Shown here: positions 1 to 64,000 of the stretch, in pieces
How positions within the stretch are numbered: position 1 is the first letter of the stretch
Layout of the letters: each line of letters begins with the position of its first letter
DNA from: a virus
DNA: 64,000 nt
Direction: 5' to 3' (one strand)
Virus record (IMG/VR): IMGVR_UViG_3300045241_000115
Coordinates: 9,960 to 73,959 of that record
Made by a program: the position numbers and the translations under genes
The notes under the pieces: model-generated
Told to the model about the DNA's origin: nothing
Databases searched by the model: none
Seen by the model: the letters and a program-made list of their open reading frames with translations, nothing else

Positions 1-8
1 AGGCCGAG

Positions 9-1031
9 TTGCCGGTACTCGAGAAAACCACGCCAAACCAGGAGGGAAAGGGCAAGTACCTCGACTACGGCGAGTTGTGGGAGACGTGCTGCCCGATCTG
101 GACCAAGCACGGTTTCACGGTCGCCTTCGACATCGTGCCGACCGATAACGGACTGATCCGCGTCAAGCTGATCCTTGATCATACAGCGGGCCATCGCGAG
201 ACCTTTCTGGCGCCCGACACGCCACCCGACACGGCTGGGCCAAAAGGCACACCCAACAAAACGGTCCCGCAGGGCAATCAAGCGACGATCACCTTCGTCC
301 AGCGCGGTCTGCTGACGCGGGCTCTCGGCATCGGCATGAAACGGGAAGAGGACGACGGCAACAGCGGCGCGACCGGCGATCATCGCGCAGCGCCGCATAC
401 AACAAGGACCGAGCGCCGGTACGCCGACGACCGCCCGCCGGTCAATTGGGTCGATAGCACCGTCGAGCTGCTCGACGCCGCGAAGACCCTGGAAGCCTGG
501 GAGACGCGGATCATCCAGGCGTTGCGTAACCCGCCGTCCGTCACCGAGGTCGAGGACCTCAAAAGCCGGCTGCGCGCGGCGGTCAACGGCATCCACGACC
601 GCGCGGTGCGCAATCGCATCGCCGATGCGTTCCGTGCGGCCTCGGGCAGTCTCGCGCCGTCAGCAGAGTCCAAACCCCGAAGCGCGGAAGGCGAAGACGC
701 CGACCGGGCCGAGGCGGCGGAAGCACAAGCGGCCCTCGAAGCGCGAATGCGTTCGTCGGCGGAAGCCCTGCGGCAGTCGCGCGAAGCCAGGGCGGCATCG
801 GGCGCGCCGGAATGGACCGCGCCACTCAGTGACGACGAGCAATGGGCGGAGAACCAGATCAGCGATCTCTCTCTGGTCAGCGACATGAACACGTTCCTGG
901 TGATGGCGAACGCCGCCGAGACTCAGAAGAAAATGAAGACGTTCTCCACCACCAACCGACCGCTCTACGAACGCGTGAAGGCCGCATACGAGGCTGCCCA
1001 GACGCGGATCAGCCGGGAGGCCGCGCGATGA
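9..1031 (+). CDS. ERF-family ssDNA annealing protein (5' end probably outside the window)
   Basis: Motifs YLDYGEL...KHGF, ILDHTAGH, PQG..ATITFVQR..L..ALGI...EDDGN match ERF recombinases; the frame is open back to the window edge. Confidence 0.75.
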   Translation: MPVLEKTTPNQEGKGKYLDYGELWETCCPIWTKHGFTVAFDIVPTDNGLIRVKLILDHTAGHRETFLAPDTPPDTAGPKGTPNKTVPQGNQATITFVQRGLLTRALGIGMKREEDDGNSGATGDHRAAPHTTRTERRYADDRPPVNWVDSTVELLDAAKTLEAWETRIIQALRNPPSVTEVEDLKSRLRAAVNGIHDRAVRNRIADAFRAASGSLAPSAESKPRSAEGEDADRAEAAEAQAALEARMRSSAEALRQSREARAASGAPEWTAPLSDDEQWAENQISDLSLVSDMNTFLVMANAAETQKKMKTFSTTNRPLYERVKAAYEAAQTRISREAAR

Positions 1032-1360
1032 CCGAACTTGTCGACCGGCAGTTCATGCTGTCGGCGATCCTCGCGCGCGATCCCGACGCGACAAGACTCC
1101 ATCTGCGCCATCTGCAGGTGTTGGAACACGTCTGCTCCGGCAACGGCGTGCTGACATCGGCAGTGATTGCCGCCGAGCTTGACATCAGCCCGGCGCAAAC
1201 GTCGCGGCTGCTCGCCAAGCTGGAGAGCCACGAAATGATCACGCGCTCCGATCCACGTTATCGCCCGATGACGTGGGGGCCGACGGTGCGCGGCCGCGCG
1301 CTGATCATACGCCTGCGCACCTACGTCTCTGCGTGCCTGTCAACCGACCAAGCCGCCTAA
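1028..1360 (+). CDS. MarR-like winged-helix DNA-binding protein
   Basis: LTSAVIAAELDISPAQTSRLLAKLESHEMITR...T..GR; ATG overlaps the ERF stop (ATGA). Confidence 0.7.
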   Translation: MTELVDRQFMLSAILARDPDATRLHLRHLQVLEHVCSGNGVLTSAVIAAELDISPAQTSRLLAKLESHEMITRSDPRYRPMTWGPTVRGRALIIRLRTYVSACLSTDQAA

Positions 1361-1376
1361 ACAGAAAGGAACAACC

Positions 1377-2975
1377 ATGAACACGCTGAGTATCGCGCTT
1401 GAGAACCTGCGCCCCGATCCCGCCAACGCCCGTCATGTCTGCGACAACGACGTTTCCAGCCTCGCCGCCTCCATCGACCGCGTCGGCCTGTTGCAGCCCA
1501 TCGTGGTGCGGCCCGACGGCGACTCCTGGCTCGTCGTCGCCGGCAACCGTCGCGTACAAGCCTGTCGTACGCTTGGTCGTACGCACATCGACGCCGTGGA
1601 ATTCGCCGTGGACGAGGACCATGAGGCCGTCGCGGCGTCGGCTGCGGAAAACATGGTGCGCATGCCCATGCACCCCGTTGACACGTGGCGTGCGATGACC
1701 GCGCTGATCGATGGGGGCTACTCCCGCGAGGGTGCCGCCGACGCGCTCGGCGTCTCCCACGTCATGGCCCGTCGCCTCGATCATCTGGGCCGCATGGCGC
1801 CGCAGCTCGTGGACGCCATCGCCACCCAGGCGGAACTGCCCCAGGCGTCGATCATGCGCACCATCGCGCTGGCCCCGACCCCGGTGCAGCAAAAGGCCCT
1901 GGCGGCCGCGAGCCGGGGCGGCAAGGTCGATTGGTGGCGCGTCGCCCAGGGCTGCGAGACCACCCGCATTCCGATGACGCGGGCGATCTTCGACACCGAG
2001 GCCGCCAGCGTCACCTTCGACGAGGACCTGTTCGCCCAGCCGGACGATGACGAGCGGTTCACCACGACCGACATCGCAGGCTTCCTCAAGGCGCAATGCG
2101 ACGCGCTGGACGCCAAGGCTACGGCGTCCAAGGGGCGCATGACCGCCTATGTCTGGTCGCGCCCCCTGCGCCTGCGCGACCGCATGCCGAAGGGATGGGC
2201 GGCGACTTACGACGACCCGCCGAAGCGGTGGAAGAAGGACGATCCGCGTCATCTGTTCGCCAGCGTGATCGGCGAGGGCTACGAGATCGGCGCGGTCGAG
2301 TACGTCGTGGCCGCCCCCAAGGTGGACCGCCCGGCTGCTGCGGCAACGGTCGGGACCGAGACGGTGCGCGAGCGGTCGCCGATCAGCAAGATGACGATAA
2401 ACCGCCTCGCGATGATGAAGCGCGAGGCCGTCGTGGAGCGTCTGCCTCTGATCGCGGCGAACGCCAACCCCTCGGACATGCTGCGCGCGCTGTTGCTCGT
2501 GCTGACCTTCGAGAATGTCAGCCTGTGGGACAGCGACCGCCGCTACGGCACCTCGCCCTATCGCGACCTCGCCCGCCATCTGGTCGATCACGAGGGAAAG
2601 CCTGTCGATCTGTCCGAGGCGCAGCTTTGCGTCCTAGCCGCCGATGCGATCGGACGCGTGGTGAAGTTCGAGGGCGCCGACATCGCCAACTCGTCCGGCC
2701 CCCAGGCCGAATGGCTGGCGGCGATGGTGGGGGCCGAGATGCCACGCTGCGACAGCGAGGAAATCCTGAAAGGGCTGACCAAGGACGCGCTGATCGAACT
2801 GGCCCGCCAGCACGGCATATCCGAGCAGGGCAAGACCGTCGAGATCAGGGGGAGGCTGATCGGACATTTGCCCGACTGGCGGCCCGCTGACTTCGGCGCC
2901 AAGGGCCCGTCCGGCTACCACTTCGAGCGGGAGCAGGCCGACGACGAGTCCGACGATGCGGAGGAGGCTGCGTGA
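1377..2975 (+). CDS. ParB/RepB/Spo0J-family protein (long form)
   Basis: LAASIDRVGLLQPIVVRP, VVAGNRRV, AENMVR..MHPVD and an HTH; preceded by the AACAGAAAGGAAC leader. Confidence 0.85.
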   Translation: MNTLSIALENLRPDPANARHVCDNDVSSLAASIDRVGLLQPIVVRPDGDSWLVVAGNRRVQACRTLGRTHIDAVEFAVDEDHEAVAASAAENMVRMPMHPVDTWRAMTALIDGGYSREGAADALGVSHVMARRLDHLGRMAPQLVDAIATQAELPQASIMRTIALAPTPVQQKALAAASRGGKVDWWRVAQGCETTRIPMTRAIFDTEAASVTFDEDLFAQPDDDERFTTTDIAGFLKAQCDALDAKATASKGRMTAYVWSRPLRLRDRMPKGWAATYDDPPKRWKKDDPRHLFASVIGEGYEIGAVEYVVAAPKVDRPAAAATVGTETVRERSPISKMTINRLAMMKREAVVERLPLIAANANPSDMLRALLLVLTFENVSLWDSDRRYGTSPYRDLARHLVDHEGKPVDLSEAQLCVLAADAIGRVVKFEGADIANSSGPQAEWLAAMVGAEMPRCDSEEILKGLTKDALIELARQHGISEQGKTVEIRGRLIGHLPDWRPADFGAKGPSGYHFEREQADDESDDAEEAA

Positions 2976-3169
2976 TGGGCGAGGCAGTCGAGGACATATT
3001 GGACGGACTCGCATGCGAGGTTTGCGGAGTGTGGTTCGATGACGTGCTGGACGGGGGCGAGCCGCCCGGTCACCCGCGACGATGCGAACAATGCGAACCG
3101 ACCCGGCCACAAAGCCGGGAGCGCAATCGCAAGGAACGACGACGCCGGCTGGCGGCGAGGCCGACATGA
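2972..3169 (+). CDS. small Zn-ribbon protein
   Basis: CEVC...CEQC; overlaps neighbouring starts and stops. Confidence 0.55.
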   Translation: MMGEAVEDILDGLACEVCGVWFDDVLDGGEPPGHPRRCEQCEPTRPQSRERNRKERRRRLAARPT

Positions 3170-3357
3170 GCGGCATCGGCAGGGTGCCGGCGTGGTGGCT
3201 CACGCTGACGGGCATCTCGGCGAGCGCCGCGCTCGAACTGCTGCGCGCGGTCGAGCGCCGCGGCGTCTCCAAGAACGACCGCCGGGAGGTCGAGCGCATC
3301 TGGCACGCGTTGCGCATTGATCAGGCCATCGAGAAGACCTTGGGAGGAGCGCCATGA
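3166..3357 (+). CDS. hypothetical protein
   Basis: ATGA overlaps on both sides. Confidence 0.5.
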   Translation: MSGIGRVPAWWLTLTGISASAALELLRAVERRGVSKNDRREVERIWHALRIDQAIEKTLGGAP

Positions 3358-3572
3358 GTCAAACTGAACTGGTGCCGATCGACCTGCCGGAGATGATCGG
3401 CGAAGTGCGGCGCGAACTGAACTACCGCCAGCGCGCCTATCCGCAGTGGGTGTCCGAAGGGAAACTCAACTCACGGATGGCGGCTCGTCAGATCGACCGG
3501 ATGGAAGCGGTCCTGAACCTTCTGATTGATCTGAATGGACCATCGCGTCCGCAGGCGCGGCGGGCGGCGTAA
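3354..3572 (+). CDS. conserved phage hypothetical protein
   Basis: GGAGG SD; EVRREL.YR..AYP.WV..GK motif familiar from phage proteins. Confidence 0.6.
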   Translation: MSQTELVPIDLPEMIGEVRRELNYRQRAYPQWVSEGKLNSRMAARQIDRMEAVLNLLIDLNGPSRPQARRAA

Positions 3573-3936
3573 GCAGTGGGCGTCGGGGGAATGCCGTCAG
3601 CCATCTGGCGAGTTCCCCCGACAGCCTGTTCAACTGCCCGGCCGGCACCGGGCGTCCTCGCACCTGCGACAGGCGCTCTGCCAACGTCAGCCAATTGGAT
3701 AGATCCTCGAGCGAAAGGCCGGTCAGCATTGGCGTTTCGCGGGGCAATTCCCCTGGCGCCTCGATCTCTCCCAAGTCCTGGCCGCGCTCGGCTGCGACAT
3801 AAGCGCGGATCGCCTGCCCGACCCATTCGGCAACCGTCGCGTCCTGCCGCCGCGCCGCCGCGAGCGCCGCCGCGCGGTCCGCTTCGTCCATGTCTCGGAT
3901 CGTCCAATGCGACGCCACGGTATCCCCGTACGACAT
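3466..3936 (-). CDS. ribbon-helix-helix-like regulator
   Basis: N-terminal WTIRDMD...AAARR...TVAEWV..AI pattern; the start may be the GTG about 18 nt downstream. Confidence 0.55.
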   Translation of the reverse strand: MSYGDTVASHWTIRDMDEADRAAALAAARRQDATVAEWVGQAIRAYVAAERGQDLGEIEAPGELPRETPMLTGLSLEDLSNWLTLAERLSQVRGRPVPAGQLNRLSGELARWLTAFPRRPLLTPPAAPADAMVHSDQSEGSGPLPSGRSDEPPSVS

Positions 3937-3947
3937 TTTGTCGTACG
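3927..3947. promoter_or_regulatory. perfect inverted repeat, probable operator
   Basis: CGTACGACA-TTT-TGTCGTACG between divergent regulator genes. Confidence 0.5.
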
Positions 3948-4055
3948 CGCTCGTACAGATGTGCTACGCGTCGGGGCAAGTTACAAAAGCGACGGAACGT
4001 TCGCGCGGCTCAGGGCGGCTACCTCCCCAGGCTGACACGTCCAAGGAGTGTTGTC

Positions 4056-4421
4056 ATGAGCGGCCCGGTCTACCAGGGGCCGCTGACACGGTATGGCGAT
4101 TTACCGGCGGCGAAGCTGTGGCAAGCATGGCTGCGCGCTCGGTACAAATCGCGCCGTCCTCCCGTGATCGGCGGCAAGGTCATCGCCCTGGCGCTCGCCT
4201 GTTATGGAGACTCGATGGCATGGCCGTTGACCGAGGATATCGCGGACTATTTCGGCTGTACGCAGACATCGGTGAACTCTCAGGTCGGTCTCAACGTGCG
4301 TCGCGGCCTGCTGAGTTGGCGGGGAGAGCCGCTGTACGTGAGCCGCCTGTGGTCGCCGGTCACGATCCGCTACCTCGAGCCGTCGTCGGAGGTTCGCAAA
4401 GAGAAGTTCGATGGGGTTTGA
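4056..4421 (+). CDS. HTH-domain protein
   Basis: AAGGAG SD; WPLTEDIADYFGCTQTSVNSQV..NVRRGLL. Confidence 0.6.
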   Translation: MSGPVYQGPLTRYGDLPAAKLWQAWLRARYKSRRPPVIGGKVIALALACYGDSMAWPLTEDIADYFGCTQTSVNSQVGLNVRRGLLSWRGEPLYVSRLWSPVTIRYLEPSSEVRKEKFDGV

Positions 4422-4453
4422 CATGAGCCGGGCGGCGGGAGTCGGATCGCCCC

Positions 4454-4678
4454 ATGCACATCATCCGGCTCCGCGATCCCGAGCGCCGCATGGCGCGCTA
4501 TCACTGTCTCTGCCTGCAAGGGACGCTCTGGCGGCAGGGGGTCGCCGTCGTCCATGAGTGGGGCCGCATCGGCAGCCCGGGCACGGTCCGCAGCGAGGAC
4601 CATGCCGACGAGGCGGCGGCCAGGAAGGCGGTCGCGCGATATCTGCGCGTCAAGCGCCGGAAGGGCTACGGACCATAG
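4454..4678 (+). CDS. WGR-domain protein
   Basis: ARY...Q.TL.....V.EWGRIGSPG...KRRKGY. Confidence 0.85.
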   Translation: MHIIRLRDPERRMARYHCLCLQGTLWRQGVAVVHEWGRIGSPGTVRSEDHADEAAARKAVARYLRVKRRKGYGP

Positions 4679-4715
4679 ACCCGGTTATCGATCCAACGGG
4701 GAGTTTCAAAGGGTT

Positions 4716-4916
4716 ATGAGCGAGTATCCATGGGGATCGGGACGCGCGAATGCACTCCGCTGGTGTGCGCTGGAAATATGTCGCAGGGAGCATCCCGCTA
4801 ATCTTTGCGACGAGCCATGTGTTCGCTGCTGGCAGGGAGCGGAAGCACAGATGCTGGAGGCGCAGGAGGTTGCCCGGTCGATCCGGCGAGCGCTGATGCG
4901 CCGGAAGGCTCCATAA
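4716..4916 (+). CDS. small Cys-rich cassette gene
   Basis: Starts and ends inside the repeats; C-terminus KAP*. Confidence 0.6.
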   Translation: MSEYPWGSGRANALRWCALEICRREHPANLCDEPCVRCWQGAEAQMLEAQEVARSIRRALMRRKAP

Positions 4917-4959
4917 TTGCCGACCCGGTTATCGATCCATTGAGGAGTTTCAGGAGGTT

Positions 4960-5184
4960 ATGAGTGAGCATCCCGAGCAGTATTTGGGCGACGGACTCTA
5001 TGTGAGCTTCGACGGCTACCATGTGGTCCTGCGGGCACCGCGCGTGGGCGGTGATCACTTCGTTGCCCTGGAACCAGAGGTGATGATCGCGTTTCAAGCA
5101 TACCTCACGGCTTTGGCTCGTAAGCATCCGGAACTGCAAACGCGATGGAATATGATGCGTGAGGCTGACCGCAAGACACCATAA
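4960..5184 (+). CDS. small cassette gene (YLGDGLYVSFDG motif)
   Basis: AGGAGG SD within the repeat; C-terminus KTP*. Confidence 0.7.
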   Translation: MSEHPEQYLGDGLYVSFDGYHVVLRAPRVGGDHFVALEPEVMIAFQAYLTALARKHPELQTRWNMMREADRKTP

Positions 5185-5227
5185 TTGCCGACCCGGTTAT
5201 CGTGCCAATGAGGAGTTTCAAAGGGTT

Positions 5228-5437
5228 ATGAGAGAGGTGCATGGCGTGGCTTACGCACACAAAGTCACCATGTCGGAGGCGGAAAGCGAGACTCAAAATG
5301 TGCTCGTCACGGATGACGGAACCGGAATCCGGCTGACGCTCACTGCTTGCTCGTATCCGGCGCGGCTCACTCCCGAGGAGGCTCGGTTCATAGCGCAGGC
5401 GCTCACGGAGGCAGCCGATCGCTGCAAGGCACCATAA
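5228..5437 (+). CDS. small cassette gene
   Basis: ATG within the repeat; C-terminus KAP*. Confidence 0.6.
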   Translation: MREVHGVAYAHKVTMSEAESETQNVLVTDDGTGIRLTLTACSYPARLTPEEARFIAQALTEAADRCKAP

Positions 5438-5482
5438 TAGCCAATATCGTCCCTTCGGGTCGGTGAGGAGGGTTTCGCCACA

Positions 5483-5722
5483 ATGATCAAGGCAATCGCG
5501 CACGGCGCCAACGGTCGCAAAATCCTGGTGCTCGGCCTGAGCTTCGGCGATCTCCGCGAGGCGCCCGGCGACACGTTCATCCGCGTCGTCGACGGCAAGG
5601 AAATGGGGCTGGACATGGACGTGATGATTATCTCCGGCGAGACCGAGGCGCATATGGCGGAAACGCTGGCCGGCATCGGGCCGGATACCAAGGTCCACGT
5701 CAGTCCACGCTCGAGGAGTTAA
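5483..5722 (+). CDS. hypothetical protein
   Basis: GAGGAGG SD; clean ORF. Confidence 0.65.
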   Translation: MIKAIAHGANGRKILVLGLSFGDLREAPGDTFIRVVDGKEMGLDMDVMIISGETEAHMAETLAGIGPDTKVHVSPRSRS

Positions 5723-5727
5723 AGACC

Positions 5728-6075
5728 GTGAACGATAATGACTTTCTACAATGGCTGCACGAGGCTAGCGGTTATCACTTCCCGACTGAGCTGCCCGGCG
5801 GGCGCTACGCCTGCATCAACCGGCGCTGGCACAACACACAGGTCATCACGGGCCGGATGGGAGATCGCACCGGGTTTGCTGACGCTTGGTGATACGATTC
5901 CCCCGAGCATGCCCTGGCAGGGCTGCTGGAATGGCTGGGCCGGGAAGGGGAGGGAGAGCCTGCCGGTTGGTTCCGGCACGCAGCGTCCGGCCGGCGCGTC
6001 TCCCGCTCGCCCGATGAGCGCGATGACGCCGGCAGGCGGGTGGGCGCGGTCGGGGTGACGTATGTGCGCAGGTAA
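5728..6075 (+). CDS. 115-aa ORF with in-frame TGA (5890-5892): candidate selenoprotein or nonsense pseudogene
   Basis: GAGGAG SD and GTG start; reading through TGA fills the gap to the next SD exactly; ...FADAW*YDSPEHALAGLLEW...GEPAGWFRH..SGRR; not in the supplied ORF track. Confidence 0.65.
5898..5931 (+). promoter_or_regulatory. bacterial SECIS-like hairpin
   Basis: TTCC/GGAA, AGCA/TGCT, bulged T, GCCCT/AGGGC, apical loop GGC starting 24 nt after the UGA. Confidence 0.45.
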
Positions 6076-6087
6076 GGAGGAAAATGA

Positions 6088-6318
6088 ATGTCCGACGAGC
6101 CGACGGAAAGGCTGGAACTCAGGATCACGCCAGATCTTTGGCAGGCGATCGACCGTCTGGCGAAGGAAGAGGGCCGCCACATTACATCCATGGCACGCTT
6201 GCTGATCGAGCGGGGCCTATTGGCTACGGCGTCGCGACCGAAACCGCACCATTTAGTCCCTGTCGCGAACCGCTGGGGCCTGGACAAACCACGCAAAAGG
6301 CCACGCTACCCGCGATAA
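6088..6318 (+). CDS. Arc/CopG-like ribbon-helix-helix regulator
   Basis: RLELRITPDLWQAIDRLAKEEGRHITSMARLLIERGL; AAGGAGG SD. Confidence 0.75.
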   Translation: MSDEPTERLELRITPDLWQAIDRLAKEEGRHITSMARLLIERGLLATASRPKPHHLVPVANRWGLDKPRKRPRYPR

Positions 6319-6357
6319 CTGGCCTTATCGCGCATAACGGAATTTCGGAGTCCAGGA

Positions 6358-6444
6358 TTGACCAACCTGATCTGGGCCGTGATCCTCGGAGGGGCCGCTG
6401 GGCTCTATATCGGGGCCGCGTTCGGATGGGCCTTCAAGGAGTGA
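6358..6444 (+). CDS. 28-aa single-TM membrane peptide
   Basis: GGAG SD, TTG start, MTNLIWAVILGGAAGLYIGAAFGWAFKE. Confidence 0.45.
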   Translation: MTNLIWAVILGGAAGLYIGAAFGWAFKE

Positions 6445-6491
6445 CGCCATGCCAGACAGGACGATCCTCGAGCAGGCCAAGGTGCCGACGA

Positions 6492-6743
6492 ATGGCTGAG
6501 GGGCAGAGCCGGGACGAAATGGCCGTCGAGCGCGCGGTCGAGAGCCTGTATCGCGTCCTCGAGTTCCGCCGATGGGTGCAGAGCAACGTGCTGTTCCCGA
6601 CCGTTCCCGACACCGTCGTTCACCCGCTGCTGGACCATCTGCGCGAGGCCGAGCACAGGCTTCTCGCCGCCCTTTATGACCGCGACGCCCTCGACCGCGT
6701 GGCAGCAATCAACCGGACGCTCGCTCGGCCCGGGAAAGTGTGA
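6492..6743 (+). CDS. hypothetical protein
   Basis: Last gene of the + strand cluster; helical composition. Confidence 0.5.
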   Translation: MAEGQSRDEMAVERAVESLYRVLEFRRWVQSNVLFPTVPDTVVHPLLDHLREAEHRLLAALYDRDALDRVAAINRTLARPGKV

Positions 6744-6747
6744 ATGA

Positions 6748-6778
6748 AAAAAGGCCCCGACGGGGTGCGGGGCCAGGG
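6748..6778 (-). terminator. intrinsic terminator of the late operon
   Basis: On the - strand: GGCCCCG-CACCCCGT-CGGGGCC followed by a T run. Confidence 0.75.
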
Positions 6779-6803
6779 AGTTCCTTTCAGGGTGAGGGCG
6801 ATC

Positions 6804-6992
6804 TTAGCCGCGGATTACCTGCACCCACTGATGACGATTGAGCGACACGACGCGATCGACGCCGGTCGCGTCGTTGTGCAACGCAACATCGATCCGTCGC
6901 GGCATGTACGAATTGTCGATCGCGGTCACGCGCTCGCCGGCAATCTTGTCGCCGATCGCGAGCAGCCGCGCCTCGACGGTAACGGTGCTCAT
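6804..6992 (-). CDS. hypothetical protein
   Basis: ATGA-coupled to the upstream gene. Confidence 0.5.
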   Translation of the reverse strand: MSTVTVEARLLAIGDKIAGERVTAIDNSYMPRRIDVALHNDATGVDRVVSLNRHQWVQVIRG

Positions 6993-7204
6993 GCGGTCCG
7001 GGCCGGCTCGGGCATCTGGCCGCCCTGGCTCTGCGCCAACTGCTGCTGGTAGAGCTGGATCTGCGCGGTCGCCTGGTTGCGCAGCTCCATGATCAGATCG
7101 GCGACGGTCTCGAACGGCTGCTTGCCGATGATCGCGAGCACCATGTTGGCCTGCGCCATCGGCAGCGTCCAGGTGATTTCAGGCTCGGGGGGACGGGTTG
7201 TCAT
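6989..7204 (-). CDS. small phage protein, typical downstream of tail fibres
   Basis: ANMVLAIIGKQPFETVADLIMELRNQA; AAGGAG SD. Confidence 0.6.
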   Translation of the reverse strand: MTTRPPEPEITWTLPMAQANMVLAIIGKQPFETVADLIMELRNQATAQIQLYQQQLAQSQGGQMPEPARTA

Positions 7205-7288
7205 GCGGTTCTCCTTGGCTGTGGTCAACGCAAAGCGCCCCGCGTCCGCGAGGACGCAGGGCGGCGACGGCGGGTGTGTCAGAACCGG

Positions 7289-7585
7289 TTAGAAACGCCT
7301 GGGCTGCGGGAGGGACTCTGGGCGAAGCAGCGGGCGAGGCTCTGGGATGGTTTCGACCGCCTGATGCTGTGGCGGTGTCGTGTCCTTCCTGATGTGCGGG
7401 CCCGGCAGGTCGGGCGGATCGGGCGGCGGCGCTATCGGCGCATCGACCACCCTTGGGTCGGGCTGCCACGCGTGTTCGATGATGACCATCGGCTCCGGCG
7501 ACTCCCGTTTGGCATCGAGATCGGTCGGCGGCGTCGGCACATCGGCCGCGTGCAAGAGTGGTGGGTCGGGTTCGGGTTCAGCCAT
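7289..7585 (-). CDS. Pro-rich hypothetical protein
   Basis: Overlaps the fibre stop; AAAGGA SD. Confidence 0.4.
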   Translation of the reverse strand: MAEPEPDPPLLHAADVPTPPTDLDAKRESPEPMVIIEHAWQPDPRVVDAPIAPPPDPPDLPGPHIRKDTTPPQHQAVETIPEPRPLLRPESLPQPRRF

Positions 7586-9698
7586 GGGCCATCCTTTCGA
7601 TCTTGTCGTCTAATTGCGCGATGGCGCGGAACAGGTGCGCCATCATCGTCAGCGGATCGAGGAACTCTTTGCCGGTGGGGCTTTCGCTGTCCGGCCCGAC
7701 CACAACAGCATCGGGGATCGTCTCGCGCAGTTGCTCGACGATGAACCCATGCTCTACGTGTCCACCGCCCGCGATCCAGTCGAAGGCGTTCGTCGGCGTC
7801 GCGCAGATCGCGCGCAAACTGTCAAAAGAGCCTGCGGCGCGCACGTTGGTTTTGCGATCCAGGGTGGAGGACGGGTAATAGACCGGCACCAGCACAAAGA
7901 GGCCGTTGTTTGCCAGAGACATCAGGTGGCCGCCGCCGCCTTGGTAATTTCCGCCGCCATCCATGTGACCGAAGTTCATTTGGTTGACGACCTGGAACCC
8001 CATCGCATTGCCGTCGCCCACGCTCCATGCGGTGACGGTCGGCTGCTGCCCCGGATTGCCCAAGGACATGAGGCGTCCGTTGTGGCTCGTGATCGAATTG
8101 TTGCAATTCAGGTTGCCGTCGAACTGCCCATCGCCATACGAGCGGATGTATTGCGCATAGGCGCCGGCGCTACAGTTGAAAGTGGAGTCGATTTGCGCCG
8201 CGCCGTGGATGATCAGTCCGGTGTTCGAGATGATGTTGCCGCCGGCGAGGAACTGTCCGTTGACAGTCTCGTTGCCCCAGATCTGCGAATAGCTTGCATA
8301 GAGCTGATAGCAGGAAATCTGGCCACTGACGTCGAAGTTGGCGCAATGCAGACTGCCTGCGACATAAAAGCTGCCGTTGCACTGGCCAGACCCGTAGAGC
8401 GTCATATAGCCGTTGTTGTCGAACACGGTGTCGGCGCGCGTCGGATTGCCAGAGCCGTCCATCTGGCCGAGCCACAAACCGCTGCCATCGACCCACATCC
8501 CCTTGGCGACGCCAGCGCTCGTGCTGTAAGCACAGACCGATGGCGCGCCACCAAGGCTCAATATCCGCGAGCCGTAGGCGCGGATCGCTCCTGACACCTG
8601 GAAGTTCGCGACACCGTCGAGGAACATCGACTGGCCGCCGGCGCAATACCATGTGCGGTTGCCTGTCTGGCCGTCCCAGCTATCGAACCATGAGCCGGCC
8701 CACTGTCGGTAACGGAAGCGGCCATCCCAGAAGTTGATGAAGTCGCCGACATTCGCGAACCACACGCTCGATCGAAAGCCGGAGGCCGCGGCCACATACA
8801 GGCCGGAGTTGATGTTCAACTGTCCGCTGAGTGTGCCGCCCGTGAGCGGCAGATAGTTGCCGACGAGCGTGTTGCTCCATCCGACCGTCGCGAGCTGGCC
8901 AACATAGACGCCATCGACCGCGGCGACGACGAACGAGCTGTCCCAGCCGAACGCTGTGCGGTGCGACAGGAAGTTGCCGCCGAGGCCGGGATAGTTGATG
9001 CCCTGGCCGCCGACGCCGAGCGGTCCCGTCATCTGGCCGCCGGCGATCGGCACGTAGGGAAGCAGAGCGCCGCCCACGGTCGGCGGGCGCGAAAAGTTCA
9101 CGACGCCGGTCGCGCGATTGATCGACATCGGCGTGTCGAGATAGGCGCCTGCGTCATTGAAGCTATTGATGTCGAGATTGCTGCCGGCGTTGGCTCCGAC
9201 CTCGGGCGCGTTGTCGGGCAGCGATATCTGCCAGCGCGCACTCGCTCCGGTGTAGCCATTGATGGAGGTATATTGCCCAGCCTGCCGGACGAGGTTCACG
9301 CTGCCCGACTGACCGGCCGGCGCTTGGATTTGCAGCGTCGGGGCGTTGATATAGAGCGGTCCCGTCAACGTGCCGCCAGTGAGAGGCAGGTAGCCGACAC
9401 CGACCGCGCCTTGCGCGACCGTCGTGATCGCTTGACGGAAGTGCGTCTGCAGCGCCGCGAGACCGCCCGGCGTGCCGTCGTCCAGCATGTCCTGATTGAT
9501 TTCGTCGGACGTGAACTGGCCGATCATGTGCGAGATCAGCGAAGCCTGCCGCCACACCTTGTTCAGTTGCACGCTGAGCGCGGTGCCCGTCGAAAACCCA
9601 AGCAGCCGCGCGGTGAAGCCCGCCGAGATATAGTCGGCCTGCGTCATCACGTTCGCTGCCGGGTCGCCGGCAAACGCCAGGAAGTCGTTCGTTGCCAT
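7578..9698 (-). CDS. tail fibre with C-terminal intramolecular chaperone (peptidase S74-like)
   Basis: N-terminal ATNDFL.FA...ANVMTQADY...GTALS.QLNKVWRQ baseplate-attachment motif; YLPLTGGTL repeats; C-terminal KTNV...HGFIVEQL. Confidence 0.85.
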   Translation of the reverse strand: MATNDFLAFAGDPAANVMTQADYISAGFTARLLGFSTGTALSVQLNKVWRQASLISHMIGQFTSDEINQDMLDDGTPGGLAALQTHFRQAITTVAQGAVGVGYLPLTGGTLTGPLYINAPTLQIQAPAGQSGSVNLVRQAGQYTSINGYTGASARWQISLPDNAPEVGANAGSNLDINSFNDAGAYLDTPMSINRATGVVNFSRPPTVGGALLPYVPIAGGQMTGPLGVGGQGINYPGLGGNFLSHRTAFGWDSSFVVAAVDGVYVGQLATVGWSNTLVGNYLPLTGGTLSGQLNINSGLYVAAASGFRSSVWFANVGDFINFWDGRFRYRQWAGSWFDSWDGQTGNRTWYCAGGQSMFLDGVANFQVSGAIRAYGSRILSLGGAPSVCAYSTSAGVAKGMWVDGSGLWLGQMDGSGNPTRADTVFDNNGYMTLYGSGQCNGSFYVAGSLHCANFDVSGQISCYQLYASYSQIWGNETVNGQFLAGGNIISNTGLIIHGAAQIDSTFNCSAGAYAQYIRSYGDGQFDGNLNCNNSITSHNGRLMSLGNPGQQPTVTAWSVGDGNAMGFQVVNQMNFGHMDGGGNYQGGGGHLMSLANNGLFVLVPVYYPSSTLDRKTNVRAAGSFDSLRAICATPTNAFDWIAGGGHVEHGFIVEQLRETIPDAVVVGPDSESPTGKEFLDPLTMMAHLFRAIAQLDDKIERMAHG

Positions 9699-9716
9699 TC
9701 CGGCGTGTCCCCTTGT

Positions 9717-10421
9717 TTATGTCGTCAGGACGACGATGCCCCAGGCCGCTTCATCAAATCCGCCCAGCGGACCGCCAGATGATGCAGGCACATCGAATGC
9801 AAAGATCGGCTGCGTCGAAAGCGTCGTCTCGATGAAGTTCGTCCGCACGCCGGAGGGTTTGATGGGAAAGTCCTGCTCCAACACAGCGAGAAGCAGCGAG
9901 CTGATCAGCGCGGACGGGATCAATATGTCCATCGCCATAAGCCCCGTCGGCGTGTCGCCGAGATCCTGGATCACTATGCCAGGAAACACCGCGTCGAGCT
10001 GATCGGCGATCTGCGACAGCGTGCCATCCCACTGGTTCGCAATCGCCTGCAGCTTGAGCACCGCGCGATATGTCTCGTCGTCCAGCGCGACAAGGCCATC
10101 TGTCGGATCATACCGGCCCAGCCACACGCCCTGGTCGAAGCCCGTGCGCGGGCTGCTGCCGGGTGTGCCATCGAGACTGTCATCGAAGCTGAAGAAGACG
10201 CCCTTGATCGGCTGTTTGACGTAGCGCGTGCGGCCGATCCACTGGCCGACAACATCGAGCTGAACGCCGACCGCGGTGTCCAGATCGAAGTCCGCCGTCA
10301 GCTTTGCCAGCATGTCCTGGGCGTCGACCAACGGCTGGATCAGCGCCGCGACGGTGTTCATGAACCGCGGCCGCGTCGAATGCCATGACGTGATCAGGCC
10401 GAGGTATTCTGCTAATGTCAT
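9717..10421 (-). CDS. baseplate wedge protein (DUF2612-like)
   Basis: FDLDTAVGVQLDVVGQWIG, LDDETYR, NQWDGT. Confidence 0.85.
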   Translation of the reverse strand: MTLAEYLGLITSWHSTRPRFMNTVAALIQPLVDAQDMLAKLTADFDLDTAVGVQLDVVGQWIGRTRYVKQPIKGVFFSFDDSLDGTPGSSPRTGFDQGVWLGRYDPTDGLVALDDETYRAVLKLQAIANQWDGTLSQIADQLDAVFPGIVIQDLGDTPTGLMAMDILIPSALISSLLLAVLEQDFPIKPSGVRTNFIETTLSTQPIFAFDVPASSGGPLGGFDEAAWGIVVLTT

Positions 10422-10426
10422 CGACG

Positions 10427-10612
10427 ATGAACCGCGAGCACATTTCCCTCCTTGCCGCGCCGCTCTACGCCGCGTTGATCGTCACCGCTGGCGCCGAACG
10501 GCAGCCAATGACTGATGACTGGCACCTGATGGCGCAGGGCATTGCCGTTCGCCGCGCGTTGCAGCTATGGCGCGAGACGTTAGGAAACGGTGATGATGAC
10601 GTCGCTCGCTAG
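10427..10612 (+). CDS. small antisense-oriented gene inside the late operon
   Basis: Fills the gap between baseplate J and DUF2612; plausible helical protein. Confidence 0.4.
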   Translation: MNREHISLLAAPLYAALIVTAGAERQPMTDDWHLMAQGIAVRRALQLWRETLGNGDDDVAR

Positions 10613-11806
10613 ACAGGTCGCTTCCTGGAAAATGCTGATCGGGATGTTCGTCGTGCCGTAGGTGCCGGTCGTCGGCGTCGCAATCGTCATCGCCGTGATG
10701 TCGTAGGTGTTCGTCGCTCCCGTCGGCATCCCCGTCGCATCGCACAGGTTCGCCGGCAGCCACAGTTTGGAATAAATCACGCTCTCGCCCGATCCCATCT
10801 CGTTGATGAAGTCAGCGACCGTTTGCGAGATCGCCTGCCCAATGATCGTTGAGTAGCCGTTCTTCGCGGTCAGCGTGATATGCACGCCGATCGGCACCGA
10901 GGTCGGGATATAGAAACCTATGTCGTGCGGCAGCCCGTAGATGTCGTTGACCATCTCGCGCGTGCTGCCATACGTGTAGCAGCCGGGCGTCTTCTTCAGC
11001 ACGATCGTCTGAGCGATCTGGATCGCATCGCCGCCACGCACCACCATGCTGATGCTGTGCGGCGGCAGAGGGCCGACGCCGGGCGGCGGCGCGCTGCCGG
11101 TATAGTCATTGTTCGTGTCGTTCTCGTAGCCCTTGACCGCGATCACGCCATCCAGGCCAGCGATCGCGCCGATGATGCCGGAAAGCACCGACAGCGCAGG
11201 CAATGCGGTGGACTGGCTCTGCCGGACGCGAAGCTGCGCATCCGTCTCCAGCGGTGCTCCCGGCGTCGCAGCGGCCGGGTTCGAAGCGCTCTGCCAGCCA
11301 AGCGTCACCGTTGCGATGCGCGATATGTCTCCCGGCGGCGCGGTCACCGCGCCAAGCGTCTGACACGTCGCCGTCACTGTGATCGCCCCGGAGGGCGGGA
11401 TCGTCACGGACGGCGGCAAGGCCCAGTTGTTCGATGGCGTGTCCTGCACGATGCCGTTGGTGATCACCGATCCAGCGGTGCCGATCAGCAGCAGCGCCGC
11501 CGTGGAATTCGTCGGCACATGACGCGCCATGCCGTTGATTTTGACGTTGGACGACAACCCGACGCCCTGCGCCGTCGTGGGACTAAAACTGTTGTAGACC
11601 GCAGCGCAGGCGGAGTTGACGTCGCTGAGCGCAAGCGAGAACACGCCGATCAATTGGCCGTCCTGGCTGTCGTTGGAAACAACGATGTCGCCGCCGTAGA
11701 TCGCCTGAAACTGACCGATCAGGAAAGACTGGATGTCAGCGAAGCTCGGCGCGTGAAAGCCGCTCGCATCGACATAAGCCGAGGTGGGAGAGATCGTTCC
11801 CGACAT
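10580..11806 (-). CDS. baseplate J/gp47-like protein
   Basis: AIYG.D...DSQDGQLI, PTTAQGVGL, ETDAQLR.R, YENDT, LPPHSI. Confidence 0.9.
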   Translation of the reverse strand: MSGTISPTSAYVDASGFHAPSFADIQSFLIGQFQAIYGGDIVVSNDSQDGQLIGVFSLALSDVNSACAAVYNSFSPTTAQGVGLSSNVKINGMARHVPTNSTAALLLIGTAGSVITNGIVQDTPSNNWALPPSVTIPPSGAITVTATCQTLGAVTAPPGDISRIATVTLGWQSASNPAAATPGAPLETDAQLRVRQSQSTALPALSVLSGIIGAIAGLDGVIAVKGYENDTNNDYTGSAPPPGVGPLPPHSISMVVRGGDAIQIAQTIVLKKTPGCYTYGSTREMVNDIYGLPHDIGFYIPTSVPIGVHITLTAKNGYSTIIGQAISQTVADFINEMGSGESVIYSKLWLPANLCDATGMPTGATNTYDITAMTIATPTTGTYGTTNIPISIFQEATCLASDVIITVS

Positions 11807-12274
11807 TCACCACACTCCGGCTCTGATCGCGACATGGAACTCTGTGATGTCCACGCGCCCTGGCATCGTCAGATCCGCCGGCGTCATGGAGACGCGCGTG
11901 CCGCTCGTTGCAAGAATGCCCACCGTTGTTGCAATCGGCACGCCTGTCGGTGCAGCGAGCGGGACGGGCGCGGCGCGTAGCGTGATCGGCACGTCGGGCG
12001 CAGCGAGCGGGGCGGGTGCGGCGCGTAGCGCGAAGCGCAACACGACGGGAGGGGCGGGCACCACAAGACGCAGCACGGGCGGCGGTTGGGCGGGCGCTGC
12101 AATGGGCGCCGCGCGCCGCCTGACAGGCCGTGGGGGCGGCGTGACAATCGCAGGGGCGATCAAACGCAGACGCGGCTCCGGGGCGCGTAGCGCAGGCCTG
12201 GGCAGCGCGCGGGGCACGTCACGAGCGCGCGCCACTCTGCTCGCCGGCGCCGGCGCCAACACGACGAGCGGCAT
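11807..12274 (-). CDS. Pro/Ala/Arg-rich protein sharing its C-terminal motif with the upstream baseplate protein
   Basis: TAATG coupling; LRAAP.PLAAP repeats; ends MTPADLT.PGR.DI..F...AG.W. Confidence 0.55.
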   Translation of the reverse strand: MPLVVLAPAPASRVARARDVPRALPRPALRAPEPRLRLIAPAIVTPPPRPVRRRAAPIAAPAQPPPVLRLVVPAPPVVLRFALRAAPAPLAAPDVPITLRAAPVPLAAPTGVPIATTVGILATSGTRVSMTPADLTMPGRVDITEFHVAIRAGVW

Positions 12275-12801
12275 TACCAGCGTCCCGCCTCGAGGCGCTG
12301 GATTGCGAAGTCCCGAATATCGCTGCGCGGGCCTTGCGTCAGATCGGCAGGCGTCATGCCGATCGACGTCCCGCCTGTCACGCCGAGCTGCTGCGCGTTG
12401 ATGATCGGCGCCGCCGCGGCCGCGGGAAGGGGAGGGACCGTTCCCGGCAGCCGGGCCGCCGCGAGAGCGACCGCGCCGTACACCGTGTCGATCGTCATGC
12501 GCGCCGTCCAGTCGCGCGCCTCGCCATCCATCACGGAGTAATAGTTCGCGATGCCGATCACGTTCGGCGTCGTCTGCACGCGCTCGCGTACAACGATGTC
12601 GCGCGTCGCCGACGTGCGCTCGCCAAGCACCTGCGTCGACCAGGGCGTGCCGTCGGACGTGTCAGCGAACCATTCGCCCTGACCAAGCCGCAACCGCGTC
12701 ATTACCCATTGGCCGACGCCCTCGGGCTGATTAATGAAAAAGTTGCCCTGGCCTTGGCCGAACGTCATGTCGCCGTTCGCATCGAGGCGGCGGTATCTCA
12801 T
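12274..12801 (-). CDS. baseplate wedge/sheath initiator (gp46/W-like) with C-terminal extension
   Basis: MRYRRLDANGDMTFGQG...TRLRL..GEWF.DT..GTPW. Confidence 0.85.
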   Translation of the reverse strand: MRYRRLDANGDMTFGQGQGNFFINQPEGVGQWVMTRLRLGQGEWFADTSDGTPWSTQVLGERTSATRDIVVRERVQTTPNVIGIANYYSVMDGEARDWTARMTIDTVYGAVALAAARLPGTVPPLPAAAAAPIINAQQLGVTGGTSIGMTPADLTQGPRSDIRDFAIQRLEAGRW

Positions 12802-13037
12802 CTGCGTTTGATGCCGACGTAGCGCGAGACGACCTGGCGCACGGCATGACAGCCGCGGCACGGCCGGAACACGGCCGTCCACGCAGGCCGCTTTGGCGGC
12901 TGCGCGACGAATGCTGGCTTTGGGTGGGATTTAGCAGGCGGTTCGTTCATAGCTCGTCCTCATCCGAAGGAGGCGGGCGATCCGCGGTGCACGCGATGAT
13001 GATCAGCATCAGCACAACGATGCCGACGTAGAGGATT

Positions 13038-13757
13038 TTATGACCCGCCGATCGGCGGCGGTTCGCCAGCGGTGTGACGATGCGTCGTCAAGCCGACCGA
13101 GCCGCCGCTGCCGAATTTGCCGGTCACTTCACCCTTGCATTCGATGCGACCGGTGACCGTCACCTTCGGGCAGTCCAGCACGATCTCGTTCGCGCTTTTG
13201 ACCGTCACCTTGCCGCCCTGCGGATCAAGCTCCACGAGCAGCATACCGTCGTCGCTGCGGAGCTGCACCGTCGTCGCGGAAACTGGCGCTCCTGAGTTGC
13301 GCAGCAGGTCGGAGCCACCGCCCGGTACTTTGGGCTGACTGCGTAGCCCGACATGGGCGACGGCGTCCGTGATGTCGTGCATGCGCCAGTCGCTCGGCTT
13401 CTGGACGCCTCCCTGCTGGTGCCAGTTGTCGATGCTGCGCTCGCTGAAAGACAGCCAGCATTCATCGCCGGCCTTGACAGGGAAGCTCAGCATGTGGCCG
13501 CCGCCGCCAGGGAAGTGCACGGGCACGTCGGGGATGTTGGCAATCGTCAGCGGTGTGATCGTGCCGTCCGTGTTTCTTTGGAAAGCCTGCAGCGCGGGCT
13601 GGACGACAGCGGTCAGCTTCGTCGCGTCGTAACTGACGATCACGCCCGGCATCCCGGTGTGGATTTGCGACTGGCGGCCGTCCAGATGCGTCTGCGTCGC
13701 CTCGAACTGATCGATGCCGCGTTGCCGCCATTCCAACGGAGGCGCTGAACCGCTCAT
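13038..13757 (-). CDS. baseplate central spike (Gp138-like)
   Basis: HTGMPG, DVPVHFP.GGG...FPV..GDEC...F.ER.ID.W, RMHDITD, C-terminal HRH. Confidence 0.9.
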   Translation of the reverse strand: MSGSAPPLEWRQRGIDQFEATQTHLDGRQSQIHTGMPGVIVSYDATKLTAVVQPALQAFQRNTDGTITPLTIANIPDVPVHFPGGGGHMLSFPVKAGDECWLSFSERSIDNWHQQGGVQKPSDWRMHDITDAVAHVGLRSQPKVPGGGSDLLRNSGAPVSATTVQLRSDDGMLLVELDPQGGKVTVKSANEIVLDCPKVTVTGRIECKGEVTGKFGSGGSVGLTTHRHTAGEPPPIGGS

Positions 13758-14089
13758 GTCTCTGTCACCCAGTACACGTGACTGCCCGTGCCAAGATTGG
13801 CGAAGGTGGGCACGCGCGCGCCGTGCGCGTCGCCATCCGTCGCGACGAGCATGATGCCGCCCAGCGCGAGATATTCGTACTGGGCCAAAAGGTCCGCGCC
13901 GATCACCAGAGGAATGCCGCAGACGATGGGCGCGCCGTACGTGTCAGCGATATCGACCGTCCAGCCGCAGCCGCCGGCGGCCGTCGTGTCGCGGTAGACG
14001 AACGTGAGCTCGTAGCGCACGCCAGACAGCACGATGCCGAAGTTCACCGGCGAGTTCGTCAGCGGGATCTCGGCGTACTGAAAAGCCAT
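13754..14089 (-). CDS. baseplate plug-like protein
   Basis: EIPL, W..DI.D..G..IV.GIPLV.GADLL.QY.YL. Confidence 0.8.
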   Translation of the reverse strand: MAFQYAEIPLTNSPVNFGIVLSGVRYELTFVYRDTTAAGGCGWTVDIADTYGAPIVCGIPLVIGADLLAQYEYLALGGIMLVATDGDAHGARVPTFANLGTGSHVYWVTET

Positions 14090-14847
14090 CAGAACAGCCC
14101 CGGCAGCAGGCCGTGCAGCGCTTGCATGCCCTTCTGCTTCAGATCGGCGAGCGGCGTCGATGTGCGCTCCGTTGGCGTGTCCGTCTTCTTGTCAGGCGCA
14201 GCAGTCGTCGCCTGCGTGGACTCTGGCTTTGCCTGATCGGATTGCGCGGGCTGTGTCGTCGTCTGTGTCTCGACGATGAACACTTCCTGCATGTGACACT
14301 CGATCATCAGGCTGTATTCGGTCGTGTGGTCCGTCCGAACGCCAAGCTCGACGATCACCATGTTCTCGTAGGTACGCTTGCCAGTCGTCAGTTGAAACGG
14401 CTGGACGGGATTGCCGCCCTTCGCCGCTTCTTCCTTGTCGTATTGCAGCTTGATCAGGCCGTCGTAGATGTCCCTGACGCGCTGCTCCGTTGCCGATGAC
14501 AGCAGTCCCTTGCCGGCGCCCAGCAGGCCGCCGCCGATGTTCTCGAAGCCGCCTCCCGCCTGAAAGCCCTGGACTGCTGACCCGACGGGATTGGCGTTCG
14601 TCCAGCCCATGCGCATCGTCACCGTCGCAGGCAGCTTGAACGCATGATCGGAGACGGGCGATCCGCGCGCGACGGGATGCTGCGTCACCTGCAACCGATC
14701 GCTGTGCTGCTCTTCAATCGTCACGTCGGGGATTATCGCCCCGACCCTGCGCGTGTTGCGGATGAACGCGGGCATCAGTCCCGCAGCGGACAACCCTTGC
14801 TGCGCGAAGGATGCGCCTGTGGAGAGGCCGGCGAGCAGTCCGCTCAT
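14089..14847 (-). CDS. Dit-like/tail tube initiator protein
   Basis: DVTIEEQHSD...TQHPV..G...SDHAF, TGKRTYENM. Confidence 0.8.
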   Translation of the reverse strand: MSGLLAGLSTGASFAQQGLSAAGLMPAFIRNTRRVGAIIPDVTIEEQHSDRLQVTQHPVARGSPVSDHAFKLPATVTMRMGWTNANPVGSAVQGFQAGGGFENIGGGLLGAGKGLLSSATEQRVRDIYDGLIKLQYDKEEAAKGGNPVQPFQLTTGKRTYENMVIVELGVRTDHTTEYSLMIECHMQEVFIVETQTTTQPAQSDQAKPESTQATTAAPDKKTDTPTERTSTPLADLKQKGMQALHGLLPGLF

Positions 14848-17288
14848 GCGAGCCGCGACTGTGAGTAGCGCGTCTGGAAGTCGAATACGCGCGTCATCTC
14901 AGCATAAACCTTGTGCCCAGCGAGAGTCGGATCGGGCGACTGCACGACGATCGAGGCGGTGTTGTTGACCGCAAGTTGCCTGCCGCCCGGTCCATCGGCA
15001 GCGGAAGTCTGTCGTCTTGCGTTTGACGGCAGCCGAGAAATTTCCAAGGTGGAGCGTCCGTGCTGCCATGGATCTGCGGCGCGAAGATTGCCCGACGATG
15101 CCTCATAGAACCCGCCCCAATTGTGCATCGCCAGCGCCTCGCGCCAGCGCGCGAATGCGGGATTGTTATTTAGTTCATAGACCATGAATTGGAGCTGCGT
15201 TTCCCGTTCCCTGGGGTCCATCTTTCGTTGGTTGGCGAATGCTTCGAGCGCTTTGTGGCGCGATCCAGTCCATTGCGCCAATCCGACCGCATCGGTCCCG
15301 CCGACATCATAAGCGCCGCCACCGAACCGAATGTCTGAGCGCAGGCCACTCTCAAACTTCATCGCTGAAACGATCTCGGAGGCTTGCTCTGGTGGGATGT
15401 TCAATCGCTGCGCGATATCGTCGCGCAAGTCCGCCGCGCTCATCGCCTGCTGCGTCGTCATCGGACCGCCGCCAGTCAGCGCGCTGCCTGCCTGCGCGAC
15501 GCCGCCGGCCGCTGCCGCTTGCTCCGGCGTCAACCCAGCCGCCAGACCTTCTGATGCGTCCTGAAACACCATCTCATTGTGTCGGATCAGCTCGCCGATG
15601 CCTTCGGCGGTTTCCTTCCCCCACTTTCCGATGGTTTCAAGGATGCCGATCGTCTTCTTATCCGTCTTGGTGACGGGAGCCTTCGTCTCATCCACGGTCC
15701 CATACGCAGGCCCAGACGAATTGTCAGTGGAGAACAGAGGGAACGTGCGTTTCAGCCAACCACCGATGCCCTCGGCTATCGTTTTGCCGGTGATCAGTCC
15801 CGGCTCCGGCCCTTGCCCCTCGCGCGACTTATCCGGCGCTGGCGGCGGCTTGCCTCCCCATGTCCCGCCTGTCGGCCTGCCATACTCATCGACCACCGGC
15901 GCGTTCATATGACCAGCAAGGCCGCCGAGGCCGAGCATCGCAAGAATTCCCGCCAGCACTCCGCCGCCAGCGGTCGTGAACAGCAAGCCGAGTCCTCTAA
16001 CTGCCCATGAGAGTCCTCGGATCGACCCGGTAACCATGTTGACCTTGGGAACAAGTCCAAGGAAGAAGGCGGCAATGCCAGCACCCAGGAGCCACTCGAA
16101 GGCGCCCTTGAGGCCCGTCATGCTCTCTACCCAATCGTCGAACTCCTTGACCATCGGAGTCACGGACTTGGCTATCTTGTCGAAACCGCCCCAATCGAAT
16201 GCCGTCTTGACCGTGCTGCCAGTCTCTTGGTTCTTCTGCCATTGCTGGTAATCGTCCAGCGCGAGCATAAACAATGTGAACAACGCGAGGAACCGCCCGA
16301 GTGGCGAGGACAGCAGTTGGATGCCGACCTTCAACGCGAGCATTGCTTCCGCCGCGTCCTTGACCGCAGGCGGCAGCTTGCCGATCCAATCGATCGTGTT
16401 GATCAGCAGATCGATCCAGGTGCCCAGCGCGGTGATGAAGCCGCGCAGGAAGGCAATCGCATCCGGTGCGTAGCGGATGATCAGATTGAACAGCGCCTCG
16501 AGATGCGGCTGCATCTGCAACAGCGACTTGTTCAGCTTGTCGATGTCGGGACCGATCGCGGTGAACAGGCGAAGTGCGAACTTCTGCGTCAGCGTCTCGA
16601 AGAACAACCCCATCGTGTTGAACTTCTGGACCATCGCGTTGGATGCCTCGCCGTAGGCATCCGTCTGTTGCTTCAATCTGCTCCTGACATCGCCGCGTGA
16701 GCCGCCTCCGCCGACACCCCAGATCTGCGCTTGCAGCCTTTCGTTCTGCTGGGCGTACTGCGCATAGCGAGGATCGGCGATCGCGCGCATCTGGCGCTCG
16801 TCCAATCCCATCATCTGCGCGTATTGCAGCGCGATCGCATAGGCGGTCGTGCCGGGGCGGTTGGCGCCCATCGCGGACAGCCGGCGCCCGAGCTGCTCAA
16901 GCTGCAGGTCGGTTTCGGTGGCCGTCACGCCAAGCGTGCGCATGAAGCCCGTCGCGGCCGCGCCCATGCTGCGCTGCCATGAGCCGAACCGCTCCATCGC
17001 CGACTGCGCCTCCGACGTGGAGACGCCCAGGTTCGCCATCGCGAAACTGGCACCTTGTATGGCGGCGATGGACGTGTTGAGCCGCTGGCTCGCCCAATAG
17101 AGCGCGTCGCCGTGCTGCGCGAGCTTCTTGGTGATCTCCACCAGGCCGACCGACAGGCCGACGAGTTCCGTCGTCACGCCGCCGATGGATGACGCGACGC
17201 GTTTCAGATTGTTGAGGAAGTTCTGCTGGCTTGGCTGGTCGATCGTGTATTTGACGTTGACCAGGAATTCTTCGAGCGTCTGTGCCAT
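14844..17288 (-). CDS. tape measure protein with C-terminal phage tail lysozyme domain
   Basis: Helical body with central TM-like segments; ESGL...GLAQWTGSR...QLQFM.YEL. Confidence 0.85.
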   Translation of the reverse strand: MAQTLEEFLVNVKYTIDQPSQQNFLNNLKRVASSIGGVTTELVGLSVGLVEITKKLAQHGDALYWASQRLNTSIAAIQGASFAMANLGVSTSEAQSAMERFGSWQRSMGAAATGFMRTLGVTATETDLQLEQLGRRLSAMGANRPGTTAYAIALQYAQMMGLDERQMRAIADPRYAQYAQQNERLQAQIWGVGGGGSRGDVRSRLKQQTDAYGEASNAMVQKFNTMGLFFETLTQKFALRLFTAIGPDIDKLNKSLLQMQPHLEALFNLIIRYAPDAIAFLRGFITALGTWIDLLINTIDWIGKLPPAVKDAAEAMLALKVGIQLLSSPLGRFLALFTLFMLALDDYQQWQKNQETGSTVKTAFDWGGFDKIAKSVTPMVKEFDDWVESMTGLKGAFEWLLGAGIAAFFLGLVPKVNMVTGSIRGLSWAVRGLGLLFTTAGGGVLAGILAMLGLGGLAGHMNAPVVDEYGRPTGGTWGGKPPPAPDKSREGQGPEPGLITGKTIAEGIGGWLKRTFPLFSTDNSSGPAYGTVDETKAPVTKTDKKTIGILETIGKWGKETAEGIGELIRHNEMVFQDASEGLAAGLTPEQAAAAGGVAQAGSALTGGGPMTTQQAMSAADLRDDIAQRLNIPPEQASEIVSAMKFESGLRSDIRFGGGAYDVGGTDAVGLAQWTGSRHKALEAFANQRKMDPRERETQLQFMVYELNNNPAFARWREALAMHNWGGFYEASSGNLRAADPWQHGRSTLEISRLPSNARRQTSAADGPGGRQLAVNNTASIVVQSPDPTLAGHKVYAEMTRVFDFQTRYSQSRLA

Positions 17289-17292
17289 CGTC

Positions 17293-18438
17293 TTAAGCCG
17301 ACGTTGTCAGTTCAGGCTTAACCGGCTTGATCGGCGCGGTCATCATGTAGGTGAACCACGGATTGCCGCGGTTCTCGCCGATGTGCTGCACGCCGCCCAC
17401 TTCGTAGAACCCGCTCTCGTTCAGGCCCATGCGCTGAATGTTCAAGCGCTGCGCGTCCGTCGGCAGGTTGTCCGCGTCACCGGACGGACTCGCCTTCTGC
17501 ACGACGAGATCGCGCTCATCGATATGGATGCGCCGCCCTGGCCGGATCGCGAAGTTCAACAGGCTATGGACCTCAACGCCGCCGTCCCGCGTCTGTGCCG
17601 GGACGTCCAGCATGCCGGACTGTGAGTTGAGCACCGGCACCTGCTCCGTCGCGAACGTCTCGAACTCCTTCAGGATGTGCAGCTTGTTATCGTCGTCGAT
17701 GTGATAGTGCGCGCCAGCGGAGCGCACGACATCGCGCAGAACGTCGCTCGCCATGCCGAAACAGACGCGCCCACGCGGCGCCTTCTCCTTGCCAAGATCC
17801 GTGATGTAGCCAAGCCCTATACCGTATGGCGCCATCGCCGCGGCGCACGCATTGACGACATCCCGCTGCGTCGCGCCGGCGGGAAGCGTCGTATTGACGA
17901 CTGCCTGGGTGACCGCCTCGTCGCCCGTCGCAGCGTGCAGCTCGATATACGTGTCCGTCGCGTTCTGCCGGCCGTATTTGAACCATGCGATCGGCCCAGC
18001 GAAGATTTTGCCGTATTGCTGCGATGGCGCCTGGTAGCCCGCCTCGAGCAGCACATGCGTCAGCGTCTTTTGCAGCCTCGCGACCAGGTTGCTGTCGATG
18101 TTGTAGATCGTGATGCGCGCCTTCCACAACGTCTGGCCGAGCTGCTTGGAGACATCGAAGTTGAACGCGAGTTTCGACAGATCAACAGCGTCCTTGCCGG
18201 ACTGCGTGCCGACCGTCAGGTTCCACTTGCGCATCCACAGCTTGCCGGCGCTGTGCGGATCGAGCGGCATGTCGGGACGCTGGACTGACGACGGGGCAGC
18301 GATCGCCGACTTCGTCGCGCCCTTGCCGATTTCCCCTGGCAGCAACGGCGCAGGCGGGCCGGGAACGCTCGTGTCGGGGAAGTTCAGATCCCCGCCGCCA
18401 GCGATAGGCCCGCGTGGTGCTACGACCGCGCCGCTCAT
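17293..18438 (-). CDS. baseplate hub protein
   Basis: RKWNLTV, A.ITIYN, LEAGY, IF.G.I, PRGRV.FG, GENRGN.W. Confidence 0.85.
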   Translation of the reverse strand: MSGAVVAPRGPIAGGGDLNFPDTSVPGPPAPLLPGEIGKGATKSAIAAPSSVQRPDMPLDPHSAGKLWMRKWNLTVGTQSGKDAVDLSKLAFNFDVSKQLGQTLWKARITIYNIDSNLVARLQKTLTHVLLEAGYQAPSQQYGKIFAGPIAWFKYGRQNATDTYIELHAATGDEAVTQAVVNTTLPAGATQRDVVNACAAAMAPYGIGLGYITDLGKEKAPRGRVCFGMASDVLRDVVRSAGAHYHIDDDNKLHILKEFETFATEQVPVLNSQSGMLDVPAQTRDGGVEVHSLLNFAIRPGRRIHIDERDLVVQKASPSGDADNLPTDAQRLNIQRMGLNESGFYEVGGVQHIGENRGNPWFTYMMTAPIKPVKPELTTSA

Positions 18439-18701
18439 CGGCGATTGTGCTCCGCGTAGGCGTCCTCGGCGCGCTGCTCGTTCTCTTCCTGGGCGTCGAT
18501 GTAGTCGTTCGCGACCGCGATGATTTCCAAATCCAGCGTGCCGTCCACCAGGCCCTCGAGGCGACACATGCCTTTGTAGACAGGTCGCATCAGGAAATCT
18601 TCTCCATCTGGGAGGCCAACCCACTCAATCCCAATGAGGGCGTCTGGGGTTCGGCGTCGCCAGGTACGTTTGGGAGCGCCAGCCCTGTAGCGAAAAAACC
18701 C
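18435..18701 (-). CDS. C-terminal (-1 frame) part of the tail assembly chaperone (GT-like)
   Basis: Reached via G GGT TTT at 18701-18695; MRPV..GMC....L.DGTLDL..IA..ND.ID. Confidence 0.7.
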   Translation of the reverse strand, partial: GFFRYRAGAPKRTWRRRTPDALIGIEWVGLPDGEDFLMRPVYKGMCRLEGLVDGTLDLEIIAVANDYIDAQEENEQRAEDAYAEHNRR

Positions 18702-19090
18702 GACAGGTTCTCCTGGATCACGTTCCACGCGATGTGGACGAGCTCCGTCAGGTCATAGTCCTCGAACTGCTCGCGGCCTGCCGTGGGGTTCCACAGGTCC
18801 ATCCATATCTCGCCCTGGCCGTTCGCGCCCGCGCGACGCTGCACGCCGGCGAGGCATTGGTTCACGAGATCGTCCACCTCGTGCTTTTCCATCGAGGCGA
18901 AGGCGCGGAAGAACGGCCCCATGAACATCAACTGGCGCGCGGATGCGTTCTGGCCTTCCTCCGGCGCGGTGACCGCGAATTGCACGAGCGGCCCGAACAG
19001 CGGACCGACGCCGCGCAACAGATGCAGTTGCGCGCGCGCGTTCAGCCGCTTGGTGCGATACGTGTGGCCGCCGACTTCGAACTCCGGCAT
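18590..19090 (-). CDS. tail assembly chaperone
   Basis: Follows the tube gene; EFEVGGHTY...LNA..QLH; ends with V..ENL.GFF and a slippery site. Confidence 0.8.
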   Translation of the reverse strand: MPEFEVGGHTYRTKRLNARAQLHLLRGVGPLFGPLVQFAVTAPEEGQNASARQLMFMGPFFRAFASMEKHEVDDLVNQCLAGVQRRAGANGQGEIWMDLWNPTAGREQFEDYDLTELVHIAWNVIQENLSGFFATGLALPNVPGDAEPQTPSLGLSGLASQMEKIS

Positions 19091-19093
19091 GGG

Positions 19094-19549
19094 CTACGCG
19101 CTCCCAGCCGTGCCGTCGCCCAGGATGCCGTCGATGGATCCAGCATCGAACACCCACTCCTGCGTGCCGCCCTCTTTCGCATAATTGACGTTGGGCCAAC
19201 GCTGGAAGGCGCATTGACGGCAACTGATCTGATCGCCGCGCGCCGGGTCGCTGATGACGATCGTATTGTTGCCCCACAACGCGGACGACACGCGCTGCAG
19301 GTCGTACATCATCGCGAGCAACTGGTTCGTGCCGGATGTCTTGAGGAACCTGATCGTCACGGTGCCGCCGTTTCCGGCATGGAGGCTGTGCATCACGCAG
19401 CCGTCCGCACCGATGGTCATCGTGTTTTTGTTCTCGACCATCGCAATGCTGATGCCTTCTTCGGCATTGCATGAGCCGTAACCGAGCGAGAACGATCCGC
19501 CGGGCCCGACAATCGTCGCGGCCACGTCCATGAAGCTGTAGGTCGCCAT
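19094..19549 (-). CDS. tail tube protein (DUF3277-like)
   Basis: MATYSFMDV.A...GP, AEEGI, NTMTIGADG..MHSLHA. Confidence 0.9.
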   Translation of the reverse strand: MATYSFMDVAATIVGPGGSFSLGYGSCNAEEGISIAMVENKNTMTIGADGCVMHSLHAGNGGTVTIRFLKTSGTNQLLAMMYDLQRVSSALWGNNTIVISDPARGDQISCRQCAFQRWPNVNYAKEGGTQEWVFDAGSIDGILGDGTAGSA

Positions 19550-19625
19550 GTATGAGCTCCATCTGAGGGATGCGGCGCCTCACGGCGCTGCGGTCGCCTT
19601 GCCCAAGGGCGATGTATGAAGGGGC

Positions 19626-19850
19626 TTAGAGCGGCGGCAGCGTCACTTTGCCGACGCGTGGAACAGACTTCGGCTTTGGTTTGGCGGGCGCGCGGTGCCT
19701 GTCGTTCAGGCCCATGCGACGCAGCTCGCGCGAGATCGCCTCGTTACCGCGACCCAATCGCTCGGCCATCACGTCGTAGGTCAGGCCTTGCTCGCGCATT
19801 TTGCGTAGCTTCGCCCGTTCCTCATCGGTCCAGTGGTTCGTGCGTCCCAT
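19626..19850 (-). CDS. GcrA N-terminal-like HTH protein
   Basis: WTDEE...L......GL....A..LGR...AI....RMGL. Confidence 0.6.
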   Translation of the reverse strand: MGRTNHWTDEERAKLRKMREQGLTYDVMAERLGRGNEAISRELRRMGLNDRHRAPAKPKPKSVPRVGKVTLPPL

Positions 19851-19854
19851 CGCA

Positions 19855-20490
19855 TCACCACGTAGCGAATTTCAGTGCCGCCGCCTTCATCGCCAGCGCC
19901 GCGCGTTCCTCCGCGGCCGGCTGCAAAGGCTGGATCCACGCGAGCGCCAGACCGCCGACGGCAACGCCGAGAATGGGCGGCACCGCGACCAAGCAAACGC
20001 GGCGATAGCCTTTGACGGCCATCGCCTTCATGTCCTCGTTCAGCGCCTCGCCAGCGTTGACGCACGCCACTTCATTGTTGAGAAATTTGACAACCAACGG
20101 CATCGAGGACTCTGGCAGGAGCGCTTGCTGCGGACCGGAGCTGGGGATCCAGCGGTTGCCGTCACGATCCACGCCGACGCGGTCAACCAAGATATTGTCG
20201 TTGATATTGGTCTCGATCAGTAGCGCATAGTCAGCGCGCGTGTCGCGCAACAGCCGGTCGGCGTCACGCAGGAATACGGGAGAGTCCAGCTCCGCCTGTT
20301 CATGCGCTTTGTGCAGGATCGCATCGGCGATCGTGCCACGCTCGAGATAGAGGATGTATCCGAGGCCGCCGAGGACGAGCAGGACGATGACGACGATGGC
20401 TTTCCAGGGACGGTCCATGAAAGCGAGCAGGCCACGGAACACCGATGCGGCGGTGAGCTTTTCCTCCGGCTCCGGCGCCTTGTCGCTCAT
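19855..20490 (-). CDS. single-TM protein with C-terminal periplasmic domain; possible T4 T-like holin
   Basis: One N-terminal TM (AIVVIVLLVLGGLGYILYL), two Cys in the C-terminal domain, adjacent to the amidase. Confidence 0.5.
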   Translation of the reverse strand: MSDKAPEPEEKLTAASVFRGLLAFMDRPWKAIVVIVLLVLGGLGYILYLERGTIADAILHKAHEQAELDSPVFLRDADRLLRDTRADYALLIETNINDNILVDRVGVDRDGNRWIPSSGPQQALLPESSMPLVVKFLNNEVACVNAGEALNEDMKAMAVKGYRRVCLVAVPPILGVAVGGLALAWIQPLQPAAEERAALAMKAAALKFATW

Positions 20491-20861
20491 TCGATAGCGA
20501 TCTCCACGACGTAGAACATATCGCCGTCGTTGACCGCGTTGCCGCTGCCGCCGCGGTATCTGATCACGCGCTGATGCACGGGCTGCCCGCGCCATTGATC
20601 GGAAACGAGAAGTCCGTCGCTGTTCTCGCTCAGCAGCACCGCCGTGTGCGAACGCCCGTCCGTGTGATTGCCGTACAGTCCGTTGGGATCGAATGTCGCA
20701 ATCGCGGTGCCAGGCGCGCACCCGCTGCCACGCACCGGATCGCCGCGCCGCCAGAGTGACGTGTGAGGAAGGCCGCAGACCTCCCTCACATACGCCACGC
20801 AATGACCGTCCCCGACCACCGTGCCGGAATGCCGGTGATGATCGGTCGCGGTGTAAGGCAC
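20487..20861 (-). CDS. BPSL0067/Tae2-like cysteine peptidoglycan amidase; probable endolysin
   Basis: GHCVAYVR...HTSLWRRG..V...GTAIATFD..G.Y.N...HTAV...DQW. Confidence 0.75.
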   Translation of the reverse strand: MPYTATDHHRHSGTVVGDGHCVAYVREVCGLPHTSLWRRGDPVRGSGCAPGTAIATFDPNGLYGNHTDGRSHTAVLLSENSDGLLVSDQWRGQPVHQRVIRYRGGSGNAVNDGDMFYVVEIAIE

Positions 20862-20862
20862 G

Positions 20863-21516
20863 TCAGCCGCGCTTTGGCTGCGCTTCGGGAGGCAGGCCCT
20901 GATCAGGATGCCCCGGCACTGGCGGCAATCCCTGATCCGGGTGCCCAGGCACCGTGTGAGGCGGGTAGATCGGATGCGTTGGCTTCAGGCTGCAATCGAT
21001 CGTCGTCCAACGATAACCGACGCCGACGATCCAGCAGAACACCGTCAGCTTGCCCGTCACGCCCGGCGGCAACGGCGGATAGACCGCGCCGGGAGGCAGC
21101 ACTGGCAACTGCTCCGCTGTGCCCCCGCCGCCGCCAGGACGATAGATCGGATGCTCCGGAGAGACAGGAACATCGATGCCATAGTTCGGATCGACCGGAC
21201 GCGGCGGATGCGGCCACACGGTCGGCGGCGTCGGTAGGCCATAATCGGGATCGACGGGATAGGTCGGGCGTGGCGGTCGAGCGATCGGATGCGACGGACG
21301 CTCGCCAGTCGGCGGCAGCGGATGACCTGGCGTTACCGGCGGCAGAGGGATGCCGTAACCCGGATCGACCGGTCCCTCACCACCAGGGAGTCCCTGATCG
21401 GGATGACCGCCTTCATCGACGCCATACCCAGGATCGACCGGCCCTTCAACGCCGGGGAGTCCCTGATCGGGATGTCCACCACGGCGAATGCGCAGAAAGC
21501 CACTAACGAATGGCAT
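20863..21516 (-). CDS. Pro/Gly-rich repeat protein
   Basis: Four GHPDQGLP and four PVDP.YG repeats; GAAGGAG SD. Confidence 0.7.
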   Translation of the reverse strand: MPFVSGFLRIRRGGHPDQGLPGVEGPVDPGYGVDEGGHPDQGLPGGEGPVDPGYGIPLPPVTPGHPLPPTGERPSHPIARPPRPTYPVDPDYGLPTPPTVWPHPPRPVDPNYGIDVPVSPEHPIYRPGGGGGTAEQLPVLPPGAVYPPLPPGVTGKLTVFCWIVGVGYRWTTIDCSLKPTHPIYPPHTVPGHPDQGLPPVPGHPDQGLPPEAQPKRG

Positions 21517-21605
21517 AGGCTACTCCTTCATGTTTTAGGTTGTAGACACGGTCATCCATACGCTGTCGCCACGCGATTGCGTGTGACTGTATGGGGTCGT
21601 TTGGA

Positions 21606-23477
21606 TTATCTGTTGACGTTGACGATGACGTTGGCGAAGTGCACCGCGCCCGCGAGTTTGATCGCGCATTGGATCGTCGGCGCGATACGCTGCTCCCTGA
21701 TCGCCTGCGGCTGCGCCTCGACCAACGGCGCCCAGACATAAAAGCCCTTTGGCAGCATTTGGCCGTACTGGATCTGGCCGAAACCCGGCGCATTCCACTG
21801 CCCGGGCGCGACCATGCCGTTGACGACCGCCTGTTGCAGCGAGGCTTCCACGGTCGCGACAATGATGTGCACGCCTTGGTTCGTCTGCGGGATTTTCGTT
21901 GGGCTGGTGTAGAGCACGTTGAACACATCCGTCTGAATGCGGTTCGCCAGCCAATCGACGTTGTGCCGCTCATCGAAGAACATGCCCGAACACATGACAC
22001 CCTCTTGGATGATTGCCGCGTCGTTGCTGTAGGTGACGAACACATTGGCGCGTTTCAGTTTCAGCGCGGCCGCCTGGTTCTCTGTCAGAACTTCCGCAGC
22101 GACCCCTGGCTCCTGCTTGAATTTCAGCGTGATCACCGTGTTGTTCGCCTCGAAGTCCACGGTGAACGCGCGGGCATACATGCTCGCGACCGCATAGGGA
22201 CTGCTGCTGCTGAATTGGCCGAACGAGCGCGTGTAACCCAGCGCCCTCATCTGGGAGAAGATGTCGTTGATCACGACAGGATCGAGCGCGGCGGTGTCCT
22301 GCGACGTGAAGCCAAAGATCGAGACAGGATCGCAAGCCTCGATGTACTCCGCGACGTTCACATAGTCCGTCGTCGTGATGTCGTTCGTCAGCGCGAACTG
22401 CAGGCCATACCATTGCGGATGCGCGCGCAGCGCGACCGCACATTCCAAGGCGGTCTCGGCCGCGATGCCGTTGACCGGCGCGGAGGCGCCCGTTGCCTGC
22501 GTCAGTTTCAACGGCGTGGAAACGTCCTGGCCGATGCCGGCAGAACTCGCGTAGCTCAGTGACGATGTCGGCCCGTTGGAGATCGCCTGGATGTGGAACC
22601 GCGTGCCATCGAACCAACACGACGCGCCCTGCAAAGCATTGTTGATGATCGTCGCCGCGCCGTTCAGGTTCGTCACACCGGAGAAGTCCATGCCCGTCGT
22701 GCCGTTGACGGGCGCCTGTGCTCCCGTCGCGGAGCTGAGTCTCAACTCTTGGGCAAGGTTGGTGCCTGCCGCGCCGACAGTCGCGTAGGTGATCGTCGAT
22801 GTCGTGCCCGTCGTCGCGCTGCGGATGACGAAGGCACTGTACGTCGTGCTCCACGTCGCGCTGCCGGACGTGCCCAGACCGGTGTCGATCAGCGCCGCGG
22901 CGGCCTCGAGGAACGGCAGCGTGTCCGTCTCGGTGATCGTCGTGAAATCGATTGGCCCTACCGCCTTCGCCGTGCCATCGATCGTGATGCTCATCTCGCC
23001 GTCAGTGACGCCTTGCAGCGTCGTCACCAGCGCATCCTGATCCGTCGTGGAGAACAGGCCGCCGGTCAGATGTGCCGAGGACGCCTGGACGGTCCTTGGT
23101 GTGCCGTCGATCGTGATCGCCATCGTGCCGTTGGTGACCAGTTTCATCTGGCTCAGCAGCGTCACCTGCTGCGACGGCGTCAGGATGCCGCCATGCAGCA
23201 CGGCGGACGTTGGCGTCTGCGCGAAGCGGCCGACATACAGGATCGCCGGCCGTGGCGACTGACTGAAAAACAAATCGGCAGCCAAGTATTCCGGCGCCGT
23301 TGTGCCGAAGTCCGCTGCGACACCATCGAGCGTCGCGTATTCGCGCAGCCGCTCCGAAACATCGACGACCGCGGAAGGCCCAGCGATGCACAAGGCGCCG
23401 AAGTTGCGCAGCGGCACCGCCAGCGGCGACATATTGATCGTGACGTCTACAACGTCGGAGACGGACAAGCCGGGCAT
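21606..23477 (-). CDS. tail sheath protein (DUF3383-like)
   Basis: LSVSDVVDV, PEYLAA..FFSQSP.P, ITLKFKQEPG, KIPQT, AGAVH. Confidence 0.9.
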   Translation of the reverse strand: MPGLSVSDVVDVTINMSPLAVPLRNFGALCIAGPSAVVDVSERLREYATLDGVAADFGTTAPEYLAADLFFSQSPRPAILYVGRFAQTPTSAVLHGGILTPSQQVTLLSQMKLVTNGTMAITIDGTPRTVQASSAHLTGGLFSTTDQDALVTTLQGVTDGEMSITIDGTAKAVGPIDFTTITETDTLPFLEAAAALIDTGLGTSGSATWSTTYSAFVIRSATTGTTSTITYATVGAAGTNLAQELRLSSATGAQAPVNGTTGMDFSGVTNLNGAATIINNALQGASCWFDGTRFHIQAISNGPTSSLSYASSAGIGQDVSTPLKLTQATGASAPVNGIAAETALECAVALRAHPQWYGLQFALTNDITTTDYVNVAEYIEACDPVSIFGFTSQDTAALDPVVINDIFSQMRALGYTRSFGQFSSSSPYAVASMYARAFTVDFEANNTVITLKFKQEPGVAAEVLTENQAAALKLKRANVFVTYSNDAAIIQEGVMCSGMFFDERHNVDWLANRIQTDVFNVLYTSPTKIPQTNQGVHIIVATVEASLQQAVVNGMVAPGQWNAPGFGQIQYGQMLPKGFYVWAPLVEAQPQAIREQRIAPTIQCAIKLAGAVHFANVIVNVNR

Positions 23478-23499
23478 GGCATTGCTCCTTGGGGGCCGG

Positions 23500-23730
23500 A
23501 TGCTGTTGGTGAGAGTCGTCGCGCCCCACTTCGTCGCGGGGCTCGTGCTGGACGATCAGGATCGCTGCGTGAGAGCAGCGCCCATCCTGCGGTGGACGCT
23601 TGGCTGGCGGCGCGAGGACTTGCGCGATGTGTTCGAGCAGAAGCGGTGGCGCGCCTCGGTGATCTCGCGGTTCGACGCTATGGACGGACCACGGTGTTCG
23701 GACGCACCGTCACCGTCACGTCGGACGTAG
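23500..23730 (+). CDS. small antisense-oriented phage protein
   Basis: LVRVVAPHFVAGLV...RAAPILRW; occupies the gap between the tail terminator and the sheath. Confidence 0.5.
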   Translation: MLLVRVVAPHFVAGLVLDDQDRCVRAAPILRWTLGWRREDLRDVFEQKRWRASVISRFDAMDGPRCSDAPSPSRRT

Positions 23731-24313
23731 AGCCGTCCAGTTCGCGGTGCACGACGATGTCCGCGCCGTCCAGATTGAGCACGGGGTAGGCGCGGTCGAT
23801 CTGGCCGCGCATCTCGAGGCGGATGTCCAGCCGGTCGATCCACTGCTGATTGATCAGCTCCGCGTTGCGCGCGAGGTCGTGGACGGAAAGCAGCTTCATG
23901 CCGACCAGGTGCATCGGCTCCCAATTTTGCGGCACGTAGAGGCCGTCGCGGAATGCGCCCGCCAAATCCTCTGCTTCCGGCCCGTAGAACGTCGCGACGA
24001 CGGTCAGCGTCGCGTGGCGCTGCATGCGATCCACGCCTGGGCCGGGAGCGCCGGGAAGCTGCGTGACGCTATCGTGGACGATGTAGGGGTAATCGTCCGC
24101 CTCGACATGCGTGATGCCGATCGCCGCCCATGTCGTGTCCGCTGAGGGCTGCGCTGGCGGCATGGGCTGCCATCGCGGTCTCACCAGTGTCCCCGGCAGC
24201 GCGGTCAGCGCGACGACCGCCTGTTGCAGAGCGGCGGTCACTTCCCGCCCCGTGGGCGGCGGCGTCAGCACTTCCGCGATATAGCCGCCCGTCGCGGATG
24301 TGTTGCCGCTCAT
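23678..24313 (-). CDS. tail terminator/neck protein
   Basis: NTSATGGY, LVRPRWQP.PP..P, W.AIG, FYGP. Confidence 0.85.
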   Translation of the reverse strand: MSGNTSATGGYIAEVLTPPPTGREVTAALQQAVVALTALPGTLVRPRWQPMPPAQPSADTTWAAIGITHVEADDYPYIVHDSVTQLPGAPGPGVDRMQRHATLTVVATFYGPEAEDLAGAFRDGLYVPQNWEPMHLVGMKLLSVHDLARNAELINQQWIDRLDIRLEMRGQIDRAYPVLNLDGADIVVHRELDGSTSDVTVTVRPNTVVRP

Positions 24314-24402
24314 CGCTGCCACACACCGGCCTTGCCGCATCTCGGGCAGCACGGCCCGGGCGCGAAGGCGATCTTGCAGTCAGAGCAATACCAGAGGCTC
24401 AC
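24310..24402 (-). CDS. 30-aa Zn-ribbon micro-protein
   Basis: MSLWYCSDCKIAFAPGPCCPRCGKAGVWQR; GTGA and ATGA overlaps at the two ends. Confidence 0.5.
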   Translation of the reverse strand: MSLWYCSDCKIAFAPGPCCPRCGKAGVWQR

Positions 24403-24776
24403 CAGAACCTCGCGTCGCTCTCCATTGCGCGCAGCAGCAGCCATAAGAACAGGCGCGACATCACGTCGGTGCCCAAAGTTTTCTGCGTCGCCAGATGCTC
24501 ACGCAGCCCTTCGATGCTGCCTTCCCATTTGCCATCCGCATGCAGCGTAATCACCAGATCGGGCGACAGCGTGATGGTGGTCGGAAACCATGGCGTCTCG
24601 TTGAACAGCCACGTGCCGGTGAACATCGACGGATCAGCAGCTACCAGATGCGACGCGTCGACCGTAACGATGTCAGCAACGCCAAGCATCTTGCTTTCCG
24701 CTTCGTCGCGGACCGCCTCGGCGGTTTCCTTGAACGCCTTCAGCCATTGCTCCGAGTGATCGTCAGCGTTGCTCAT
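24399..24776 (-). CDS. hypothetical protein
   Basis: TGATG coupling. Confidence 0.55.
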   Translation of the reverse strand: MSNADDHSEQWLKAFKETAEAVRDEAESKMLGVADIVTVDASHLVAADPSMFTGTWLFNETPWFPTTITLSPDLVITLHADGKWEGSIEGLREHLATQKTLGTDVMSRLFLWLLLRAMESDARFW

Positions 24777-24946
24777 CAGTAAATCCTCCCGCCGCCGAAC
24801 AGTAGCACGAGCACGATGACGATCAGCACGATGCCGAGCAGGCTGAAGCCGCCCTGGCCGTAGTAACCTCCCCGATAGCCGTAATATCCGCCACCCAGGC
24901 CGCCAAAGAGCAGCACGATGACGATGATGATCAGGATCAGGCTCAT
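24776..24946 (-). CDS. small Gly-rich two-TM membrane protein (DUF3309-like)
   Basis: MSLILIIIVIVLLFGGLGGGYYGYRGGYYGQGGFSLLGIVLIVIVLVLLFGGGRIY; AAAGGAG SD. Confidence 0.7.
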   Translation of the reverse strand: MSLILIIIVIVLLFGGLGGGYYGYRGGYYGQGGFSLLGIVLIVIVLVLLFGGGRIY

Positions 24947-24990
24947 CGGCGGTTCTCCTTTCAGGGCGCGACGCCAGTCCTCAAGGGTAG

Positions 24991-25323
24991 TTATGGCGTG
25001 AAGCTCTCCAAGGTCTCGTGGTCGAGCTTCTCAGTCGGCTCCAATCCATGTGCCCGCTGATAACGGCCGAGCGCGCCGGCCGTCGCCGGACCCCATACGC
25101 CATCAATCGGCCCGTGATAGAACCCATCGCGCGTCAACCGCCCCTGAATGCCCTTTATCTGATCACGCGTCGCCGACGAGTCTCGCGTTGACGCCTGGGC
25201 TTCTGTCTGCGCCGCGCTATGGGCAGCGCTCTGCACCGGCGGTGCCGGCACTTGCGCTGCGGGCTGCGAAGGCTGGCTACACGCCGCCAGCGCGAGGACG
25301 CCAAGGAATGCCACTCTAAACAT
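24991..25323 (-). CDS. lipoprotein with peptidoglycan-binding domain
   Basis: Lipobox LAAC; IQ..L...GFY.GPIDG.WGP.T..AL..YQ...GL. Confidence 0.8.
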   Translation of the reverse strand: MFRVAFLGVLALAACSQPSQPAAQVPAPPVQSAAHSAAQTEAQASTRDSSATRDQIKGIQGRLTRDGFYHGPIDGVWGPATAGALGRYQRAHGLEPTEKLDHETLESFTP

Positions 25324-25468
25324 CTCTACCGACCTCCTGTCGCGCATGGCGAAGCGCGTTCACTTCCTCCGTCAGTTGCCTCACCTGCTCCGACAGCCGC
25401 GACACCACCAGCTCCAGGTGCAGCAGCCGACGATCCAGTTCTCGCGCATCCCCATCAGCCATGATGGT

Positions 25469-25657
25469 TCACCGAACTCCAGGACCTTGGATGGCAAAGC
25501 CAAACACCGCCCAGCCCAGCAGAAAAAACAAAATGAACAGCCAGATCGCGTTGAACCGCGGCACGTTCGGGTTGCCAGCATACGGGCCCCAATAGCCGGC
25601 GACGTGAAAAATTATCGCCAGCAACATCAACAGCCAGAAGATGAACCCGATCGTCAT
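25469..25657 (-). CDS. small two-TM membrane protein
   Basis: MTIGFIFWLLMLL...LFFLLGWAVFGF. Confidence 0.65.
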   Translation of the reverse strand: MTIGFIFWLLMLLAIIFHVAGYWGPYAGNPNVPRFNAIWLFILFFLLGWAVFGFAIQGPGVR

Positions 25658-25658
25658 A

Positions 25659-25889
25659 TCAGTTCCTCCCCGTGCCTGCCCGTATCCAGAAGATCATCTC
25701 GTCCATCTTCGGGATCGCCATGCTGCGCGCATGGTGGGACAGGTTCGCGCTCTCGATGAATGCGCGGCACTGCTCCCGCCACGCGTCGATTGCTTCCTTG
25801 GACAGAGCTCGCGATTGCGCCGCGCCAACCTTGTTCTCGGCGTATTCGACCTGCGCGTTCAGGCTGATGTCCTTCGGGAGATCGCTCAT
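25659..25889 (-). CDS. Acb2/Tad1-like helical-hairpin protein
   Basis: RSMAIPKMDEMIFW resembles the R.S.A.TKL(E/D)E..(M/F)W motif. Confidence 0.4.
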   Translation of the reverse strand: MSDLPKDISLNAQVEYAENKVGAAQSRALSKEAIDAWREQCRAFIESANLSHHARSMAIPKMDEMIFWIRAGTGRN

Positions 25890-26074
25890 GTCTTGGTCTC
25901 CTTTGTCGCGCGCGAGAGGCATTTGACCTCGATGAAAACGTGCAATTCCAACTCGCCCTCGGTCTCTTGGTAGATTGATCTGGCTTGGCCCCAGCGGACG
26001 GTTCTGATGTGATCGAGACATGCCGCCGCGCATTTCATGATGTGACTCCGGGTCCGATCCTCGTCCTCGTTCAT
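25886..26074 (-). CDS. hypothetical protein
   Basis: ATGA overlaps. Confidence 0.45.
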   Translation of the reverse strand: MNEDEDRTRSHIMKCAAACLDHIRTVRWGQARSIYQETEGELELHVFIEVKCLSRATKETKT

Positions 26075-26460
26075 GGCGGCCCCGCTTGTGGAGAGATCGT
26101 CTTGATCTCCATCGTCGCCTCGTAGTGCCCTGCGTTGTTCGCGAAGTTGCCGAAGCGGGCGACGTTGGTGACGACGTGCTCGCAGCCACGCCATAGAACC
26201 GTGTCCGCCTTGTTGGTGTCGGTCGCGGTGGCCAGCGCGAACGTCGTGATGATCTCGTAGCTGCCGCCTGTGCGCGCGAGGTCTGGCGTCACGGTCAGGT
26301 CGTCGCCGCTCATCGCGCCGATGTAGGCGAGGATGTCGAATTGCTGCGTCTGATACGTCACCCTGCCGTCCTGCCCGATCACCTCGACGCTGCGCAGCAC
26401 GGTGACGGGATCCACGAAATCTGGATCGAACAGGTTCTCGACGACGCTGATGTTCGCCAT
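26071..26460 (-). CDS. head closure/head-tail joining protein
   Basis: LFDPDF.D...V.R, D.V.W.G..., FGNF...GHY.A; position in the neck region. Confidence 0.75.
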   Translation of the reverse strand: MANISVVENLFDPDFVDPVTVLRSVEVIGQDGRVTYQTQQFDILAYIGAMSGDDLTVTPDLARTGGSYEIITTFALATATDTNKADTVLWRGCEHVVTNVARFGNFANNAGHYEATMEIKTISPQAGPP

Positions 26461-26474
26461 GCTATGCTCCTGCC

Positions 26475-26813
26475 ATGCGGGTGATCGTCTGTGGCGGGCG
26501 GAACTACAGGAACGAGGCCGAGATAGCGCGGCGGCTAGGCGCCTTCCATGCGCGTCACGGGATCGAATGCATCATCCACGGAGGCTATCGCGGTCTCGAT
26601 CGCCTGGCGGCACGCTGGGGCGAGCGGAACGGCATTCCGACGCTCGCGGTCCTTGCCGACTGGAATCGCTACGGCGACGCGGCCGGACCAATCCGCAATC
26701 GCGCAATGCTGCGAGAGAAGCCGGACGCGGTGATCGCGTTCGAAGGCGGCAACGGGACCGCCGATATGATCAGACAGGCGCTGTTCGCGGGCTTGCAGGT
26801 CTTTCTCGACTAG
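26475..26813 (+). CDS. DUF2493/YspA-like SLOG protein (antisense moron)
   Basis: MRVIVCGGRNY, IIHGG..G.D..A, A.W..YG.AAGPIRN..ML, AF.GG.GTADM. Confidence 0.85.
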   Translation: MRVIVCGGRNYRNEAEIARRLGAFHARHGIECIIHGGYRGLDRLAARWGERNGIPTLAVLADWNRYGDAAGPIRNRAMLREKPDAVIAFEGGNGTADMIRQALFAGLQVFLD

Positions 26814-27415
26814 CTCTCCGCCTTCCTGACGACGTAGGTGATGCTGGCACGGAGCTGCCCGGTGTCGATCAGCGGCCGCACATTCAGGCCCGCGCCGCCC
26901 GTGTCCCAGGAAGAGCTGCCATAGGCGGTCAATGCCTGTCGCATCGTCATGCCCGCTGCCTGCCCGCCCTCCTTGATTTCACGCAGCTTGCGCCGTCCTC
27001 CCTGCGTCCTGCGCAGCCGCCCACGGATTGTCGCCGCGGCGAGCGGCGCGTACGGCGGCGCCGGATTGCTGATCTCGCGCACGACGGAATTGCGCGCGGC
27101 CATGCCGACCTTCTCAAGCACGAGCAGCGACGCCGCTACATCCTTCGCTTCCAGCGCGTCCTGTGCGCCCTTCTTCATGATCGAGACGATCTGCGGCCGC
27201 GCCTTCTTGATGCCAGGATTTATGAACGGTCTCGCTGGGATGTTGTGCGCGGGCGAGCCAAACTCATGCACGCGGGCGAGCATTGCGTTGGTGACGACGC
27301 CTTCCTTGCGCGCGCCCTTTTCCTCTGGGACGCCGACGAGCACCTCGCTCCTGGTCAGCGCGGTGACGCGCGCGAGCAGCTCGTTGACGTTGTCGATTGT
27401 CTTCTTGACGTCCAC
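26810..27415 (-). CDS. neck/tail completion protein
   Basis: VLVGVPE, NA.LA..HEFG.P..NIPARPF, PLIDTGQLR.SITYVVR. Confidence 0.85.
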   Translation of the reverse strand: MDVKKTIDNVNELLARVTALTRSEVLVGVPEEKGARKEGVVTNAMLARVHEFGSPAHNIPARPFINPGIKKARPQIVSIMKKGAQDALEAKDVAASLLVLEKVGMAARNSVVREISNPAPPYAPLAAATIRGRLRRTQGGRRKLREIKEGGQAAGMTMRQALTAYGSSSWDTGGAGLNVRPLIDTGQLRASITYVVRKAES

Positions 27416-27416
27416 G

Positions 27417-27767
27417 TCACATCGCCGAGCCGCCGTTGTCCAACTGTTCGAGGAACGGTCGCGCGATCGGCCAGAACGTATCCCAGGCCGTCGCGAGGCT
27501 GTCGATCGCATAGCGGTAGTCGCTGCCCTTGGCACCTGGAGTCTCGGGATCGGGTTGCACGCCAAAATTGTTAGGCGGTGCCGGCGGCATCGCGCCAAAC
27601 GACGCCGTCTCAAACTCGGTGCCTTCCACACCAGTATAGCCTGCCGACGCAGTGGCGACGGCTTCGCGCAGCCGCGTGATCTGACCGTGCAGTTGAATGA
27701 ACCGGTTGACCATTTGGTTCGTCATGGTGCCAAACGGCGTCTGATTGGAGATGATGGTTGCCGTCAT
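27417..27767 (-). CDS. hypothetical virion-associated protein
   Basis: Coupled to the fibre gene. Confidence 0.55.
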   Translation of the reverse strand: MTATIISNQTPFGTMTNQMVNRFIQLHGQITRLREAVATASAGYTGVEGTEFETASFGAMPPAPPNNFGVQPDPETPGAKGSDYRYAIDSLATAWDTFWPIARPFLEQLDNGGSAM

Positions 27768-29560
27768 GTGATGATCCTTTCAATGGCTTCGACACGAGCG
27801 GTCAGTTGCTGCACGGAACCGACCAGGGCCGCCATCATCCTGTTGGCATCGATGCTCATCAACAGCATGGAGTCGCGGCCATCCAACCGCTTCGGTGCGA
27901 CGACGCCGTGGCCCATGACACCAGACGGAAACACGTCGGCCACACGCTGAGCGACGAAACCGACCGGTATTAGTTCGGCATCAGGATCGGCATCGCCAGG
28001 GATGCCATGCGCCATCTTGCGGTAGCGGAACTCGTGCAGCGGGATGCGACACACAAGATCAAGACAGTCGACGCGGCATGGCGCGATGTCATGCTTGATA
28101 CGCTCATCTGAGGGGTTGCCGATGCCGATGTCAGAGTTGCCCGACCATCGCTGATAGAGCCAACCGCCGCTGACGAACCACGACCAGTTGTCCGGGTTTG
28201 CTGTGGCGGTGGTGCAGATGTTCGGCACGAAGCTGTTGCCGGCGGCATGCAGTTCTGTGGTGTAGAAGTTGCCGCGATTGGATGCGTCGCCGCCGGGAGC
28301 GACCGTGAAGTTGATCGTGTTGTTCTCGACGAAACGCCAGTTCCCGTCGTTGCTGTTGCGCGCAAGATAATAGGCAGGGTTGTCGGCGACATAGAACACA
28401 CCGCTCACGCACATGACCGCATCTGCGGTGCGCAGCCGTCCGTTAACCGTCAGACCGCCCGTGCAGGTGTCACCGCCTTTATAGAGGTAGCGTCCGTCGG
28501 ACGTGCCGGCCGGATAGAAGTTGTTGCTGACCCACGTGCTGGAAACCAGCGTGCAGGCGTAAGCGCCGTTGGCGTAGGCCGGAACGTTCGTTCCATCCCA
28601 GTTGAAGCCTATCCAGTAGGCGCCGCCGCCAAGGACACCCGCGATCTGCGATCCCCAGGCATTGTAGCCTGAGCCACCCGCCCATAGCGTGCTGTCCGCA
28701 CGGATGTCGCCGGTCGAATGCACGTAGGCGCCGTAAAGCCCGCCGCGCACGGTGAGATTGCCGGCAGTGTCGAGCGTGGAGTTGATCGTGCCACCTTCGA
28801 CAAAGCGCCACGCGCCATCACTGCCACGCTGCAAGTAATAGCCGCTCGCGATGTAGAACAAGCCACCGCTCGCCATCACGTTAACGCAATGCACCTCGCC
28901 GCTTGGAGCGTAAAGGTTCGCAGCCGTAAGACTGCCTGTCATCGTGTCGCCGCTGACGTTGACATACACCGCATCCACGACTTGCGTCACGTCATTGGTG
29001 GTCAAGGTTACGGCGCCTTGGCGGCCATTGAACGATACGACACCGGAAGCGCCGATGAGACTATCCACATAGCGTTTCGTCGCGGCTTCGGTTGCCCCGA
29101 GCGGATCGCGTGACAGCAGCAGCGGCCCGGTCAACGTATCGCCGCTGGTATTGACATAGGCCGCGTCTGATTGAACAGCGGTGCGGTAGGGTGCCAGCGC
29201 CGTAGTGATCTGCGCGCCGACCTGTGCGGCGGTCTGATAGCCTGCTGGGTTGGTCGCGTTGTAAGGCGTGAAGGTAAGCGCGCCCGTCTCGTCGCTCGAA
29301 GTCAGCGTGACGACGCCCTTGCGCCCGTTGAAGGTGACGACGCCAGCGTTGTCCACGTATTGTTTGGTCGCCGCTTCCATGAACGCGAGCGGATCGCGCG
29401 ACAGGATCAGCGGCCCGGTCAGCGTGCCGCCTGAGATGGGCAGCCAGATCGGCGTGGATGAGGACGATGAGGTCCACTTCGCGCCATCCCAGCGATACGA
29501 CGCGGACGGCGACTGCACGATGTCGCCGATCGTCGGGCTGTTCGGGAAGTCGAACGCCAT
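27764..29560 (-). CDS. fibre protein with C-terminal intramolecular chaperone
   Basis: FDFPNSPT.G...WDG.KW, AATK.YVD, FNGR.G.V repeats; SDERIKHDI...GFVAQ. Confidence 0.8.
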   Translation of the reverse strand: MAFDFPNSPTIGDIVQSPSASYRWDGAKWTSSSSSTPIWLPISGGTLTGPLILSRDPLAFMEAATKQYVDNAGVVTFNGRKGVVTLTSSDETGALTFTPYNATNPAGYQTAAQVGAQITTALAPYRTAVQSDAAYVNTSGDTLTGPLLLSRDPLGATEAATKRYVDSLIGASGVVSFNGRQGAVTLTTNDVTQVVDAVYVNVSGDTMTGSLTAANLYAPSGEVHCVNVMASGGLFYIASGYYLQRGSDGAWRFVEGGTINSTLDTAGNLTVRGGLYGAYVHSTGDIRADSTLWAGGSGYNAWGSQIAGVLGGGAYWIGFNWDGTNVPAYANGAYACTLVSSTWVSNNFYPAGTSDGRYLYKGGDTCTGGLTVNGRLRTADAVMCVSGVFYVADNPAYYLARNSNDGNWRFVENNTINFTVAPGGDASNRGNFYTTELHAAGNSFVPNICTTATANPDNWSWFVSGGWLYQRWSGNSDIGIGNPSDERIKHDIAPCRVDCLDLVCRIPLHEFRYRKMAHGIPGDADPDAELIPVGFVAQRVADVFPSGVMGHGVVAPKRLDGRDSMLLMSIDANRMMAALVGSVQQLTARVEAIERIIT

Positions 29561-32500
29561 CAGTGCAGCGTCCTGGCTTTGAGTTCTTGCACTTCGGCGT
29601 GAAGCTCCTGCACTGCTCTGACCAAGGCGGCGACGATAGGCGTGGTGCTGAAGCTCAGTCTTTCACTCTTAGGATCGACCTCGCCGTCAAATCCTATGCC
29701 GCATGGTATTGCTGCCTCGGGGATAATCTCGTGGACCTGCTGGGCGCCAAAGCCGATGTCCTCACGATCATCAGGCACTAGCTTGCGGTTGATGCGAAAA
29801 ACACGACGATACCGGACAGGTCGCAGCCGCAGCACTTCAGCCAACCCATATTCTGACGGCACGATGTCCATTTTGACGCGCTCATCTGAGCTAAGGTCTT
29901 GATACGGACCCATGCCCCCGACATAAAGCAGGTTGTTGTAGCACCACCTGTCGTTGCGATTATACCATTGGTAGCCGTAGCCAGCATTATACCATATCAA
30001 GTCGCCATTGGAGCCGTTCCAAAGCCAGAACCAACTTCCCGCAAACGAGAATTGCCTGTTAGCGCCATTCGGAAAGAAGCCGAAGTTGCCGTCGTTCTGA
30101 GCAAACACGCCACCTTGGGCAAGGACCGAATTGGCGGCATAGAAATCCCCGTTGGCACGCATACTCGCCTTAAGCGCAGCATTGGCGACGAAATCGTAAT
30201 TCCCGTTTCCGGTGTTATAAGAAAAATAGTAGTTCGTGTTGTCGGCCCAATAGATGGCATTGCCCGCGTTCATGATGTAGCTGCCCGAGCGGATGATGCC
30301 GGTGACGGTCATTTTAGGCGTGGTCACTTGCAGGTTCGCCAGACCATCGACGTTCAGGTTCATATTCGTGCCGTCGGAGAACCCGACGTAGCCCTGTCGC
30401 GTGCCAGCCGCGTTGAAGAACCCGACGTAGCCAGCATTCGAGGCGCCGCCTGGATTGAGTTGAGCGTTGCCGGTGCCTTGCCCAGCCGTCACAGAGCCAC
30501 CCACTGTGGCGTTGCCGGTCACGTTCAATCCGACGATGTTGGTCAGTCCGCTCGCGCGGTTGATGGTGATCGGACTGTCGAGGTATGTGCCGGCGTCGTT
30601 GAAGCGTGAGACGGCGAAGTTCGACCCCGTGTTGCTGCCGCTCTCTGCCGTGGCGTCGGCCATAGAAATAGTCCAGCGCGGGGCTGCGCCGGTATAACTA
30701 GCGATCTGAGCACCGAAACCAGATGCGCGGGTCAGATTGAGGTTCGCCCACTGGCCAGCAGCCCCGTTGATACCAACCGCGTTGGTCACGGCGAGACTGC
30801 CCGACAGGGTTCCCCCTGTGAGCGGAAGATACGCGGAGAGCGACGCGGAGACCTGTGCGGCGGTTTGATAGCCCGACGGGTTGGACGCCGCGTAGCGGCT
30901 GGTATCCGTGGGATGAACGTGATCCGCGCGCGCCCACGTCGTGCCGGTGCCGACAGCGGCAGTCCCGTCCATCACGGGTGTAGTCGTGGACGCCGGCAAC
31001 ACCGCAACCACGTCGGCGTTGGTCAGCACCACCGCGCCTTGGCGCCCATTGAAGCTCGACACGCCCGCGACGCTGGCAGCGAGCGCGTTCATCACAAAAG
31101 CCGTGGTGGCCCAGAATGTCGTGCTGTCGCCGGGCGAGCGCGTGTTGCCGGCATTGTAGAGCGGATAGATGCCGGCAGTGTCAGTCCACACCGCCTGCGA
31201 GGCGCCCGACGGGATCGTAATAGTGCCACCGCTCGTGCCGCGAACGGTGGTCGGCTGTGTCGTGGTATTGTTGATCGTCCATAGCAGCCGGATCGTCGAA
31301 GCGACCGGCATGGTGATCGTGGATGGCGCGGTCGGGCTGCCATAAACGTAAAGATAGGCCCAATCCACTTGATCGACCGATGGCGTCGCCGCGTTCGACG
31401 TCACATCCACAAGGCCGCGCGCCTTGTTGCGATCGGAATATTGCTTCGTCGCGGCTTGCAGCGCAGCGGTCGGATCAGCAGCCAGGAGCAGCGGCTGGTA
31501 GACGTTCACGTTGCCGCCGGCGGCCGCGAGAACATCATTGCCAGCGATCACAAGACCAATGACTCCACCGGCAGCGGCGACGAGGTTCAGGCGTCCGCTC
31601 GACACCCCTACCCCGTAGCTGGTGCTGAATAGGGCGATGTGCTTCGACAGATCGTAGATCGAACCGCCGACCGCGTTGCCGAACGACAGCCCGACATTTG
31701 CCGTCAGCAATCCATTGAATGTGGCGGGTCCACTGACGGTGAGCGCGCCGGTCATTTGCAGCCCATTCACCGTGAAACGCGCAATCCGGTTTTGATTAGC
31801 ATCGGATGCGGTGTCGTTCTGCCCGCCGTTGTTGACCCACACATCGAGATATTCATTGCCCCATGCGCTCGTTGAATACCCAGAGCGCAGCGACGCAGTG
31901 AGGCGCGCCCCCAGGTCCGCGCCGCTTTGGAACGTGCCGGCGAACCGCAGCTTGCCTTCCAAAGAATTACCGACGCCGGGTGGGCCTACCTGTAGCTGGG
32001 CGCTCGTCGCGGTCGGCAAGACGGTGACGACCAGCGCGCCAGTCATCGTATCGCCGGTCACGTTTACCCACCGCGCATCCCCTGCGGCTGGCGTGATCGT
32101 GTTGTTGTCAACATACTGCTTGGTCGCGGCGTGCATTGCGGCAGTTGGATCGGCGGGAAGCGTGATGCCGTTTGAGTTGATCACCGCTATGTCAACACCA
32201 GCCTTCACGAACACATGTTGACCACTAGCATCAACGTTGTAATTGAGGCGAGCAGAAGAAACGCTGAAACCGTAAGTGCCGCCCCACAGACTGATGTGGT
32301 GCGAAAGATCTGTGATACCACTGGTCACACTACCAAGCGACAACCCAGCATTTGCCGTCAGCAATCCATTGTTAACTAGCGCACCAGAAAGTGTGCCGCC
32401 GCTAAGAGGTAAGTAATTTCCAAGGTCGCCCGAATTTGCCAGTTGTCCGACATGGTTGCCGTCGACATACATATCGGCATGGCCGTTGACCCAGGCGAAA

Positions 32501-34566
32501 CCAAAGAGGTTGCCGCCACCAGAGATACCAGCGTAACCGAGACCGACACCCGCAATATTCAAATTACCACCGGAGCCAAGGGTCATAACTTGTTTGGCGG
32601 TGGAGGCTGCGGTCTGCTGAAACCACGCGAACGAAGTGGTGGGCAGGAAGCCGAGGAAGTTATTGAAGAAATCAACCTCTGCCTGACCGGCGTTGAAATT
32701 CCACCCGATCGAACCTACTGCCCCAGGCAGTGCCGGGATCGTGCCACCCAGATTGCCAAAGACCGATAAGAGGGAGGCCGCCGCTCCCGAGTTCGCCGTC
32801 AGCAGCCCACCCACAGTGAGCGGACTGTCAGAGACGTTCCCTCCTGGGGCGAGATGCAGCAGGCGCGTTGTGGCAGAGTAGAAATCGTGCACCGCGCCGC
32901 TGCCGGCGATGTAATTCAGGGTGTGGTCGGTGACCGAGAAGCCATAAGCGGCGCCATACAGATCGATGTGGTGCGAAAAATCGCTTGGCGTGCCTGAGAC
33001 TGCGGAACCGAGCGAGATGCCAAAGTTGAAAGATGAACGCTGCATGAACTGCGACGTGCTGTTGAATGTCGCAGCCACATCCACCGCCACACTGCCGGAA
33101 TAGAGCCGGATAAGCGTGGTTTCGACCGATTGATTAGCCCAGAACGAAATGTCTAACCGGTTGGAATAGTTGCCTATCATAAACTGCGAACCGGCAGGAC
33201 TTGCGTTGCCGATCCATATCGCGGCGTAATGACTGGCCGTGTCCAGGTAGAGGTTCGCGCCGAAGCTTCGCCAGCCGGTCTCCGGTGCATTGATCGTCAG
33301 CGTTCCGGTCATGGTATCGCCGGCAACGTTCACCCATCGCGCATCGCCAGCCGCCGGGGTGATCGTGTTGTTATCCACGTATTGTTTCGTCGCCGCTTGC
33401 AGCCCGGAGGCGGGATCGGCGGCGAGCATCAACGGACCAAAGAGATTGATGGCGCCGGTAGCGCGGATGATTTGCAGTCCGTTGCCGATAAACGAGCCAT
33501 CGTCGGCGAAGCGATGGATGATGAAATTGGTGCCAGCGTTGCCGCCGCTCTCGGCCTCAGTGCCGCCGAACTCCACCGACCAGCGCGTCTTGCCTTGACG
33601 TTTGCTCTCAAAGTAACCCGCTGCCGTCCCGGCGGCCTGTGTCGTGTTCCATTTGACCGCAGGCCAGTCGCTACCCGTGCCGGTGACATACAGCGCCGAG
33701 TCGGTCGCCGACTGGATCGTCAGTGCGCCGGTCAGCGTGCCGCCTGTCAACAACAGGTATCGTGCATCACCCTGTGCCTGCGTCAGATAGCGCGCGTCGC
33801 CCGTGCGCATGTTCAGCCCATCGGTCGCCGCCGTCGCGTCCGCCACCTGCGTGATGCGGTTGTTCAGCATCGACAATGTGCCGTAGAACTGGGCGGCACC
33901 GGCAAACGTGCCGAAAATCGTGCTGCCCTGCACGCTCATGACGATCGCGTTAGCGCTGCGCGATAGCCCGGTGCCGTCGGCCGCACCAAGCTGCAAGGCC
34001 GGCGCAGCAACGGTGCCGTTCGGCAATTGCAGCGGCCCGGTGAGCGCGCCACCGGTCAAAGGCAGATAGGCGCCCTCGACGCCTGTGATCTGCGCGTCAA
34101 CGTATTGCTTGGTCGCCGCCTCCATCGGATCGACCGGGTTTTGGAACAGATACAGCGGCCCCTGCATCGTGCCGCCGACCAGCGGCAAATAACCCGCCAT
34201 GCCGCTGTTCGCGATGACCCACTGGCTGCTGGTCGGGTCCGTGTAGCGGATGAAGAGCTGCGTCGAAACGCTGTCCCACCACAGATCGCCAGAGTTGGGC
34301 GAGCCTGGTGGCGTGTCCGAGATCGTGACCGAGGCGCCGCCGCCAGGACCGCCCGACGCCGCGCTGTTGTACAGCAGCTTGCGTCCCGTCGCGTCCATGT
34401 CGGTCGGCACACCGACCCAGAGTTTCATCGGGTCCGCAAGCTCGATGCCAAGCTCGCCCACGAGCAGCAGGTTCTCCGGCGGCGCCTTGTCCGGATCCAC
34501 CGTGTAAAGATGCTGAGCGAGATCCCAGCGCTCGCCGCTCACGCGCGTCCGAACGTCGTCCGGCAT
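29560..34566 (-). CDS. giant modular fibre protein (about 1670 aa) with C-terminal intramolecular chaperone
   Basis: GELGI, GDLWWDS, many YLPL.GGT and AATKQYVD repeats; SDERVKMDI...GFGAQ; TAATG start coupling. Confidence 0.8.
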   Translation of the reverse strand: MPDDVRTRVSGERWDLAQHLYTVDPDKAPPENLLLVGELGIELADPMKLWVGVPTDMDATGRKLLYNSAASGGPGGGASVTISDTPPGSPNSGDLWWDSVSTQLFIRYTDPTSSQWVIANSGMAGYLPLVGGTMQGPLYLFQNPVDPMEAATKQYVDAQITGVEGAYLPLTGGALTGPLQLPNGTVAAPALQLGAADGTGLSRSANAIVMSVQGSTIFGTFAGAAQFYGTLSMLNNRITQVADATAATDGLNMRTGDARYLTQAQGDARYLLLTGGTLTGALTIQSATDSALYVTGTGSDWPAVKWNTTQAAGTAAGYFESKRQGKTRWSVEFGGTEAESGGNAGTNFIIHRFADDGSFIGNGLQIIRATGAINLFGPLMLAADPASGLQAATKQYVDNNTITPAAGDARWVNVAGDTMTGTLTINAPETGWRSFGANLYLDTASHYAAIWIGNASPAGSQFMIGNYSNRLDISFWANQSVETTLIRLYSGSVAVDVAATFNSTSQFMQRSSFNFGISLGSAVSGTPSDFSHHIDLYGAAYGFSVTDHTLNYIAGSGAVHDFYSATTRLLHLAPGGNVSDSPLTVGGLLTANSGAAASLLSVFGNLGGTIPALPGAVGSIGWNFNAGQAEVDFFNNFLGFLPTTSFAWFQQTAASTAKQVMTLGSGGNLNIAGVGLGYAGISGGGNLFGFAWVNGHADMYVDGNHVGQLANSGDLGNYLPLSGGTLSGALVNNGLLTANAGLSLGSVTSGITDLSHHISLWGGTYGFSVSSARLNYNVDASGQHVFVKAGVDIAVINSNGITLPADPTAAMHAATKQYVDNNTITPAAGDARWVNVTGDTMTGALVVTVLPTATSAQLQVGPPGVGNSLEGKLRFAGTFQSGADLGARLTASLRSGYSTSAWGNEYLDVWVNNGGQNDTASDANQNRIARFTVNGLQMTGALTVSGPATFNGLLTANVGLSFGNAVGGSIYDLSKHIALFSTSYGVGVSSGRLNLVAAAGGVIGLVIAGNDVLAAAGGNVNVYQPLLLAADPTAALQAATKQYSDRNKARGLVDVTSNAATPSVDQVDWAYLYVYGSPTAPSTITMPVASTIRLLWTINNTTTQPTTVRGTSGGTITIPSGASQAVWTDTAGIYPLYNAGNTRSPGDSTTFWATTAFVMNALAASVAGVSSFNGRQGAVVLTNADVVAVLPASTTTPVMDGTAAVGTGTTWARADHVHPTDTSRYAASNPSGYQTAAQVSASLSAYLPLTGGTLSGSLAVTNAVGINGAAGQWANLNLTRASGFGAQIASYTGAAPRWTISMADATAESGSNTGSNFAVSRFNDAGTYLDSPITINRASGLTNIVGLNVTGNATVGGSVTAGQGTGNAQLNPGGASNAGYVGFFNAAGTRQGYVGFSDGTNMNLNVDGLANLQVTTPKMTVTGIIRSGSYIMNAGNAIYWADNTNYYFSYNTGNGNYDFVANAALKASMRANGDFYAANSVLAQGGVFAQNDGNFGFFPNGANRQFSFAGSWFWLWNGSNGDLIWYNAGYGYQWYNRNDRWCYNNLLYVGGMGPYQDLSSDERVKMDIVPSEYGLAEVLRLRPVRYRRVFRINRKLVPDDREDIGFGAQQVHEIIPEAAIPCGIGFDGEVDPKSERLSFSTTPIVAALVRAVQELHAEVQELKARTLH

Positions 34567-34814
34567 TACCGCCCGCTCCACCATTCGTACAAGTCCGCGA
34601 TCTCCCGGAGCCGCTCGGCAATCAGCGCGTTGTGCTTTGCCGCTTGCGGCCACATCGCCGGATGGACAACCCGGCCCGGCTCCGCTCGCAGATAGGCGCG
34701 CGCGACCTTCAACTCCGTCAGCAGATCGTCAACCACCAACGCGAGGCGTGCCTTTTCCTCACGCTGGCGTTGGACGATTGCCTCCTCGATCTCGAACACG
34801 TCGGCGCGCGTCAT
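34566..34814 (-). CDS. hypothetical protein
   Basis: TGATG and TAATG coupling. Confidence 0.5.
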   Translation of the reverse strand: MTRADVFEIEEAIVQRQREEKARLALVVDDLLTELKVARAYLRAEPGRVVHPAMWPQAAKHNALIAERLREIADLYEWWSGR

Positions 34815-35341
34815 CACGAACCCCAGCGCCACATCACGCCCAGGCTCCACGTCAACACCGTCCCCGACATCCCGCCGCTCGCTGCCCCCAGCGTCTCGTA
34901 TCCGCCGATGCCGACGATGCGCATCAGCCAATAGAACCTCTGGCCATACATCGTGTAATTCCACGGTCCGCCGCCCTCGACCGCCGTCACGTCAACGTTG
35001 TAGCCGACCGAGACCTTGCTGACGCTCTTGTTGGTCATCAGACCGCCGGCGGCGCCGGGCGCGCCGCCACCTCCCTGCATCGCACGCTGCGACAGCGCCA
35101 GCATGTGCGCCGTCATCAACTCCACACCGGCCTGCAACAACGAACCCCAGCGATACGGGTCGAGGCAGGCGGTATTGAGATCGATGAAGAATTGCACCTG
35201 CGAGTCAGGATAGGTGGTCGTGTCGGAAAACTCGGGGAAATGGGAACGGAACGTCGGCGGGTCCGTGACCGTGCTCGTCGTCAGCGCGACAGGAACCGGC
35301 GGCGTCCCCTCCGGCAGCAGCGGCGAGAGGACCTCGCTCAT
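34814..35341 (-). CDS. head-tail adaptor (DUF4054-like)
   Basis: FR..FPEF.D...YPD, AH.L.L, KSV.KVSV.Y, WN.T.YG.RF. Confidence 0.9.
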   Translation of the reverse strand: MSEVLSPLLPEGTPPVPVALTTSTVTDPPTFRSHFPEFSDTTTYPDSQVQFFIDLNTACLDPYRWGSLLQAGVELMTAHMLALSQRAMQGGGGAPGAAGGLMTNKSVSKVSVGYNVDVTAVEGGGPWNYTMYGQRFYWLMRIVGIGGYETLGAASGGMSGTVLTWSLGVMWRWGS

Positions 35342-35347
35342 GCGAGC

Positions 35348-35755
35348 TTAGGCTTCCTTCGCCGGCGCGGTCCTGCTCGCCGACGATGCGTGCTGAGAGG
35401 ATGGCGGCACCCGTTCCGCCGACAACGGCGGTTGCGCTTGCTTCGGGGCCGTCGCGTCGGCCGGCGCGGGTTGCGACGGGTCCTCCTCCCTCGGTTTCAT
35501 GACCTCGATCGCCTGGTATTCCGGCATTCCTGGCGTCGGGCCAGGTTCCTCGTAGCCCTCGAGATGCATCTTGCAATACCAGTGGTTGGCGACCTCGTCG
35601 GGCACATCGTCATATGTGCCGACGGCGAAGTACTTCTTCTCCACCGCGCCATAGACCGGCAGCTTCTTTTCGGCGTTCTGCGGATCCGGCATTTCGCCGA
35701 TCTGCTTCGGGTCAAGCTGCAGCATGAACGGCTTGACGACCTTGATGGTAGCCAT
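35348..35755 (-). CDS. conserved head-associated protein
   Basis: I.V.KPF.L...F.VG..D.VPDEVA.HWY; AAAGGAG SD. Confidence 0.7.
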   Translation of the reverse strand: MATIKVVKPFMLQLDPKQIGEMPDPQNAEKKLPVYGAVEKKYFAVGTYDDVPDEVANHWYCKMHLEGYEEPGPTPGMPEYQAIEVMKPREEDPSQPAPADATAPKQAQPPLSAERVPPSSQHASSASRTAPAKEA

Positions 35756-35947
35756 TGCGGTCTCCTTTCCGCGTGGATCAACGAACGACAGTGATCGCCT
35801 CCGCGCGCCTTCGCCGGGAACGCGCGGAGGGCCACCCTTTGGCCTCACCGGGGAGGAAGGTTCTTGGCCAGCAGCTTGTGGGGTGGTTCTCTCTGCGCGT
35901 CCGCGGAGATCGCCACGTCGGACCTCACCCCGGAGGGTTCTTGGCCG

Positions 35948-36157
35948 TCAGCCCTGATAGAGTTTCGCGCGCACCGCCGCGTCCTTCGCCTCGAGCAGCT
36001 TGCGCAAGGCTACTGTACGTTCCGTGTTACGCGGTAGCGCCTCTATTAGATGACGCGCCAGTTGGCCGAATGGCTTCGACACCTCTTTCAGGTCCTCGCG
36101 CAAATGGTCATAGGCAAAGAACTGAAAGATCGGTTCAAGGCTTTCCGGTCCGGTCAT
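35948..36157 (-). CDS. small helical-hairpin protein, Acb2/Tad1-like fold candidate
   Basis: FF.Y.HL...L..VSKPF..LA....LP...E...ALRKLLEAKD.AVRA. Confidence 0.55.
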   Translation of the reverse strand: MTGPESLEPIFQFFAYDHLREDLKEVSKPFGQLARHLIEALPRNTERTVALRKLLEAKDAAVRAKLYQG

Positions 36158-36274
36158 CGTTCATTTCCTCATCAGAGGCAGGCAATGGGGCGGATCGGCG
36201 TGCGCGCGTGAGCGCGGAGTAATCTGCCGCCCGCAAGGCTGAGAATAAGATCGGAATATTTAGCGTCGGTTTTG

Positions 36275-37261
36275 TTAGATGCCGTCGCGGTATCCAATGG
36301 TCTCCGGATACGGGCTTTCGACCTGCCCCATCCGTGCCCAGTACGTCGTCAGGTTGTAGAGGCTGCGCCATTCCAGCGGTGTTCTCTGCAACGGCGTCAT
36401 CGGGAAACGCACTTTGTCGTATTCCTTCGTGTAGGCGATCATCCGCTGCGTGTTGCCGCTGCCGCGGTTCTTCAGCCACTTCGACGCCTGGATGTTCAGC
36501 GGCTTGGCGCCGTTCGTCGTGGTCAGGTTGTTCTCTTGGATGTAGCGCAGCACCGAGACGTTGCCGGCCGAGCTGACCTTGGTCGAGATCAACAGCGACA
36601 TCTGCAACGGCGGAATGCGCAACTCGGACGGCACGATTGCGAAGCCCGACGCTTCCCACACGCTTTCGAGCAGCTCGTTGATCTGCGCGATCATCGTATC
36701 GGGGTTGGTCGTCCAGGCACCGCCGGTGACGTTTGCGACGTTGGTCACCTGCGACAGGTTCGTGATGCCTGTCGTGCCGATCAGCGGATCACCGATATAG
36801 ACGAGCTGATCGATGTCCATCTGATTTTTGAGCCGAAGCGCTTGGAACTTCTGCTCATCGATCGGACGGCCAAGCTGCATCGCCGAGGCGAGTTCCGGCA
36901 TCGTGTAGGACAGCTCTTGCGCCCACAGACGCAGGGGCAGAGCGGTCTTGCCGATGTCCAGCGATACGCTCTGGATCGCGTTGGTGGCTTTGCCGATCCA
37001 CGAGATGCCTTGCGTGGCAAAGCCACCCGAGGCGCCAAACGTGGAATTGGTGAAGGACGACCACTCGTCGCCGGTCGTGATGTCGGATCGCAGGTCGATA
37101 TCGCGTGACCATGTGATCGACACCAGCGGCTCGTGCAGTGCGGGATCGAGCCGTTCGAGTTCGCCGAGCAGGAAGGCGCCGGCGCTGTCGCGCGTGACGC
37201 CGTCGAATGTTTGCAGACCTCCGTACGTGGGAGGGCCGCCCATGTTCATGCCGTCTGGCAT
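36275..37261 (-). CDS. major capsid protein (DUF2184-like)
   Basis: GAFL.GELERLD..L.EPL...TW.RDI.LR, ID...Y.GD, Y.DGI end. Confidence 0.9.
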   Translation of the reverse strand: MPDGMNMGGPPTYGGLQTFDGVTRDSAGAFLLGELERLDPALHEPLVSITWSRDIDLRSDITTGDEWSSFTNSTFGASGGFATQGISWIGKATNAIQSVSLDIGKTALPLRLWAQELSYTMPELASAMQLGRPIDEQKFQALRLKNQMDIDQLVYIGDPLIGTTGITNLSQVTNVANVTGGAWTTNPDTMIAQINELLESVWEASGFAIVPSELRIPPLQMSLLISTKVSSAGNVSVLRYIQENNLTTTNGAKPLNIQASKWLKNRGSGNTQRMIAYTKEYDKVRFPMTPLQRTPLEWRSLYNLTTYWARMGQVESPYPETIGYRDGI

Positions 37262-37331
37262 GTGAGCTCCTTTCAGTATTCGATTGTGAGGGAGGGGGTT
37301 GCCGCTGCGACGCTGCGGCCCGCGTCAGGCG

Positions 37332-37847
37332 TCAGATGTTGTAGGCAACCTCGACGATGCCGTTCGCGTCAGCGCCCGACATGAAGATGGCATTGGGCAG
37401 AGCGACGCAGGTGCCGGCCGCAGGAGCGACCGCTGTCACGTTGCCTTGCGTCTGTCCGCCGGCACTCGCGCCCGTCCAGACATTGACGGGAGCGTTCTTC
37501 ACCGCGGCCGTTGCGCCGCCGAGTTTGACCAGCATGTATCCGCGCCGCAGCACGTCGACCGTCCCTGCTGGAGGCGGTGTTGCTGCGCCGATCGGATCGT
37601 TGAGCGAGCCGGGCGGTACGCCGAAGCCCTGCGTCGGGTAGGGACGCACGCTCAGACCGTAGAAGCCCGCCACGTCCGCGGTTGCAGGCGGGCGGATCGT
37701 GCCGGTCGCAGGATCCATCACGACGACCTGGCCGTAGTACGTGGGAGGCGTCGTCGTGTTGATCTGCTGGGCCTCGACCGTCGCGTGCTCAACGCGACTG
37801 AGTGCCCCGGGAAACCCCGTGGGCATGTTCAAGAGGTATGCTACCAC
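37332..37847 (-). CDS. head decoration/cement protein
   Basis: AYL..MP.G.PG..SR, G..VRPYP, VLRRGY, VEVAYNI. Confidence 0.8.
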   Translation of the reverse strand: MVAYLLNMPTGFPGALSRVEHATVEAQQINTTTPPTYYGQVVVMDPATGTIRPPATADVAGFYGLSVRPYPTQGFGVPPGSLNDPIGAATPPPAGTVDVLRRGYMLVKLGGATAAVKNAPVNVWTGASAGGQTQGNVTAVAPAAGTCVALPNAIFMSGADANGIVEVAYNI

Positions 37848-37881
37848 TTGCCTATCTCCTTTCCTTGCGAGTGGTTGGTAG

Positions 37882-38823
37882 TCACGAGGCGCGACGCGCA
37901 GTGCCGCCCCAGGCGGCCCAGCGTTCGGCGTTGCGCTTGTTGATGTCCTCGATCTTCGCGCGCAGGCTGTCGTTGGTGGCCCGCTGCTGCTGACCGAACT
38001 GCGGGCTTGGGATGTTCGCCGCATTGTTCATCGAACGCATGCGATCGGACGCATCGATGAACAGCATGCGCACCGCATCGCAGGACATCGTCTTGATCGC
38101 ATCGCTGGTATGACGTCCGATCGCCACCATGCCGCGCTCCGTGCCGGCCGCCGTCAGCAGAGCGGAACGACGCGTATCGCAGATGCGTTGCCCGGCCTGC
38201 TTCATGCGGTCAGGCCCGAGCGCGCCATCGAGAACGCCGATCTTGATACCGGGAGCGAGCACTTCCGCGCGCGCCTTGGTATCGCGGATCACCGAGTTCA
38301 TCGCCGAATTGACACGCGCGACCAACGTCGCATCGCCCATCATCGACTTGCCGGTCTTGAGCGCGGGATCGGCCTCCATCAGATCAGGCTCGGCCGATGG
38401 CGGATCAGAGGACGTAGCGGCGCCCTCGCCGGGCGGGTCGGCCAGTTCCTCGTCCTTGGTCTCGTCCTTGTCGTCCTCGTCGTCGTCCTTTTTGGGCGGG
38501 AACTCATCGCGCCCGGTCAGTTTGTCGGTGATCGCTTTGACCGCGTCGCGCAGCTCTTTCAGAGTGTCGTCGGTCTTCTTTTTCCAATCGTCGTCGTCGT
38601 CACCGTTCTTGTCGGGATCGGCATCGCCGGTGCCGTTGCCGCCTTCGTTGTGGTGATTGTGGATGACGATGGCCTGCTTGCCTTCGTCACCGTCCGGCTC
38701 GTCGTGTTCTGGGCCGGCTGCCGCAGCAGCTTCCTCGGCATCCAGCACGATCTTCGCGACCGACGCCTTGTCGCGCGCGAAGAACCCTTCGTAGATGTAG
38801 TCACGCAACGTGCGCTTGCTCAT
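37882..38823 (-). CDS. scaffold-like protein (resembles the usual C-terminal half of DUF2213 proteins)
   Basis: Acidic linker, IVIHNH, AEVLAPG, IN.RN...W end; AAAGGAGG SD. Confidence 0.65.
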   Translation of the reverse strand: MSKRTLRDYIYEGFFARDKASVAKIVLDAEEAAAAAGPEHDEPDGDEGKQAIVIHNHHNEGGNGTGDADPDKNGDDDDDWKKKTDDTLKELRDAVKAITDKLTGRDEFPPKKDDDEDDKDETKDEELADPPGEGAATSSDPPSAEPDLMEADPALKTGKSMMGDATLVARVNSAMNSVIRDTKARAEVLAPGIKIGVLDGALGPDRMKQAGQRICDTRRSALLTAAGTERGMVAIGRHTSDAIKTMSCDAVRMLFIDASDRMRSMNNAANIPSPQFGQQQRATNDSLRAKIEDINKRNAERWAAWGGTARRAS

Positions 38824-38861
38824 CGTTGCCCTCCTTTGCTGGCAGTAGTCACAGCCGCAAA

Positions 38862-39038
38862 TCACGGCTGGTCGGGCTCGTCGGGATAATCGATGTCCTC
38901 GTCGAGCTTCTCGATCGGCGATTTCTGTCCGACCAAGGACGGCACACCGAGTTGCTCGGCCTCGCCGTCCCACACCACCTCGTCGTCGATGGTGACGATC
39001 ATGCCGTCGGACGTGTTGCTCTTGGGGTCCTTGGCCAT
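38862..39038 (-). CDS. small acidic protein downstream of the ART domain
   Basis: AAAGGG SD; 58 aa. Confidence 0.55.
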   Translation of the reverse strand: MAKDPKSNTSDGMIVTIDDEVVWDGEAEQLGVPSLVGQKSPIEKLDEDIDYPDEPDQP

Positions 39039-39049
39039 CGCTTTCCCTT

Positions 39050-42000
39050 TCAGACCGTGGTGCAGCGAACGATGTGCTGCTTGCCGACTTTCTCGATTTC
39101 GTAGACATCGAATGCGATGCCGTGCCGCAGCAGCACTTCGTTCTCTGAGACGTAGGATTTGTCTGCCGCCCATATGCCGAGTGCCGGCGTTCCCTTTCGG
39201 GCGACGATTTCGTAGATCACGCTCTTGGATGAGAACGCCGCTTCCTTCGCCATGCTGGTCGAAGTGAAACCGAGGCGCTGTGGCCGCACGATTTTGCCGG
39301 CCGCCAGACCGTCCTTCCATTGCTGCAGCATCGCGTCGGGAACGTCCTCGCCGCGTCGCAGTATCGCGTCCGCGTGCAGCACCGCGTCGGGATGCTCGAA
39401 CAGAAGGTCGATGTCATCGACCATTTCCTGGGCGTATGCCGGCGCCGTGGCGTCGCTGCGCAATGCACCGTTGATGCCGCCGGACCCGCCTTTGTAGGAG
39501 ACACATGCGGCCTTGCCGGCCTTGCTCACGTCGGGCTTGGTCCACCACGAACGATCGAGCGAGGGGCAAATAGCTCTGGCCTGCGGAGCGGCGGCGCTGG
39601 GGACGTCGTGTGCCTGCTTACGTTTTGCCTGCGCTATCTCGAGGCGCTTCTGGTTCGGCGTTCGGACCGCGTTGGGGCTGGGTGTGGTCGAGGAGGACGG
39701 GGACGCAGATGTGGCCGGACTCACGGTTCCGACCGGCGTACCGCTCAGCTTTTGGATCCATTGGTTGGCAAGTGTTTTGACGGAAGGATCGAGCGATGTG
39801 TTCGCCAGCGCGGTGATCTTCGCGATCTTCGCTGCGCTGATGTTGGAGGGATCGACCGCGATCTTGAAGATTTGGGCATGTAGCGATGCCGCGCTTTGCG
39901 GCGGCGGCGTTGAGGCCGCTGGCTGAGGCGTCGGCGTCGCGGCCGGTTTGGGCGGTACGGACGCGGTCGGTTTCGGCGCCGCCTTGGCCGAAGGCGTGAC
40001 GCCATGCGCCGCGCCCACATGGGCGATCATCGTGTTGGCGTATTTGGCGATCGATCCGTGTTTATAGTTGCTGGCGAGCTGCTGGATCTGCGCGGCCGCC
40101 TCGTGCGGGTCGGTGCCTTTTGTCAGCAATTCCTTGGTGAGCGCGTGCAGCTTCTTGCCGGCCGGCGTCGACCAATAGGCGGGCGGATGAGGCACGGTCT
40201 GCGCCGCAGCCGCGACCTTGCTCCCACCACTGCCGCCGCCGCCCCCACCGCCGCCCGATGTGAACTCGCCACCGCCCGGGCTGCCCTTCGGCACGCGTGG
40301 GTGCTCGCCTTCCACGAAGTCGGCGTCGGCGTAATCGATGTCCTCGCCGTTGTCGTAGTCGATGTCAGCGCCATCGTCGGCCTCGCCTTCGTCCTCGTCC
40401 TCGAGGAATTCCAGCGGGTCGAAGCCCAGCATGGCGATGACATCGGCGGGCGTTACCTCGAGCAGCTCGTCGTCGGGATCCTCGTCATCCTCGTCCGGAT
40501 CCGGCAGCGGAGATCCGACCTCGCCCCAATGGGCGTCGGGAAGTTCTCTGTCCCCGTCGTCATCGGCCCATGCAGCGTCCGCAGTGCCGCCGATGCCGGC
40601 CGATTGCTGCCATTGCGCGAACACGACCGGCGAGATGTAGGACTGCAAGGCGATCGTCGGCGTGTTGCCGAGCTTCTGCGAAACGATGGTGGCGACGTGT
40701 TTGACCGCGCGCTTGTACTCGCGCTCGTTGGTCGGCTCCGGCGTTCTCTCCACTTCATCGAGCGCGGTCTGCGTGCCGAGGTGGGTGCGGAAATCCTTGG
40801 TCTTGAACGAGCCGTCGCCGAGCGAGTGGACGTGCTTGAGCAGCCCGCCTGCGTTGACACCGAACAGATCGCCGCGTGCGCCTGCGGCCTCTTTGCGCTT
40901 GAGCAGCATCTTGGCGATGCCGGGGTCCTGGATCGGCAGGTCGAGGGAGACGCCCTTCTTGCCGGTGAAGCGCAGCCGCACGCCGTCCTTCAGCGAGACG
41001 ACGTGGCGACCTTGGAGTGTGGTGGCGCCGTATGCCTGCGTCTCAGCCCCGGTATCGCCGGTGCTGCCGGGCCGGATGCCGGTCGCCATGATCAACGCGG
41101 TCGCATCAGCCGCCTCGCGGGTCGCAAGCTCGCGCCGCGCCGCCTCGTTCTGTTTGCGAACGTCCTTGAACGCCTCGGCGAGCTTCTTGGCGCGCGCGAA
41201 CTTCGCGGCCGCCTGTTTGGCGGAGAATTCCGCCGAATAGACCAATTGCCTGCGACCCTTCACGTCGCGTCCGGTCGCCTGCAGTTTGGCCGCGGGATCG
41301 GGCGAATAGGTGACGTCGGTCCAGGCGGGCGGGAGCTTGAGCTTCTGGATGTGCTCAGGCAGGTCGGCGCCCGACGAAGTGACGCGTTTGCCGTTGGCGA
41401 CCTTCGTCGTCTCGTGATGAGCGGCAGCGCCACCGCCGCCACCGCCACCTGACGTGAACTCACCACCGCCAGGACCGCTTTTGACGCGCGGATGCTCGGA
41501 CTCAACGAAGGCGTCGTAGCTGTATTCGGGTGTGCCGCTGTCGAGGATCGTGCATCGGCTGCCGCAGCGACCTTCGTCCACCAACGCCACGTGGTTGCAG
41601 AAGATGTTGCGCTGTCGGCCGAGGCCAGGAGCCGTCTGCTCGTAGTGCGCGTTGTACCCCACGCTGATCGCGCGCTTGCCGCGCTTGACCGCATCGATGC
41701 CGCGTCGTGTCGTGAAGATCAGATCCGCAAGCAGCAGGTCATCGTAGGCGCCCTCACCGCGGCGCGGATTGGACACGTAGCCTATGGCGAGATCGGAATA
41801 GTTGTCTGGCCCGACCGCATCGTACGGATGATCGTCCACCAGCGGTTTGCCAATGAAGCTGCGCACGCTGTCTGGCGAGAACACTTCGGACGCCTCGCGG
41901 TCGACGTGCACGCGCCCGCCCTGGTCGCCCTGCAATGGAGGGACTTCATTTTCCCAGTAAATCTGCGTGCCGGTGCGCGCGATGGGCACGTTGCGGCAGA

Positions 42001-42064
42001 TCAGGTAGCCTTCGGCGGTCTCTTCCTGATTGGCCGAGAGTTTGGAGACGGTATGCCATTCCAT
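39050..42064 (-). CDS. DUF2213-type prohead protease fused to type IB topoisomerase and VIP2/Alt-like ADP-ribosyltransferase
   Basis: Protease: GYLIC..VPIARTG.Q.Y, HP, S.GY, NHVALV..GRCG. TopoIB: GRD.KGR.Q..Y, IRPG, YGATTL, F.GKKG, KDFRT, LGNTP...SYI. ART: IN..LR, LRRG, GFTSTS, ENEVLL. Confidence 0.85.
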   Translation of the reverse strand: MEWHTVSKLSANQEETAEGYLICRNVPIARTGTQIYWENEVPPLQGDQGGRVHVDREASEVFSPDSVRSFIGKPLVDDHPYDAVGPDNYSDLAIGYVSNPRRGEGAYDDLLLADLIFTTRRGIDAVKRGKRAISVGYNAHYEQTAPGLGRQRNIFCNHVALVDEGRCGSRCTILDSGTPEYSYDAFVESEHPRVKSGPGGGEFTSGGGGGGGAAAHHETTKVANGKRVTSSGADLPEHIQKLKLPPAWTDVTYSPDPAAKLQATGRDVKGRRQLVYSAEFSAKQAAAKFARAKKLAEAFKDVRKQNEAARRELATREAADATALIMATGIRPGSTGDTGAETQAYGATTLQGRHVVSLKDGVRLRFTGKKGVSLDLPIQDPGIAKMLLKRKEAAGARGDLFGVNAGGLLKHVHSLGDGSFKTKDFRTHLGTQTALDEVERTPEPTNEREYKRAVKHVATIVSQKLGNTPTIALQSYISPVVFAQWQQSAGIGGTADAAWADDDGDRELPDAHWGEVGSPLPDPDEDDEDPDDELLEVTPADVIAMLGFDPLEFLEDEDEGEADDGADIDYDNGEDIDYADADFVEGEHPRVPKGSPGGGEFTSGGGGGGGGSGGSKVAAAAQTVPHPPAYWSTPAGKKLHALTKELLTKGTDPHEAAAQIQQLASNYKHGSIAKYANTMIAHVGAAHGVTPSAKAAPKPTASVPPKPAATPTPQPAASTPPPQSAASLHAQIFKIAVDPSNISAAKIAKITALANTSLDPSVKTLANQWIQKLSGTPVGTVSPATSASPSSSTTPSPNAVRTPNQKRLEIAQAKRKQAHDVPSAAAPQARAICPSLDRSWWTKPDVSKAGKAACVSYKGGSGGINGALRSDATAPAYAQEMVDDIDLLFEHPDAVLHADAILRRGEDVPDAMLQQWKDGLAAGKIVRPQRLGFTSTSMAKEAAFSSKSVIYEIVARKGTPALGIWAADKSYVSENEVLLRHGIAFDVYEIEKVGKQHIVRCTTV

Positions 42065-42289
42065 GATGACGGGGCGCCTCCCCTGACCGACGAGGAACGA
42101 CACAAGCAGCAAAAGTTGCGGCTGTGGGCTATGGAGTTGTCCTATTCCATGCCGGAATTAGACGACCTGATGCTCGGTCGGCCGCCTCGTCCGCCGCCGT
42201 CATTCTGGCAGCGCGTGAAGCGTTGGTTTCGGCGGCTTTATCGCGACTGATAGACGCGCACGCGCCCGTTGCGCATCACGTCGCTGCGT

Positions 42290-42580
42290 TCATCGCCGAG
42301 TGACCTTGACGCGGCCTGACGGCATCACATCGATGCGCAAAATGCGCCTGGTCGCGCTGTCCTTCGGCTTTTGACGTGCCGCCTTGGTTTTGGCGTTACG
42401 CTCGAACGCCGACTCCTTGCCCTCCCAGTACTCTTCCTCTTTCGGCTTCTCGGCCATGGCATCTACCCCTGTGATCGTGCCCTTGTTCTTGGAGCGGTAG
42501 AACACCTCCTCGCCCTTCTCCTCGCCGTACTGCTCCTTCATGGCCGCGAGGATCTTCTCGCCCTTCGCCGTCAACGGCAT
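42290..42580 (-). CDS. conserved small phage head-region protein
   Basis: MPLT.KG.KI...M...YG..KG..VFY.S.NKG.I.GV. Confidence 0.7.
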   Translation of the reverse strand: MPLTAKGEKILAAMKEQYGEEKGEEVFYRSKNKGTITGVDAMAEKPKEEEYWEGKESAFERNAKTKAARQKPKDSATRRILRIDVMPSGRVKVTRR

Positions 42581-42837
42581 CAGCCGTCTAACTCGCAGGG
42601 ATCGATCATGTACATGACCGCCGACAGCATCGCCGCCTTGGCCTCTGGATCAACGGTCAACTCGCGCAACTGGTCGTGGATCAGGAAACACATCGCCAGC
42701 AGCACTTCGCCGCGCGAGTGGCCGACCGCCGCTTTATCCAGTTTCCTCGCCAGCGCTTCCACGCGATCCTTATCGAATAAGCGGCCCGGCTCCAGCGCAT
42801 ACAGAATGTCGTCGGTGAGCTGCATCACGGTTTCCAT
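42580..42837 (-). CDS. hypothetical protein
   Basis: TGATG coupling. Confidence 0.5.
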   Translation of the reverse strand: METVMQLTDDILYALEPGRLFDKDRVEALARKLDKAAVGHSRGEVLLAMCFLIHDQLRELTVDPEAKAAMLSAVMYMIDPCELDG

Positions 42838-42910
42838 ACGGAGATCACCGTCGCGACGATCAGCACGAGCGCGATGTTGATGAGCAACTGTGCGGTGAGA
42901 CGGTGCATCG

Positions 42911-43447
42911 TCACCTCCCCCGAGAGAGTACGAACCGGGCGGGATAGTTGATAGCGCCCCATCGCGGCGTCGCCCTGCCCACCATACCGGCCCGCTCCAT
43001 CACCTTGATCTGCTCGTAGACCGCCACCCGCGTCAGTCCACAGCCCGCGGCGATCTCAGCAACGGTGACGTCGTTGTGTGAGGCCAGGAATTCCGTTATC
43101 CGCTTCTGTCGCGACGGCCCCACCAGCGTATCCTCGCGATTAACTTCCGGGGATGTTTTCAGTCGGGCGCGATAGGCAGCGCGTTTGATCGCGATGAACC
43201 GCAACGGCGCGGTCTGGCTGAGGCCCGGCTTGATAATGCGATAGACGGCCATCGGTTTGTCGTCGATCCGCACGAGATAACTATGACGCGACGCGCCGCC
43301 GCCTATCACGACACCATGGCCTTCAACGATGGGATGTCCGCCGACCGCCGCACCGTGCACCACCACGCGGTCACCAATCTGAAACGGCGCATCCGACGGG
43401 ATCGGATGAGCGTATTGCGGCGTCATCCTGCGGTTCGCGCGCGGCAT
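42911..43447 (-). CDS. protein with C-terminal winged HTH
   Basis: TVAEIAAGCGLTRVAVYEQI..MERAGMV. Confidence 0.6.
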   Translation of the reverse strand: MPRANRRMTPQYAHPIPSDAPFQIGDRVVVHGAAVGGHPIVEGHGVVIGGGASRHSYLVRIDDKPMAVYRIIKPGLSQTAPLRFIAIKRAAYRARLKTSPEVNREDTLVGPSRQKRITEFLASHNDVTVAEIAAGCGLTRVAVYEQIKVMERAGMVGRATPRWGAINYPARFVLSRGR

Positions 43448-43450
43448 ACC

Positions 43451-44263
43451 TCAGTCAGGGATGATCGGCAGCGCGACGCAACGACAATTCCAAATCTGGC
43501 CGGGATGGCTGTGATAGTCGGGCGGATCAGACAGCGGCGGATCATCCCAACTGTGCACCGAATGGTTGAGCTTGCGATGCGACGGCCGGACTTTCCAATC
43601 GCCCACCGTCTGCCAGATGTACTGCTCGGCACCGATATGCTTGGCCCGTGCCTGGGTCAGCACCGAGGCTGTGCGCGCCGTCTCGGTTCTGGCGATCAGC
43701 GTCGCGCGGTTCTTCAGCCATTCCTCCGTCGCCTTGGGATGCGCCTCGGCAAGCGCCTCCTCGATTTCCGCTGTGCGCTCGGGATATCGCGCCGAAGTCT
43801 CCAATGCGGCGACCGTGCGCTCGTGCACGCGCTCGGCGGCTTCGGTGGGCAATGACGTGATCAATTCGACCTGCTCGGCGAGTAATTGCTGCATGTGTTC
43901 GCCGGTCGGGGCGTTGCGGATTTCCATCTGCAGGCCGGCGGACATGCGGGCGGTGTATTTCTGCCACGCCGTTTTGTTGCGTCGATTGACCTCGCGGATC
44001 ATGCGCCACGCCGTCGCCCGCGCCCACGGCGTGATCGCCGTCTTATAGGCGCGCATCGCTTCGCGGATACGAGCGAGCTGCGCCGGCGTGAACGGCGTCT
44101 TGGGATCCTCGGGCGCATGCGCCTCGACGATGCGCGCGATATGGCGCGCAGCCTGACGCAGTTGAGCGCCGTACGAGGCCTGAGCGTTGCGGGCCTTCTG
44201 GAATTGGGCCTCGGCTGCTTCCGCCTGACGTTGTGCTTTGCGGCGTTCCGATTGCGACGGCAT
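43451..44263 (-). CDS. MuF/gp7-like minor head protein
   Basis: RA.LIARTET, Y.W.T.GD.KVR.SH, HPGQIWNCRC. Confidence 0.9.
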   Translation of the reverse strand: MPSQSERRKAQRQAEAAEAQFQKARNAQASYGAQLRQAARHIARIVEAHAPEDPKTPFTPAQLARIREAMRAYKTAITPWARATAWRMIREVNRRNKTAWQKYTARMSAGLQMEIRNAPTGEHMQQLLAEQVELITSLPTEAAERVHERTVAALETSARYPERTAEIEEALAEAHPKATEEWLKNRATLIARTETARTASVLTQARAKHIGAEQYIWQTVGDWKVRPSHRKLNHSVHSWDDPPLSDPPDYHSHPGQIWNCRCVALPIIPD

Positions 44264-44267
44264 CGCA

Positions 44268-44693
44268 TCAGACGTTCGGCGGATCCTTGAGCGCCAGCGG
44301 GTTGTCGCGCGCCCATTGGTTCCAGGCAACCGCCAGATCGTAGTCGGCGAACTTGGCGTAGATCGGCCGGTTTGCGCCGTTGTTGGTCGCCAGCGCATAG
44401 AACATCTCGGTCGGTGTGCCGCGCGCGATGTCGGGAGCGAACAGCGTGGTGCCTTCGCGCACGATCCAAGCCGGCGATTTGACCGGCGATGTGTCAGGCG
44501 GCGGTCCCCCCATCGAGCCGAGGATCACCGGCACGACCGGTACCGCGCCCGTCTCATCGACGAGCCATGCCAGCACGGGGTTGTCGTGCAGGATCACCCA
44601 GGCGAGGCCGGGCCCGATACCATCGACGGGGTCGGGATTGTATTCGCAGGTGACCAAAATCGAGCCGGTGACCGGTGCAACGGCGAGGGTCAT
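44268..44693 (-). CDS. hypothetical protein
   Basis: ATGA coupling to the portal gene. Confidence 0.55.
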   Translation of the reverse strand: MTLAVAPVTGSILVTCEYNPDPVDGIGPGLAWVILHDNPVLAWLVDETGAVPVVPVILGSMGGPPPDTSPVKSPAWIVREGTTLFAPDIARGTPTEMFYALATNNGANRPIYAKFADYDLAVAWNQWARDNPLALKDPPNV

Positions 44694-46222
44694 TCCTCAT
44701 TCTCCATGCTGCTCGCGGCACCATTGCCGCTCTTGGGAACGGGGGTCGAGACGCCCGGCATTCCTGGACCGACGCCCCCGCCAGCGCCGTTCGTCTTGCC
44801 ACCAGGGGCCGCTCCGGGCATTCCCGGCATCGTCTCTCCAGGCTCGGGCTGCTCCCACGGCGCGGGCGCCTCGCCTGCGTCCTCGATGTCCTGCTCGGAG
44901 ATGTTCGTGAACCTGCCTGTTTGGATGCTGCTCTGTTTCAACTCTTTCAGCGCGATCTGCGTGGTGATCACGCCGGCGTCGTGCAGCAGCTTGATTGTAT
45001 CGGAGTCGCGTTGCGCGACCTCGGCCTTTTCCATCTCGTTCAACTGATAGAGCGAGTTGAAGGTGAACGCGAACGTATCGGGCGTATCGGTGCCAAGCGT
45101 GCTGCGCCATATCACGTCGAACAGCTTGGTCAGCGGCCTGCGCAACCGCGCCTCCTGCTGCGCCTTGATCATGTCATAGTACTGCCGGAGGTCGCTTTCC
45201 CCGGTAGAGTTCAGCCCAGCCGGCGATTGACCGAACAGCCGCACGAGCGGAATGCCGAGGGCGCCCGAGATCTGCTGGCCCAGCATCAGCAACGTCTCAG
45301 ACAGACCAGCGAACGAATACGAGTGCGTTTCGAATTCATCCTCGGCATCGATGACCGTCAGCCCTTCGTTGGACTGATAAATCCGCATCAGTTCCATCAG
45401 CTTGTGGAACTTCTCGGTCAGCTCGGAATTGAATGCGACGAGGTTGCGGTAGTCTTTGACCTTGTACGTGCGCAGATAGGCTTTATAGAGAAGCTGCGCG
45501 GTGCCCATCGTGCCGCTGTCAAATGCGACGAGACGGTCCTGCAACCGCTCGATCACGCTCATGCCCCACAGGTTCTCAGTGATGCGTTGATTGAACGGCA
45601 GCCCGATGCCGTCGAGACGAATGCAGCGGGAGTAATGCACCTTCATGTTCGGCAGATACGGCGCCTGCTGAACCACGTCGTACTGCACGGGCATGCCGTA
45701 ATCGGGGCCGAACTCCTTGACGAGGTTCTGATACGTTGGCTGGACCATCCAACGATCCAGCACGACGAAGCCTTTGAGCTGATCCTTCGCGATGCGGTCG
45801 GTCAGCAAAGGCTGCGCCGTGTCCTGACCGTCGATCATCATGACCATCAGCGCGCCGCCGTACAGCCGGCTCCATTTGATCGTGTCGCCCAAGCTCTGCC
45901 ACATGCAGAGTTCGTTGATGCGGGTGTGGATTTTTTCGATGTCGTCAGGCGGCGTGTCGGAATTCATGATCACGCCGGCCCGCGTCATGTCGTCGGCCAC
46001 CACATCAACCGCGGCGCCGACGACCCACGAGCCGCGATACATCCACTCGAGCTTCTGCCGCAGGCGAGTGAGCGGCAGATAGCCGTAGGTCGTGGCCGCC
46101 ATCAGGTTTTGCGTGCCGATGCCCACGCGCGCGGCGAAGTTCTCCACCGAGTCCGTCGTCATGGCGCCTTCCCATGACGATGCACCGGCGCGCACCCGGA
46201 TGCGTGGGCGCGTGCCTGACAT
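44690..46222 (-). CDS. portal protein (DUF1073-like)
   Basis: MYRGSW....VD..A.DMTR, W.RLYGG, IP..RLFGQSP.GLNSTGESD...YYD. Confidence 0.9.
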   Translation of the reverse strand: MSGTRPRIRVRAGASSWEGAMTTDSVENFAARVGIGTQNLMAATTYGYLPLTRLRQKLEWMYRGSWVVGAAVDVVADDMTRAGVIMNSDTPPDDIEKIHTRINELCMWQSLGDTIKWSRLYGGALMVMMIDGQDTAQPLLTDRIAKDQLKGFVVLDRWMVQPTYQNLVKEFGPDYGMPVQYDVVQQAPYLPNMKVHYSRCIRLDGIGLPFNQRITENLWGMSVIERLQDRLVAFDSGTMGTAQLLYKAYLRTYKVKDYRNLVAFNSELTEKFHKLMELMRIYQSNEGLTVIDAEDEFETHSYSFAGLSETLLMLGQQISGALGIPLVRLFGQSPAGLNSTGESDLRQYYDMIKAQQEARLRRPLTKLFDVIWRSTLGTDTPDTFAFTFNSLYQLNEMEKAEVAQRDSDTIKLLHDAGVITTQIALKELKQSSIQTGRFTNISEQDIEDAGEAPAPWEQPEPGETMPGMPGAAPGGKTNGAGGGVGPGMPGVSTPVPKSGNGAASSMENEE

Positions 46223-47598
46223 CAGAGGTTCGCCCAGACGTTCAGGTTGGTGGCGGCGACGAGCTGAAAGGCGCGCGAGGTCGCGTCCGCGTCATCATCG
46301 TGCGGGAGCATGGGGAAGCCCTCGAGCATCTGAAACCAGCGCTCGTTCCAATCGCCGCGCAGCACGAGCACGTTGCCCGCCTGGGCCTGGGCCGAGAACG
46401 GACTGAACCGCGTGATCTTGTCGCCGGTCTCGGGCGAGTACTCGATAGGGAAGCCGGCCAGCATGCGCACGAAGGCGGCGATCTGATGCTTGCCCGCTTG
46501 GCCTGGATCCTGTGGCAGCCCGACCTTGCAGCCGTAACCGTCCTGGCTGGACGTATTCAGCACGACACGCTCGACATCGGCGGGTGTGCCGCGCATGGCT
46601 GAGGCATGCAGCACGATGTACTGGCCTTGCAGCGTGCGGCCGATCTTGACCGATGCCGTCCAGTCCGGATCGTTCTCTTTGGTCTCCGGCGTCGCCGCAA
46701 GATCCCAGCCGCGTCCGCTCAGCACCAATGCTGGCGGGATGTCCACCACACGAACCCACGAGCGGTTGAAGTACAGGCCAGCGGACGGCCTGATCTTCCA
46801 ATTGCCGTTCAACAGCCTTTCGCGTTCGACCGCCGGCAACATCATCAGATTGCCGAGGTACGCCGGGTCGTTGCGCATCAACGCCGGGTTGTCGGCCAAC
46901 TTGGCGGCTATGAATGTGGCGGATTTGATAGTCGCTCTCGATTGCCCGGTTGCGCGCATCGCCTCGTGTTTGCTGTCGAACCAGAGCAGCCCATCGTCGG
47001 GGCCGCGCACGAAGTAGCGGACGACGCCGGAGCGTTCGGCGATCGGGTAGCCGGACTGCTGGTCGATCCACCAGGCGATGAACTCGGCGACCCACGAACC
47101 GGCATCGGCATTGCAGCTCGCGCGGATGTATGGCCGCACGCCGGTCAGACCGCGGTTGCGGGAGAGCAGGTAGAAGAACTGATGGCGGGTGAACGTGGTC
47201 AGCTCGTCGAAGCAGATCAGCGGAACCTGCGAGCCGTGCCAGTCCAGGACGGTGTGTTCATATTCCAAATGGCTGAGTTTGACGCTGCCGCCGTTGGGCC
47301 AGCGCCATTGCAGCAGATGGTTGATCGGGATGCCCTGGCCGTGCGGGAACACCTTCATGCTCTCGGACCACAGCCCGCCCGGGCGACGGATGTCGGTGGT
47401 GTTGCGGCGGAACATCACCGCATCGAAGCCGCGTGTGCGGGAGGGGTAACGCATCGCTTCGAGCAGGAGCGCCCACGATTTGCCCGAGCCGGCGGCGCCG
47501 CCGAAGATGGCGATGTCGGCCGATGAGCTGAGGAAGGCGAGTTGCGGGCCTTCCTGCGGCATGATGCGGCGTTCGGTTTGTCCGATGGCGGCACTCAT
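46222..47598 (-). CDS. terL: terminase large subunit
   Basis: GGAAGSGKS, ICFDELT, ASCN, WDLAAT, QDPGQAG, HDD.AD. Confidence 0.95.
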   Translation of the reverse strand: MSAAIGQTERRIMPQEGPQLAFLSSSADIAIFGGAAGSGKSWALLLEAMRYPSRTRGFDAVMFRRNTTDIRRPGGLWSESMKVFPHGQGIPINHLLQWRWPNGGSVKLSHLEYEHTVLDWHGSQVPLICFDELTTFTRHQFFYLLSRNRGLTGVRPYIRASCNADAGSWVAEFIAWWIDQQSGYPIAERSGVVRYFVRGPDDGLLWFDSKHEAMRATGQSRATIKSATFIAAKLADNPALMRNDPAYLGNLMMLPAVERERLLNGNWKIRPSAGLYFNRSWVRVVDIPPALVLSGRGWDLAATPETKENDPDWTASVKIGRTLQGQYIVLHASAMRGTPADVERVVLNTSSQDGYGCKVGLPQDPGQAGKHQIAAFVRMLAGFPIEYSPETGDKITRFSPFSAQAQAGNVLVLRGDWNERWFQMLEGFPMLPHDDDADATSRAFQLVAATNLNVWANL

Positions 47599-48044
47599 GC
47601 GGCCTCCTCGACCTCGCCTTCAATGATCGGGCCGTCATCGTCAGGCTCGGGCTCGTCGCGATGGTTGGGCGGCATGTAGATGTGCACGGTCTCGGCGCGG
47701 TCCTCGCCGAACAGGCCGTCGAGCACGGCGGCCTCGGCGCCCTTCGGCAATTTCCATTCGTCGCCGGCCCGGGTGAGCAGCCAGAACTTGATGGCCGAGA
47801 CGTTGCCGCTCATGGCCTGTTTGACCAGCGAGGCGCCGATCGCCGCCTTGACCCGCTCGTAGCCGCCAGCGAGTTCATGACGAAAGGCGTGAGCGAACGT
47901 CTTGTTGGACACGCCGATCACCTCACCGCACACCCGATGCGAAATGCCGTTGGCGACGAGGACGCGCACCAGCTCGCGTTGCTCGTCGGTGGGCACAAAG
48001 GCCGGTCGGCCGACGCCCGATTTGCGTGGTGCGGAGGCGTCCAT
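47595..48044 (-). CDS. terS: terminase small subunit
   Basis: GRP.F.PT.EQR..V, HTH, A..G.V.A..FWL..R; directly upstream of terL. Confidence 0.8.
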   Translation of the reverse strand: MDASAPRKSGVGRPAFVPTDEQRELVRVLVANGISHRVCGEVIGVSNKTFAHAFRHELAGGYERVKAAIGASLVKQAMSGNVSAIKFWLLTRAGDEWKLPKGAEAAVLDGLFGEDRAETVHIYMPPNHRDEPEPDDDGPIIEGEVEEAA

Positions 48045-48077
48045 CCATAAATCCTTCGGTTCATTGGTTGTGGGATT

Positions 48078-48398
48078 ATGCCGAGGCCGCTGTTCATTCC
48101 GCTGCGCGGCGAATTCTTCGATGCCTTCGCGCGTGGCGAGAAGACCGAGGAATGGCGTCGGCATGGGCCGCGTTGGAATGACGAGGTCTGTTCGGTCGGG
48201 CGGCGTGTCGTGCTGTCACGCGGCTACTCGGGCGCGCGATTATCGGCCCGGATCACAGCGATTGCGGTGCGTCCTGCGAGACTGCCTGAGGTGGTCGCGA
48301 TCTACGGCAGGGACACGCCGTGCCTGGTTCTGACTCTTCAGGTGGCAACCACGAGACGAGCGGCGAGGTCGCGGTCTTCCATCGCCGGCCCGCAATAG
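48078..48398 (+). CDS. ASCH-domain protein (antisense moron)
   Basis: L.IPL..EFFDAF..GEKT.E.R...RW, SRGY. Confidence 0.75.
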   Translation: MPRPLFIPLRGEFFDAFARGEKTEEWRRHGPRWNDEVCSVGRRVVLSRGYSGARLSARITAIAVRPARLPEVVAIYGRDTPCLVLTLQVATTRRAARSRSSIAGPQ

Positions 48399-49498
48399 GC
48401 GAACACGGCGTTGGGCCGTCCACCGAAGCCGCCGGCCATGTCGGGCGCCGATGAGATGTTGACGTTGCGACGGCTCGGACGCCCTGGCGGCGAGACGAGG
48501 TCCCAGACCGGCGAACGATCGAAGGATCGGATCAGCATGGGGTGCGCCGGATAGGCGTGATAGCGACGAGCCGCGGCGCGATAGGCCGAGGCGACGCGGT
48601 CGGCGAGCACGAAGGCGAGGCCGAGGCCCTGGAAGTCGGGCAGTGTGACCAGCCGGCTCATGCCGTAGATGTTCTTGCTCTTGGCGTGCGGGCGATAAAC
48701 GACGGCTGCGAAGGCGGCCGGAATGCCGCTGACCGACAGGCGATAGCACCGGGAGGCTGGCGGAAGGTCGGCGGTCAGATAGTGAAAGCGAGCGAAGGCG
48801 CTCCAGGCACGATGGTCGACGCGATGGATTTCGCAGTCGAGGGGTGGTCGTCGTTGAAGAGACCTCCAGCGGAAGTCCATGGTGGCCGGGTCGAATATCC
48901 AGTCCGGCTGCAACCAGTCTTCCAGATCGTAATGGCAGGTGGCGGCGACGAAGCGGCGTGAGGCGTCGCGGCGGATGAACTTCTGCACGGCATGGGCGCC
49001 GATCTTGGCCACCTGGCGATCAACCACCGAGGTGAACTCGTCGCAGACCACGGCGGGTTTCCCATCGAACGCGTTCGATGGGGTCCCGTGATCATCGCCT
49101 TCGAGCAGGCGGCGCGCGAGATCGACGCGGAAGCGCTCCCCATTGCTCAGGACGGCGTACGGGCGCAGCCACGCCGGGATGGTGTTGAAACCGACCGCTT
49201 GGCAGATGCGGGCGACGGTCTCGACGCTGTGGCGGCGGTCGAAGTCATCAATCACCGAGGCGCCCGGCCATTCGAAGGACAAGGGCGCGCCGAAGATGCG
49301 GTTGAGAATGGTGGTCTTGCCTGAGCCTGAGGGCCCGACGATCAAGCCGATCTGCCAGGGCTGCTGTTCGATCGGCAATTGGCCGTGCCAGTTCAGCGTG
49401 GCGCGCTCGGTCGGTGGCACGTCGAACATCGATGAGACTTGCGCGGCCCGCGCCGAGTTGGAGATCGGCGAGGTAACGGTGATATCGATCTCGGGCAT
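48338..49498 (-). CDS. ABC-type ATPase fused to GNAT/Mom-like acyltransferase
   Basis: GPSGSGKTT, LSNGE.FR, DEFTS.VDR, CH.D; then F..HYL, SRLVTLPDFQGLGL. Confidence 0.85.
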   Translation of the reverse strand: MPEIDITVTSPISNSARAAQVSSMFDVPPTERATLNWHGQLPIEQQPWQIGLIVGPSGSGKTTILNRIFGAPLSFEWPGASVIDDFDRRHSVETVARICQAVGFNTIPAWLRPYAVLSNGERFRVDLARRLLEGDDHGTPSNAFDGKPAVVCDEFTSVVDRQVAKIGAHAVQKFIRRDASRRFVAATCHYDLEDWLQPDWIFDPATMDFRWRSLQRRPPLDCEIHRVDHRAWSAFARFHYLTADLPPASRCYRLSVSGIPAAFAAVVYRPHAKSKNIYGMSRLVTLPDFQGLGLAFVLADRVASAYRAAARRYHAYPAHPMLIRSFDRSPVWDLVSPPGRPSRRNVNISSAPDMAGGFGGRPNAVFAYCGPAMEDRDLAARLVVAT

Positions 49499-50100
49499 CA
49501 GGTGATCAGGGGCTTGGCGGTCAGGCCGAGGGCGCGGATGCGATCGATGGCGTCGGCCTGGGCGGCCTCGTCGGCGCATTCGACGAGGACTTGGTATTGC
49601 AGTCCGTCATGGAGGCGACGTGTCACGGGGGTTCCTTCGCCGAGGATGGTGGAGATGTCGGGCATGTTGAAGCCGGTCAGCGACAGATCGAAGCCGGCGA
49701 CGCGGAGGTCGCCGAACTCGCCGCGCAGCAGATCGATGTCCCAGCCGGCCTCGAGGGCGAGCTTGTTGTCGGCGATGACGTAGGCGCGGCGCTCGGGCTG
49801 GCTGAGATGTGAGAGATCGATGGTGGGGCCTGTCCAGGGATCGGCGTTGCGCGGGATGGGTTGATTTGCCTCGGCCATCTCGATGGCGGCGGCGAGGCGC
49901 GCATGGCCGGCAATCAGGCCGGACTCGGCGATGAGCATGGGGTTCGTCCAGCCGAAGCGGGCGAGCGAGGCGCGGATTTTAGCGAGCTGGGATTTCGTGT
50001 GGGTGCGTGAGTTGCGCGCATAGGGTTCGAGGTCGCGCAGCGGCCGGTATGTCACCGATAACTGTGTCGCCTGCCGATCGTTACCATTGTGGCGTGGCAT
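49498..50100 (-). CDS. ParB-N-like domain protein
   Basis: PYARNSRTH, FGWTNP, IAGH.RL.AA, AYVIADNKL...AGWD. Confidence 0.85.
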   Translation of the reverse strand: MPRHNGNDRQATQLSVTYRPLRDLEPYARNSRTHTKSQLAKIRASLARFGWTNPMLIAESGLIAGHARLAAAIEMAEANQPIPRNADPWTGPTIDLSHLSQPERRAYVIADNKLALEAGWDIDLLRGEFGDLRVAGFDLSLTGFNMPDISTILGEGTPVTRRLHDGLQYQVLVECADEAAQADAIDRIRALGLTAKPLIT

Positions 50101-50792
50101 GCGGTGGCCTCATGGCGTGAGGATGCGACAAAAGACTGTTTCGCTAGTTGAAACAGTTGCGACAATAACTGGCCGAATATTGCTGCGGGTGCCGTCTGAT
50201 CGTGTCGGAAGCCATTGATCTGACAAGGAAATAATACAGATTGTTCCGTTGCGGCAATCTGCGACTATCGCATTGCTATCGATGATCTTTGACAAATGAA
50301 TACGGATCGCACGCCGCCCCACACGGGGCGCGGGGGTCGCTCGGGGGCCAAGCGCACGTTGCGCGGGGTCGAACCCATCCACGAGCCGCTTACGCGATGT
50401 GCACGTCTACCGCGATCCGATGATCTGTTCCTGATCATTTCCCGTCTTTGACAAATAAATCCGCCACCCTGAGCACGAAACGACATCCGTGGTCGCGCAG
50501 CCTATCGGCGCAATCGGATGCACGTCATGCGAGGGGAGCGGGTTTCATAGGCAACCCAATTCACCGCATTCCCGCGCTTCGGCGCTGCCTGTAAGGCGAT
50601 GCGGGGTGATGTTCGTGGATGTTTAGTTGCATCTCGGTGCAACCCTCTGCCCGTGGCTATCGGGGTGAGGGCGGTTACCTGCCTGCAAGGCGTGCGACGA
50701 AAGCTGACGCGAACAGCACCGGAGTGGTTTGGTGTGTTCTTTTCTTTCTGTTGATTGGCATCGTGTGAAGGCTACGGCCTTTGCGCGATGCC

Positions 50793-50841
50793 GGTCCGGG
50801 ATGTGAGCCATCCCGCTGAACGAGGCCATGAGGCCGAAACC
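50793..50841 (+). ncRNA. type III hammerhead ribozyme with variant core (CUGAACGA)
   Basis: GGUC^ CGGGAUG-UGAGC-CAUCCCG CUGAACGA GGCC-AUGA-GGCC GAAACC; predicted cut after 50796. Confidence 0.7.
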
Positions 50842-50860
50842 CAACAGAAAGGAACATCAT

Positions 50861-51124
50861 ATGACAATGGATCAATTTGTTCTCGGCGCGCGCGTGCGTC
50901 TCGTTCGCCGCGCCGGCGGAAACTACCCGGGTGCGAGTTTCTGCATCGAACCCGGCCCGATCGGCACGGTGATCAAATCGCCCGAGGATTTCTGCGTGGA
51001 CGAGTTCGCCCCGAATGTCGGGGTGCGGTTTGATGACCGCGTTGCCGATCTCGATATGTGGGACAACATCGTGATCGTGGGCGACGACTTCGACGCCACG
51101 GCCGATCATTTCGAGACACTCTGA
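50861..51124 (+). CDS. hypothetical early protein
   Basis: Conserved leader and ATG. Confidence 0.7.
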   Translation: MTMDQFVLGARVRLVRRAGGNYPGASFCIEPGPIGTVIKSPEDFCVDEFAPNVGVRFDDRVADLDMWDNIVIVGDDFDATADHFETL

Positions 51125-51193
51125 GACGAAACACGGCGCGTTGCGTCGTGTCCGTCGGCGCCTGCCCCTCCCGACGCTGATGAGTCAGGGGCA
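51125..51193 (+). ncRNA. type II hammerhead ribozyme with pseudoknot
   Basis: GAC GAAA, stem III ACACGGCGC/GCGUCGUGU, C^51152, stem I CGUCGG/CCGACG, CUGAUGA GUC; UGCCCCU/AGGGGCA pseudoknot. Confidence 0.92.
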
Positions 51194-51212
51194 AACAGAA
51201 AGGAACAACCCT

Positions 51213-51383
51213 ATGCGCAAGCAAATCGAGACGATGAAGACGAAGCTGCAGACGATGCTCGCCCGCGCCGAAGAGAAGGCCGACAGCGAGAACGAGACGG
51301 TCGGCGACAAGTACGCCGCCGTCATGGACGGTCTGCAAACCGCGCTCGACGGCCTGGACGAAGCGTTGCTCGCATTTGAATGA
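51213..51383 (+). CDS. small helical early protein
   Basis: Conserved leader and ATG. Confidence 0.7.
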   Translation: MRKQIETMKTKLQTMLARAEEKADSENETVGDKYAAVMDGLQTALDGLDEALLAFE

Positions 51384-51456
51384 CGAAACGCGCGGTGGAT
51401 GAGACATCGCGCGTCTGCATGGAACCCCGCCCATCCTGCACTGATGAGTCAGGGCG
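51381..51456 (+). ncRNA. type II hammerhead ribozyme with pseudoknot
   Basis: UGAC GAAA ... GUC^51415, stem I UGCA(U)GGA/UCCUGCA, CUGAUGA GUCA; CGCCC/GGGCG pseudoknot. Confidence 0.92.
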
Positions 51457-51475
51457 AACAGAAAGGAACATCACA

Positions 51476-51778
51476 ATGCCAAAGACCACAATCATGCTCA
51501 AGGCCGACGTTGCGCAGCGCAAGGCGCGTCATACGTGCCCCCAGTACGATCAATTCAAGAAGCCATCGCGCAAGGCGTCCAGAGCGAAGATTGATCCGAC
51601 GACAACCGCCGAGGCGGATCAGGCGATCTACGAGGCCGCACTGAGTCAGGTACGCGAGGCGATGCGCCGCTTCGCCGGCCCGCATGCGTCCAAACGCCAG
51701 CTCAAAGAGATCGACGCGGCGCTGAGCGAGGCATTCGGGCAACTCGACGCCATCGCGTACGATCTTGTTTGCATGTGA
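51476..51778 (+). CDS. hypothetical early protein
   Basis: Conserved leader and ATG. Confidence 0.7.
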   Translation: MPKTTIMLKADVAQRKARHTCPQYDQFKKPSRKASRAKIDPTTTAEADQAIYEAALSQVREAMRRFAGPHASKRQLKEIDAALSEAFGQLDAIAYDLVCM

Positions 51779-51847
51779 CGAAACGCGGCGCGCGCAGCGC
51801 TGCGTCTGCACGGACCTGCCCCACCCTGCACTGATGAGTCAGGGGCA
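51776..51847 (+). ncRNA. type II hammerhead ribozyme with pseudoknot
   Basis: UGAC GAAA ... GUC^51806, stem I UGCA.GG/CC.UGCA, CUGAUGA GUCA; UGCCCC/GGGGCA pseudoknot. Confidence 0.92.
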
Positions 51848-51864
51848 ACAGAAAGGAACAACCC

Positions 51865-52059
51865 ATGCCTAAGTTTCGTATCTCATACGAGATCGAATGC
51901 GAGGCCGCCAACGCTGCCGAAGCGTTGGAGGGCTTTTTGTCGTCCGGCCACGTTCACGAGGAAGAGTGGACGGTGACGCGGGTTCATCCGCGGCCATCGT
52001 CTGTCATCGTGACGGCGCGCAACCCGCGCAAAATACGGCGTGACGGAGCGACGCGATGA
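51865..52059 (+). CDS. hypothetical early protein
   Basis: Conserved leader and ATG. Confidence 0.65.
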   Translation: MPKFRISYEIECEAANAAEALEGFLSSGHVHEEEWTVTRVHPRPSSVIVTARNPRKIRRDGATR

Positions 52060-52583
52060 GCGACAGCACTTCCCAGCTTGTCGCTGTTCTCGGCATGTTG
52101 GGATCGCAGTTCGACGGCGAGTGCCTGAACGCGGCCCGGATGGCCGAGAAAATGCGACGCAAGATGGACAAGACGTGGCAGCAATTGCTGACCGCCGGCG
52201 CGTCGTCTCCCAAGGACGAGCTCGGCTGGCTCGCACGCGCGTTGCGTGCCGAGAAAATGGTCAGCGATCTGACGGCGCGTATCGGCAAAATGGAGGCCGA
52301 ACTTGCCGAATTGCGCAAGGCTCGTCCGAGCGCGTCCGCGTCCTCGACCGGCCCACGTCCTCGCAGTCCCGGCTACAAGTACTCACTCAGCGCCGAGACC
52401 GAGCAGATCTTGATCGACAAGATGTTGCTGATCGAACGATCGACCAACGAGATCTATTACATCACCAAATGGCCGCGCGCGCATTTGCGCGTCGTCCTCG
52501 AGCGCATCGCCCATCGCCGCAAACTCGAGCTTCATGTGCGGCGACGGTTCGGCAGCACGTTCTATCGTTTCACGCGTGTCTAA
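52056..52583 (+). CDS. coiled-coil early protein
   Basis: LGMLGS.FDGE.LNAA motif; ATGA overlap. Confidence 0.65.
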   Translation: MSDSTSQLVAVLGMLGSQFDGECLNAARMAEKMRRKMDKTWQQLLTAGASSPKDELGWLARALRAEKMVSDLTARIGKMEAELAELRKARPSASASSTGPRPRSPGYKYSLSAETEQILIDKMLLIERSTNEIYYITKWPRAHLRVVLERIAHRRKLELHVRRRFGSTFYRFTRV

Positions 52584-52694
52584 CCCGTACGGATGCAGCA
52601 TCGTTCGATGCTGTATTCGCCTGGGTTAGCGGGGACTCATTCCGAGTCCCGCCCAGGCATCGCAATCATGCGATGGATACAGAAAGGAACATCC

Positions 52695-53039
52695 ATGCCT
52701 ACCATGAAGACGACATCTGAGCCCCGCGGTCAGACGGCCATCATCTGCAAGGTGCTGCAGCACAAGGACGGTTATACCGCCCAAGAGCTGCTCGCCGAGA
52801 CGGGTGGCACGACGCCGCACAACTCCTATTCGCTCCAGCTCATCGCCGATCGCTTCGGCTATGACTTCGTGTCCCACAAGGGCAGCGAGTACGAGGACGG
52901 GCTGATGCGGTATCGCTTCGTCCGCAAGGCGGCCCGCAAGGCCGTGAGCACCCGTCGCGCCGGCAAGGCGAAGGCGGTTAAGGCGGCGGCCGCGTCGACC
53001 AAGCGGCCTGCGAAGAAGACCGCGAAGTCCAGGGCGTAA
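52695..53039 (+). CDS. HTH-like protein with Lys/Ala-rich tail
   Basis: GYTAQELL..TG; histone-like C-terminus. Confidence 0.65.
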   Translation: MPTMKTTSEPRGQTAIICKVLQHKDGYTAQELLAETGGTTPHNSYSLQLIADRFGYDFVSHKGSEYEDGLMRYRFVRKAARKAVSTRRAGKAKAVKAAAASTKRPAKKTAKSRA

Positions 53040-53171
53040 CACGAGACCGAGCGCGGCGGGCGATCATATCGTCCGCCGCGAACGGACCTGACCCGTACGG
53101 ATGCAGCATCAAACGATGCTGCATTCGCCTGGGCCAGTGATGGTACAGGGCTAAACAGAAGGGAACACCGA

Positions 53172-54173
53172 ATGGCGAGAGAGTTTCTCACGTTGAAGCA
53201 ATTGCGCGAGAGGACCTGGAAGAACCAAGACGAGGCTATTCTGGATCTGAAACGCGCGGGGCTGAAGCCGGTCGGCACCGACTATGTGCTGGGCGAGCAT
53301 ACGCCCGGCAGCAAGGTCTGGCAGTTGCTGGACCGCACGGACGCCGATGGTTCGCAAGAGCCGCCGACGGCCAAGCCGGCGAAGGCCGCGAAGGCTCCCA
53401 AGAAGACGGCCAAGTCCGAACATCCGGGTGACGCCGACATGAAAGCCAAGGCCGCGAAGGCGACCGGCTATGACGTTCACTTCCGAGTCAGTCCGACCAA
53501 GAAGTTGAACGAGCAGGCCGACACGTTGGAGGCGGCCCGTGCGATCGCCGCGCGCATGAATGCCGAACACGGCAAGAATGGGCGACGTGCGATGATCTAC
53601 GCGCGACAGGCGAAGGGTCCGTCCATCCCGATCACAGGCGACGATCCGCCTGTGACGAAGGTGGCGGAGAAGGTGAAGGGCGCGAAGGCGAAGCCCGCCG
53701 ATGCGCCGGAGCCGGAGCCTGCGCCGGAGCCTGCGAAGCCTGCCGAGCCGGCCAACGACATGACGCCGTTGCCGGCGGCCAACGGGCCGTACAACTTCCG
53801 TCTCGATCAGCCGCCGGCGCAGCATTCGCTGTTGCCGACGGCGCTCGAATGGTCGCGCAAGACCGGCTTCGTCGTGGCGATCATCGACAAGGCCGGCAAC
53901 GTCGTGCGCAAGATCGACGGCCGGCTGGGCGGCAAACGTCCTACGCGCACGGCGACGCGCGTGGCAACGCGCACCCCCCGCGCACCGCAGGGCGAGGGCA
54001 AGATGGCCACCGCCACGCGGCTGCTGATGCGTCCCGAGGGCGCATCGGCTGACGAGATCAGCAAGGCGACCGGATGGCCGACCGGGCAACGTCATATCAA
54101 CAAATTAGCGAAGCTCGGCGGGCTGAAGATCGTGAACGTCCGCGACAAACATTGGCGGCTCGTCAAAGCCTGA
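53172..54173 (+). CDS. multi-domain protein with C-terminal DUF3489-like HTH
   Basis: LL.RPEGAS..EI..ATGW. Confidence 0.65.
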   Translation: MAREFLTLKQLRERTWKNQDEAILDLKRAGLKPVGTDYVLGEHTPGSKVWQLLDRTDADGSQEPPTAKPAKAAKAPKKTAKSEHPGDADMKAKAAKATGYDVHFRVSPTKKLNEQADTLEAARAIAARMNAEHGKNGRRAMIYARQAKGPSIPITGDDPPVTKVAEKVKGAKAKPADAPEPEPAPEPAKPAEPANDMTPLPAANGPYNFRLDQPPAQHSLLPTALEWSRKTGFVVAIIDKAGNVVRKIDGRLGGKRPTRTATRVATRTPRAPQGEGKMATATRLLMRPEGASADEISKATGWPTGQRHINKLAKLGGLKIVNVRDKHWRLVKA

Positions 54174-54245
54174 CCCGCGAGGGATGCAGCGTCGGTTGAC
54201 GCTGCATCTCCCTGGGCCAGACCAGGAAACAGAAGGGAACATCAC

Positions 54246-54437
54246 ATGCAATATCACATGCCACTCGATCCGGAATGCCCGGACGTCGCGGCCTTCACCG
54301 AGTCATTGTTCGATGACCCGATGACGACAGCGATGGGCGCGCCGGTCGATGACATCATTGAAGGCTTCGACAGACGACATCGCGCGAAGTGCGCGCGGTG
54401 TCAGGCATTCGGGGCCGCCAACGTGGAGGTGCGCTGA
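54246..54437 (+). CDS. small Cys/His (Zn-binding?) protein
   Basis: C...H...CARC. Confidence 0.6.
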   Translation: MQYHMPLDPECPDVAAFTESLFDDPMTTAMGAPVDDIIEGFDRRHRAKCARCQAFGAANVEVR

Positions 54438-54655
54438 TGAAGATCGGTCCGTGGACGGTGCATGCCTCGATCACGAGCGATCGGGTGTGCGAAGCCGTGG
54501 AGCGTCATCTGACCAGCTTGGACAACCCGGGATTTTGCCTCGCTTGCGGCGCGGATGCAGAAGGCGTTGAGCCGGACGCTGAAGGCTACGAGTGCGAAAT
54601 CTGCGAGGAGCCCGCCGTTTGGGGCGCCGACCAGCTTCTCATCTATCTCGCCTAA
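54437..54655 (+). CDS. Zn-ribbon protein
   Basis: GFCLACG....VEPDA..Y.CE.C....V.GA. Confidence 0.7.
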   Translation: MKIGPWTVHASITSDRVCEAVERHLTSLDNPGFCLACGADAEGVEPDAEGYECEICEEPAVWGADQLLIYLA

Positions 54656-54739
54656 CCCGCGACCGATGCAGCGACACGTTCTCTGCATCTGCCTGGGTTA
54701 GACAACGGGGGCCAGGCCCCGAACAGAAAGGAACATCAC

Positions 54740-55063
54740 ATGCGAAAAACTGCCATGACGCCGATCGAACGTGATCGATTGATGGTGCTGTCGCCGGGCG
54801 AATGGCCGAAGTGGCCAGTTCTACCGCTCATGCGGCGGGATGGCGATTTTCATGCCGACGACGCGGCGGGATTTCTTCTCGCCGTGGTCGATCAGTCGAG
54901 ACCGGTCGTTTATCTCGGCACGATCTATCGGACCGACGACATCGCCACAGAAATCAAACAGGAAACCGGCAAAAGAGCCAATTGGTCCCAGATCGTGGCC
55001 AGACTCCCAAAGCGGGAGTTCGACACGTTGGATGCCATGCTCTCCGCATATCGCATCGACTGA
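54740..55063 (+). CDS. hypothetical early protein
   Basis: Conserved leader; WP.WP.LP..R. Confidence 0.7.
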   Translation: MRKTAMTPIERDRLMVLSPGEWPKWPVLPLMRRDGDFHADDAAGFLLAVVDQSRPVVYLGTIYRTDDIATEIKQETGKRANWSQIVARLPKREFDTLDAMLSAYRID

Positions 55064-55149
55064 CCCGCGACGGAAGCAGCATCACTGATGCTGCTTCTGC
55101 CTGGGTCAGTTTTACCGCGCCACCAGGGGCGCAACAGAAAGGAACAACC

Positions 55150-55422
55150 ATGACTACACGGATGACCATCGGTGCCGTGCTGAAGGCGAAAGCCGGCAAG
55201 CACGATCCCGAACCGGTCTATTGGATCAGCGAGCCTCCCGCTGTCTGCGAGCTTTGCGGACAGAAGATCAAGGAAACGTTCGCTGATGCCCGGACGGTTC
55301 AAGGGCCTTGGGGCTCCTTGGATCTGAAATGCCTGCGCATCCACGGTGTGGGTGTCGGCAAGGGCAAGGGCCAGGTCTATCGTCGTCAGGACGATGGGCG
55401 CTGGCTGAAGGTCGAGGGCTGA
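55150..55422 (+). CDS. Zn-finger-like early protein
   Basis: CELC...F.DART..GPW....C...G.G.G.G.GQ.Y. Confidence 0.7.
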   Translation: MTTRMTIGAVLKAKAGKHDPEPVYWISEPPAVCELCGQKIKETFADARTVQGPWGSLDLKCLRIHGVGVGKGKGQVYRRQDDGRWLKVEG

Positions 55423-55423
55423 C

Positions 55424-55699
55424 ATGGCCGAATTGCGCATGAGTCCCGACAAGTACGAGATGGTCCGTGTCGTTGGAGACTGGATACGTGAAAAGGCGGA
55501 CGTCGAATATGCCACCTTCGACGGCCTCGACCGGTTGACGATCCCGGACCTCAAGCTGCTCTGCCTCGCTATCGGGTGCAAACTCGACCTGCACGAGGTG
55601 GCGCGGATGCGTGACTATTACCGGCGGCAATGGGAGTACCGCAACGGCAAGAAGGCAACGGTCGTCATCGATCTGAAGGCGATCACCGACGACACCTGA
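55424..55699 (+). CDS. hypothetical early protein
   Basis: Tightly packed behind the upstream gene. Confidence 0.6.
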   Translation: MAELRMSPDKYEMVRVVGDWIREKADVEYATFDGLDRLTIPDLKLLCLAIGCKLDLHEVARMRDYYRRQWEYRNGKKATVVIDLKAITDDT

Positions 55700-55777
55700 C
55701 CCGTGTGGATGCAGCGAGTTAGCTCGCTGCATTCATCTGGGCCAGACCCCAGAGCAACAGAAAGGAACACATGACAC

Positions 55778-56791
55778 ATGAGACAACCCGAATGGGTCCA
55801 ACGACCCGACGGCCGAGGTACGCGCCTCGAGCGTGAGGCAACTCGCGTCGAGGAATGGAGCCCGACCGTCACGCAGATGCGCGATGTCGTCCAGGCAGGG
55901 CGCGTCTGCGGACTCGACTTCTCGGAGATGCTGGACCTCATGCCGGAAGGCCACAACTATCTGGTCGGTCAGGCAGAGGTCGAGCGGGCCAGCGAGATAG
56001 CATTGGAGGCCGTCACCACCGGGCGTGTGATCGACTTCGGCTTCCTGCCGAATGCGGTCATCCGCTTCGGCGGCGAGCGCGGTGGGCCGCTCTGGAACAG
56101 GAGCGCGCTCGCCATGCCGTTCACCGACCCGTGGATCATCTATCACCGCTGGGAGGGACAGACCGGCATGTATCTGGTCAATCCCTCGTCGGACGGCAGG
56201 TCCTTTCAGATCGTGGAATTCCAACCAGCAAAGATCGATGGCGAGAACATGCTGTTGATCGGCGACCGCGGCGAATTCCACAAAACGCCCGATGGTTCCG
56301 ATCTGCCGGACAAGCGGTACAACGCCTGGATGATGCCGTCGGCGGCACGATTTGTCTCCGATGGGATTGCGCGCAATCGGATCAACAACGACGCGTCCTC
56401 GCCCGAGGGCGCGGCCGCCGGCAACGTCGGCGATCCGGTCATGATCGCGTTGCTGATCCTGAATACGCGCAACATCGACCGCGAGACGGTGAGCGCGCCG
56501 CCGAAACTGCAGGCGGCGCGTCGCAAGTCGGGCAAACCGCCGATCCCGAACTACGATCGGGTGAACTCGGCGCCTTACGTGACGGCCATCAACATCTCCG
56601 GTCCGCGTCGCGGACGCAGCGAGGACCTGGGCGGTACGCACCGTTCCCCAGTGCCTCACATCCGTCTCGGCCATCCCCGGACTTACCAGACGGGGCGCAG
56701 CATTTTCATCCGCGATACGCTGGTGGGAGTGCCGGACGAGCAGCGCGCGGCGTTCAAGAGCCAGCGCACTCATTACGAAGTGAAGCCCTAA
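55778..56791 (+). CDS. conserved phage protein with C-terminal SP..H.R.GH.R motif
   Basis: RRK.GKPP...GTH.SP.PH.R.GH.R. Confidence 0.7.
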   Translation: MRQPEWVQRPDGRGTRLEREATRVEEWSPTVTQMRDVVQAGRVCGLDFSEMLDLMPEGHNYLVGQAEVERASEIALEAVTTGRVIDFGFLPNAVIRFGGERGGPLWNRSALAMPFTDPWIIYHRWEGQTGMYLVNPSSDGRSFQIVEFQPAKIDGENMLLIGDRGEFHKTPDGSDLPDKRYNAWMMPSAARFVSDGIARNRINNDASSPEGAAAGNVGDPVMIALLILNTRNIDRETVSAPPKLQAARRKSGKPPIPNYDRVNSAPYVTAINISGPRRGRSEDLGGTHRSPVPHIRLGHPRTYQTGRSIFIRDTLVGVPDEQRAAFKSQRTHYEVKP

Positions 56792-56862
56792 CCGAAGCAC
56801 CGCGCGGTTCGCCGCCCGGTGTTTCGGCCAGCGCTTCGCTGGGCAACAGAAAGGAACACCAA

Positions 56863-57234
56863 ATGCCGAAAACCGACGCGACAACAGAGCGGGACGCGAT
56901 GGTGCAAGCCCTGCATGACAGCATGGCCTTGCGCAGTCCCGCCGAGTTCGTCGAAACGATGGAGTTACCCCACGATCTGTATGTCGCCATTGCCACCGGC
57001 CGTCCCGAGCTTATCACGCTCGCGACGGCACGGGACATGACGGCGGCGGAAGTCGCCGAGCTCTACGAGGTGATCGCGGTCCTGATCCGCACAAACTACG
57101 CGCTGCAGGTTCACGCTCGCGAGCTTGCGAAGATGGCGAGCGATTTCGGTCGTCAGATGCACGGTGCGGCGCGTCAGATCGCGGCGATCGAGCAGTTCGC
57201 CGACTTCCGGAAGTCAGACAATGACGACCGGTGA
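56863..57234 (+). CDS. hypothetical early protein
   Basis: Conserved leader and ATG. Confidence 0.65.
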   Translation: MPKTDATTERDAMVQALHDSMALRSPAEFVETMELPHDLYVAIATGRPELITLATARDMTAAEVAELYEVIAVLIRTNYALQVHARELAKMASDFGRQMHGAARQIAAIEQFADFRKSDNDDR

Positions 57235-57700
57235 GCTGCGCGCCAGTCTGCGCACGACGTCCGAGGGCTTTCGTCGCCTGGGGTCTTCCCCTGGCGGTTG
57301 GCTGCTCGCGGAACTCGTGCTGCAAGTCGGCGTCGACTATACCGCGCGGCCATTGCCGCGACGCTACATGCGCCGTGCGCCGAAGCAATGTTTTGCCAAT
57401 GCCGCCGCCCTGGTGCGACGCACGCGCGGATTGACTTACGTGGAAGGCTTCGTCCGCACGGCGCGCATCCCGTTTCCCGTGCACCATGCGTGGGCGGTCA
57501 ACACGGACGGCGAGGTCTACGATAACACGCTCGGCGATCCTGAGACCTGCGCCTATGTCGGGGTGCCGATCTCGCGGCACGATTATGCGGCGCAGACCAG
57601 TCCCGACAGCGCCAGCGTATTCCTCAATCACATCGGCATCCTGCGCGTGGACTACATCGTCTCGCGCTGTCCCGCCTTGCGGGAGATGATGCCTGCCTGA
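57221..57700 (+). CDS. transglutaminase/papain-like Cys-His-Asp protein
   Basis: KQCFANA...YVEG....HAW.....YD.T. Confidence 0.6.
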   Translation: MTTGELRASLRTTSEGFRRLGSSPGGWLLAELVLQVGVDYTARPLPRRYMRRAPKQCFANAAALVRRTRGLTYVEGFVRTARIPFPVHHAWAVNTDGEVYDNTLGDPETCAYVGVPISRHDYAAQTSPDSASVFLNHIGILRVDYIVSRCPALREMMPA

Positions 57701-57781
57701 TCAAGATGGAAGCACCGCGCCGCCCCTGGCGGTCCGGTGTTTCCACCCCGATCAGGGGACAACCAACAGAAAGGAACACCG

Positions 57782-58186
57782 ATGAACAGATACGTGGCGT
57801 TCTGCGCCATTTCAGTTCTTGCTGCGTGCACGATGGCACCGCCGCAGCAAAAATCTACAATCGCCGTCGACCGGTACGACGGCTCACCATGTTGGCCCAA
57901 CGACCAGCCGGATGCTGGACGGCCGCTGGAGCCGGGCGAATCGCAACTGCTGCACTTGTGCGGCTCGAACCCACGCCAGCAGGCGATCATGGACGCCGAG
58001 TATCACAAGGGCATGGCGGAGTCGGCGGCTTATACGCGTCAATGGCAGGCGCAGCATCCCGATGCTCGATCCTATGTCGGCATCAGCACAAGCGGGCGAC
58101 CGCTCGACTGCGTCGGATGGACCGAGGGAGGCGTATGGCAGTCTTCGTGCATGAGCCATCCCGGAGCCTGGCCGGGAGTTCGATGA
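57782..58186 (+). CDS. putative lipoprotein
   Basis: MNRYVAFCAISVLAAC lipobox. Confidence 0.6.
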   Translation: MNRYVAFCAISVLAACTMAPPQQKSTIAVDRYDGSPCWPNDQPDAGRPLEPGESQLLHLCGSNPRQQAIMDAEYHKGMAESAAYTRQWQAQHPDARSYVGISTSGRPLDCVGWTEGGVWQSSCMSHPGAWPGVR

Positions 58187-58449
58187 TGGACAAGACGAAG
58201 ACGCCGCCGCGCGGTGCGTTCGATTACCTGCTGCGCGACGTGGACAAGACGATCTGGCGCGATGCCGACCTGGGCGACGCGCCACCTGCGCCACCTGAAC
58301 GGGGTGGCGGCGGTCCGCGCGTACGCGTGGAGATCGAGATCGTGCAGCGCCCGCCCGCGCCTCGGCGTGAGTGGGCGATCAACAAAGTGCTGTTCTGGGT
58401 CGTCGCGATCATGCTGATCGCTGGCCTGCTGGGCAGTCTGCACGCCTGA
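58183..58449 (+). CDS. protein with C-terminal TM
   Basis: VLFWVVAIMLIAGLLG; ATGA overlap. Confidence 0.55.
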   Translation: MMDKTKTPPRGAFDYLLRDVDKTIWRDADLGDAPPAPPERGGGGPRVRVEIEIVQRPPAPRREWAINKVLFWVVAIMLIAGLLGSLHA

Positions 58450-58530
58450 CTCGCGAGGGATGCAGCGATACGCTCGCTGCATCTCCCTGGGCCAGACACG
58501 GAACCAGGGCAACAGAAAGGACGACACCAA

Positions 58531-59070
58531 ATGATGCACCGAGAAAGACTTGATCGGCAGATCGCAGTGCTGCGCGAGGTCGCGGCATCCGAGCGCGTAT
58601 TCGACATGCGCGCTTGGATAGAAAAGCCGCGCTCTCATGAAGGCGCTTGCGGCACGTCCGCTTGCGCGTTCGGCTACGGCGCGCTCGATCCGCAACTGCG
58701 GGCCGAGGGGCTGCGTATGGCGGTCGGCTTCACCAAGGAGGGCAACGACGAGAAGACCTGTGTCGATGTCGCCTCGAAAGCGGAATACAACGCGCTGGTG
58801 ATGACGCTGACGCTGGACGAGCTCAGCACGCTTTCCGCCTATCCGGAGTTCGGTGGGTTGTCAGGCTTCGAGGCGGCGGTGGAATTCTTCGGCATCACCG
58901 AGGACTCGGCGAGCTATCTGTTCGATCCCGACTTCTACCCCGATCGCTACGACATCACGCCCGAGGACGTGATCAAGCGCATTGAGAGTGTGATCGAGTT
59001 CGACGGCAGGATACCGCGCTCCTACGTCCACAACGAACAAGAGCCGGAGGACGACGAAGAGAATTCCTGA
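58531..59070 (+). CDS. hypothetical early protein (CGTSAC motif)
   Basis: FDM..W...CGTSACA.G...FFGI....YLF.P..Y. Confidence 0.7.
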   Translation: MMHRERLDRQIAVLREVAASERVFDMRAWIEKPRSHEGACGTSACAFGYGALDPQLRAEGLRMAVGFTKEGNDEKTCVDVASKAEYNALVMTLTLDELSTLSAYPEFGGLSGFEAAVEFFGITEDSASYLFDPDFYPDRYDITPEDVIKRIESVIEFDGRIPRSYVHNEQEPEDDEENS

Positions 59071-59150
59071 TCGAAGGGGCGCCGCATCCCACTTGGGGTG
59101 CGGCTGCCCTTTCGACCAGCAATTCGCTGGGAACAGAAAGGATCAACACC

Positions 59151-59783
59151 ATGAAGAAGCCCAACCGGGCAGTCCGCGAGGGGCGTTTCGACTGGCTGAA
59201 GCAGCACCGCTTCGATGTCGAGTTCGCCAAACGCATACTGCTCACGACCGGCGAATGCCGGCCGATGTTCGTCATCGTCGGCAAGGTCCGCTCGTCGGTC
59301 ATGCCGGCGCTGTGGAACAGCGACGACGAACGCGACACGATGTATCTGCTGATGACGTTGCTGGCAGCGGCGGACAATGCGGTCGGTCTCGTGTTCATCG
59401 CCGAGGCTTGGATGCGCGGCGTGCTGCAAGTACCGGGAGAGACCACAGCGCAGACGCGCGAGCGCGCTATGCAGGTGGCGCCACGTGACGCGGAAGACCG
59501 GATCGAGGTGATCCACGTCGTGTGCTGTTACCGCGACGATGCCGGCGAGAAGCAGACGTTGTATTCGATCCTCGAGATCGAGCGCGACGCGACCGGCAAA
59601 CCGACCGGGACACGTCCCCGCAACATCGAGGGAATCTCGATGGAGTCGCGGCTGATGACGTGCCTGCCGCCCAAGGAGTTCAGCGAGGACGAATGCGAAC
59701 TGGCGCGTCGGCTGGCGATGGACACCGCCGAGCGCGCCGGCATCAAGCTGAACCTCGTGCACCCTACTGTCGGACACGCCTGA
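59151..59783 (+). CDS. hypothetical early protein
   Basis: EAWM...P....DR.EV. Confidence 0.7.
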   Translation: MKKPNRAVREGRFDWLKQHRFDVEFAKRILLTTGECRPMFVIVGKVRSSVMPALWNSDDERDTMYLLMTLLAAADNAVGLVFIAEAWMRGVLQVPGETTAQTRERAMQVAPRDAEDRIEVIHVVCCYRDDAGEKQTLYSILEIERDATGKPTGTRPRNIEGISMESRLMTCLPPKEFSEDECELARRLAMDTAERAGIKLNLVHPTVGHA

Positions 59784-59870
59784 CCCGTACCAAGGCAGCA
59801 TGAGCGATCATGCTGTCCTGGCCTGGGTCAGATCATCGCGCCACCAGGGGCGCAACAGAAAGGAACACCA

Positions 59871-60557
59871 ATGACCAAAGCATATCTGATTGACTCGGCC
59901 GCGCGGGAAGTCCGTGAGGTCGAGCATCATCAGAACCAGAAGCCGACGCTGCAGGACCATCTCGGCGGCTACATCGAGGTCGCCTGGTCCTGGTCAACTG
60001 GCGAGGTCTGCTACGTGGACGAGGAAGGCCTGTTCAAGCCGCAGCGCGGCGGCTACTGGCTGGCAGGGCGTCCTGACCAGCCGATGGTCGGCAACGGCAT
60101 CGTCGTCGGCCGCGAGGTCGAGGACGACGCCGGCTTCCACACGGAGCCTCCGTCGTTCAGTCTCGATTTCCTGCGCGCTCAGGTCGTGTTCATCACGCGC
60201 GCGGACATCGATGCCTGGGCCAAGGGCAACCGCTCGCCCGGCGTGGCGTTCACCGGCTTCGATGCCGGCGGAGGGTTGGCGACGACCGAGGTCATAGCCA
60301 CGATGGGCGAGATTTACGGCGAGATGCCCTCGCCGTCTTATCCCGTGGTGGTCGACTCATTCGGCGCGCAGATCATCGGCGAGGCGACGACCGAACGGGA
60401 CGCGGCGTTGGTGCTGCGGACGTGGTACACGACGGAACGTCCCGGCTCTGGCGTGAAGATCGTCGGCGCCGAAGTCGGCAACGTGCTGATGGGCAAGAAT
60501 GATGCCCAGGGCACCTACGAGCAGGCGATCCAGGCGTGGATCGGGAGGGCGGCATGA
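59871..60557 (+). CDS. DUF3846-like protein
   Basis: LQ..LGGYIE.....YVDEEGL....VGN.IV.G. Confidence 0.7.
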   Translation: MTKAYLIDSAAREVREVEHHQNQKPTLQDHLGGYIEVAWSWSTGEVCYVDEEGLFKPQRGGYWLAGRPDQPMVGNGIVVGREVEDDAGFHTEPPSFSLDFLRAQVVFITRADIDAWAKGNRSPGVAFTGFDAGGGLATTEVIATMGEIYGEMPSPSYPVVVDSFGAQIIGEATTERDAALVLRTWYTTERPGSGVKIVGAEVGNVLMGKNDAQGTYEQAIQAWIGRAA

Positions 60558-60778
60558 GCGACGATCCGTTCCTGCCGCCGTCGGTTCCGCTGATGTCGGC
60601 AGTCAAGGCGCGCAACATCGCCCGTAGCTGTCAGGCCATGGCCAATCATCTCCGAGACCAAGGCGTCGAGTCCGGCACCGTCCGACTGCTCGAACAGCGC
60701 AGCGCATGGTGGATGGCCTATTCCATCGCTCTGTCGCAGATACCGCCGGGCAAGATCGACATGGGGGAGTCGCCGTAA
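60554..60778 (+). CDS. hypothetical protein
   Basis: ATGA overlap, GGAGG SD. Confidence 0.55.
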   Translation: MSDDPFLPPSVPLMSAVKARNIARSCQAMANHLRDQGVESGTVRLLEQRSAWWMAYSIALSQIPPGKIDMGESP

Positions 60779-61041
60779 TGGACCCCGATGCCTGCCTGCG
60801 GGCGTTGCTCGACGCGTTCCGCGACGGCGATCGCGAGGCTGCCTACCAGGGCCTCGAGGACTTGCTGGATTGGTGCTCCAAGGGCGGCTTCCTGCCGAAA
60901 GACCCGCGTCTCGACGTTGGTCTGGAAGCGGCCGCGGCGACGGCAGAGCATCTGCGCCTGACCGCGCAAGTGCTGATCAAAACGGCGGAGAACTACGAGC
61001 GCGCGGTCACGCGAGGAAAAGAACACACCAAACCAGGGTAG
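60778..61041 (+). CDS. conserved phage protein (MDPDA.L...L..W...GGF.P)
   Basis: TAATG coupling; motif. Confidence 0.65.
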   Translation: MDPDACLRALLDAFRDGDREAAYQGLEDLLDWCSKGGFLPKDPRLDVGLEAAAATAEHLRLTAQVLIKTAENYERAVTRGKEHTKPG

Positions 61042-61053
61042 CTTATGCAATGC

Positions 61054-61091
61054 AAAGGGCGCTGGCGGGAAACCGCTGGCGCCCTTTTTTT
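61054..61091 (+). terminator. intrinsic (probably bidirectional) terminator
   Basis: AAAGGGCGCTGGCGG-GAAA-CCGCTGGCGCCC-TTTTTTT between convergent operons. Confidence 0.85.
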
Positions 61092-61351
61092 GGGCCACGG
61101 GCGCGGCGATTCCCGGGCAGTCTAACTAGAACTATGGCTGATGACAGCCTGCATAGCAATACCTTGATTTTCGGCCTGCTTGCGGGAGTCGGTCCGCAGC
61201 ACTATCTTTCGCCCAGGAATGGCAGGCAAGACAGCAGGCCCCTCGTCCTATCGGGGAGTCGGTGCCCTCACCGGGTGAGTCATGTTGTTCCTTTCTGTTT
61301 GGAACGGCGGTGCTGGTCGGCGCCGCCGTTCCTGCGTACGGACGCCTGTGG

Positions 61352-61639
61352 TCATTCCCGCCGGTCGAAGAACTGCTCGATGATCTGCCGGACGTGCTTG
61401 TGGATGCTGTCGGCGACGAACAGCGCATCGCGCCGCGTCGTCATGCCGAGGCTATGCCGCGCGGTGAGTAACTCGATACCGACCTGACGCGCGACCGGGT
61501 CTTGCGTGTTCCGGTTCATCGCATCGGTCAGCGCCTCGAGCAGCGGCAGGTGTTCCTCCGCGAGGACGGCAGTCTTCGCCCGGCCGCCGCCATGCGTGGT
61601 GAACGTCTTGCCGAGACCGGTCTGGAAAAAGTCGCTCAT
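61352..61639 (-). CDS. hypothetical protein
   Basis: ATGA overlap, GGAGG SD. Confidence 0.6.
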   Translation of the reverse strand: MSDFFQTGLGKTFTTHGGGRAKTAVLAEEHLPLLEALTDAMNRNTQDPVARQVGIELLTARHSLGMTTRRDALFVADSIHKHVRQIIEQFFDRRE

Positions 61640-62406
61640 GCGACCTCCAGCATCCTGCCCTTCGCCAGCGCCTCGTCGATCTCGGCGGCGTAGTGATCGG
61701 CGAGCACGTCGAGCGCCGCCAAGAGGCGGCCCATCTCCACCTTCGGATCACGCGGCGGGTCGTTCGCATGGCACCACGCCTGGACCGATCGATTGAACAG
61801 CACGATCTCGGTCACCAGGACGCGCGCAGGCGGCGCGAGCCGCAGGAGGGCGCGTCTGGCCTGCGCCAGCGCCCAGACCCGCTGTACGGCGCTGCCAGAC
61901 GGCCCAGCGACCGGGCCGAAACCGCTCCGACCGAGCGCCTCCATCGAACGCGCGCCTTTGCCGATCACCGCGATGTCCACCTGGGAGCGCAAAAGGTCGG
62001 CCGCGAGGACCTGCCGCTCGTCGATCTGGCTCCCCTTGTTCAGCATCATCCGGCGCAACGGGCAGTACGTCCGGTAGCCGGCGATCTCGCGCGGGGCGCG
62101 CGCATTGGGCCGCATGTCGTCGGGATCGCGCCATGCGCCGCGCATGACCGCGGTCGGGCCGGCGCCGATCACTTGGCGCACGCGGGCCGGGCCCTCGGGG
62201 TCGTGCGAGGCCATGCGCTGCCAGCCGTGCACGACGGCCCTGGGCGAGACGGTCTCGGGCGAGGCCTTTAGCAGGTCGAGTGAGAGCCGGCCGCCGCCGG
62301 CCATGCGGACGATGGCGACGATGCGCCACACCTCATCCTGCCCGCGACCGGCGAGGTAGTCGCCCGGGAAGGGTGCCGGGCCGTCCCAGGCGACGATCTG
62401 ACGCAT
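61636..62406 (-). CDS. putative late-gene regulator (DUF6456/Q-like)
   Basis: W.DPDD, I..RQ..AA..LR, C-terminal L..ALD.LA.HY; last large gene of the replication operon. Confidence 0.5.
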   Translation of the reverse strand: MRQIVAWDGPAPFPGDYLAGRGQDEVWRIVAIVRMAGGGRLSLDLLKASPETVSPRAVVHGWQRMASHDPEGPARVRQVIGAGPTAVMRGAWRDPDDMRPNARAPREIAGYRTYCPLRRMMLNKGSQIDERQVLAADLLRSQVDIAVIGKGARSMEALGRSGFGPVAGPSGSAVQRVWALAQARRALLRLAPPARVLVTEIVLFNRSVQAWCHANDPPRDPKVEMGRLLAALDVLADHYAAEIDEALAKGRMLEVA

Positions 62407-62636
62407 CAGGGGAGTCTCCATTCGTGGTGCGGGCAGAAATCGCGGTCGGCGCCCATCGGAATTGCACAACGGTCGCAGAGAGGCGCGTCACAGGTCCCGA
62501 CGAGCAGCGGATAGTCGCAGAGCTTGGTGGACCGGGCGCCGCACTTGCATGGCTTGGAACGCGGTCGAGGGCCGCTGCCGCAGACGATCGCCGTCGTGCC
62601 GTCGTCCAGCCTGATCCACTCTGACCAGCGCGGCAT
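62406..62636 (-). CDS. Cys-rich Zn-finger protein
   Basis: CKCG....LCDYP...TCD.PLC..C....D.CP.H. Confidence 0.7.
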   Translation of the reverse strand: MPRWSEWIRLDDGTTAIVCGSGPRPRSKPCKCGARSTKLCDYPLLVGTCDAPLCDRCAIPMGADRDFCPHHEWRLP

Positions 62637-62637
62637 T

Positions 62638-62886
62638 TCAGGCGCTCCCGCCGACGACGGGATATCGCGCATCGGCGATGATCTGCGCGGCGCGGCGGTT
62701 GCGGATGATGCCGACGCAGCACGGGCAGGAGACGATCGCCGGGCGGTTGCCGGTGGGCACGACGATCCAGGTGTTCTCGTAGCCCTCGGGGATTTCGTCG
62801 GCCTCGCAGGCATCGCGCGCGCGGCACACCAGCACGCCATCAACGCGCTCGTTGCCGCGCCATAGCGGGAACTCGTTATGCGGCAT
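62638..62886 (-). CDS. small Cys-containing protein
   Basis: C...SCPCC; GGAG SD. Confidence 0.5.
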   Translation of the reverse strand: MPHNEFPLWRGNERVDGVLVCRARDACEADEIPEGYENTWIVVPTGNRPAIVSCPCCVGIIRNRRAAQIIADARYPVVGGSA

Positions 62887-63799
62887 GTTCGGTCTCCTCC
62901 TCGATGTCCCAGGGCGCGCGCCATTTGGCGAACTCGATGATCTCGGCCTCGGTCGGCTTACGGGGTTCCGGCGGCGGCTCGGGCTCGGTGAATACCTCGA
63001 CCGGCTCGGCCTGCGGATCGGTCGCGAGCTGCGCGACGTTGAGTTTCTGGCAGAGCGCCGCGATACCATACGCGCGGCCCGGCACGCGCGGATCGGATCG
63101 CAGGCTGGCGAGCAGAGACAGGTCGTCGGCTCGCGAGCGCTCGATCGGCTTCGGCGGCGTCTCTACCGCGTCCTGCTGGTCCTCGACCGTATGCGCCTTA
63201 CGATACAACGGCCCGGCACGCATCGCCGCGATCGCCTCGGCGACGACCGCCGACGCTCGCGCCTTCTCTGCCTCGGTCCGCTCGCGGCCGCGTTCTGACG
63301 CGTCCTCGAGCCAGCCCCGATGCAGAGCGATCCGTTCGGCCTCGGCGTCGGTGCGACAGATGTGGGCAAAGACGCGCGGGGAATATTGGCGATGGGAAGA
63401 CAACGACTGCGCCATGCGGTTGTGGAAGTCAGCGAGATTGATGTGGGTGAAGCCCTCGGCGCGGTGTTTGAGCCAGACGGAGAGCTTGATCTGATCCTCC
63501 CGCGTCAGGGTGGAGTCCTCGCTACCCGGCCAATCAGTCGCCGGGCTGGGCCCGGTCTTGCGGTCCTTCCACCATGCAGCGAGGCGGTCGGCGATGACGA
63601 TGCCTGCGGGGAACTCGTCCAGGCCGTTCTTGATCGCGTTGGCGGACTCGAACGTGAAGGCCTCCGCTGGATACAGCACGCGCAGCGAGCGGGCGGTCAG
63701 TTGGATGCGCGCCGCGAGTTCCTTTGCCGGCAACGACGGCTTGAAACTCGACGCAATGTCCGTCAACCAGGTCGTGACGACGATCTGCTTAGTCGGCAT
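62876..63799 (-). CDS. hypothetical protein, possibly replication-associated
   Basis: AGGAG SD; position in the replication operon. Confidence 0.5.
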   Translation of the reverse strand: MPTKQIVVTTWLTDIASSFKPSLPAKELAARIQLTARSLRVLYPAEAFTFESANAIKNGLDEFPAGIVIADRLAAWWKDRKTGPSPATDWPGSEDSTLTREDQIKLSVWLKHRAEGFTHINLADFHNRMAQSLSSHRQYSPRVFAHICRTDAEAERIALHRGWLEDASERGRERTEAEKARASAVVAEAIAAMRAGPLYRKAHTVEDQQDAVETPPKPIERSRADDLSLLASLRSDPRVPGRAYGIAALCQKLNVAQLATDPQAEPVEVFTEPEPPPEPRKPTEAEIIEFAKWRAPWDIEEETEHAA

Positions 63800-64000
63800 T
63801 GGCGGTCTCCTGGCGCTTGAAAGCCTCTCGAAGCAGTTGCTGGGATGATTTCCATCCAGGCAATTTCCACGGGCCGTTGTGCAGCCATGTGCGTGGATGC
63901 TGGCGGAAGTCGCCCTTCGCTGGATCGTGCTTGGCGAATTGACCGTCGTCGTCGTCTATCGCATCGACCAGAGCGTCGATGATGTCGTTGTAGTCGTCGA

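Follow-up and report, generated by a model that had tools for sequence, protein, structure and literature searches.

Is the TGA inside a small phage gene a stop codon, or is it read as selenocysteine (Sec)? The gene occupies positions 5728–6075 of the window, by which we mean the whole 64,000 nucleotide stretch of viral DNA analysed here. The window has a GC content of 63.5% and is part of an IMG/VR virus record (IMGVR_UViG_3300045241_000115) that is 73,959 bases long and rated complete. From its GTG the reading frame extends for 115 codons to a TAA at 6073–6075, and contains a single TGA (Table 1). A sequence-only reading had described a good ribosome binding site ahead of the GTG, one in-frame TGA at codon 55 (FADAW before it, YDSPEH after it) and 60 further codons ending in a TAA that abuts the GGAGG of the next gene, and all of these were found in place. 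The stretch that includes the TGA is reproduced with no differences in a 12.7 kb Logan contig (depth 9.6) from a soil run that is possibly the source sample. When the 54 aa N-terminal part alone was used as a query, the sole match was the window's own ORF.

Table 1. Features of the candidate Sec gene and its surroundings (positions in the window)
Feature	Position	Strand	Basis or remark
SD-like GAGGAG	5713–5718	+	9 nt before the GTG; sequence reading
Start codon GTG	5728	+	ATG of L071 and L072 aligns with the GTG, which supports the start
N-terminal part, codons 1–54, ending FADAW	5728–5889	+	N-terminal halves of full-length homologues align here
In-frame TGA, codon 55, proposed Sec codon	5890–5892	+	family's conserved Cys column; ADAW before it, YDS after it
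C-terminal part, codons 56–115 plus TAA	5893–6075	+	invariant W69 and GEPxGWxRHxxxGRR
Candidate SECIS hairpin AGCA-U-GCCCU-GGC-AGGGC-UGCU	5906–5927	+	present in the minimum-free-energy fold
Arc-like ribbon-helix-helix repressor gene	6088–6318	+	phrog_3431, E=3.4e-9; weak RHH_5; directly after the TAA

Neither the read-through protein nor any of 111 family members matched a Pfam or PHROG entry. A search of 5.8 billion proteins with the read-through protein returned 21 homologues, 20 of which are full-length (102–155 aa), cover both sides of the TGA and share 42–56% identity with it; the remaining one is 88 aa and lacks the stretch just before the Cys. Cys is found at the TGA column in all 21, and is at least 90% conserved there across the family. 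The consensus of 111 sequences, DRWCYxxxxxAxxALxxWDGxGEPxGWHRHPxSGRRR, confirms a motif that the sequence-only reading had given for related small phage proteins, and the TGA falls on its Cys, as that reading had supposed. In the protein atlas, a query with the homologue P0002 returned only unnamed clusters that are mostly viral.

DNA-level scans added 68 IMG/VR loci and 80 metagenome loci, 148 in all; the DNA of the protein homologues (P0002–P0022) was obtained through these locus scans only. The 151 codons scored at the column over the 148 loci comprise TGC (81), TGT (33), TGA (29, including the window) and eight others, so that Cys codons account for 114/151. The search for Cys/TGA pairs across independent contigs, which had been proposed as a check, was thus answered positively: the 29 TGA loci represent 28 distinct sequences from many metagenomes, and wherever an in-frame stop occupies the column it is TGA. 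The eight other codons specify Asp, Glu, Tyr, Thr or Ser, from which we infer that Cys or Sec is not essential for the fold. A few copies in the family look broken or duplicated: one locus (L009, approximately 820–1065) differs from L007 and L008 only by a stop in its N-terminal part, between NH and VAP; in another (L138) the Cys is followed five codons later by a stop; and a third (L109) has two copies of the gene.

L071 and L072, from two further metagenomes, are the closest relatives of the window gene; they are 66–67% identical to it over the full length of the protein and have the TGA at the same codon. The DNA of the genes is approximately 68% identical to that in the window. The flanks of L071 and L072 have nothing in common with the window except the gene itself and one other, and as they are not syntenic with it we conclude that these are different phages. 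A TGA unique to the window genome would have counted against Sec insertion, and with 66% identical relatives in non-syntenic phages this objection falls away.

The candidate hairpin lies 14–35 nt after the UGA. It has a 9 bp stem with a bulged U on the 5′ side, at 5910, and a GGC loop at 5916–5918 that starts 24 nt after the UGA (+27 to +29 when counted from the U of the UGA), in agreement with the bulged U and G-starting loop at +24 that had been read from the letters alone. Its predicted folding energy is −17.6 kcal/mol (z = −1.84), but 8/200 shuffled sequences fold as well, and on its own this energy is not beyond chance; for other hairpins in the family, z ranges from −0.2 to −2.4. The significance of the window hairpin therefore comes only from comparison with relatives. 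The 22 nt hairpin is identical in the window, L071 and L072, and codons 61–66 show no synonymous change, whereas elsewhere about half of the conserved codons differ (p approximately 0.02 for the conserved run, a rough estimate). All nine pairs are possible in just 3/135 family sequences, namely these three. In the 3′ arm, the window has GGG, encoding Gly65, at a position that is Ala in at least 90% of the family, and the alignment suggests that RNA pairing overrides a conserved residue there. Covariation cannot be scored on three identical copies, which leaves conservation as the sole evidence for this type of hairpin. A scan of IMG/VR for exact matches to the hairpin found nothing, and there was no match in Rfam.

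A different hairpin is found in the main group of TGA alleles, which consists of 26 distinct sequences. In these, codons +6 to +10 after the TGA follow the pattern GCx GCy GTC Gab GCv, and columns 16–23 form a helix with columns 28–35 around a tetraloop at +24 to +27 from the U of the UGA. GGUC forms the tetraloop of 17 sequences and AGUU that of four, and a G is present among the first two loop bases in 26/26. Pairs are possible in 79% of the helix cells, compared with 69 ± 1.7% in shuffled alignments, and the covariation score of 0.276, against 0.148 in shuffles, was reached by 0/500 of them. Control helices obtained by sliding the register all scored lower. Coding sequence rich in Ala codons (GCN GCN) has an inherent tendency to pair, and a slide of −3 still gave 72% paired cells. 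The pair 21–30, which joins two synonymous third-codon positions, occurs as GC (10), CG (7), AU (3), GU (1) and UG (1), and is intact in 22/26 sequences when 11.9 are expected (p<1e-5), while p=5e-5 for the pair 18–33; both values are from permutations that ignore relatedness among the sequences.

The main-group helix also tracks the TGA. The full 5 bp core is present in 21/26 main-group TGA alleles, in 0/10 of the non-TGA alleles that are nested in or adjoin the TGA groups and in 6/96 of the other non-TGA alleles. It is missing from nested non-TGA alleles even where the amino acids are similar (e.g. DAAVSAM in L038). More generally, 79% of the TGA alleles and 13% of the Cys alleles are predicted to form a stable hairpin without gaps, at −8 kcal/mol or below. 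The predicted main-group stem is therefore backed by compensatory changes, and goes with the UGA alleles while being mostly missing from the others. The expectation that a hairpin should be conserved with the TGA alleles is borne out by its fixed distance from the UGA, by the covariation in the main group and by its rarity in non-TGA alleles. Two kinds of hairpin seem to be in use within the family: one has an 8 bp type stem with a GGUC or AGUU tetraloop, the other a GGC loop on a 9 bp stem that contains a bulged U.

The bSECISearch criteria for a bacterial SECIS element are a stem-loop 3′ of the UGA, an apical loop approximately 16–37 nt downstream and a G in the first two loop positions. Both the main-group loop (+24 to +27) and the GGC loop of the window (+27 to +29) meet them. 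With an in-frame UGA kept in independent sequences within a conserved ORF, coding conservation on both sides of it, a Sec/Cys pair and, at a suitable distance, an in-ORF stem-loop whose apical loop is G-rich, the pattern fulfils every sequence-level criterion for a bacterial selenoprotein gene. There are no selenium, expression or proteomic data, and we consider it likely, though not established, that codon 55 is read as Sec. Comparison with relatives thus supports the Sec insertion that had been proposed from the window alone. The gene would then encode a 115 residue phage accessory protein of an unnamed family, with the UGA at codon 55 decoded as Sec by the SelB and tRNA-Sec of the host, and the hairpin at 5906–5927 would act as a bacterial-type in-ORF SECIS. 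Binding of the hairpin by SelB and the insertion of Sec rather than another residue are inferred, as there are no binding data, and the presence of selABCD in the host is likewise an inference.

No tRNA-Sec was found in the window's record or in four large TGA-bearing records, where the matches were Ser tRNAs. In the absence of a phage tRNA-Sec, decoding would depend wholly on host machinery. Two TGA-allele phage records, those of L046 and L069 (G001, 166 kb, and G002, 176 kb), contain many tRNA genes, with four tRNA-Ser and no tRNA-Sec. The large terminase gene (46222–47598, − strand) is closest to those of Rhizobium phages (55–56%), which only hints at a proteobacterial host for the virus. 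Two archaeal viruses, of Methanoculleus, give the next best terminase matches (50% over 94% of the length), and the portal protein is closest to those of Acinetobacter and Burkholderia phages. In cellular genomes, a family member was found at one locus, in a Verrucomicrobiota MAG, where a Cys allele is nested among the TGA alleles. This MAG contains a tRNA-Sec (68.5 bits) and selB (330 bits), which we regard as weak support from a single case; no further carrier turned up among 401 Verrucomicrobiota genomes. Of the cultured carriers, three annotated loci were read at the column, in jumbo phages of Caulobacter and Sinorhizobium and in a plasmid of Skermanella, and all three have Cys. There were also tblastn matches in Brevundimonas phages and further plasmids, which are not included in this three-locus count.

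When the window was scanned for further read-through candidates that combine a TGA with a hairpin, nothing convincing was found. The TGA at 59781–59783 (+ strand), which ends the ORF at 59151–59783, is followed by a 10 bp hairpin with a GCGA loop (−14.9 kcal/mol) at the same spacing as the hairpin in the Sec gene, and the next ORF (59871–60557) is in frame with the one that it ends. There are no test data for this element, which is probably an intergenic hairpin rather than a Sec site. Three ORFs upstream of the Sec gene, a stand-alone WGR-domain protein of 74 aa is encoded at 4454–4678 (+ strand; PF05406, E=2.4e-10), and its relatives are small phage or metagenome proteins that carry the JGI name 'predicted DNA-binding WGR domain protein'.

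The main rival to the Sec reading is programmed read-through of the UGA by a near-cognate tRNA (Trp, Cys or Arg), with the hairpin slowing or perturbing termination and a mixture of the 54 residue and full-length products as the outcome. It would explain the conserved downstream frame, the conserved UGA and the conserved 3′ structure equally well, and it is helped by the fact that the Sec machinery of the host is unverified and that no phage tRNA-Sec was found in the records checked. However, there is no reason why a codon that is merely read through should coincide with a conserved Cys, and the specific replacement of Cys by UGA, seen here against 114 Cys loci, is a signature of Sec. If Cys were the residue wanted, TGY would supply it without the cost of a stop. 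The hairpin, moreover, matches the E. coli fdhF element, for which SelB binding is proven, both in geometry and in its GGUC loop. On balance, we judge read-through without Sec to be improbable.

Alternatively, the UGA may simply terminate translation, as a nonsense allele or as the break in a split gene, leaving a 54 residue fragment as the only product and the remainder as a decaying remnant or a separately translated piece. Only a single-base change separates TGY from TGA, TGA is a working terminator in these genomes, and gene callers do split the gene, the database entry for which in the IMG/VR record is a 54 aa ORF only. Against this, the TGA is kept in 28 distinct sequences, with TGA alleles persisting to approximately 30–40% protein identity, and the downstream frame is intact in 28/28. 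Between the window and L071, the half of the protein after the TGA is better conserved (75% aa identity) than the half before it (57%), and in the post-TGA half 22 codons differ synonymously only and 15 non-synonymously. Immediately downstream of the TGA no start codon is found in frame, and both halves belong to one predicted domain. From these substitution patterns the part of the gene after the TGA is inferred to be under purifying selection, and the recent TGY-to-TGA nonsense mutation that had been held out as the alternative to Sec insertion is contradicted by those 60 codons. We therefore rate termination at codon 55 as highly improbable.

That TGA has been reassigned throughout these genomes (by code 4 or 25, or by a suppressor tRNA of the kind found in stop-codon-recoded phages) is barely conceivable: recoded phages are known, but 21/29 TGA-allele genes use TGA as their own terminator, which indicates an unchanged genetic code, the genomes are GC-rich (63.5% in the window), TGA loci and Cys loci are similar in mean GC (0.616 and 0.592), the 64 kb window has no tRNA genes, and the TGA aligns with Cys rather than with Trp or Gly. 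Truncation and a change of code are essentially excluded, and Sec at codon 55 remains the reading that we prefer.

How often the family may have switched from Cys to Sec is less clear. The tree separates the window clade (SH-aLRT 99) from the main TGA group and places it inside a clade (95) whose other members have Cys; at least three changes of state are needed to account for the well-supported branches. A topology with every TGA allele in one clade was not rejected by an AU test on 103 usable columns (p=0.34), and the number of Cys-to-Sec switches is consequently unresolved. Taken together, the position of the window clade and its different hairpin suggest, but do not show, that its TGA arose independently. 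A broader proposal can be put forward only tentatively, and we do not ourselves lean towards it: that phages encode genuine selenoproteins, that this family took up Sec by means of two in-ORF SECIS hairpins of distinct structure, perhaps more than once, and that the full-length protein, made only in a Sec-competent and selenium-replete host, would act as a sensor of host state.

An AlphaFold2 run with the 111 sequence alignment predicted one compact domain for the read-through protein (mean pLDDT 97, pTM 0.88), with a helix, a sheet of four strands, a second helix and a loop-rich C-terminal part in that order. In the model, codons 1–54 supply the first helix and the sheet, residue 55 lies within strand 52–56, and both halves of the gene contribute to the one domain. 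A sequence-profile search of the PDB returned no matches and Foldseek found none in the PDB; the best hit in a VIA-wide fold search (Z 5.2) was not significant, and a BFVD fold search gave nothing significant, the best hit being an uncharacterized phage protein. The predicted layout of sheet plus helix and a GRIG-like motif before the Cys resemble the WGR domain (PF05406), and PARP WGR domains are among the weak VIA hits (Z 3.5–3.8, within noise). Membership of the WGR family was not supported, with hmmscan matching 0/111 members and a profile–profile comparison (hhalign) giving a probability of 0.7%. No neighbouring genes are conserved around the family loci, and the top clusters there were antisense shadows of the gene itself. 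That residue 55 might be a redox-active or nucleophilic catalytic residue is an inference only, from the general rule for Sec/Cys pairs. Combined with the invariant basic GEPxGWxRHxxxGRR motif, the Cys or Sec may suggest a catalytic or redox residue beside a surface that binds phosphate or nucleic acid, though this too is inference.

If the Sec reading is correct, such genes would be systematically split or truncated by phage gene callers, as in the 54 aa stub here, and some phage genes would rely on the Sec machinery and the selenium supply of the host for their expression and host range. A compact, confidently modelled domain of 115 residues with a single Sec or Cys and no known fold would be a target in the search for new selenol- or thiol-based activity, and the occurrence of two hairpin types in one family would amount to a natural experiment on the requirements of SelB.

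Reports of bacteriophage selenoproteins were not found in full-text searches of the literature, in a review of recoding (PMC8310308), in a 2026 paper on a bacterial selenoprotein database or in a 2025 predictor paper; the review names two poxviruses only and no bacteriophage example. The viral selenoproteins it describes are the glutathione peroxidases of molluscum contagiosum virus and fowlpox virus (PMC8310308). Like these, the family described here is virus-encoded and would need the Sec machinery of the host, and the fowlpox SECIS is also located in the coding region (PMC8310308). However, the poxviruses are viruses of eukaryotes, their selenoprotein genes are captured cellular GPx genes, and recognition is of the eukaryotic SECIS/SBP2 kind.

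The closer comparison is with bacterial selenoprotein genes, in which a SECIS within the ORF is read by SelB and for which E. coli fdhF is the prototype (PMC4605307, PMC12013277, PMC13326102). The fdhF SECIS has GGUC at +22 to +25, a sequence that we confirmed in 5,413 E. coli genomes. As in genes of the fdhF type, the phage family has an in-frame UGA where homologues have Cys, a stem-loop in the coding sequence right after the UGA and a G in the first loop positions. The GGUC loop of the main group is the same tetranucleotide as in fdhF and only 2 nt further from the UGA, but it is a tetraloop closed by a C-G pair rather than the larger loop of fdhF, and the GGC loop of the window is 5 nt further out than the fdhF loop. 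The family also differs from bacterial selenoprotein genes in being found in a virus of bacteria and having no Pfam or PHROG name, and the binding of SelB is inferred. Sec decoding is already known from cells and from two poxviruses; what would be new here is the setting, an unnamed protein family in a virus of bacteria, while the mechanism would be the known one of SelB and SECIS.

Follow-up and report, generated by a model that had tools for sequence, protein, structure and literature searches.

What is the role of a phage head gene that reads, in a single frame, through a prohead protease, a type IB topoisomerase (TopoIB) and an ADP-ribosyltransferase (ART)? The gene lies within a window of 64,000 nucleotides (positions 9,960 to 73,959 of IMG/VR record IMGVR_UViG_3300045241_000115) from an uncultured soil phage; features are mapped in Table 1. 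The frame is unbroken on the minus strand from the ATG at 42064 to the stop at 39050–39052, and the product (39053–42064), here termed P0001, is ordered as protease, tag, TopoIB, acidic linker, tag, two helical modules and ART. All four Pfam domains exceeded their curated cut-offs. The domain calls of a sequence-only reading made earlier (DUF2213, TopoIB, ART) were borne out by Pfam, by alignments to 2f4q and C3 exoenzyme, and by AF2 models. From the comparisons that follow, P0001 is probably an enzyme kit loaded in the virus head.

Table 1. Features of the P0001 region (positions are those of the window; res, residues of P0001).
Feature	Position	Strand	Basis
P0001, whole ORF (1004 aa + TGA stop)	39050..42064	-	ORF reading, Pfam, Logan contig
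DUF2213 prohead protease domain, res 14-176	41537..42025	-	Pfam (E 7e-43), PHROG, AF2, VIA-align
Junction tag 1, res 186-216, FVESEHPRVKSGPGGGEFTSGGGGGGG	41417..41509	-	low pLDDT in model
Type IB topoisomerase, N-terminal + catalytic domains, res 234-485	40610..41365	-	Pfam, 2f4q alignment
Acidic linker, res 490-582	40319..40597	-	sequence
Junction tag 2, res 583-620, FVEGEHPRVPKGSPGGGEFTSGGGGGGGG	40205..40318	-	sequence
Two small helical modules, res 614-687 + 728-774, with Pro/Ala-rich spacer between	39743..40225	-	AF2
C3-like ADP-ribosyltransferase, res 799-1004	39053..39670	-	Pfam, Foldseek, motifs
P0002, 58 aa, predicted ART-binding inhibitor	38862..39038	-	homologues, synteny, complex model
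26-nt direct repeat, 23/26 identical to 40324-40349	38879..38904	.	both copies encode EDIDY
P0003, scaffold gene, probable GTG start 38865	37882..38865	-	phrog_1961, P0006 comparison

P0001 is encoded within a head module with the order TerL, portal, MuF, P0001, P0002, scaffold, cement and major capsid protein, which places the protease gene between the portal and capsid genes and adjoining the scaffold. The N-terminal domain matched the PHROG head maturation protease. Its AF2 model (pLDDT >90 over residues 11–160) was aligned by VIA-align with T4 gp21 (5jbl; Z 11.5, rmsd 2.6, 131 aligned) and with the VZV protease (1vzv; Z 9.9), the next unrelated fold scoring 6.3, and Foldseek matched the HCMV and EBV proteases with a probability of 0.99; as modelled, the domain has the T4 gp21/herpesvirus protease fold. 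Residues H79 (41828–41830), S134 (41663–41665) and H158 (41591–41593) form a putative His-Ser-His set, invariant in 27 sequences, and the domain ends in a conserved C167-x3-C171 followed by an EYSYD tail. DUF2213 was the sole prohead protease family detected in the 74-kb genome; no S78, ClpP or S49 protease was found elsewhere in the record.

The TopoIB region was recognized in Pfam as Top1B_N_bact (residues 234–267; E 2e-11; 43.9 bits vs. a cut-off of 27) and Topoisom_I (residues 279–471; E 7e-17; 61.9 bits vs. a cut-off of 23.7). Alignment to the D. radiodurans TopIB 2f4q (E 4e-25) paired R331, K369, R426, N467 and Y476 with its R137, K174, R239, N280 and Y289, in agreement with the earlier claim that the catalytic set is intact and with the Tyr476 codon placed exactly at 40637–40639. 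P0001 shares the two-domain enzyme and catalytic pentad with both 2f4q and the vaccinia TopIB 2h7f, and the Asn at the fourth pentad position with the bacterial enzymes, but its domain scored only about 92 bits against 2f4q. The pentad was invariant in 64 members of a clade of 1142 clusters (E 1e-30 or better), most of which are fusions with phage head proteins. TopoIB was borne by a portal in 18 of the 64 members sampled, and such portals also carry Nudix, InPase, ART, Acb1 or Zeta domains. TopoIB of this clade commonly serves as cargo of phage head proteins, judged by these fusions. Vaccinia TopIB is packaged in the virion. In the literature searched, we found no description of TopoIB as a capsid-delivered phage enzyme; a "phage-specific topoisomerase I" is on record for a few jumbo phages (PMC7824862), there regarded as a gene for DNA topology and not as cargo of the head.

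The helical modules (helices pLDDT 80–95, spacers <50 in AF2) had no Pfam match and no usable Atlas match; homologues occur in P0004/P0005, L005 and L014. The ART was recognized as ADPrib_exo_Tox at residues 930–993 (E 2e-7, Pfam), a match to NCBIfam XopAI falling far below its cut-off. Its AF2 model (pLDDT about 90) shows a C3-like fold, with a helical N-terminal part and a split beta-sandwich, and matched C3bot1 in Foldseek (E 2e-10; TM 0.70–0.73, normalised to target). The R-S-E motifs first read from the translation (LRRG, FTSTS, ENE) were confirmed by alignment to C3 exoenzyme: R904 lies in LRRG (39353–39355), S935-T-S937 in FTSTS, and E974 (39143–39145) and E976 (39137–39139) supply the ExE, and the Arg, STS and ExE motifs were nearly invariant in 13 relatives. 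From the ExE motif we infer that the ART would act on arginine.

Among relatives that share these head genes, the inserts between protease and scaffold differ (ART, Nudix and metallopeptidase among them), which is the cargo variation that the sequence-only reading had expected among DUF2213 homologues; portals of the sister phages in this series are 75–80% identical and their capsid proteins 82–88%. L010 is a plain protease-scaffold fusion in one 546-aa chain, P0006 and P0008 are protease-TopoIB-scaffold in a single chain, L003 is protease-TopoIB-metallopeptidase, and L005 and L017 are protease-X-ART plus a small gene. P0006, P0008 and L010 end in a C-terminal scaffold domain that P0001 is without; the scaffold domain ties P0006 and P0008 to the procapsid, and this tie is missing in P0001. 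Given the insert series, the P0001 fusion is best taken as a natural cassette insertion and not a chimera.

That the triple fusion is an assembly chimera, as the sequence-only reading had considered, or a decaying gene, is highly improbable. The protease-TopoIB-ART combination was seen on one contig from one sample, so that the exact architecture has a single member, and some joins between the repeated tag and DIDY sequences appear in short Logan contigs of low depth; set against this, a Logan contig of 3989 nt produced by a second assembler, possibly from the same sample as the record's contig, matched 38899–42400 with zero mismatches and covers the whole ORF, the 1004 codons are open in DNA of 63% GC, and every catalytic residue is intact. 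Each pairwise junction was also found again on independent contigs, both protease-tag-TopoIB and DIDY-tag-helical-ART-small gene-scaffold. A search of genome contigs with P0001 gave zero relatives, and deposited phages gave relatives for the protease domain only, apart from one match to the TopoIB domain (a Bacteroides prophage, 30% identity); the ART domain had no match among them. No RNA holder was listed for the stretch. Two of the short Logan contigs, with joins at 40259–41430 (tag 1 to tag 2) and at 38917–40340 (P0002 to the DIDY region), were discounted as evidence of cassette-less variants because the sides of the joins are only 20–21 letters.

Both cargo blocks of P0001 are headed by the tag FxExEHPR-x(3-9)-GxF followed by a Gly-rich stretch, and P0001 is the sole tag-bearing protein in this genome. 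The tag was counted 67 times among 64 homologues, and stands at the N-terminus of 11 of 21 short stand-alone TopoIB copies. The acidic linker holds a conserved DVIAMLGFDP block and a double DIDY motif (40325–40369), the latter preceding tag 2, and the pair of EDIDY-coding repeats brackets the cassette tag 2-helical-ART-P0002. The DIDY and VYDYD sites are candidate cut sites, put forward from their conserved pattern only. AF2 models placed neither tag (both pLDDT <50) docked on the protease in cis.

The ART gene is followed by a small acidic gene, P0002 (coding part 38865–39038), which had been remarked upon earlier as standing where an immunity gene would; the ORF is present and conserved (homologues 71–78% identical), and an immunity-like role is now supported by its synteny with ART in four architectures and by an active-site complex model. 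A P0002-type gene follows ART in five of five ART loci (the others being L005, L017, L014 and L016), whether ART is on a protease carrier, a portal carrier or a free Nudix-ART protein, and is absent from every ART-less locus fetched. Its core, DGMIVTIDDEVVWDGEAEQLG, is conserved and the tail contains a DIDYPDE remnant. The notion that P0002 is a mere leftover of the acidic linker was rejected for the core, which is conserved and ART-linked, and kept for the DIDYPDE tail. Profile searches of PDB, Pfam, PHROGs and NCBIfam gave no relatives of P0002.

The ART-P0002 complex model reached an ipSAE of 0.87 vs. 0.01 for the best control; 58 of 80 solved complexes and 2 of 110 mismatched pairs attain this mark, in a calibration that did not include alignments such as those supplied to the model. 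Model runs agreed in at least 62% of contacts, with partner pLDDT of at least 68, and the modelled contacts include R904, S935–S937, E974 and E976 of ART. Since the PDB holds no sequence relative of P0002, the pass does not represent sequence memory. The model supports P0002 as a predicted ART blocker lying over the catalytic residues.

This arrangement could mean that the locus is chiefly a toxin-immunity module of the MuF type, where ART would arrest non-lysogens, P0002 would protect carriers, and TopoIB would be a passenger. In MuF toxins a head protein carries a C-terminal toxin, and the small gene immediately downstream is a proposed neutraliser (Jamet et al. 2017, PMC5576092), which is the arrangement seen here, with P0002 trailing this ART type wherever found and, by prediction, covering its active site. 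Here the prohead protease takes the place of MuF as carrier, the phage's own MuF (43454–44398) being without a toxin, and P0002 matches no known family; the text of PMC5576092 makes no mention of a junction motif. Moreover, no integrase or repressor was identified in the scanned parts of the record (Erf-like and ParB-like genes are present), and the promoter/terminator scan gave no sigma-70-like site, and its terminator count did not exceed that of shuffled sequence, so that no internal promoter was found from which P0002 might be expressed in a lysogen. The TopoIB is not a mere passenger because purifying selection on its pentad is clear throughout the clade. We consider a module of this kind quite unlikely to be the main role of the locus.

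It is moderately probable, in our view, that P0001 is a polyvalent head protein whose foundation is the sole prohead protease of the phage, with cargo that is packaged, freed and injected, and with P0002 silencing the ART. P0001 would go into the procapsid along with its protease domain, as is inferred from the need of the protease to enter; the protease would cut at or near the Tyr-Asp junctions, freeing both enzymes inside the head; and the freed TopoIB and ART would exit with the DNA. The ejected topoisomerase might then act on incoming or host DNA and the ejected ART modify a host protein on arginine, while P0002 would occupy the ART active-site cleft and silence ART in the producing cell, and possibly in lysogens. 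Packaging, release and injection of TopoIB and ART are consistent with the comparative evidence: P0001 carries the sole prohead protease, the same cargo is found on portals and MuF elsewhere, and a conserved leader stands at each junction. Weighing against the reading are the missing C-terminal scaffold domain, tags that fold with low confidence, the single contig with the triple combination and the lack of any internal promoter hit for P0002.

Alternatively, the fused enzymes might act without injection, in the producer cell or within the capsid: TopoIB, for example, could relieve torsional strain during packaging or ejection near the portal or core, and late in infection ART could have host or phage proteins as its targets. 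In many relatives TopoIB is attached to the portal C-terminus, beside the entering DNA, and the P0001 gene is in an operon where no internal promoter was found. Nevertheless, the same positions and tag are also used by Nudix, InPase, Acb1, Zeta-toxin and ART domains, which have no plausible packaging role and include a known counter-defence enzyme family, and the gene for a predicted ART inhibitor fits an enzyme that is kept off in the producer. Action confined to producer or capsid thus appears unlikely.

Packaging followed by injection has precedents that differ in their carriers. In T4, a capsid-targeting sequence directs Alt and the internal proteins into the head, and gp21 trims them; T4 injects an arginine-type ART that travels in its capsid, and encodes its cargo as separate genes with an N-terminal leader. 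P0001 has likewise a head protease of the same fold, a predicted arginine-type ART and a short leader on its cargo, but its cargo is linked covalently to the protease and its leader is another peptide. Protease-scaffold fusions and nested genes of the lambda C/Nu3 type are known; compared with such fusions (L010, phrog_1961), 830 cargo residues and a separate small gene are inserted in this phage and the scaffold is translated alone. Packaging and injection have been proposed for phage polyvalent proteins as a class, in which an assemblin-like peptidase, when present, is C-terminal (Iyer, Burroughs, Anand, de Souza and Aravind 2017, PMC5512222). P0001 similarly joins several unrelated effector enzymes among the head genes of a terminase-portal phage, and ART, Nudix, InPase and metallopeptidase domains occur in its relatives; in contrast, its peptidase is N-terminal (residues 14–176 of 1004) and is the phage's own maturation protease. 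TopoIB is absent from the domains of PMC5512222 ("topoisomerase" appears only in one reference title), and the HPR junction peptide is not mentioned there.

We suggest tentatively, as a possibility, that the protease-scaffold junction is a general cargo-loading socket, through which leader-headed enzymes enter the capsid and are cut free. If so, the leader would be DIDY-DIDY plus FxExEHPR...GxF; cassettes would swap by recombination in the leader-coding repeats, with toxic ones bringing a dedicated inhibitor gene; topoisomerase IB would be injected by many phages, in parallel to its place in poxvirus cores; and the 58-aa protein would be the first of a new family of ART inhibitors that plug the active site. 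The locus offers a compact, testable model for how tailed phages may load swappable head enzymes, founded on one essential protease, two intact enzymes and a natural series of relatives, some with an empty junction and others carrying cargo. With it, topoisomerase IB joins the phage enzymes that are likely delivered from the capsid; P0002 marks out a new family of small proteins, possibly inhibitors of C3-like ADP-ribosyltransferases; and foreign proteins might be packaged into phage capsids by way of the conserved leader.

The scaffold had been described earlier as a separate gene at 37882–38823. Its separateness stands: the C-terminal half of phrog_1961 matched P0003 and the N-terminal half matched P0001, and P0003 shares 59% identity with the C-terminal third of P0006, a fused protein. 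The start does not: translation probably begins with the GTG at 38865, whose overlap with the P0002 stop (GTGA) continues the start/stop codon overlaps that run through the ART gene, the small gene and the scaffold. The other candidate start, the ATG at 38823, comes with a strong AAGGAGG site. A conserved CxCxxC motif in the scaffold N-terminus lies upstream of this ATG and raised the idea of a programmed frameshift between P0002 and the scaffold; the GTG overlap, as in L005, is the simpler account.

We examined whether the protease, the type IB topoisomerase (TopoIB) and the ADP-ribosyltransferase (ART) that the sequence-only reading had placed in one ORF are truly carried by P0001, the product of a frame that stays open for 1004 codons from ATG 42064 to a TGA at 39050-39052. 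Pfam matches above curated cut-offs were obtained for DUF2213 (residues 14-176, E 7e-43), for the N-terminal and catalytic domains of bacterial-type topoisomerase IB (234-267 and 279-471) and for an ART exoenzyme domain (930-993), and PHROGs assigned the N-terminus to head maturation proteases. The protease model (residues 1-230) was confident over 11-160 and matched T4 gp21 best (Z 11.5, rmsd 2.6, 131 residues), followed by the protease of varicella-zoster virus (Z 9.9), the best unrelated fold reaching only 6.3; H79, S134 and H158 were invariant across 27 sequences. The TopoIB aligned with D. radiodurans TopIB 2f4q (E 4e-25), with R331, K369, R426, N467 and Y476 falling on the catalytic pentad, so that the catalytic set is intact, as the sequence-only reading had suggested. 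The model of residues 601-1004 showed two small helical bundles and a complete C3-like ART fold (Foldseek against C3bot1: E 2e-10, TM 0.70-0.73) with motif residues R904, S935-T-S937 and E974-N-E976. Because of its ExE motif, which we take from family knowledge to point to an arginine acceptor, arginine is the suggested target residue of this ART. The domain composition of P0001 is near certain. Chimeric assembly is a weak explanation of the fusion, given that a Logan contig of 3989 nt, possibly from the same source sample, matches 38899-42400 with zero mismatches, and that every pairwise junction of P0001 was found again on independent contigs; the fusion is accordingly read as natural.

P0001 lies among the head genes of a late operon on the minus strand (see table), in the order P0001, small ORF P0002, scaffold. 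The source record of 73,959 bases, of which the window covers 9960-73959, is rated complete by CheckV, and one sequencing run containing the stretch is labelled soil metagenome. No integrase was found among the ORFs scanned; the lifestyle may be lytic or that of an integrated or plasmid prophage.

Features of the window and of P0001 (positions in the window unless given as residues)
Feature	Position	Strand	Remarks
Large terminase	46225-47598	minus	late operon
Portal, family PF06381	44693-46222	minus	late operon
MuF protein	43454-44398	minus	late operon; without toxin domain
Small genes between MuF and P0001		minus	late operon
Winged-helix (MarR/ArsR-like) protein, 178 aa	42914-43447		inside head operon, between MuF and protease; unusual location for a regulator
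96-aa gene	42293-42580		just upstream of protease; same position in eight related loci (51-81% identity); without family match
Tag 1, FVESEHPRVKSGPGGGEFTSG7	P0001 residue 186		start of first cargo block
DVIAMLGFDP block	40415-40444 (P0001 residues 541-550)		acidic linker after TopoIB
EDIDY direct repeat, 26 nt	38879-38904 and 40324-40349		23/26 identical
Tag 2, FVEGEHPRVPKGSPGGGEFTSG8	P0001 residue 583		start of second cargo block
P0002, small acidic gene	38865-39038	minus	AGGGA site 6 nt upstream
Cement protein, E217 gp24-like	37335-37829	minus	late operon
Major capsid protein, PF09950	36278-37261	minus	late operon
Tail fibre protein, 1697 aa	29563-34653		C-terminal Peptidase_S74 intramolecular chaperone domain
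Erf-like annealing and ParB-like protein genes	3-2972		left end of window

The surroundings of P0001 were compared among twelve viral contigs that share the head module (portal 75-80%, capsid protein 82-88% identical) and diverge between protease and scaffold. This interval is empty in L010 (a plain protease-scaffold chain of 546 aa), holds a TopoIB within a single protease-TopoIB-scaffold chain in P0006 and P0008, a TopoIB and metallopeptidase with separate scaffold in L003, a segment of unassigned type followed by helical and ART parts, the small gene and then the scaffold in L005 and L017, and other cargo, DUF7178 included, in L007 and L012. The differing inserts therefore mark the locus, on sequence comparison, as a cargo hot spot. 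The separate scaffold protein P0003 shares 59% identity with the final third of P0006, in agreement with the earlier view that the scaffold half, usually fused to this protease, is here a gene of its own. The EDIDY repeat copies flank the block of tag 2, helical modules, ART and small gene, and look like the scar of a cassette inserted into a protease-TopoIB-scaffold ancestor.

Each cargo block of P0001, the sole tag-bearing protein of this genome, is headed by a junction tag. The pattern [FW]xExxHPR-x(3-9)-GxF plus glycines occurred in 67 copies in the 64 homologues retrieved, without exception between modules or N-terminally. In DUF2213-anchored proteins a doubled [DN][IV]D[YFW] motif (ADIDYDNGEDIDYAD in P0001) stands ahead of the internal tags, and the protease domain ends on a similar VYDYD motif (EYSYD in P0001). 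Both P0001 tags were of low confidence in the predicted models, in keeping with linear motifs that are recognised in trans. The DVIAMLGFDP block is invariant in 6/6 protease-TopoIB proteins, whether tag, scaffold or protein end comes next, and is missing from portal-TopoIB fusions, whose chain stops right after the enzyme.

With the TopoIB domain as query, a full HMMER search gave 1142 clusters with an E-value no higher than 1e-30. Among the 134 new clusters within the best 150 of these, median length was 715 residues, just 15 had 360 residues or less, and 80 carried the tag, among them 11 of 21 short stand-alone copies, which bore it N-terminally. Companion domains in 64 sampled proteins, all with an invariant catalytic pentad, were portal (18), Nudix (9), InPase (4), ART (4), DUF2213 (2), and Acb1 and Zeta toxin (1 each). 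Judged by these associations TopoIB is a common head cargo of phages. The 50,697 records of deposited phages held a single weak match, and no description of TopoIB as phage head cargo was met in the literature searched.

P0001 is a real, intact variant of the phage polyvalent proteins (PMC5512222), whose description places assemblin-like peptidases always at the C-terminus, whereas the P0001 protease is N-terminal; neither TopoIB nor the tag, both carried by P0001, is described there. A later paper of the same group (PMC7824862) notes that a few jumbo phages have a phage-specific topoisomerase I, and treats it as a gene for DNA topology. TopoIB as a common head cargo, the cassette structure with its repeat scar and a candidate ART inhibitor family would be added to this picture.

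No second prohead protease family was found in the phage genome, and because it is the only prohead protease, P0001 has to get into procapsids, either whole or as its N-terminal part; cargo would travel in with the protease unless cut off beforehand. The scaffold domain that ties P0006, P0008 and L010 to the procapsid at their C-terminus is missing from P0001. By analogy with T4 Alt, MuF toxins and the same cargo on portals, the presence of P0001 in capsids is quite probable, putative cleavage at the Tyr-Asp junctions is slightly favoured, and injection of the enzymes with the DNA stands at an even chance.

The small ORF had been likened to an immunity gene. Relatives of P0002 (homologues 71-78% identical) lie directly 3' of this ART type in four architectures: protease-TopoIB-ART in the window, protease-X-ART in L005 and L017, portal-helical-ART in L014 (MuF following) and a free Nudix-ART protein in L016 (protease following); tblastn found no trace in any ART-less locus fetched. 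The complex model of P0002 with ART residues 820-1004 scored 0.87 (best control 0.01), a mark reached by 58/80 solved complexes and 2/110 mismatched pairs, counts made approximate by the supplied alignments. Contact agreement between runs was at least 62% and partner pLDDT at least 68, and confident contacts included R904, S935-S937, E974 and E976; no solved chain had sequence likeness to P0002. The model supports a P0002 covering the ART active site, and the immunity-like role gains from both context and model: P0002 is a reasonably likely ART inhibitor candidate. Its DIDYP-like tail occurs in protease-context copies only (window and L017; NIDHPE in L005) and is probably a remnant of the old linker. 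For the scaffold, GTG 38865, which overlaps the stop codon of P0002, is the most likely start; translated from there, the protein has a CxCxxC N-terminus (ICGCDYC, 38824-38865) conserved in L003, L005, L012 and P0006. The protease domain end (41549-41566) holds an invariant C167-x3-C171. Together these five cysteines, on either side of the former fusion point, could make up a metal site tying protease to scaffold in trans.

A P0002-like stretch also lies at L018:560-667, on a 1-kb metagenome contig, within a 264-aa open frame without Pfam match that may represent a longer or fused version of the small protein. In the sister-phage cargo locus L012:4942-8444 there is a second large gene, of 1107 aa and with DUF7178; the acidic 60-aa ORF that follows it, overlapping by ATGA, has no relation to P0002, and the two may represent another pair of cargo and small partner.

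Follow-up and report, generated by a model that had tools for sequence, protein, structure and literature searches.

Why would a phage operon carry hammerhead ribozymes at some of its gene junctions and a different folded RNA, in the same slot, at the others, and what might this commoner element do? The window analysed here, 64,000 nucleotides in length, is most of a complete 74-kb phage from a soil metagenome, and its + strand holds an operon (50861–61041) of 22 ORFs without known function and one terminator. Four hammerhead ribozymes and 11 folded RNA modules split this ∼10-kb operon into 15 translation units, and from the sequence we conclude that the modules probably mark sites of cutting or insulation along the long message.

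The operon and its repeated junctions

All 15 junctions have the same order of stop codon, structured RNA, leader and ATG, in keeping with the original prediction, which had described this layout as repeating along the operon. The leader, AACAGAARGGA(AC), occurs on the + strand in 15 copies between 50843 and 59864, each 15–20 nt 5′ of an ATG; with at most one mismatch allowed, the window contains 18 matches to AACAGAARGGA, where 0.7 would be expected (0/100 shuffles).

The operon is flanked by a perfect inverted repeat whose 20-nt arms, 100% complementary and separated by 10,271 nt, lie at 50725–50744 and 61016–61035, the right arm being within the last ORF and just 5′ of the terminator. Sister phages have analogous flanking repeats of different sequence. 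The intrinsic terminator that closes the operon (61056–61095, + strand), a GC-rich stem followed by seven T, was read from the sequence and is absent from the terminator-scan list. At the first junction, an anti-leader, CUUUCUGUUG (50743–50753, + strand), is complementary to the first leader, and in the MFE fold it prolongs stem III of hammerhead 1, masking the first ribosome-binding site. The anti-leader can also be read as the complement of a minus-strand sequence that resembles the leader.

Hammerhead ribozymes at junctions 1–4

The first four junctions are occupied by hammerheads, one type III variant and three of type II, as had been proposed: two align end to end with Hammerhead_II, one aligns with Hammerhead_3 and one was recognized by eye. 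All four fall under the Rfam gathering cut-offs, and all four are predicted to self-cleave. Hammerhead 1 (type III, 50793–50841, + strand; predicted cut after 50796) scores 24.1 bits with Hammerhead_3 against a cut-off of 48.5, and its core, CUGAACGA, has one extra nucleotide inserted after A6 and departs from the canonical CUGANGA (RF00008). A natural A6a hammerhead variant is reported to have low activity (PMC3088659). The hammerhead of L038 has a core variant at the same position (CUGAAUGA), and the hammerhead cores of G002 and L168 read CCGAUGA.

The type II copies, all on the + strand, are hammerhead 2 (51122–51192; predicted cut after 51152), hammerhead 3 (51381–51458; after 51415) and hammerhead 4 (51776–51848; after 51806). 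Hammerheads 3 and 4 align with the full Hammerhead_II model (1–66) at 25 and 27.6 bits, and hammerhead 2, for which there was no Rfam report, was read from the sequence by its GAAAC, GUC and CUGAUGA and its three stems. The type II core (RF02276) of CUGAUGA, CGAAAC and GUC is present in all three copies, as is the architecture of loop-closed stems I and III, an open stem II and a pseudoknot between loop I and the 3′ tail. This pseudoknot covaries: in hammerheads 2 and 4, GCCCC of loop I and GGGGC of the 3′ tail can pair, and hammerhead 3 has the compensatory CGCCC/GGGCG. Neither reported score reaches the Rfam gathering cut-off of 37 bits, which is a classifier threshold and not a structural feature, and the scores are low because the copies have long loops and a 4-bp stem II.

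Prophage genes flanked by clusters of hammerheads (and twisters) are known, and the processing of long phage transcripts was the role put forward for them (Perreault et al. 2011, PMC3088659). Here, too, several hammerheads flank single genes or short blocks of unknown function, and the type II copies have the same pseudoknot between loop I and the 3′ tail. Unlike those clusters, the present operon has ribozymes at only four of its 15 junctions, with a different, uncatalogued RNA as the majority element, and its first hammerhead, with the A6a core variant, has a stem III that runs on into a helix over the ribosome-binding site.

Two-hairpin modules at junctions 5–15

In each of the 11 modules, all on the + strand, a stop codon is built in, a variable long hairpin and a short second hairpin come next, and the leader follows. 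Eight are of type A, one is intermediate and two are of type B. In type A, a basal helix a–a′ holds the stop codon (UGAYC with RYCA) and competes with the second hairpin; since helix b–b′ reuses the a′ strand, a–a′ and b–b′ cannot coexist. In the long-hairpin state, a basal helix of 5–7 bp leads through a region of mismatches into an upper stem of 10–13 bp, and b starts immediately 3′ of this stem. The length of the upper stem ranges from ∼8 to 20 bp. The conserved nucleotides are GAC/GCC around an A–C mismatch and a terminal CAG. In six of nine window copies the two states are nearly iso-energetic; in the other three the long hairpin is far more stable, and b′ (CCAGG) lies in a hairpin loop opposite CCUGG. 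Type B consists of two adjacent hairpins and has neither a competing basal helix nor an internal region.

Ten of the 11 modules, just as had been noticed, begin on the codon that ends the upstream ORF; the exception is the type A module at 53089–53152 (67.8 bits with our model R1), where the upstream ORF ends not with the module's UGA but with a stop codon at 53037–53039. Among the other type A modules, the one at 52581–52659 (64.2 bits) begins on a TAA stop and has an extra hairpin between b and b′, the one at 54171–54227 (69.7 bits) pairs b CCUGG with b′ CCAGG, and the one at 55697–55754 (60.9 bits) has UCUGGG/CCCAGA, compensatory with respect to CCUGG/CCAGG. Those at 54653–54718 (59.5 bits), 55061–55132 (68.8 bits) and 59781–59852 (57.8 bits) each combine a perfect basal helix with CCAGG in the loop of a third hairpin, and a further copy lies at 58447–58510 (61.2 bits). 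The intermediate module (57698–57759; R1 25.5 bits) has UGAUC...GAUCAG, with CCCC/GGGG flanking a′. In both type B modules the stop codon and long hairpin are followed by a short hairpin, CCAGCG-CUUC-GCUGG at 56789–56845, to which junctions in L167, G001 and G002 are homologous, and CCAGC-AAUUC-GCUGG at 59068–59132.

The modules matched no Rfam family at E values up to 10. The covariance models of twister, twister-sister, pistol, hatchet, HDV and hairpin ribozymes matched 0 of 11 at the same limit, and the catalogued RAGATH models matched no module, their sole match being one to RAGATH-16 within coding sequence at a chance-level E of 8.8.

Across 61 module copies from eight related phage contigs, covariation supports both a–a′ and b–b′, and the upper stem covaries too. 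In the upper stem and basal helix together, 94% of cells are paired, with 12 double-change pairs, a level that 0/500 shuffles reach. Pairs 1, 2, 4 and 5 of a–a′ are paired in 96–98% of 52 full copies, with compensatory UA/GC, GC/AU and CG/UA, and the second base of the stop codon covaries with its a–a′ partner. An exact downstream complement of b is present in 27/52 cognate pairs versus 12% of non-cognate ones (0/5000 permutations). The model scores the sense strand about twice as high as the antisense strand, and G–U pairs are abundant on the sense strand only, both of which indicate that the module acts as RNA. The original prediction of a separate RNA family in the hammerhead slot stands, but the plain hairpin of ∼50 nt that it described gives way to two competing helices and a second hairpin.

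Ribozymes and modules occupy the same slot, with the same kind of closing helix (UGAC...GUCAG) and the same leader downstream, and in sister phages this slot also holds type III hammerheads and twister-P5 (above the Rfam cut-off). These shared features support the proposed interchangeability of the two element types, though what is interchanged is more complex than a 50-nt hairpin. A swap of the kind for which related phages were to be compared is seen at the homolog of gene 1, which has a hammerhead upstream here and a two-hairpin module upstream in L165. The elements upstream of orthologous genes differ between phages, as does operon gene order, and the latter fits the further suggestion that the repeats provide homology for gene shuffling.

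Candidate roles of the modules

Our best explanation, to which we give a little less than an even chance, is that the module is a nuclease-dependent, RNase III-type processing and insulating element that refolds after the cut. The operon would be one long transcript, divided by the junction RNAs between stop codon and standard leader. None of the RNA runs contains its sequence. At the four hammerheads, self-cleavage would give the upstream mRNA the stem III hairpin as its 3′ end, and the downstream mRNA, with a 5′-OH, would start exactly at the stem I hairpin. At a module, the long hairpin of ∼22 bp with its conserved A–C mismatches would fold first, a double-strand-specific endonuclease of the RNase III type would then nick the 3′ side beside the upper stem, as in the T7 early transcript, and the freed 3′ strand would pair with b′. 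Because b directly follows the upper stem, a cut there would leave a 5′-terminal hairpin, with which the downstream mRNA would open ahead of an unpaired leader, while the upstream mRNA would end in a hairpin directly after its stop codon; this product geometry would be that of the ribozymes. The enzyme would have to be the host's, since no RNase III gene was found encoded by these phages. As a side effect, the repeated modules would serve as homology for gene-cassette exchange.

The model for such cutting is the set of RNase III processing signals R0.3–R1.3, which Dunn and Studier reportedly described in the phage T7 early transcript. The modules share their geometry: they are related, irregular hairpins of ∼20 bp, or some two turns of helix, are interrupted by an internal loop of mismatches and lie between the cistrons of a polycistronic phage message, and one nick would likewise give the upstream mRNA a hairpin at its 3′ end. 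They differ from the T7 signals in having no sequence relationship to them, RNase III cutting being proposed here by analogy, and in having a stop codon in a helix, a covarying alternative b–b′ and a slot common to self-cleaving ribozymes. We counted in favor of processing the slot and frame shared with the ribozymes, the element swaps, and the lack of U tracts and promoter matches at the junctions. Against it, RNase III has weak sequence requirements and does not explain the conserved GAC/GCC and terminal CAG; type B, lacking the competing basal helix, means that the switch is not universal; the length of the upper stem varies; and the three copies with b′ in a loop suggest, in their predicted folds, a tertiary contact rather than refolding.

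An uncleaved insulator or stabilizer, possibly a switch driven by the terminating ribosome, is a doubtful but serious rival. A ribosome on the built-in stop would mask strand a, leaving a′ to pair with b′, and the hairpins would keep the leader single-stranded whatever the upstream gene, shield against Rho and exonucleases, and uncouple the cistrons. This would suit the stop codon within a–a′ in most copies, with its covarying second base, the attenuator-like competition between two states, and the restriction of type B to the two-hairpin form. It would also suit modules that lie 3′ of an intrinsic terminator in sister phages, as a 5′-UTR element might. However, a–a′ and b–b′ are kept where the UGA lies 50 nt past the real stop or the module follows a terminator (53089 here; some modules of G002 and G001), so a ribosome is not needed to explain the duality. 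Moreover, b′ is purine-rich and cannot mask a Shine-Dalgarno sequence, leaving no apparent regulatory output, and the elements sharing the slot are all self-cleaving RNAs. That last point, the slot common with hammerheads and twisters in one phage clade, speaks for a new self-cleaving ribozyme class, a reading that we consider quite unlikely; its active fold would be built from the basal helix, the internal region with GAC/GCC, and CCUGG in contact with the CCAGG further downstream. Such association is how twister-sister, pistol and hatchet were found, but other motifs associated with ribozymes showed no cleavage in tests (PMC6765202). The conserved nucleotides at mismatch positions, the CCAGG loop opposite CCUGG in three copies and the lack of a match to any known ribozyme family would fit a new class; yet conserved unpaired nucleotides are few, type B has no internal region, and b–b′ runs through the a′ strand and is thus an alternative fold, not a pseudoknot coexisting with a–a′. 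In placement the modules resemble RAGATH-type motifs, conserved RNA structures of unknown function beside hammerhead or twister ribozymes in phage-like regions, which did not self-cleave according to the summary of Weinberg et al. 2015 and 2017 in PMC6765202; they differ in having no Rfam match (E up to 10) and in a two-state architecture and stop-codon anchoring specific to their family. Put more broadly, it seems unlikely that the module is a new kind of active RNA device, whether a new ribozyme class or a ribosome-termination-sensing switch from a–a′ to b–b′ that sets the fate of the downstream cistron.

Cassette recombination sites acting at the DNA level, with hairpins as recombinase substrates like integron attC, are very improbable, even though the array repeats in units of one or two ORFs with a single element that contains the stop codon, and gene order is shuffled between phages. 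The three complete genomes G000–G002 contain no match to PF00589, the tyrosine integrase that would accompany attC sites, the sense-strand G–U pairs and strand-asymmetric scores point to RNA, ribozymes share the slot, and homologous recombination between repeats suffices for the shuffling. It is hardly credible that these GC-rich hairpins directly 3′ of stop codons are terminators or promoters bounding separate transcripts: there are no U tracts at the junctions, the terminator scan flags no module, no sigma-70-like promoter site matches there, and the true terminator at ∼61056–61095 looks different.

The processing and insulating role that we favor has parallels in both phages and engineered systems. 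PeSL (promoter-early plus stem-loop) cassettes of T4-type phages, reportedly described by Arbiol et al. in 2010, are likewise repeated regulatory modules on either side of small accessory ORFs, with a presumed part in modular shuffling; unlike them, the modules have no promoter match and would lie inside one transcript. RiboJ and Csy4 hairpins are engineered synthetic insulators in which a cleavage element and a small hairpin 5′ of a standard ribosome-binding site make expression independent of upstream context, an arrangement that the modules resemble, although they are natural and their cleavage is putative. The role of bacterial and phage hammerheads and twisters is still largely unknown, and here, within one phage clade, one between-gene slot accepts at least three hammerhead or twister forms and a commoner non-ribozyme module. 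This slot sharing amounts to a natural substitution experiment, and whatever function the ribozymes serve here is very likely shared by the two-hairpin module. The modules would then be natural counterparts of the insulators of synthetic biology, and may help explain the shuffling of small accessory genes by phages as cassettes that are ready for expression.

Genomic setting and junction layout of the operon

The IMG/VR record of the window (its bases 9960–73959) is 73,959 bp long and rated 100% complete by CheckV, and the sole sequencing run containing the window sequence is a soil metagenome (DNA). The structural genes lie on the minus strand at ∼14–50.1 kb, including a protease fusion, tail genes, the portal (44690–46222) and the large terminase (46222–47598). 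Since the closest isolates by terminase are Rhizobium phages (55–56% identity) and the closest prophages are those of Hyphomicrobiales and other Alphaproteobacteria (55–59%), the host is probably an alphaproteobacterium. The minus strand encodes a 1020-aa head-protease-like protein (39050–42112) whose C-terminus matches the ADP-ribosyltransferase PHROG phrog_3895 (E 4.5e-7).

The operon itself occupies the plus strand at 50861–61041, comprises 22 ORFs without internal stops, and ends in a terminator (∼61056–61095, plus strand) made of a stem and a run of seven T. A megablast search returned no match to it among isolated phages, and Pfam and PHROG searches of 10 of its proteins gave no assignable function; the sole domain assigned was DUF3846 in ORF 59871–60557, the other matches being faint.

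The window contains 18 copies of the leader AACAGAARGGA versus 0.7 expected, and 15 of them are inside the operon, each with an ATG 15–20 nt downstream. Every operon leader (15/15) has a structured element upstream that starts at or beside the preceding stop codon, which bears out the original observation of a repeating layout of stop codon, structured RNA, leader and ATG. The leader sequence differs by phage (ACAGAGGACACCA, AAGGACACCAAAUG or UUGAACAAAGGAC), and since each phage has its own, element and leader are separable parts. When viral contigs were scanned for exact patterns, hairpin plus leader gave chance coding matches only and hammerhead plus leader gave none. Outside the operon, the window's own leader (1360–1370, plus strand) precedes a ParB-like gene (1377–2975), and on the minus strand (61289–61299), itself preceded by a GC hairpin, it stands before the gene at 61283 that opens the leftward block. 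Another gene array (4670–5450, plus strand) has a repeated junction of a different kind, CCATAAT-TGCCGACCCGGTTATCG ... GAGGAGTTTCA..GGTTATGAG, which follows three or more small ORFs and lacks a long hairpin.

A perfect 20-nt inverted repeat (50725–50744 and 61016–61035) flanks the entire operon, its right arm just 5′ of the terminator. Two sister phages have inverted repeats of different sequence at equivalent places, matching at 20/21 nt in G002 (L120 1626–1646 and 14437–14457) and at 18/20 nt in G001 (L121 1792–1811 and 15174–15193). The arms could pair the 5′ and 3′ ends of the operon RNA in the manner of an rRNA-processing stem, or they could be left over from an inversion between leader copies in opposite orientation, since each left arm overlaps sequence antisense to a leftward leader.

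Hammerhead ribozymes at the first four junctions

That hammerheads can cluster in prophage operons is already known, and a role in processing long transcripts has been proposed for them (PMC3088659). At gathering thresholds Rfam gave zero matches across the window; in E-value mode it gave full-length matches to the type II model at 51776–51848 (27.6 bits) and 51381–51458 (25 bits), for which the cut-off is 37, and a type III match at 50793–50841 (24.1 bits, cut-off 48.5). An element at 51122–51192 was missed by Rfam and consists of CGAAAC, a 9-bp stem III, GUC, a 6-bp stem I, CUGAUGA and a 3-bp stem II. Elements 1–4 are hammerheads, elements 1, 3 and 4 by these sub-cut-off alignments and element 2 as read from the sequence, with predicted cuts after 50796, 51152, 51415 and 51806. 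All three type II copies also have a pseudoknot between loop I and the 3′ tail, GCCCC/GGGGC twice and CGCCC/GGGCG once, a compensatory change; this pseudoknot is typical of type II hammerheads (PMC3088659).

The first ribozyme departs from the canonical core, its sequence CUGAACGA having an extra nucleotide inserted after A6. A natural A6a variant assayed by Perreault et al. had low activity (PMC3088659). In L038, a related contig, the equivalent operon likewise begins with a non-canonical type III hammerhead at its first junction, CUGAAUGA (minus strand), and the first-junction hammerheads of G002 (L120 16683–16737, minus strand) and the contig L168 (about 120–175) read CCGAUGA, so that across four phages the insertion after A6 is found in two and U4→C in two. 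Because the hammerhead is also non-canonical in these three relatives, a weakened first ribozyme seems to be conserved, which suggests that it is deliberately slow or regulated. In the window's element 1, the 3-bp stem III extends into a helix pairing 50743–50753 with the first leader; read on the opposite strand, 50743–50753 gives a leader-like sequence.

A two-hairpin RNA family with competing helices

The remaining junctions had been described as 11 copies of one hairpin; a structured element is indeed found at all of them, but types A and B differ, and each element has a second hairpin. Eight of the 11 (type A) align well. We tested a model of two helices, a basal one of 7 bp (a–a′, which includes the stop codon) and an upper stem of 13 bp, on these eight and on seven copies from L038, whose terminase is 71% identical. 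Across the alignment 94% of cells were paired and 12 pairs showed double changes, a result matched by none of 500 shuffles, while slid controls were 30–40% paired. A covariance model built from the 15 copies found 61 sense-strand copies in eight contigs: nine in the window, eight in L038, one in L021, 14 in G002, eight in G001, 13 in L165, three in L167 and five in L168. Antisense scores were about half of sense scores and G-U pairs were far more numerous than A-C pairs, so the element works as an RNA on the sense strand.

The same model found no elements in 37 prophage loci of Alphaproteobacteria and others, nor in the compared genomes G004 and G005, including the operon of G005, where Rfam also found no ribozymes. 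Rfam gave no match of the elements to a known RNA family at E up to 10, Rfam 15 holds no entry for the family, and literature searches plus one review (PMC6765202) yielded no RNA described as combining three-way covariation and a built-in stop codon; phages go unmentioned in a 2026 preprint that deals with new ribozyme classes.

The consensus runs U(G/A)AYC-NN-GAC, a variable stem of 8–20 bp, GCC-U(G/C)G-RYCAG, 0–8 nt, and b′. Across 52 full-length copies, basal pairs 1, 2, 4 and 5 are 96–98% paired with compensatory changes: pair 1 is UA in 48 and GC in two, pair 4 is CG in 39 and UA in 11, and pair 2 is GC in 38 and AU in 12, which means that the middle base of the stop codon covaries with the base opposite it. 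At pair 3, 30 copies have an A-C mismatch and 20 have A-U. The UGA is intrinsic to the element, since it is still present at 53089, 50 nt past the real stop codon, and after intrinsic terminators in G002 and G001.

Downstream comes a segment, b′, that can pair with b (CCUNG...) and in most cases with strand a′ as well, as in CCUGG/CCAGG, UCUGGG/CCCAGA, CCUCGG/CCGAGG, CCUCGAC/GUCGAGG, CCUCGAUC/GAUCGGGG and CCUCAG/CUGGGG. Of 52 cognate pairs, 27 have an exact complement (Watson–Crick or G-U) to the 6-mer of b in the next 32 nt downstream, versus 12% of non-cognate pairs, and none of 5000 permutations reached the cognate count. Since b–b′ takes in strand a′, the second hairpin and the basal helix are mutually exclusive, and a coexisting pseudoknot is rejected for most copies. 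The two states are 0.2–6 kcal/mol apart in six of nine window copies tested; at 54653, 55061 and 59781 the long hairpin is favoured by ∼8–11 kcal/mol and a third hairpin carries CCAGG in its loop. Type B (56789 and 59068), kept in L167, G001 and G002, has a stop codon, a long hairpin and a separate CCAGC(G)-loop-GCUGG hairpin, without competition.

Exchange of elements and a possible processing mechanism

Related phages place other RNAs in the same slot. A twister-P5 match in G001 (L121 3700–3767, plus strand; 40.9 bits, cut-off 37.6) occupies precisely the interval from a UGA stop to the leader, and the first of its hairpins is similar to the upper stem seen in the two-hairpin family. G002 carries a type III hammerhead and, with a score below cut-off, a twister-P1-like match, and L168 (666–722) has a canonical type III hammerhead before a gene 4/gene 5-like unit whose window equivalent has a type II hammerhead. 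The proposed search for hammerhead-to-hairpin swaps found one at the gene 1 homolog, which follows a two-hairpin module in L165 and hammerhead 1 in the window. G001 repeats a third junction element three or four times (L121 2171–2258, about 2690–2760, and 3258–3327), a GC-rich hairpin followed by AUUUCGUGUGCUC and the leader; this element could be a leaky terminator or a further type of module. Homologs of ORFs 55778, 59151 and 59871 (55778–60557) stand in reversed relative order in G001 and G002 with their orientation kept, which indicates that gene cassettes are shuffled between phages.

What the evidence shows for the two-hairpin module is its structure, the competition between two of its helices, the slot it fills and the other RNAs found in that slot. 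Terminators or promoters do not account for it: U tracts are absent, no element was flagged, and sigma-70-like sites number 1 versus 2.5 expected, none at a junction. Integron-like sites are rejected, as the three complete genomes (G000–G002) have no tyrosine integrase and, as set out above, the module works at the RNA level. HDV-like, pistol, twister and hairpin-ribozyme topologies, an RNase P minihelix with a CCA tail and CRISPR-repeat mimics were rejected on anatomy or absent model matches.

We tentatively favour, at somewhat under an even chance, a module that is nicked in its long-hairpin state and then refolds to ribozyme-like products. This model leaves unexplained why GAC/GCC and CAG are conserved, why type B exists and why three copies hold CCAGG in a hairpin loop, and two rivals are retained for that reason. 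An uncleaved insulator or a ribosome-driven switch is rather unlikely, and a new ribozyme is quite improbable; other structured RNAs adjoining ribozymes showed no cleavage in tests, and their functions are unknown according to reviews (PMC6765202).

Under the nicking model, the cut would fall on the 3′ side of the long hairpin, between the upper stem and b, and strand a′, once freed, would pair with b′. The RNase III sites of the T7 early region have a geometry similar to that of the proposed nicked module; no phage-encoded RNase III was found. The hammerheads and twister that share the slot would give the upstream mRNA a 3′ hairpin just past its stop codon and a downstream mRNA beginning exactly at a hairpin, and the nicked module could yield products of the same geometry.

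Follow-up and report, generated by a model that had tools for sequence, protein, structure and literature searches.

Introduction

Clusters of hammerhead ribozymes described in prophages (Perreault et al., 2011; PMC3088659) consist of several hammerheads lying between small phage genes of unknown function, and include type II forms with a pseudoknot between loop I and the 3' tail, a form with an insertion at A6, and weak stems III. The insertion after A6 (A6a) is a rare natural variant whose activity is low yet measurable, and weak stems III are common among natural hammerheads (Perreault et al., 2011; PMC3088659). Hammerheads and twisters have also been engineered in E. coli as switches that mask a ribosome-binding site (RBS), cleavage raising expression 5- to 100-fold (Felletti et al., 2016; PMC5052635). 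In these switches, and in the hammerhead design cited in that work, a helix between the Shine-Dalgarno (SD) and an anti-SD extends the open stem of the ribozyme, and the SD is intended to come free once the RNA is cut; the design exists in a hammerhead and in a twister-P1 format. The function of hammerhead and twister ribozymes in bacteria and phages was called open in a 2019 review.

We analysed a 64,000-nt stretch of phage DNA (the window; bases 9960–73959 of the 73,959-nt virus record IMGVR_UViG_3300045241_000115, from a soil metagenome), in which small genes of an early operon are punctuated by hammerheads, as in the prophage clusters, with type II forms carrying the loop I/3' tail pseudoknot, an A6 insertion and a weak stem III likewise present. 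Unlike those clusters, the first unit of the window is a type III hammerhead and lies within a covarying SD/anti-SD helix (hereafter, the clamp), two phages retain the insertion, all cistrons carry one long leader, and the equivalent slots of related phages hold twister ribozymes or a hairpin unit. As in the engineered switches, the SD:anti-SD helix extends the open stem of a ribozyme; unlike them, the clamp is natural, is split by a bulge into two helices totalling 18 bp, has a hairpin between it and the ribozyme, and is predicted to persist after cleavage, and no ligand-sensing domain was identified. Our literature search turned up no published natural SD/anti-SD clamp around a ribozyme. Hammerhead clusters in phages and the A6a variant had been described before; the present analysis adds cognate complementarity across four leader variants, its independence from ribozyme class, and conservation of a core variant of the slow type. 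The locus offers a concrete, comparatively backed hypothesis for the role of a phage ribozyme, with the first ribozyme placed within a helix that hides the first RBS. This helix matches the leader in each of its four sequence variants, is found with ribozymes of at least two classes and would be the natural counterpart of the engineered switches, so that phage ribozyme function becomes testable by simple cleavage and reporter assays.

The early operon and its shared leader

The large terminase gene of the window lies on the − strand (46222–47598), and small + strand genes, the majority without a Pfam family, run from 50861 to ~60800. The first cistron of this ribozyme-punctuated operon, gene 1 (50861–51124, +), encodes an orphan protein of 87 aa, also without a Pfam family, and found no relatives when used as a search anchor. 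Each small + strand gene of the run is preceded by a shared leader, AACAGAAAGGAAC, with 16 + strand copies between 50843 and 59866 against a chance expectation of 0.4 matches. A further copy at 1360 (+) lies ahead of a ParB_N protein, bearing out an earlier remark that the leader of the first gene is common to the other units and to parB. There is also a copy at 61287 on the − strand, where only an 11-codon mini-ORF follows (MTHPVRAPTPR; 61299–61246, −). The leader of gene 1 spans 50842–50859 (+) and contains the SD, GAAAGGA, at 50847–50853, all of it paired in our model of the precursor RNA.

Three canonical type II hammerheads (51125–51193, 51381–51458 and 51776–51848, the first on the + strand) fill the three spacers after gene 1. 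Each begins at the upstream stop codon and finishes at the next leader; they are sub-threshold in Rfam and complete by inspection. Spacers further downstream carry another element, a repeated hairpin unit. Starting from the stop codon, this unit reads UGACCC or UAACCC, then GGAUGCAGC...GCUGCAU, then CCUGGGUCAG, and is found at 52583–59831 in the window and, on the − strand, at 4209–252, 190–140 and 700–650 in three related phages (L090, L073 and L088 respectively).

A probable hammerhead with a variant core ahead of gene 1

In the first slot, a type III hammerhead at 50793–50841 (+), identified by a descriptor scan, its fold and a homologue in L090, directly abuts the leader segment CAACAGAAAGGAA (50842–50854), the start codon of gene 1 being at 50861. 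It reads GGUC↓CGGGAUG-UGAGC-CAUCCCG-CUGAACGA-GGCC-AUGA-GGCC-GAAA-CC, with the arrow at the predicted cut after C50796, where the GUC triplet ends, and forms a three-helix junction in which stems I and II are closed by loops and stem III is open, the topology of type III. Stem III is a mere 3 bp (GGU/ACC, 50793–50795 with 50839–50841), stem I has 7 bp and loop UGAGC (50797–50815), and stem II has 4 bp (GGCC/GGCC) and loop AUGA (50824–50835), followed on its 3' side by GAAA at 50836–50839. The consensus positions G12-A13-A14 (in this GAAA), A15.1–U16.1 (A50839–U50795), H17 (C50796) and G10.1–C11.1 (G50824–C50835) are all occupied as expected. The one departure is core length: instead of exactly seven bases, C3-U4-G5-A6-N7-G8-A9, the core at 50816–50823 is the 8-nt CUGAACGA, with an extra base after A6. 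The sequence-only reading that preceded this work had described such a core, one base longer than CUGANGA, as well as the 3-bp stem III, and was right on both.

Rfam at its gathering level does not call a hammerhead at 50793–50841. Hammerhead_3 (RF00008, clan CL00010) scores 24.1 bits there compared with a gathering threshold of 48.5 (E = 0.21 over 12 kb), so the assignment rests on other evidence. In shuffled 64-kb windows the descriptor gave 0.015 loose matches per window, and none of 200 shuffles equalled the observed motif; in 1.37 Mb of fetched loci it found the window element, one in L090, one weak match and nothing else. Judged from these sequence features, the first-slot element is probably a hammerhead with a variant core, and self-cleavage is predicted.

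The L090 match comes from one of 80 phage contigs related to the window by their terminase (terminase identity, 71%). It is again a type III hammerhead (4731–4681, −) in the first slot of a ribozyme-punctuated operon, with core CUGAAUGA, and reads, in the same notation, GUC↓CACGGUG-UUCGC-CACCGUG-CUGAAUGA-GACC-ACGA-GGUC-GAAA-CAG. The extra core base is at the same place in both phages and the remaining core bases are identical, while stems I and II show four double changes and no broken pair, with one more compensatory pair in stem III (a comparison of two sequences only). The loops are UGAGC and AUGA in the window, UUCGC and ACGA in L090; U1, G4 and C5 of the first loop and A1, G3 and A4 of the second are the same in both (n = 2). 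The variant core is known in this group from these two hammerhead sequences only; as limited evidence (n = 2), their comparison argues that the A6a insertion was kept by selection rather than arising by decay, and hints that a core that cleaves slowly may be favoured by selection and not be a defect.

An anti-leader tract predicted to pair with the first SD

Upstream of the hammerhead, the 13-nt UUUCUUUCUGUUG (50741–50753, +) is complementary over 13 contiguous positions to CAACAGAAAGGAA (50842–50854), with 12 Watson-Crick pairs and one G-U. This pairing with the SD region of gene 1, pointed out earlier, holds up, as does the reported 16-bp C(UACG)G hairpin that follows (GGCAUCGUGUGAAGGC-UACG-GCCUUUGCGCGAUGCC; 50757–50792, +). 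A 13-nt run complementary to the leader arose in one of 300 shuffles of the upstream 640 nt. The figure of 13 nt holds for the core of the interaction; the whole clamp is longer, since RNAduplex adds a second helix of 6 bp between 50730–50735 and ACAUCA at 50854–50859. Together the two helices, which a bulge of ~6 nt separates, have 18 bp and span the entire SD-to-AUG spacer (18 nt). The second helix draws on a prefix, UUGGUGU (50729–50735, +), that is invariant in all five phages compared below. The clamp includes G-U pairs workable in the + strand RNA only.

The 135-nt region folds with z = −7.35, its junction closed by the anti-SD:SD helix and the 16-bp hairpin branching off between the clamp and stem III of the hammerhead. 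In the thermodynamic model the clamp contributes ~14.5 kcal/mol, and the probability that the SD is unpaired is ~0 in the precursor and 0.34–1.0 in the cleaved 3' piece alone. The two cleaved pieces are still predicted to remain bound to each other at −14 kcal/mol, and cutting alone would therefore not free the SD. In the minimum free energy (MFE) structure, an extension of the hairpin (GAUU:GGUC) covers the cleavage site, and this structure is 2.7 kcal/mol better than the hammerhead-active one. The GA that follows the tract is complementary to the UC in the cleavage triplet both in the window (50753–50756 with 50793–50796) and in L090 (~4836–4835 with 4733–4732, −). According to these models, GA:UC pairing may lengthen the hairpin and compete with stem III, providing an on/off alternative fold.

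The tract follows the leader in five phages

We compared the window with L073, L090, L078 and L088, the five phages together having four different leaders. In all five, a tract starting with the invariant UUGGUGU sits 130–205 nt upstream of the first start codon, and beyond this prefix each tract is the complement of that phage's own leader: GUUCUUUUCUUUCUGUUG for leader CAACAGAAAGGAACAUCA in the window; GUUCUUUCUUUCUGUU in L073, which shares the leader of the window; UGUCCUCCUCUGUA...GAGGG for CCCUCUACAGAGGACACC in L090; GUCCUUUAACCUCUGUUCAA for UUGAACAAAGGAC in L078; and GUCCUUAACCUCUGUUCAC for GUGAACGGAAGGACA in L088. Cognate tract:leader pairing beat 988–1000 of 1000 composition-preserving shuffles of the tract in each phage; this test was adopted after two weaker statistics, the duplex energy scanned across all of the upstream region and the length of the longest uninterrupted complementary stretch, each of which was significant in some phages only. 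For every distinct leader the cognate tract was the best partner, the L073 tract, with the window's leader, tying with that of the window within 0.2 kcal/mol. The predicted duplex has two helices with a tract-side bulge of 3–7 nt in each of the five, and MFE folds run independently on the five regions all have tract:leader as the closing helix with the SD inside it. A MAFFT alignment of the five regions did not bring the interrupted anti-leaders into register. The occurrence of a cognate anti-leader at the same place in five phages with four leaders supports, at the level of sequence comparison, selection on the anti-SD/SD pairing.

The same comparison bears on whether the tract mainly serves another purpose, for instance antitermination as a boxA-like site or termination as the U-rich tail of a terminator in the leader region, or whether the complementarity is incidental and the hammerhead a relic without activity. 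The segment UGUUCUUU resembles the boxA cores of rrn sequences, and a terminator-like stem with a T tract is called at 50716–50735. Both the boxA (or nut site) and the terminator-tail readings were rejected, however, because beyond UUGGUGU the tract follows the leader of each phage: it varies with that leader, as neither a host-factor site nor a terminator tail would, and in L090 it is UGUCCUCCUCUGUA, which is not U-rich. Moreover, no conserved terminator hairpin lies ahead of the tract in the relatives. For a relic speaks the poor activity of the published A6a variant (PMC3088659), and against it the conservation of the insertion and of all core bases while the stems covary. We regard this whole set of explanations as very improbable.

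Pairing in trans needs weighing too. Cleavage in the first slot could free a 5' fragment whose anti-leader is single-stranded and whose 3' end is protected by a hairpin. This fragment would pair with the near-identical leaders of the 16 cistrons and with those at 1360 and 61287, and would tune or shut off early translation as a whole. Such a role would fit a leader that is identical over at least 13 nt on 16 genes, far beyond the needs of an SD, and a prefix, UUGGUGU, that is the exact complement of ACACCAA, a motif of later leaders (56846, 59855) that is absent from the leader of gene 1. Duplex energies are best for the ACACCAA leaders (−22.7 and −21.9 compared with −20.1 for gene 1), three other leaders of the window pair with the tract slightly better than that of gene 1, and the stable hairpin after the tract in every phage would terminate the released fragment. 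Yet the transcript carries a single anti-leader and 16 leaders, and intramolecular pairing forms first, the fragment being predicted to remain on the leader of gene 1 (−14 kcal/mol). Furthermore, the complementarity in L090 (CCCUC/GAGGG) and L088 (GUGAAC/GUUCAC) is specific to the gene 1 leader, which favours action in cis. We consider pairing in trans unlikely.

Elements enclosed by the clamp

In all five phages the tract is followed by a long hairpin of unrelated sequence and then by the enclosed element, which is the A6a hammerhead in the window and L090, a twister-P1 ribozyme in L088, the hairpin unit in L073 and a structured stretch in L078. The twister-P1 (1580–1517, −) scores 32 bits (E 3.5e-4), below gathering, with the conserved core present. 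The order tract-hairpin-ribozyme-leader in L088 matches that in the window, and in the predicted fold its SD helix is continuous with the open helix of the twister-P1. The hairpin unit fills slots otherwise occupied by hammerheads or twisters and, in L073, replaces the slot-1 ribozyme inside the clamp. It had no Rfam match at E < 10, and its placement lends circumstantial support to a processing role, possibly self-cleavage. An Rfam search of the first slot of L078 found no family; in the same phage a twister-P5 (3764–3697, −; 40.9 bits, above gathering) lies just before the fourth leader. Equivalent slots within this one phage lineage thus contain a mixture of at least four ribozyme formats.

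Thus, the elements that occupy the slots in this phage group are interchangeable, and the clamp belongs to the first slot and not to the hammerhead. The sequence-only reading had taken the anti-SD for an extension of hammerhead stem III. Its placement of the SD within a tract:leader helix agrees with the models of all five phages; the attribution to stem III of a hammerhead does not stand, given that the clamp persists with the twister-P1 of L088, the hairpin unit of L073 and the structured stretch of L078. Since L073 and L078 enclose no recognised ribozyme, the role of the clamp cannot hinge on a known ribozyme in all members.

These enclosed elements also help to judge a purely structural explanation, by which the ribozyme abuts a fixed leader, so that only an upstream complement of this leader can close its open helix and insulate it from the long 5' UTR, masking of the SD being a side effect without regulatory meaning. 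In favour of it, stem III has just 3 bp, and the open helix lies at the clamp junction in the hammerhead (stem III) as in the twister-P1 (P1); weak stems III are, moreover, common in natural hammerheads (PMC3088659). However, the clamp persists in L078 and in L073, where the hairpin unit is self-closed and needs no closing helix, and its 18 nt cover the whole SD-to-AUG spacer, far above what closing a stem needs. On balance we doubt that closure of the helix is all there is to it.

Proposed mechanism

We favour, at slightly better than even confidence, masking of the first SD by the clamp in cis, with cleavage making this mask breakable. From the motifs, the homologues, the cognate complementarity in the five phages and the predicted folds, we infer that the tract is transcribed, that the element cleaves itself and that translation is affected. 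The 5' untranslated RNA of the early operon would end as a three-way junction made up of the clamp (50730–50753:50842–50859), the hairpin (50757–50792) and the hammerhead (50793–50841), with the weak 3-bp stem III stacked on the junction. Before cleavage, the clamp of the primary transcript would bury the RBS of gene 1. The hammerhead, with its A6a insertion (a variant reported to be slow), would then cut after C50796, so that the clamp, intramolecular until then, becomes a duplex of two pieces. Ribosomes or helicases could strip this duplex, or decay of the 5' piece could remove it. Cleavage would in this way render the mask removable without itself removing it, and gene 1 would gain a ribozyme-made 5' end and a free leader, like the later cistrons.

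In promoter scans of the window and L073, no site of the sigma-70 type lay near the tract, and L090 had none on the operon strand, the sole match being on the opposite strand. A TATAAT with a weak −35 is visible by eye in L073 and failed the promoter scanner.

A more elaborate scheme would treat the first slot as a module in which interchangeable self-cleaving RNAs (the A6a type III hammerhead, the twister-P1 and the hairpin unit, perhaps a new ribozyme class) are nested in an SD/anti-SD clamp. Slow cleavage would act as a timer that unmasks the first cistron and releases a hairpin-protected anti-leader RNA, whose pairing with the identical leaders of all early genes would set a window for early translation. 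As a whole, this scheme seems to us quite unlikely.

Searches for relatives and other elements near the tract

Exact patterns combining hammerhead and leader found nothing in viral contigs, or unrelated phages only, and there was no match among INPHARED phages. Distant relatives of a 337-aa protein were without the ribozymes and without the leader. In genome and metagenome contigs, the same pattern returned unrelated, mostly AT-rich phages in which a type II hammerhead is followed by AACAGAAAGGAA, with 49 metagenome matches to the AACAGAAAGGAA pattern compared with ~12 expected by chance (a rough estimate). The purine-rich leader AACAGAAAGGAA may thus be a widespread partner of phage hammerheads. 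Examples are L010 (3806–3889), L011 (2120–2027, −) and many of L024–L072, AT-rich phages from aquatic metagenomes whose type II hammerheads end directly in AACAGAAAGGAA.

Two further elements lie in the neighbourhood of the tract. One is a Y-shaped element in which a stem of CACCGCAU and AUGCGGGGUG encloses CGCGCUUCGGCGCUGCCUGUAAGGCG. Its copies in the window (50557–50607) and L073 (233–203, −) share 94% identity; it is upstream of the tract in the former and downstream of it in the latter. The other, the motif TCTTTGACAAAT(G/A)AAT, is present twice in the 5' region of each of three phages, at 50284–50305 and 50441–50461 in the window, at ~6199 and 5966 (−) in L078, and at ~5086 and 4880 (−) in L090. 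It resembles boxA (GCUCUUUGACAA in L078) and also a −35 hexamer without a −10 partner, and could be an antitermination site, an operator or another type of promoter.
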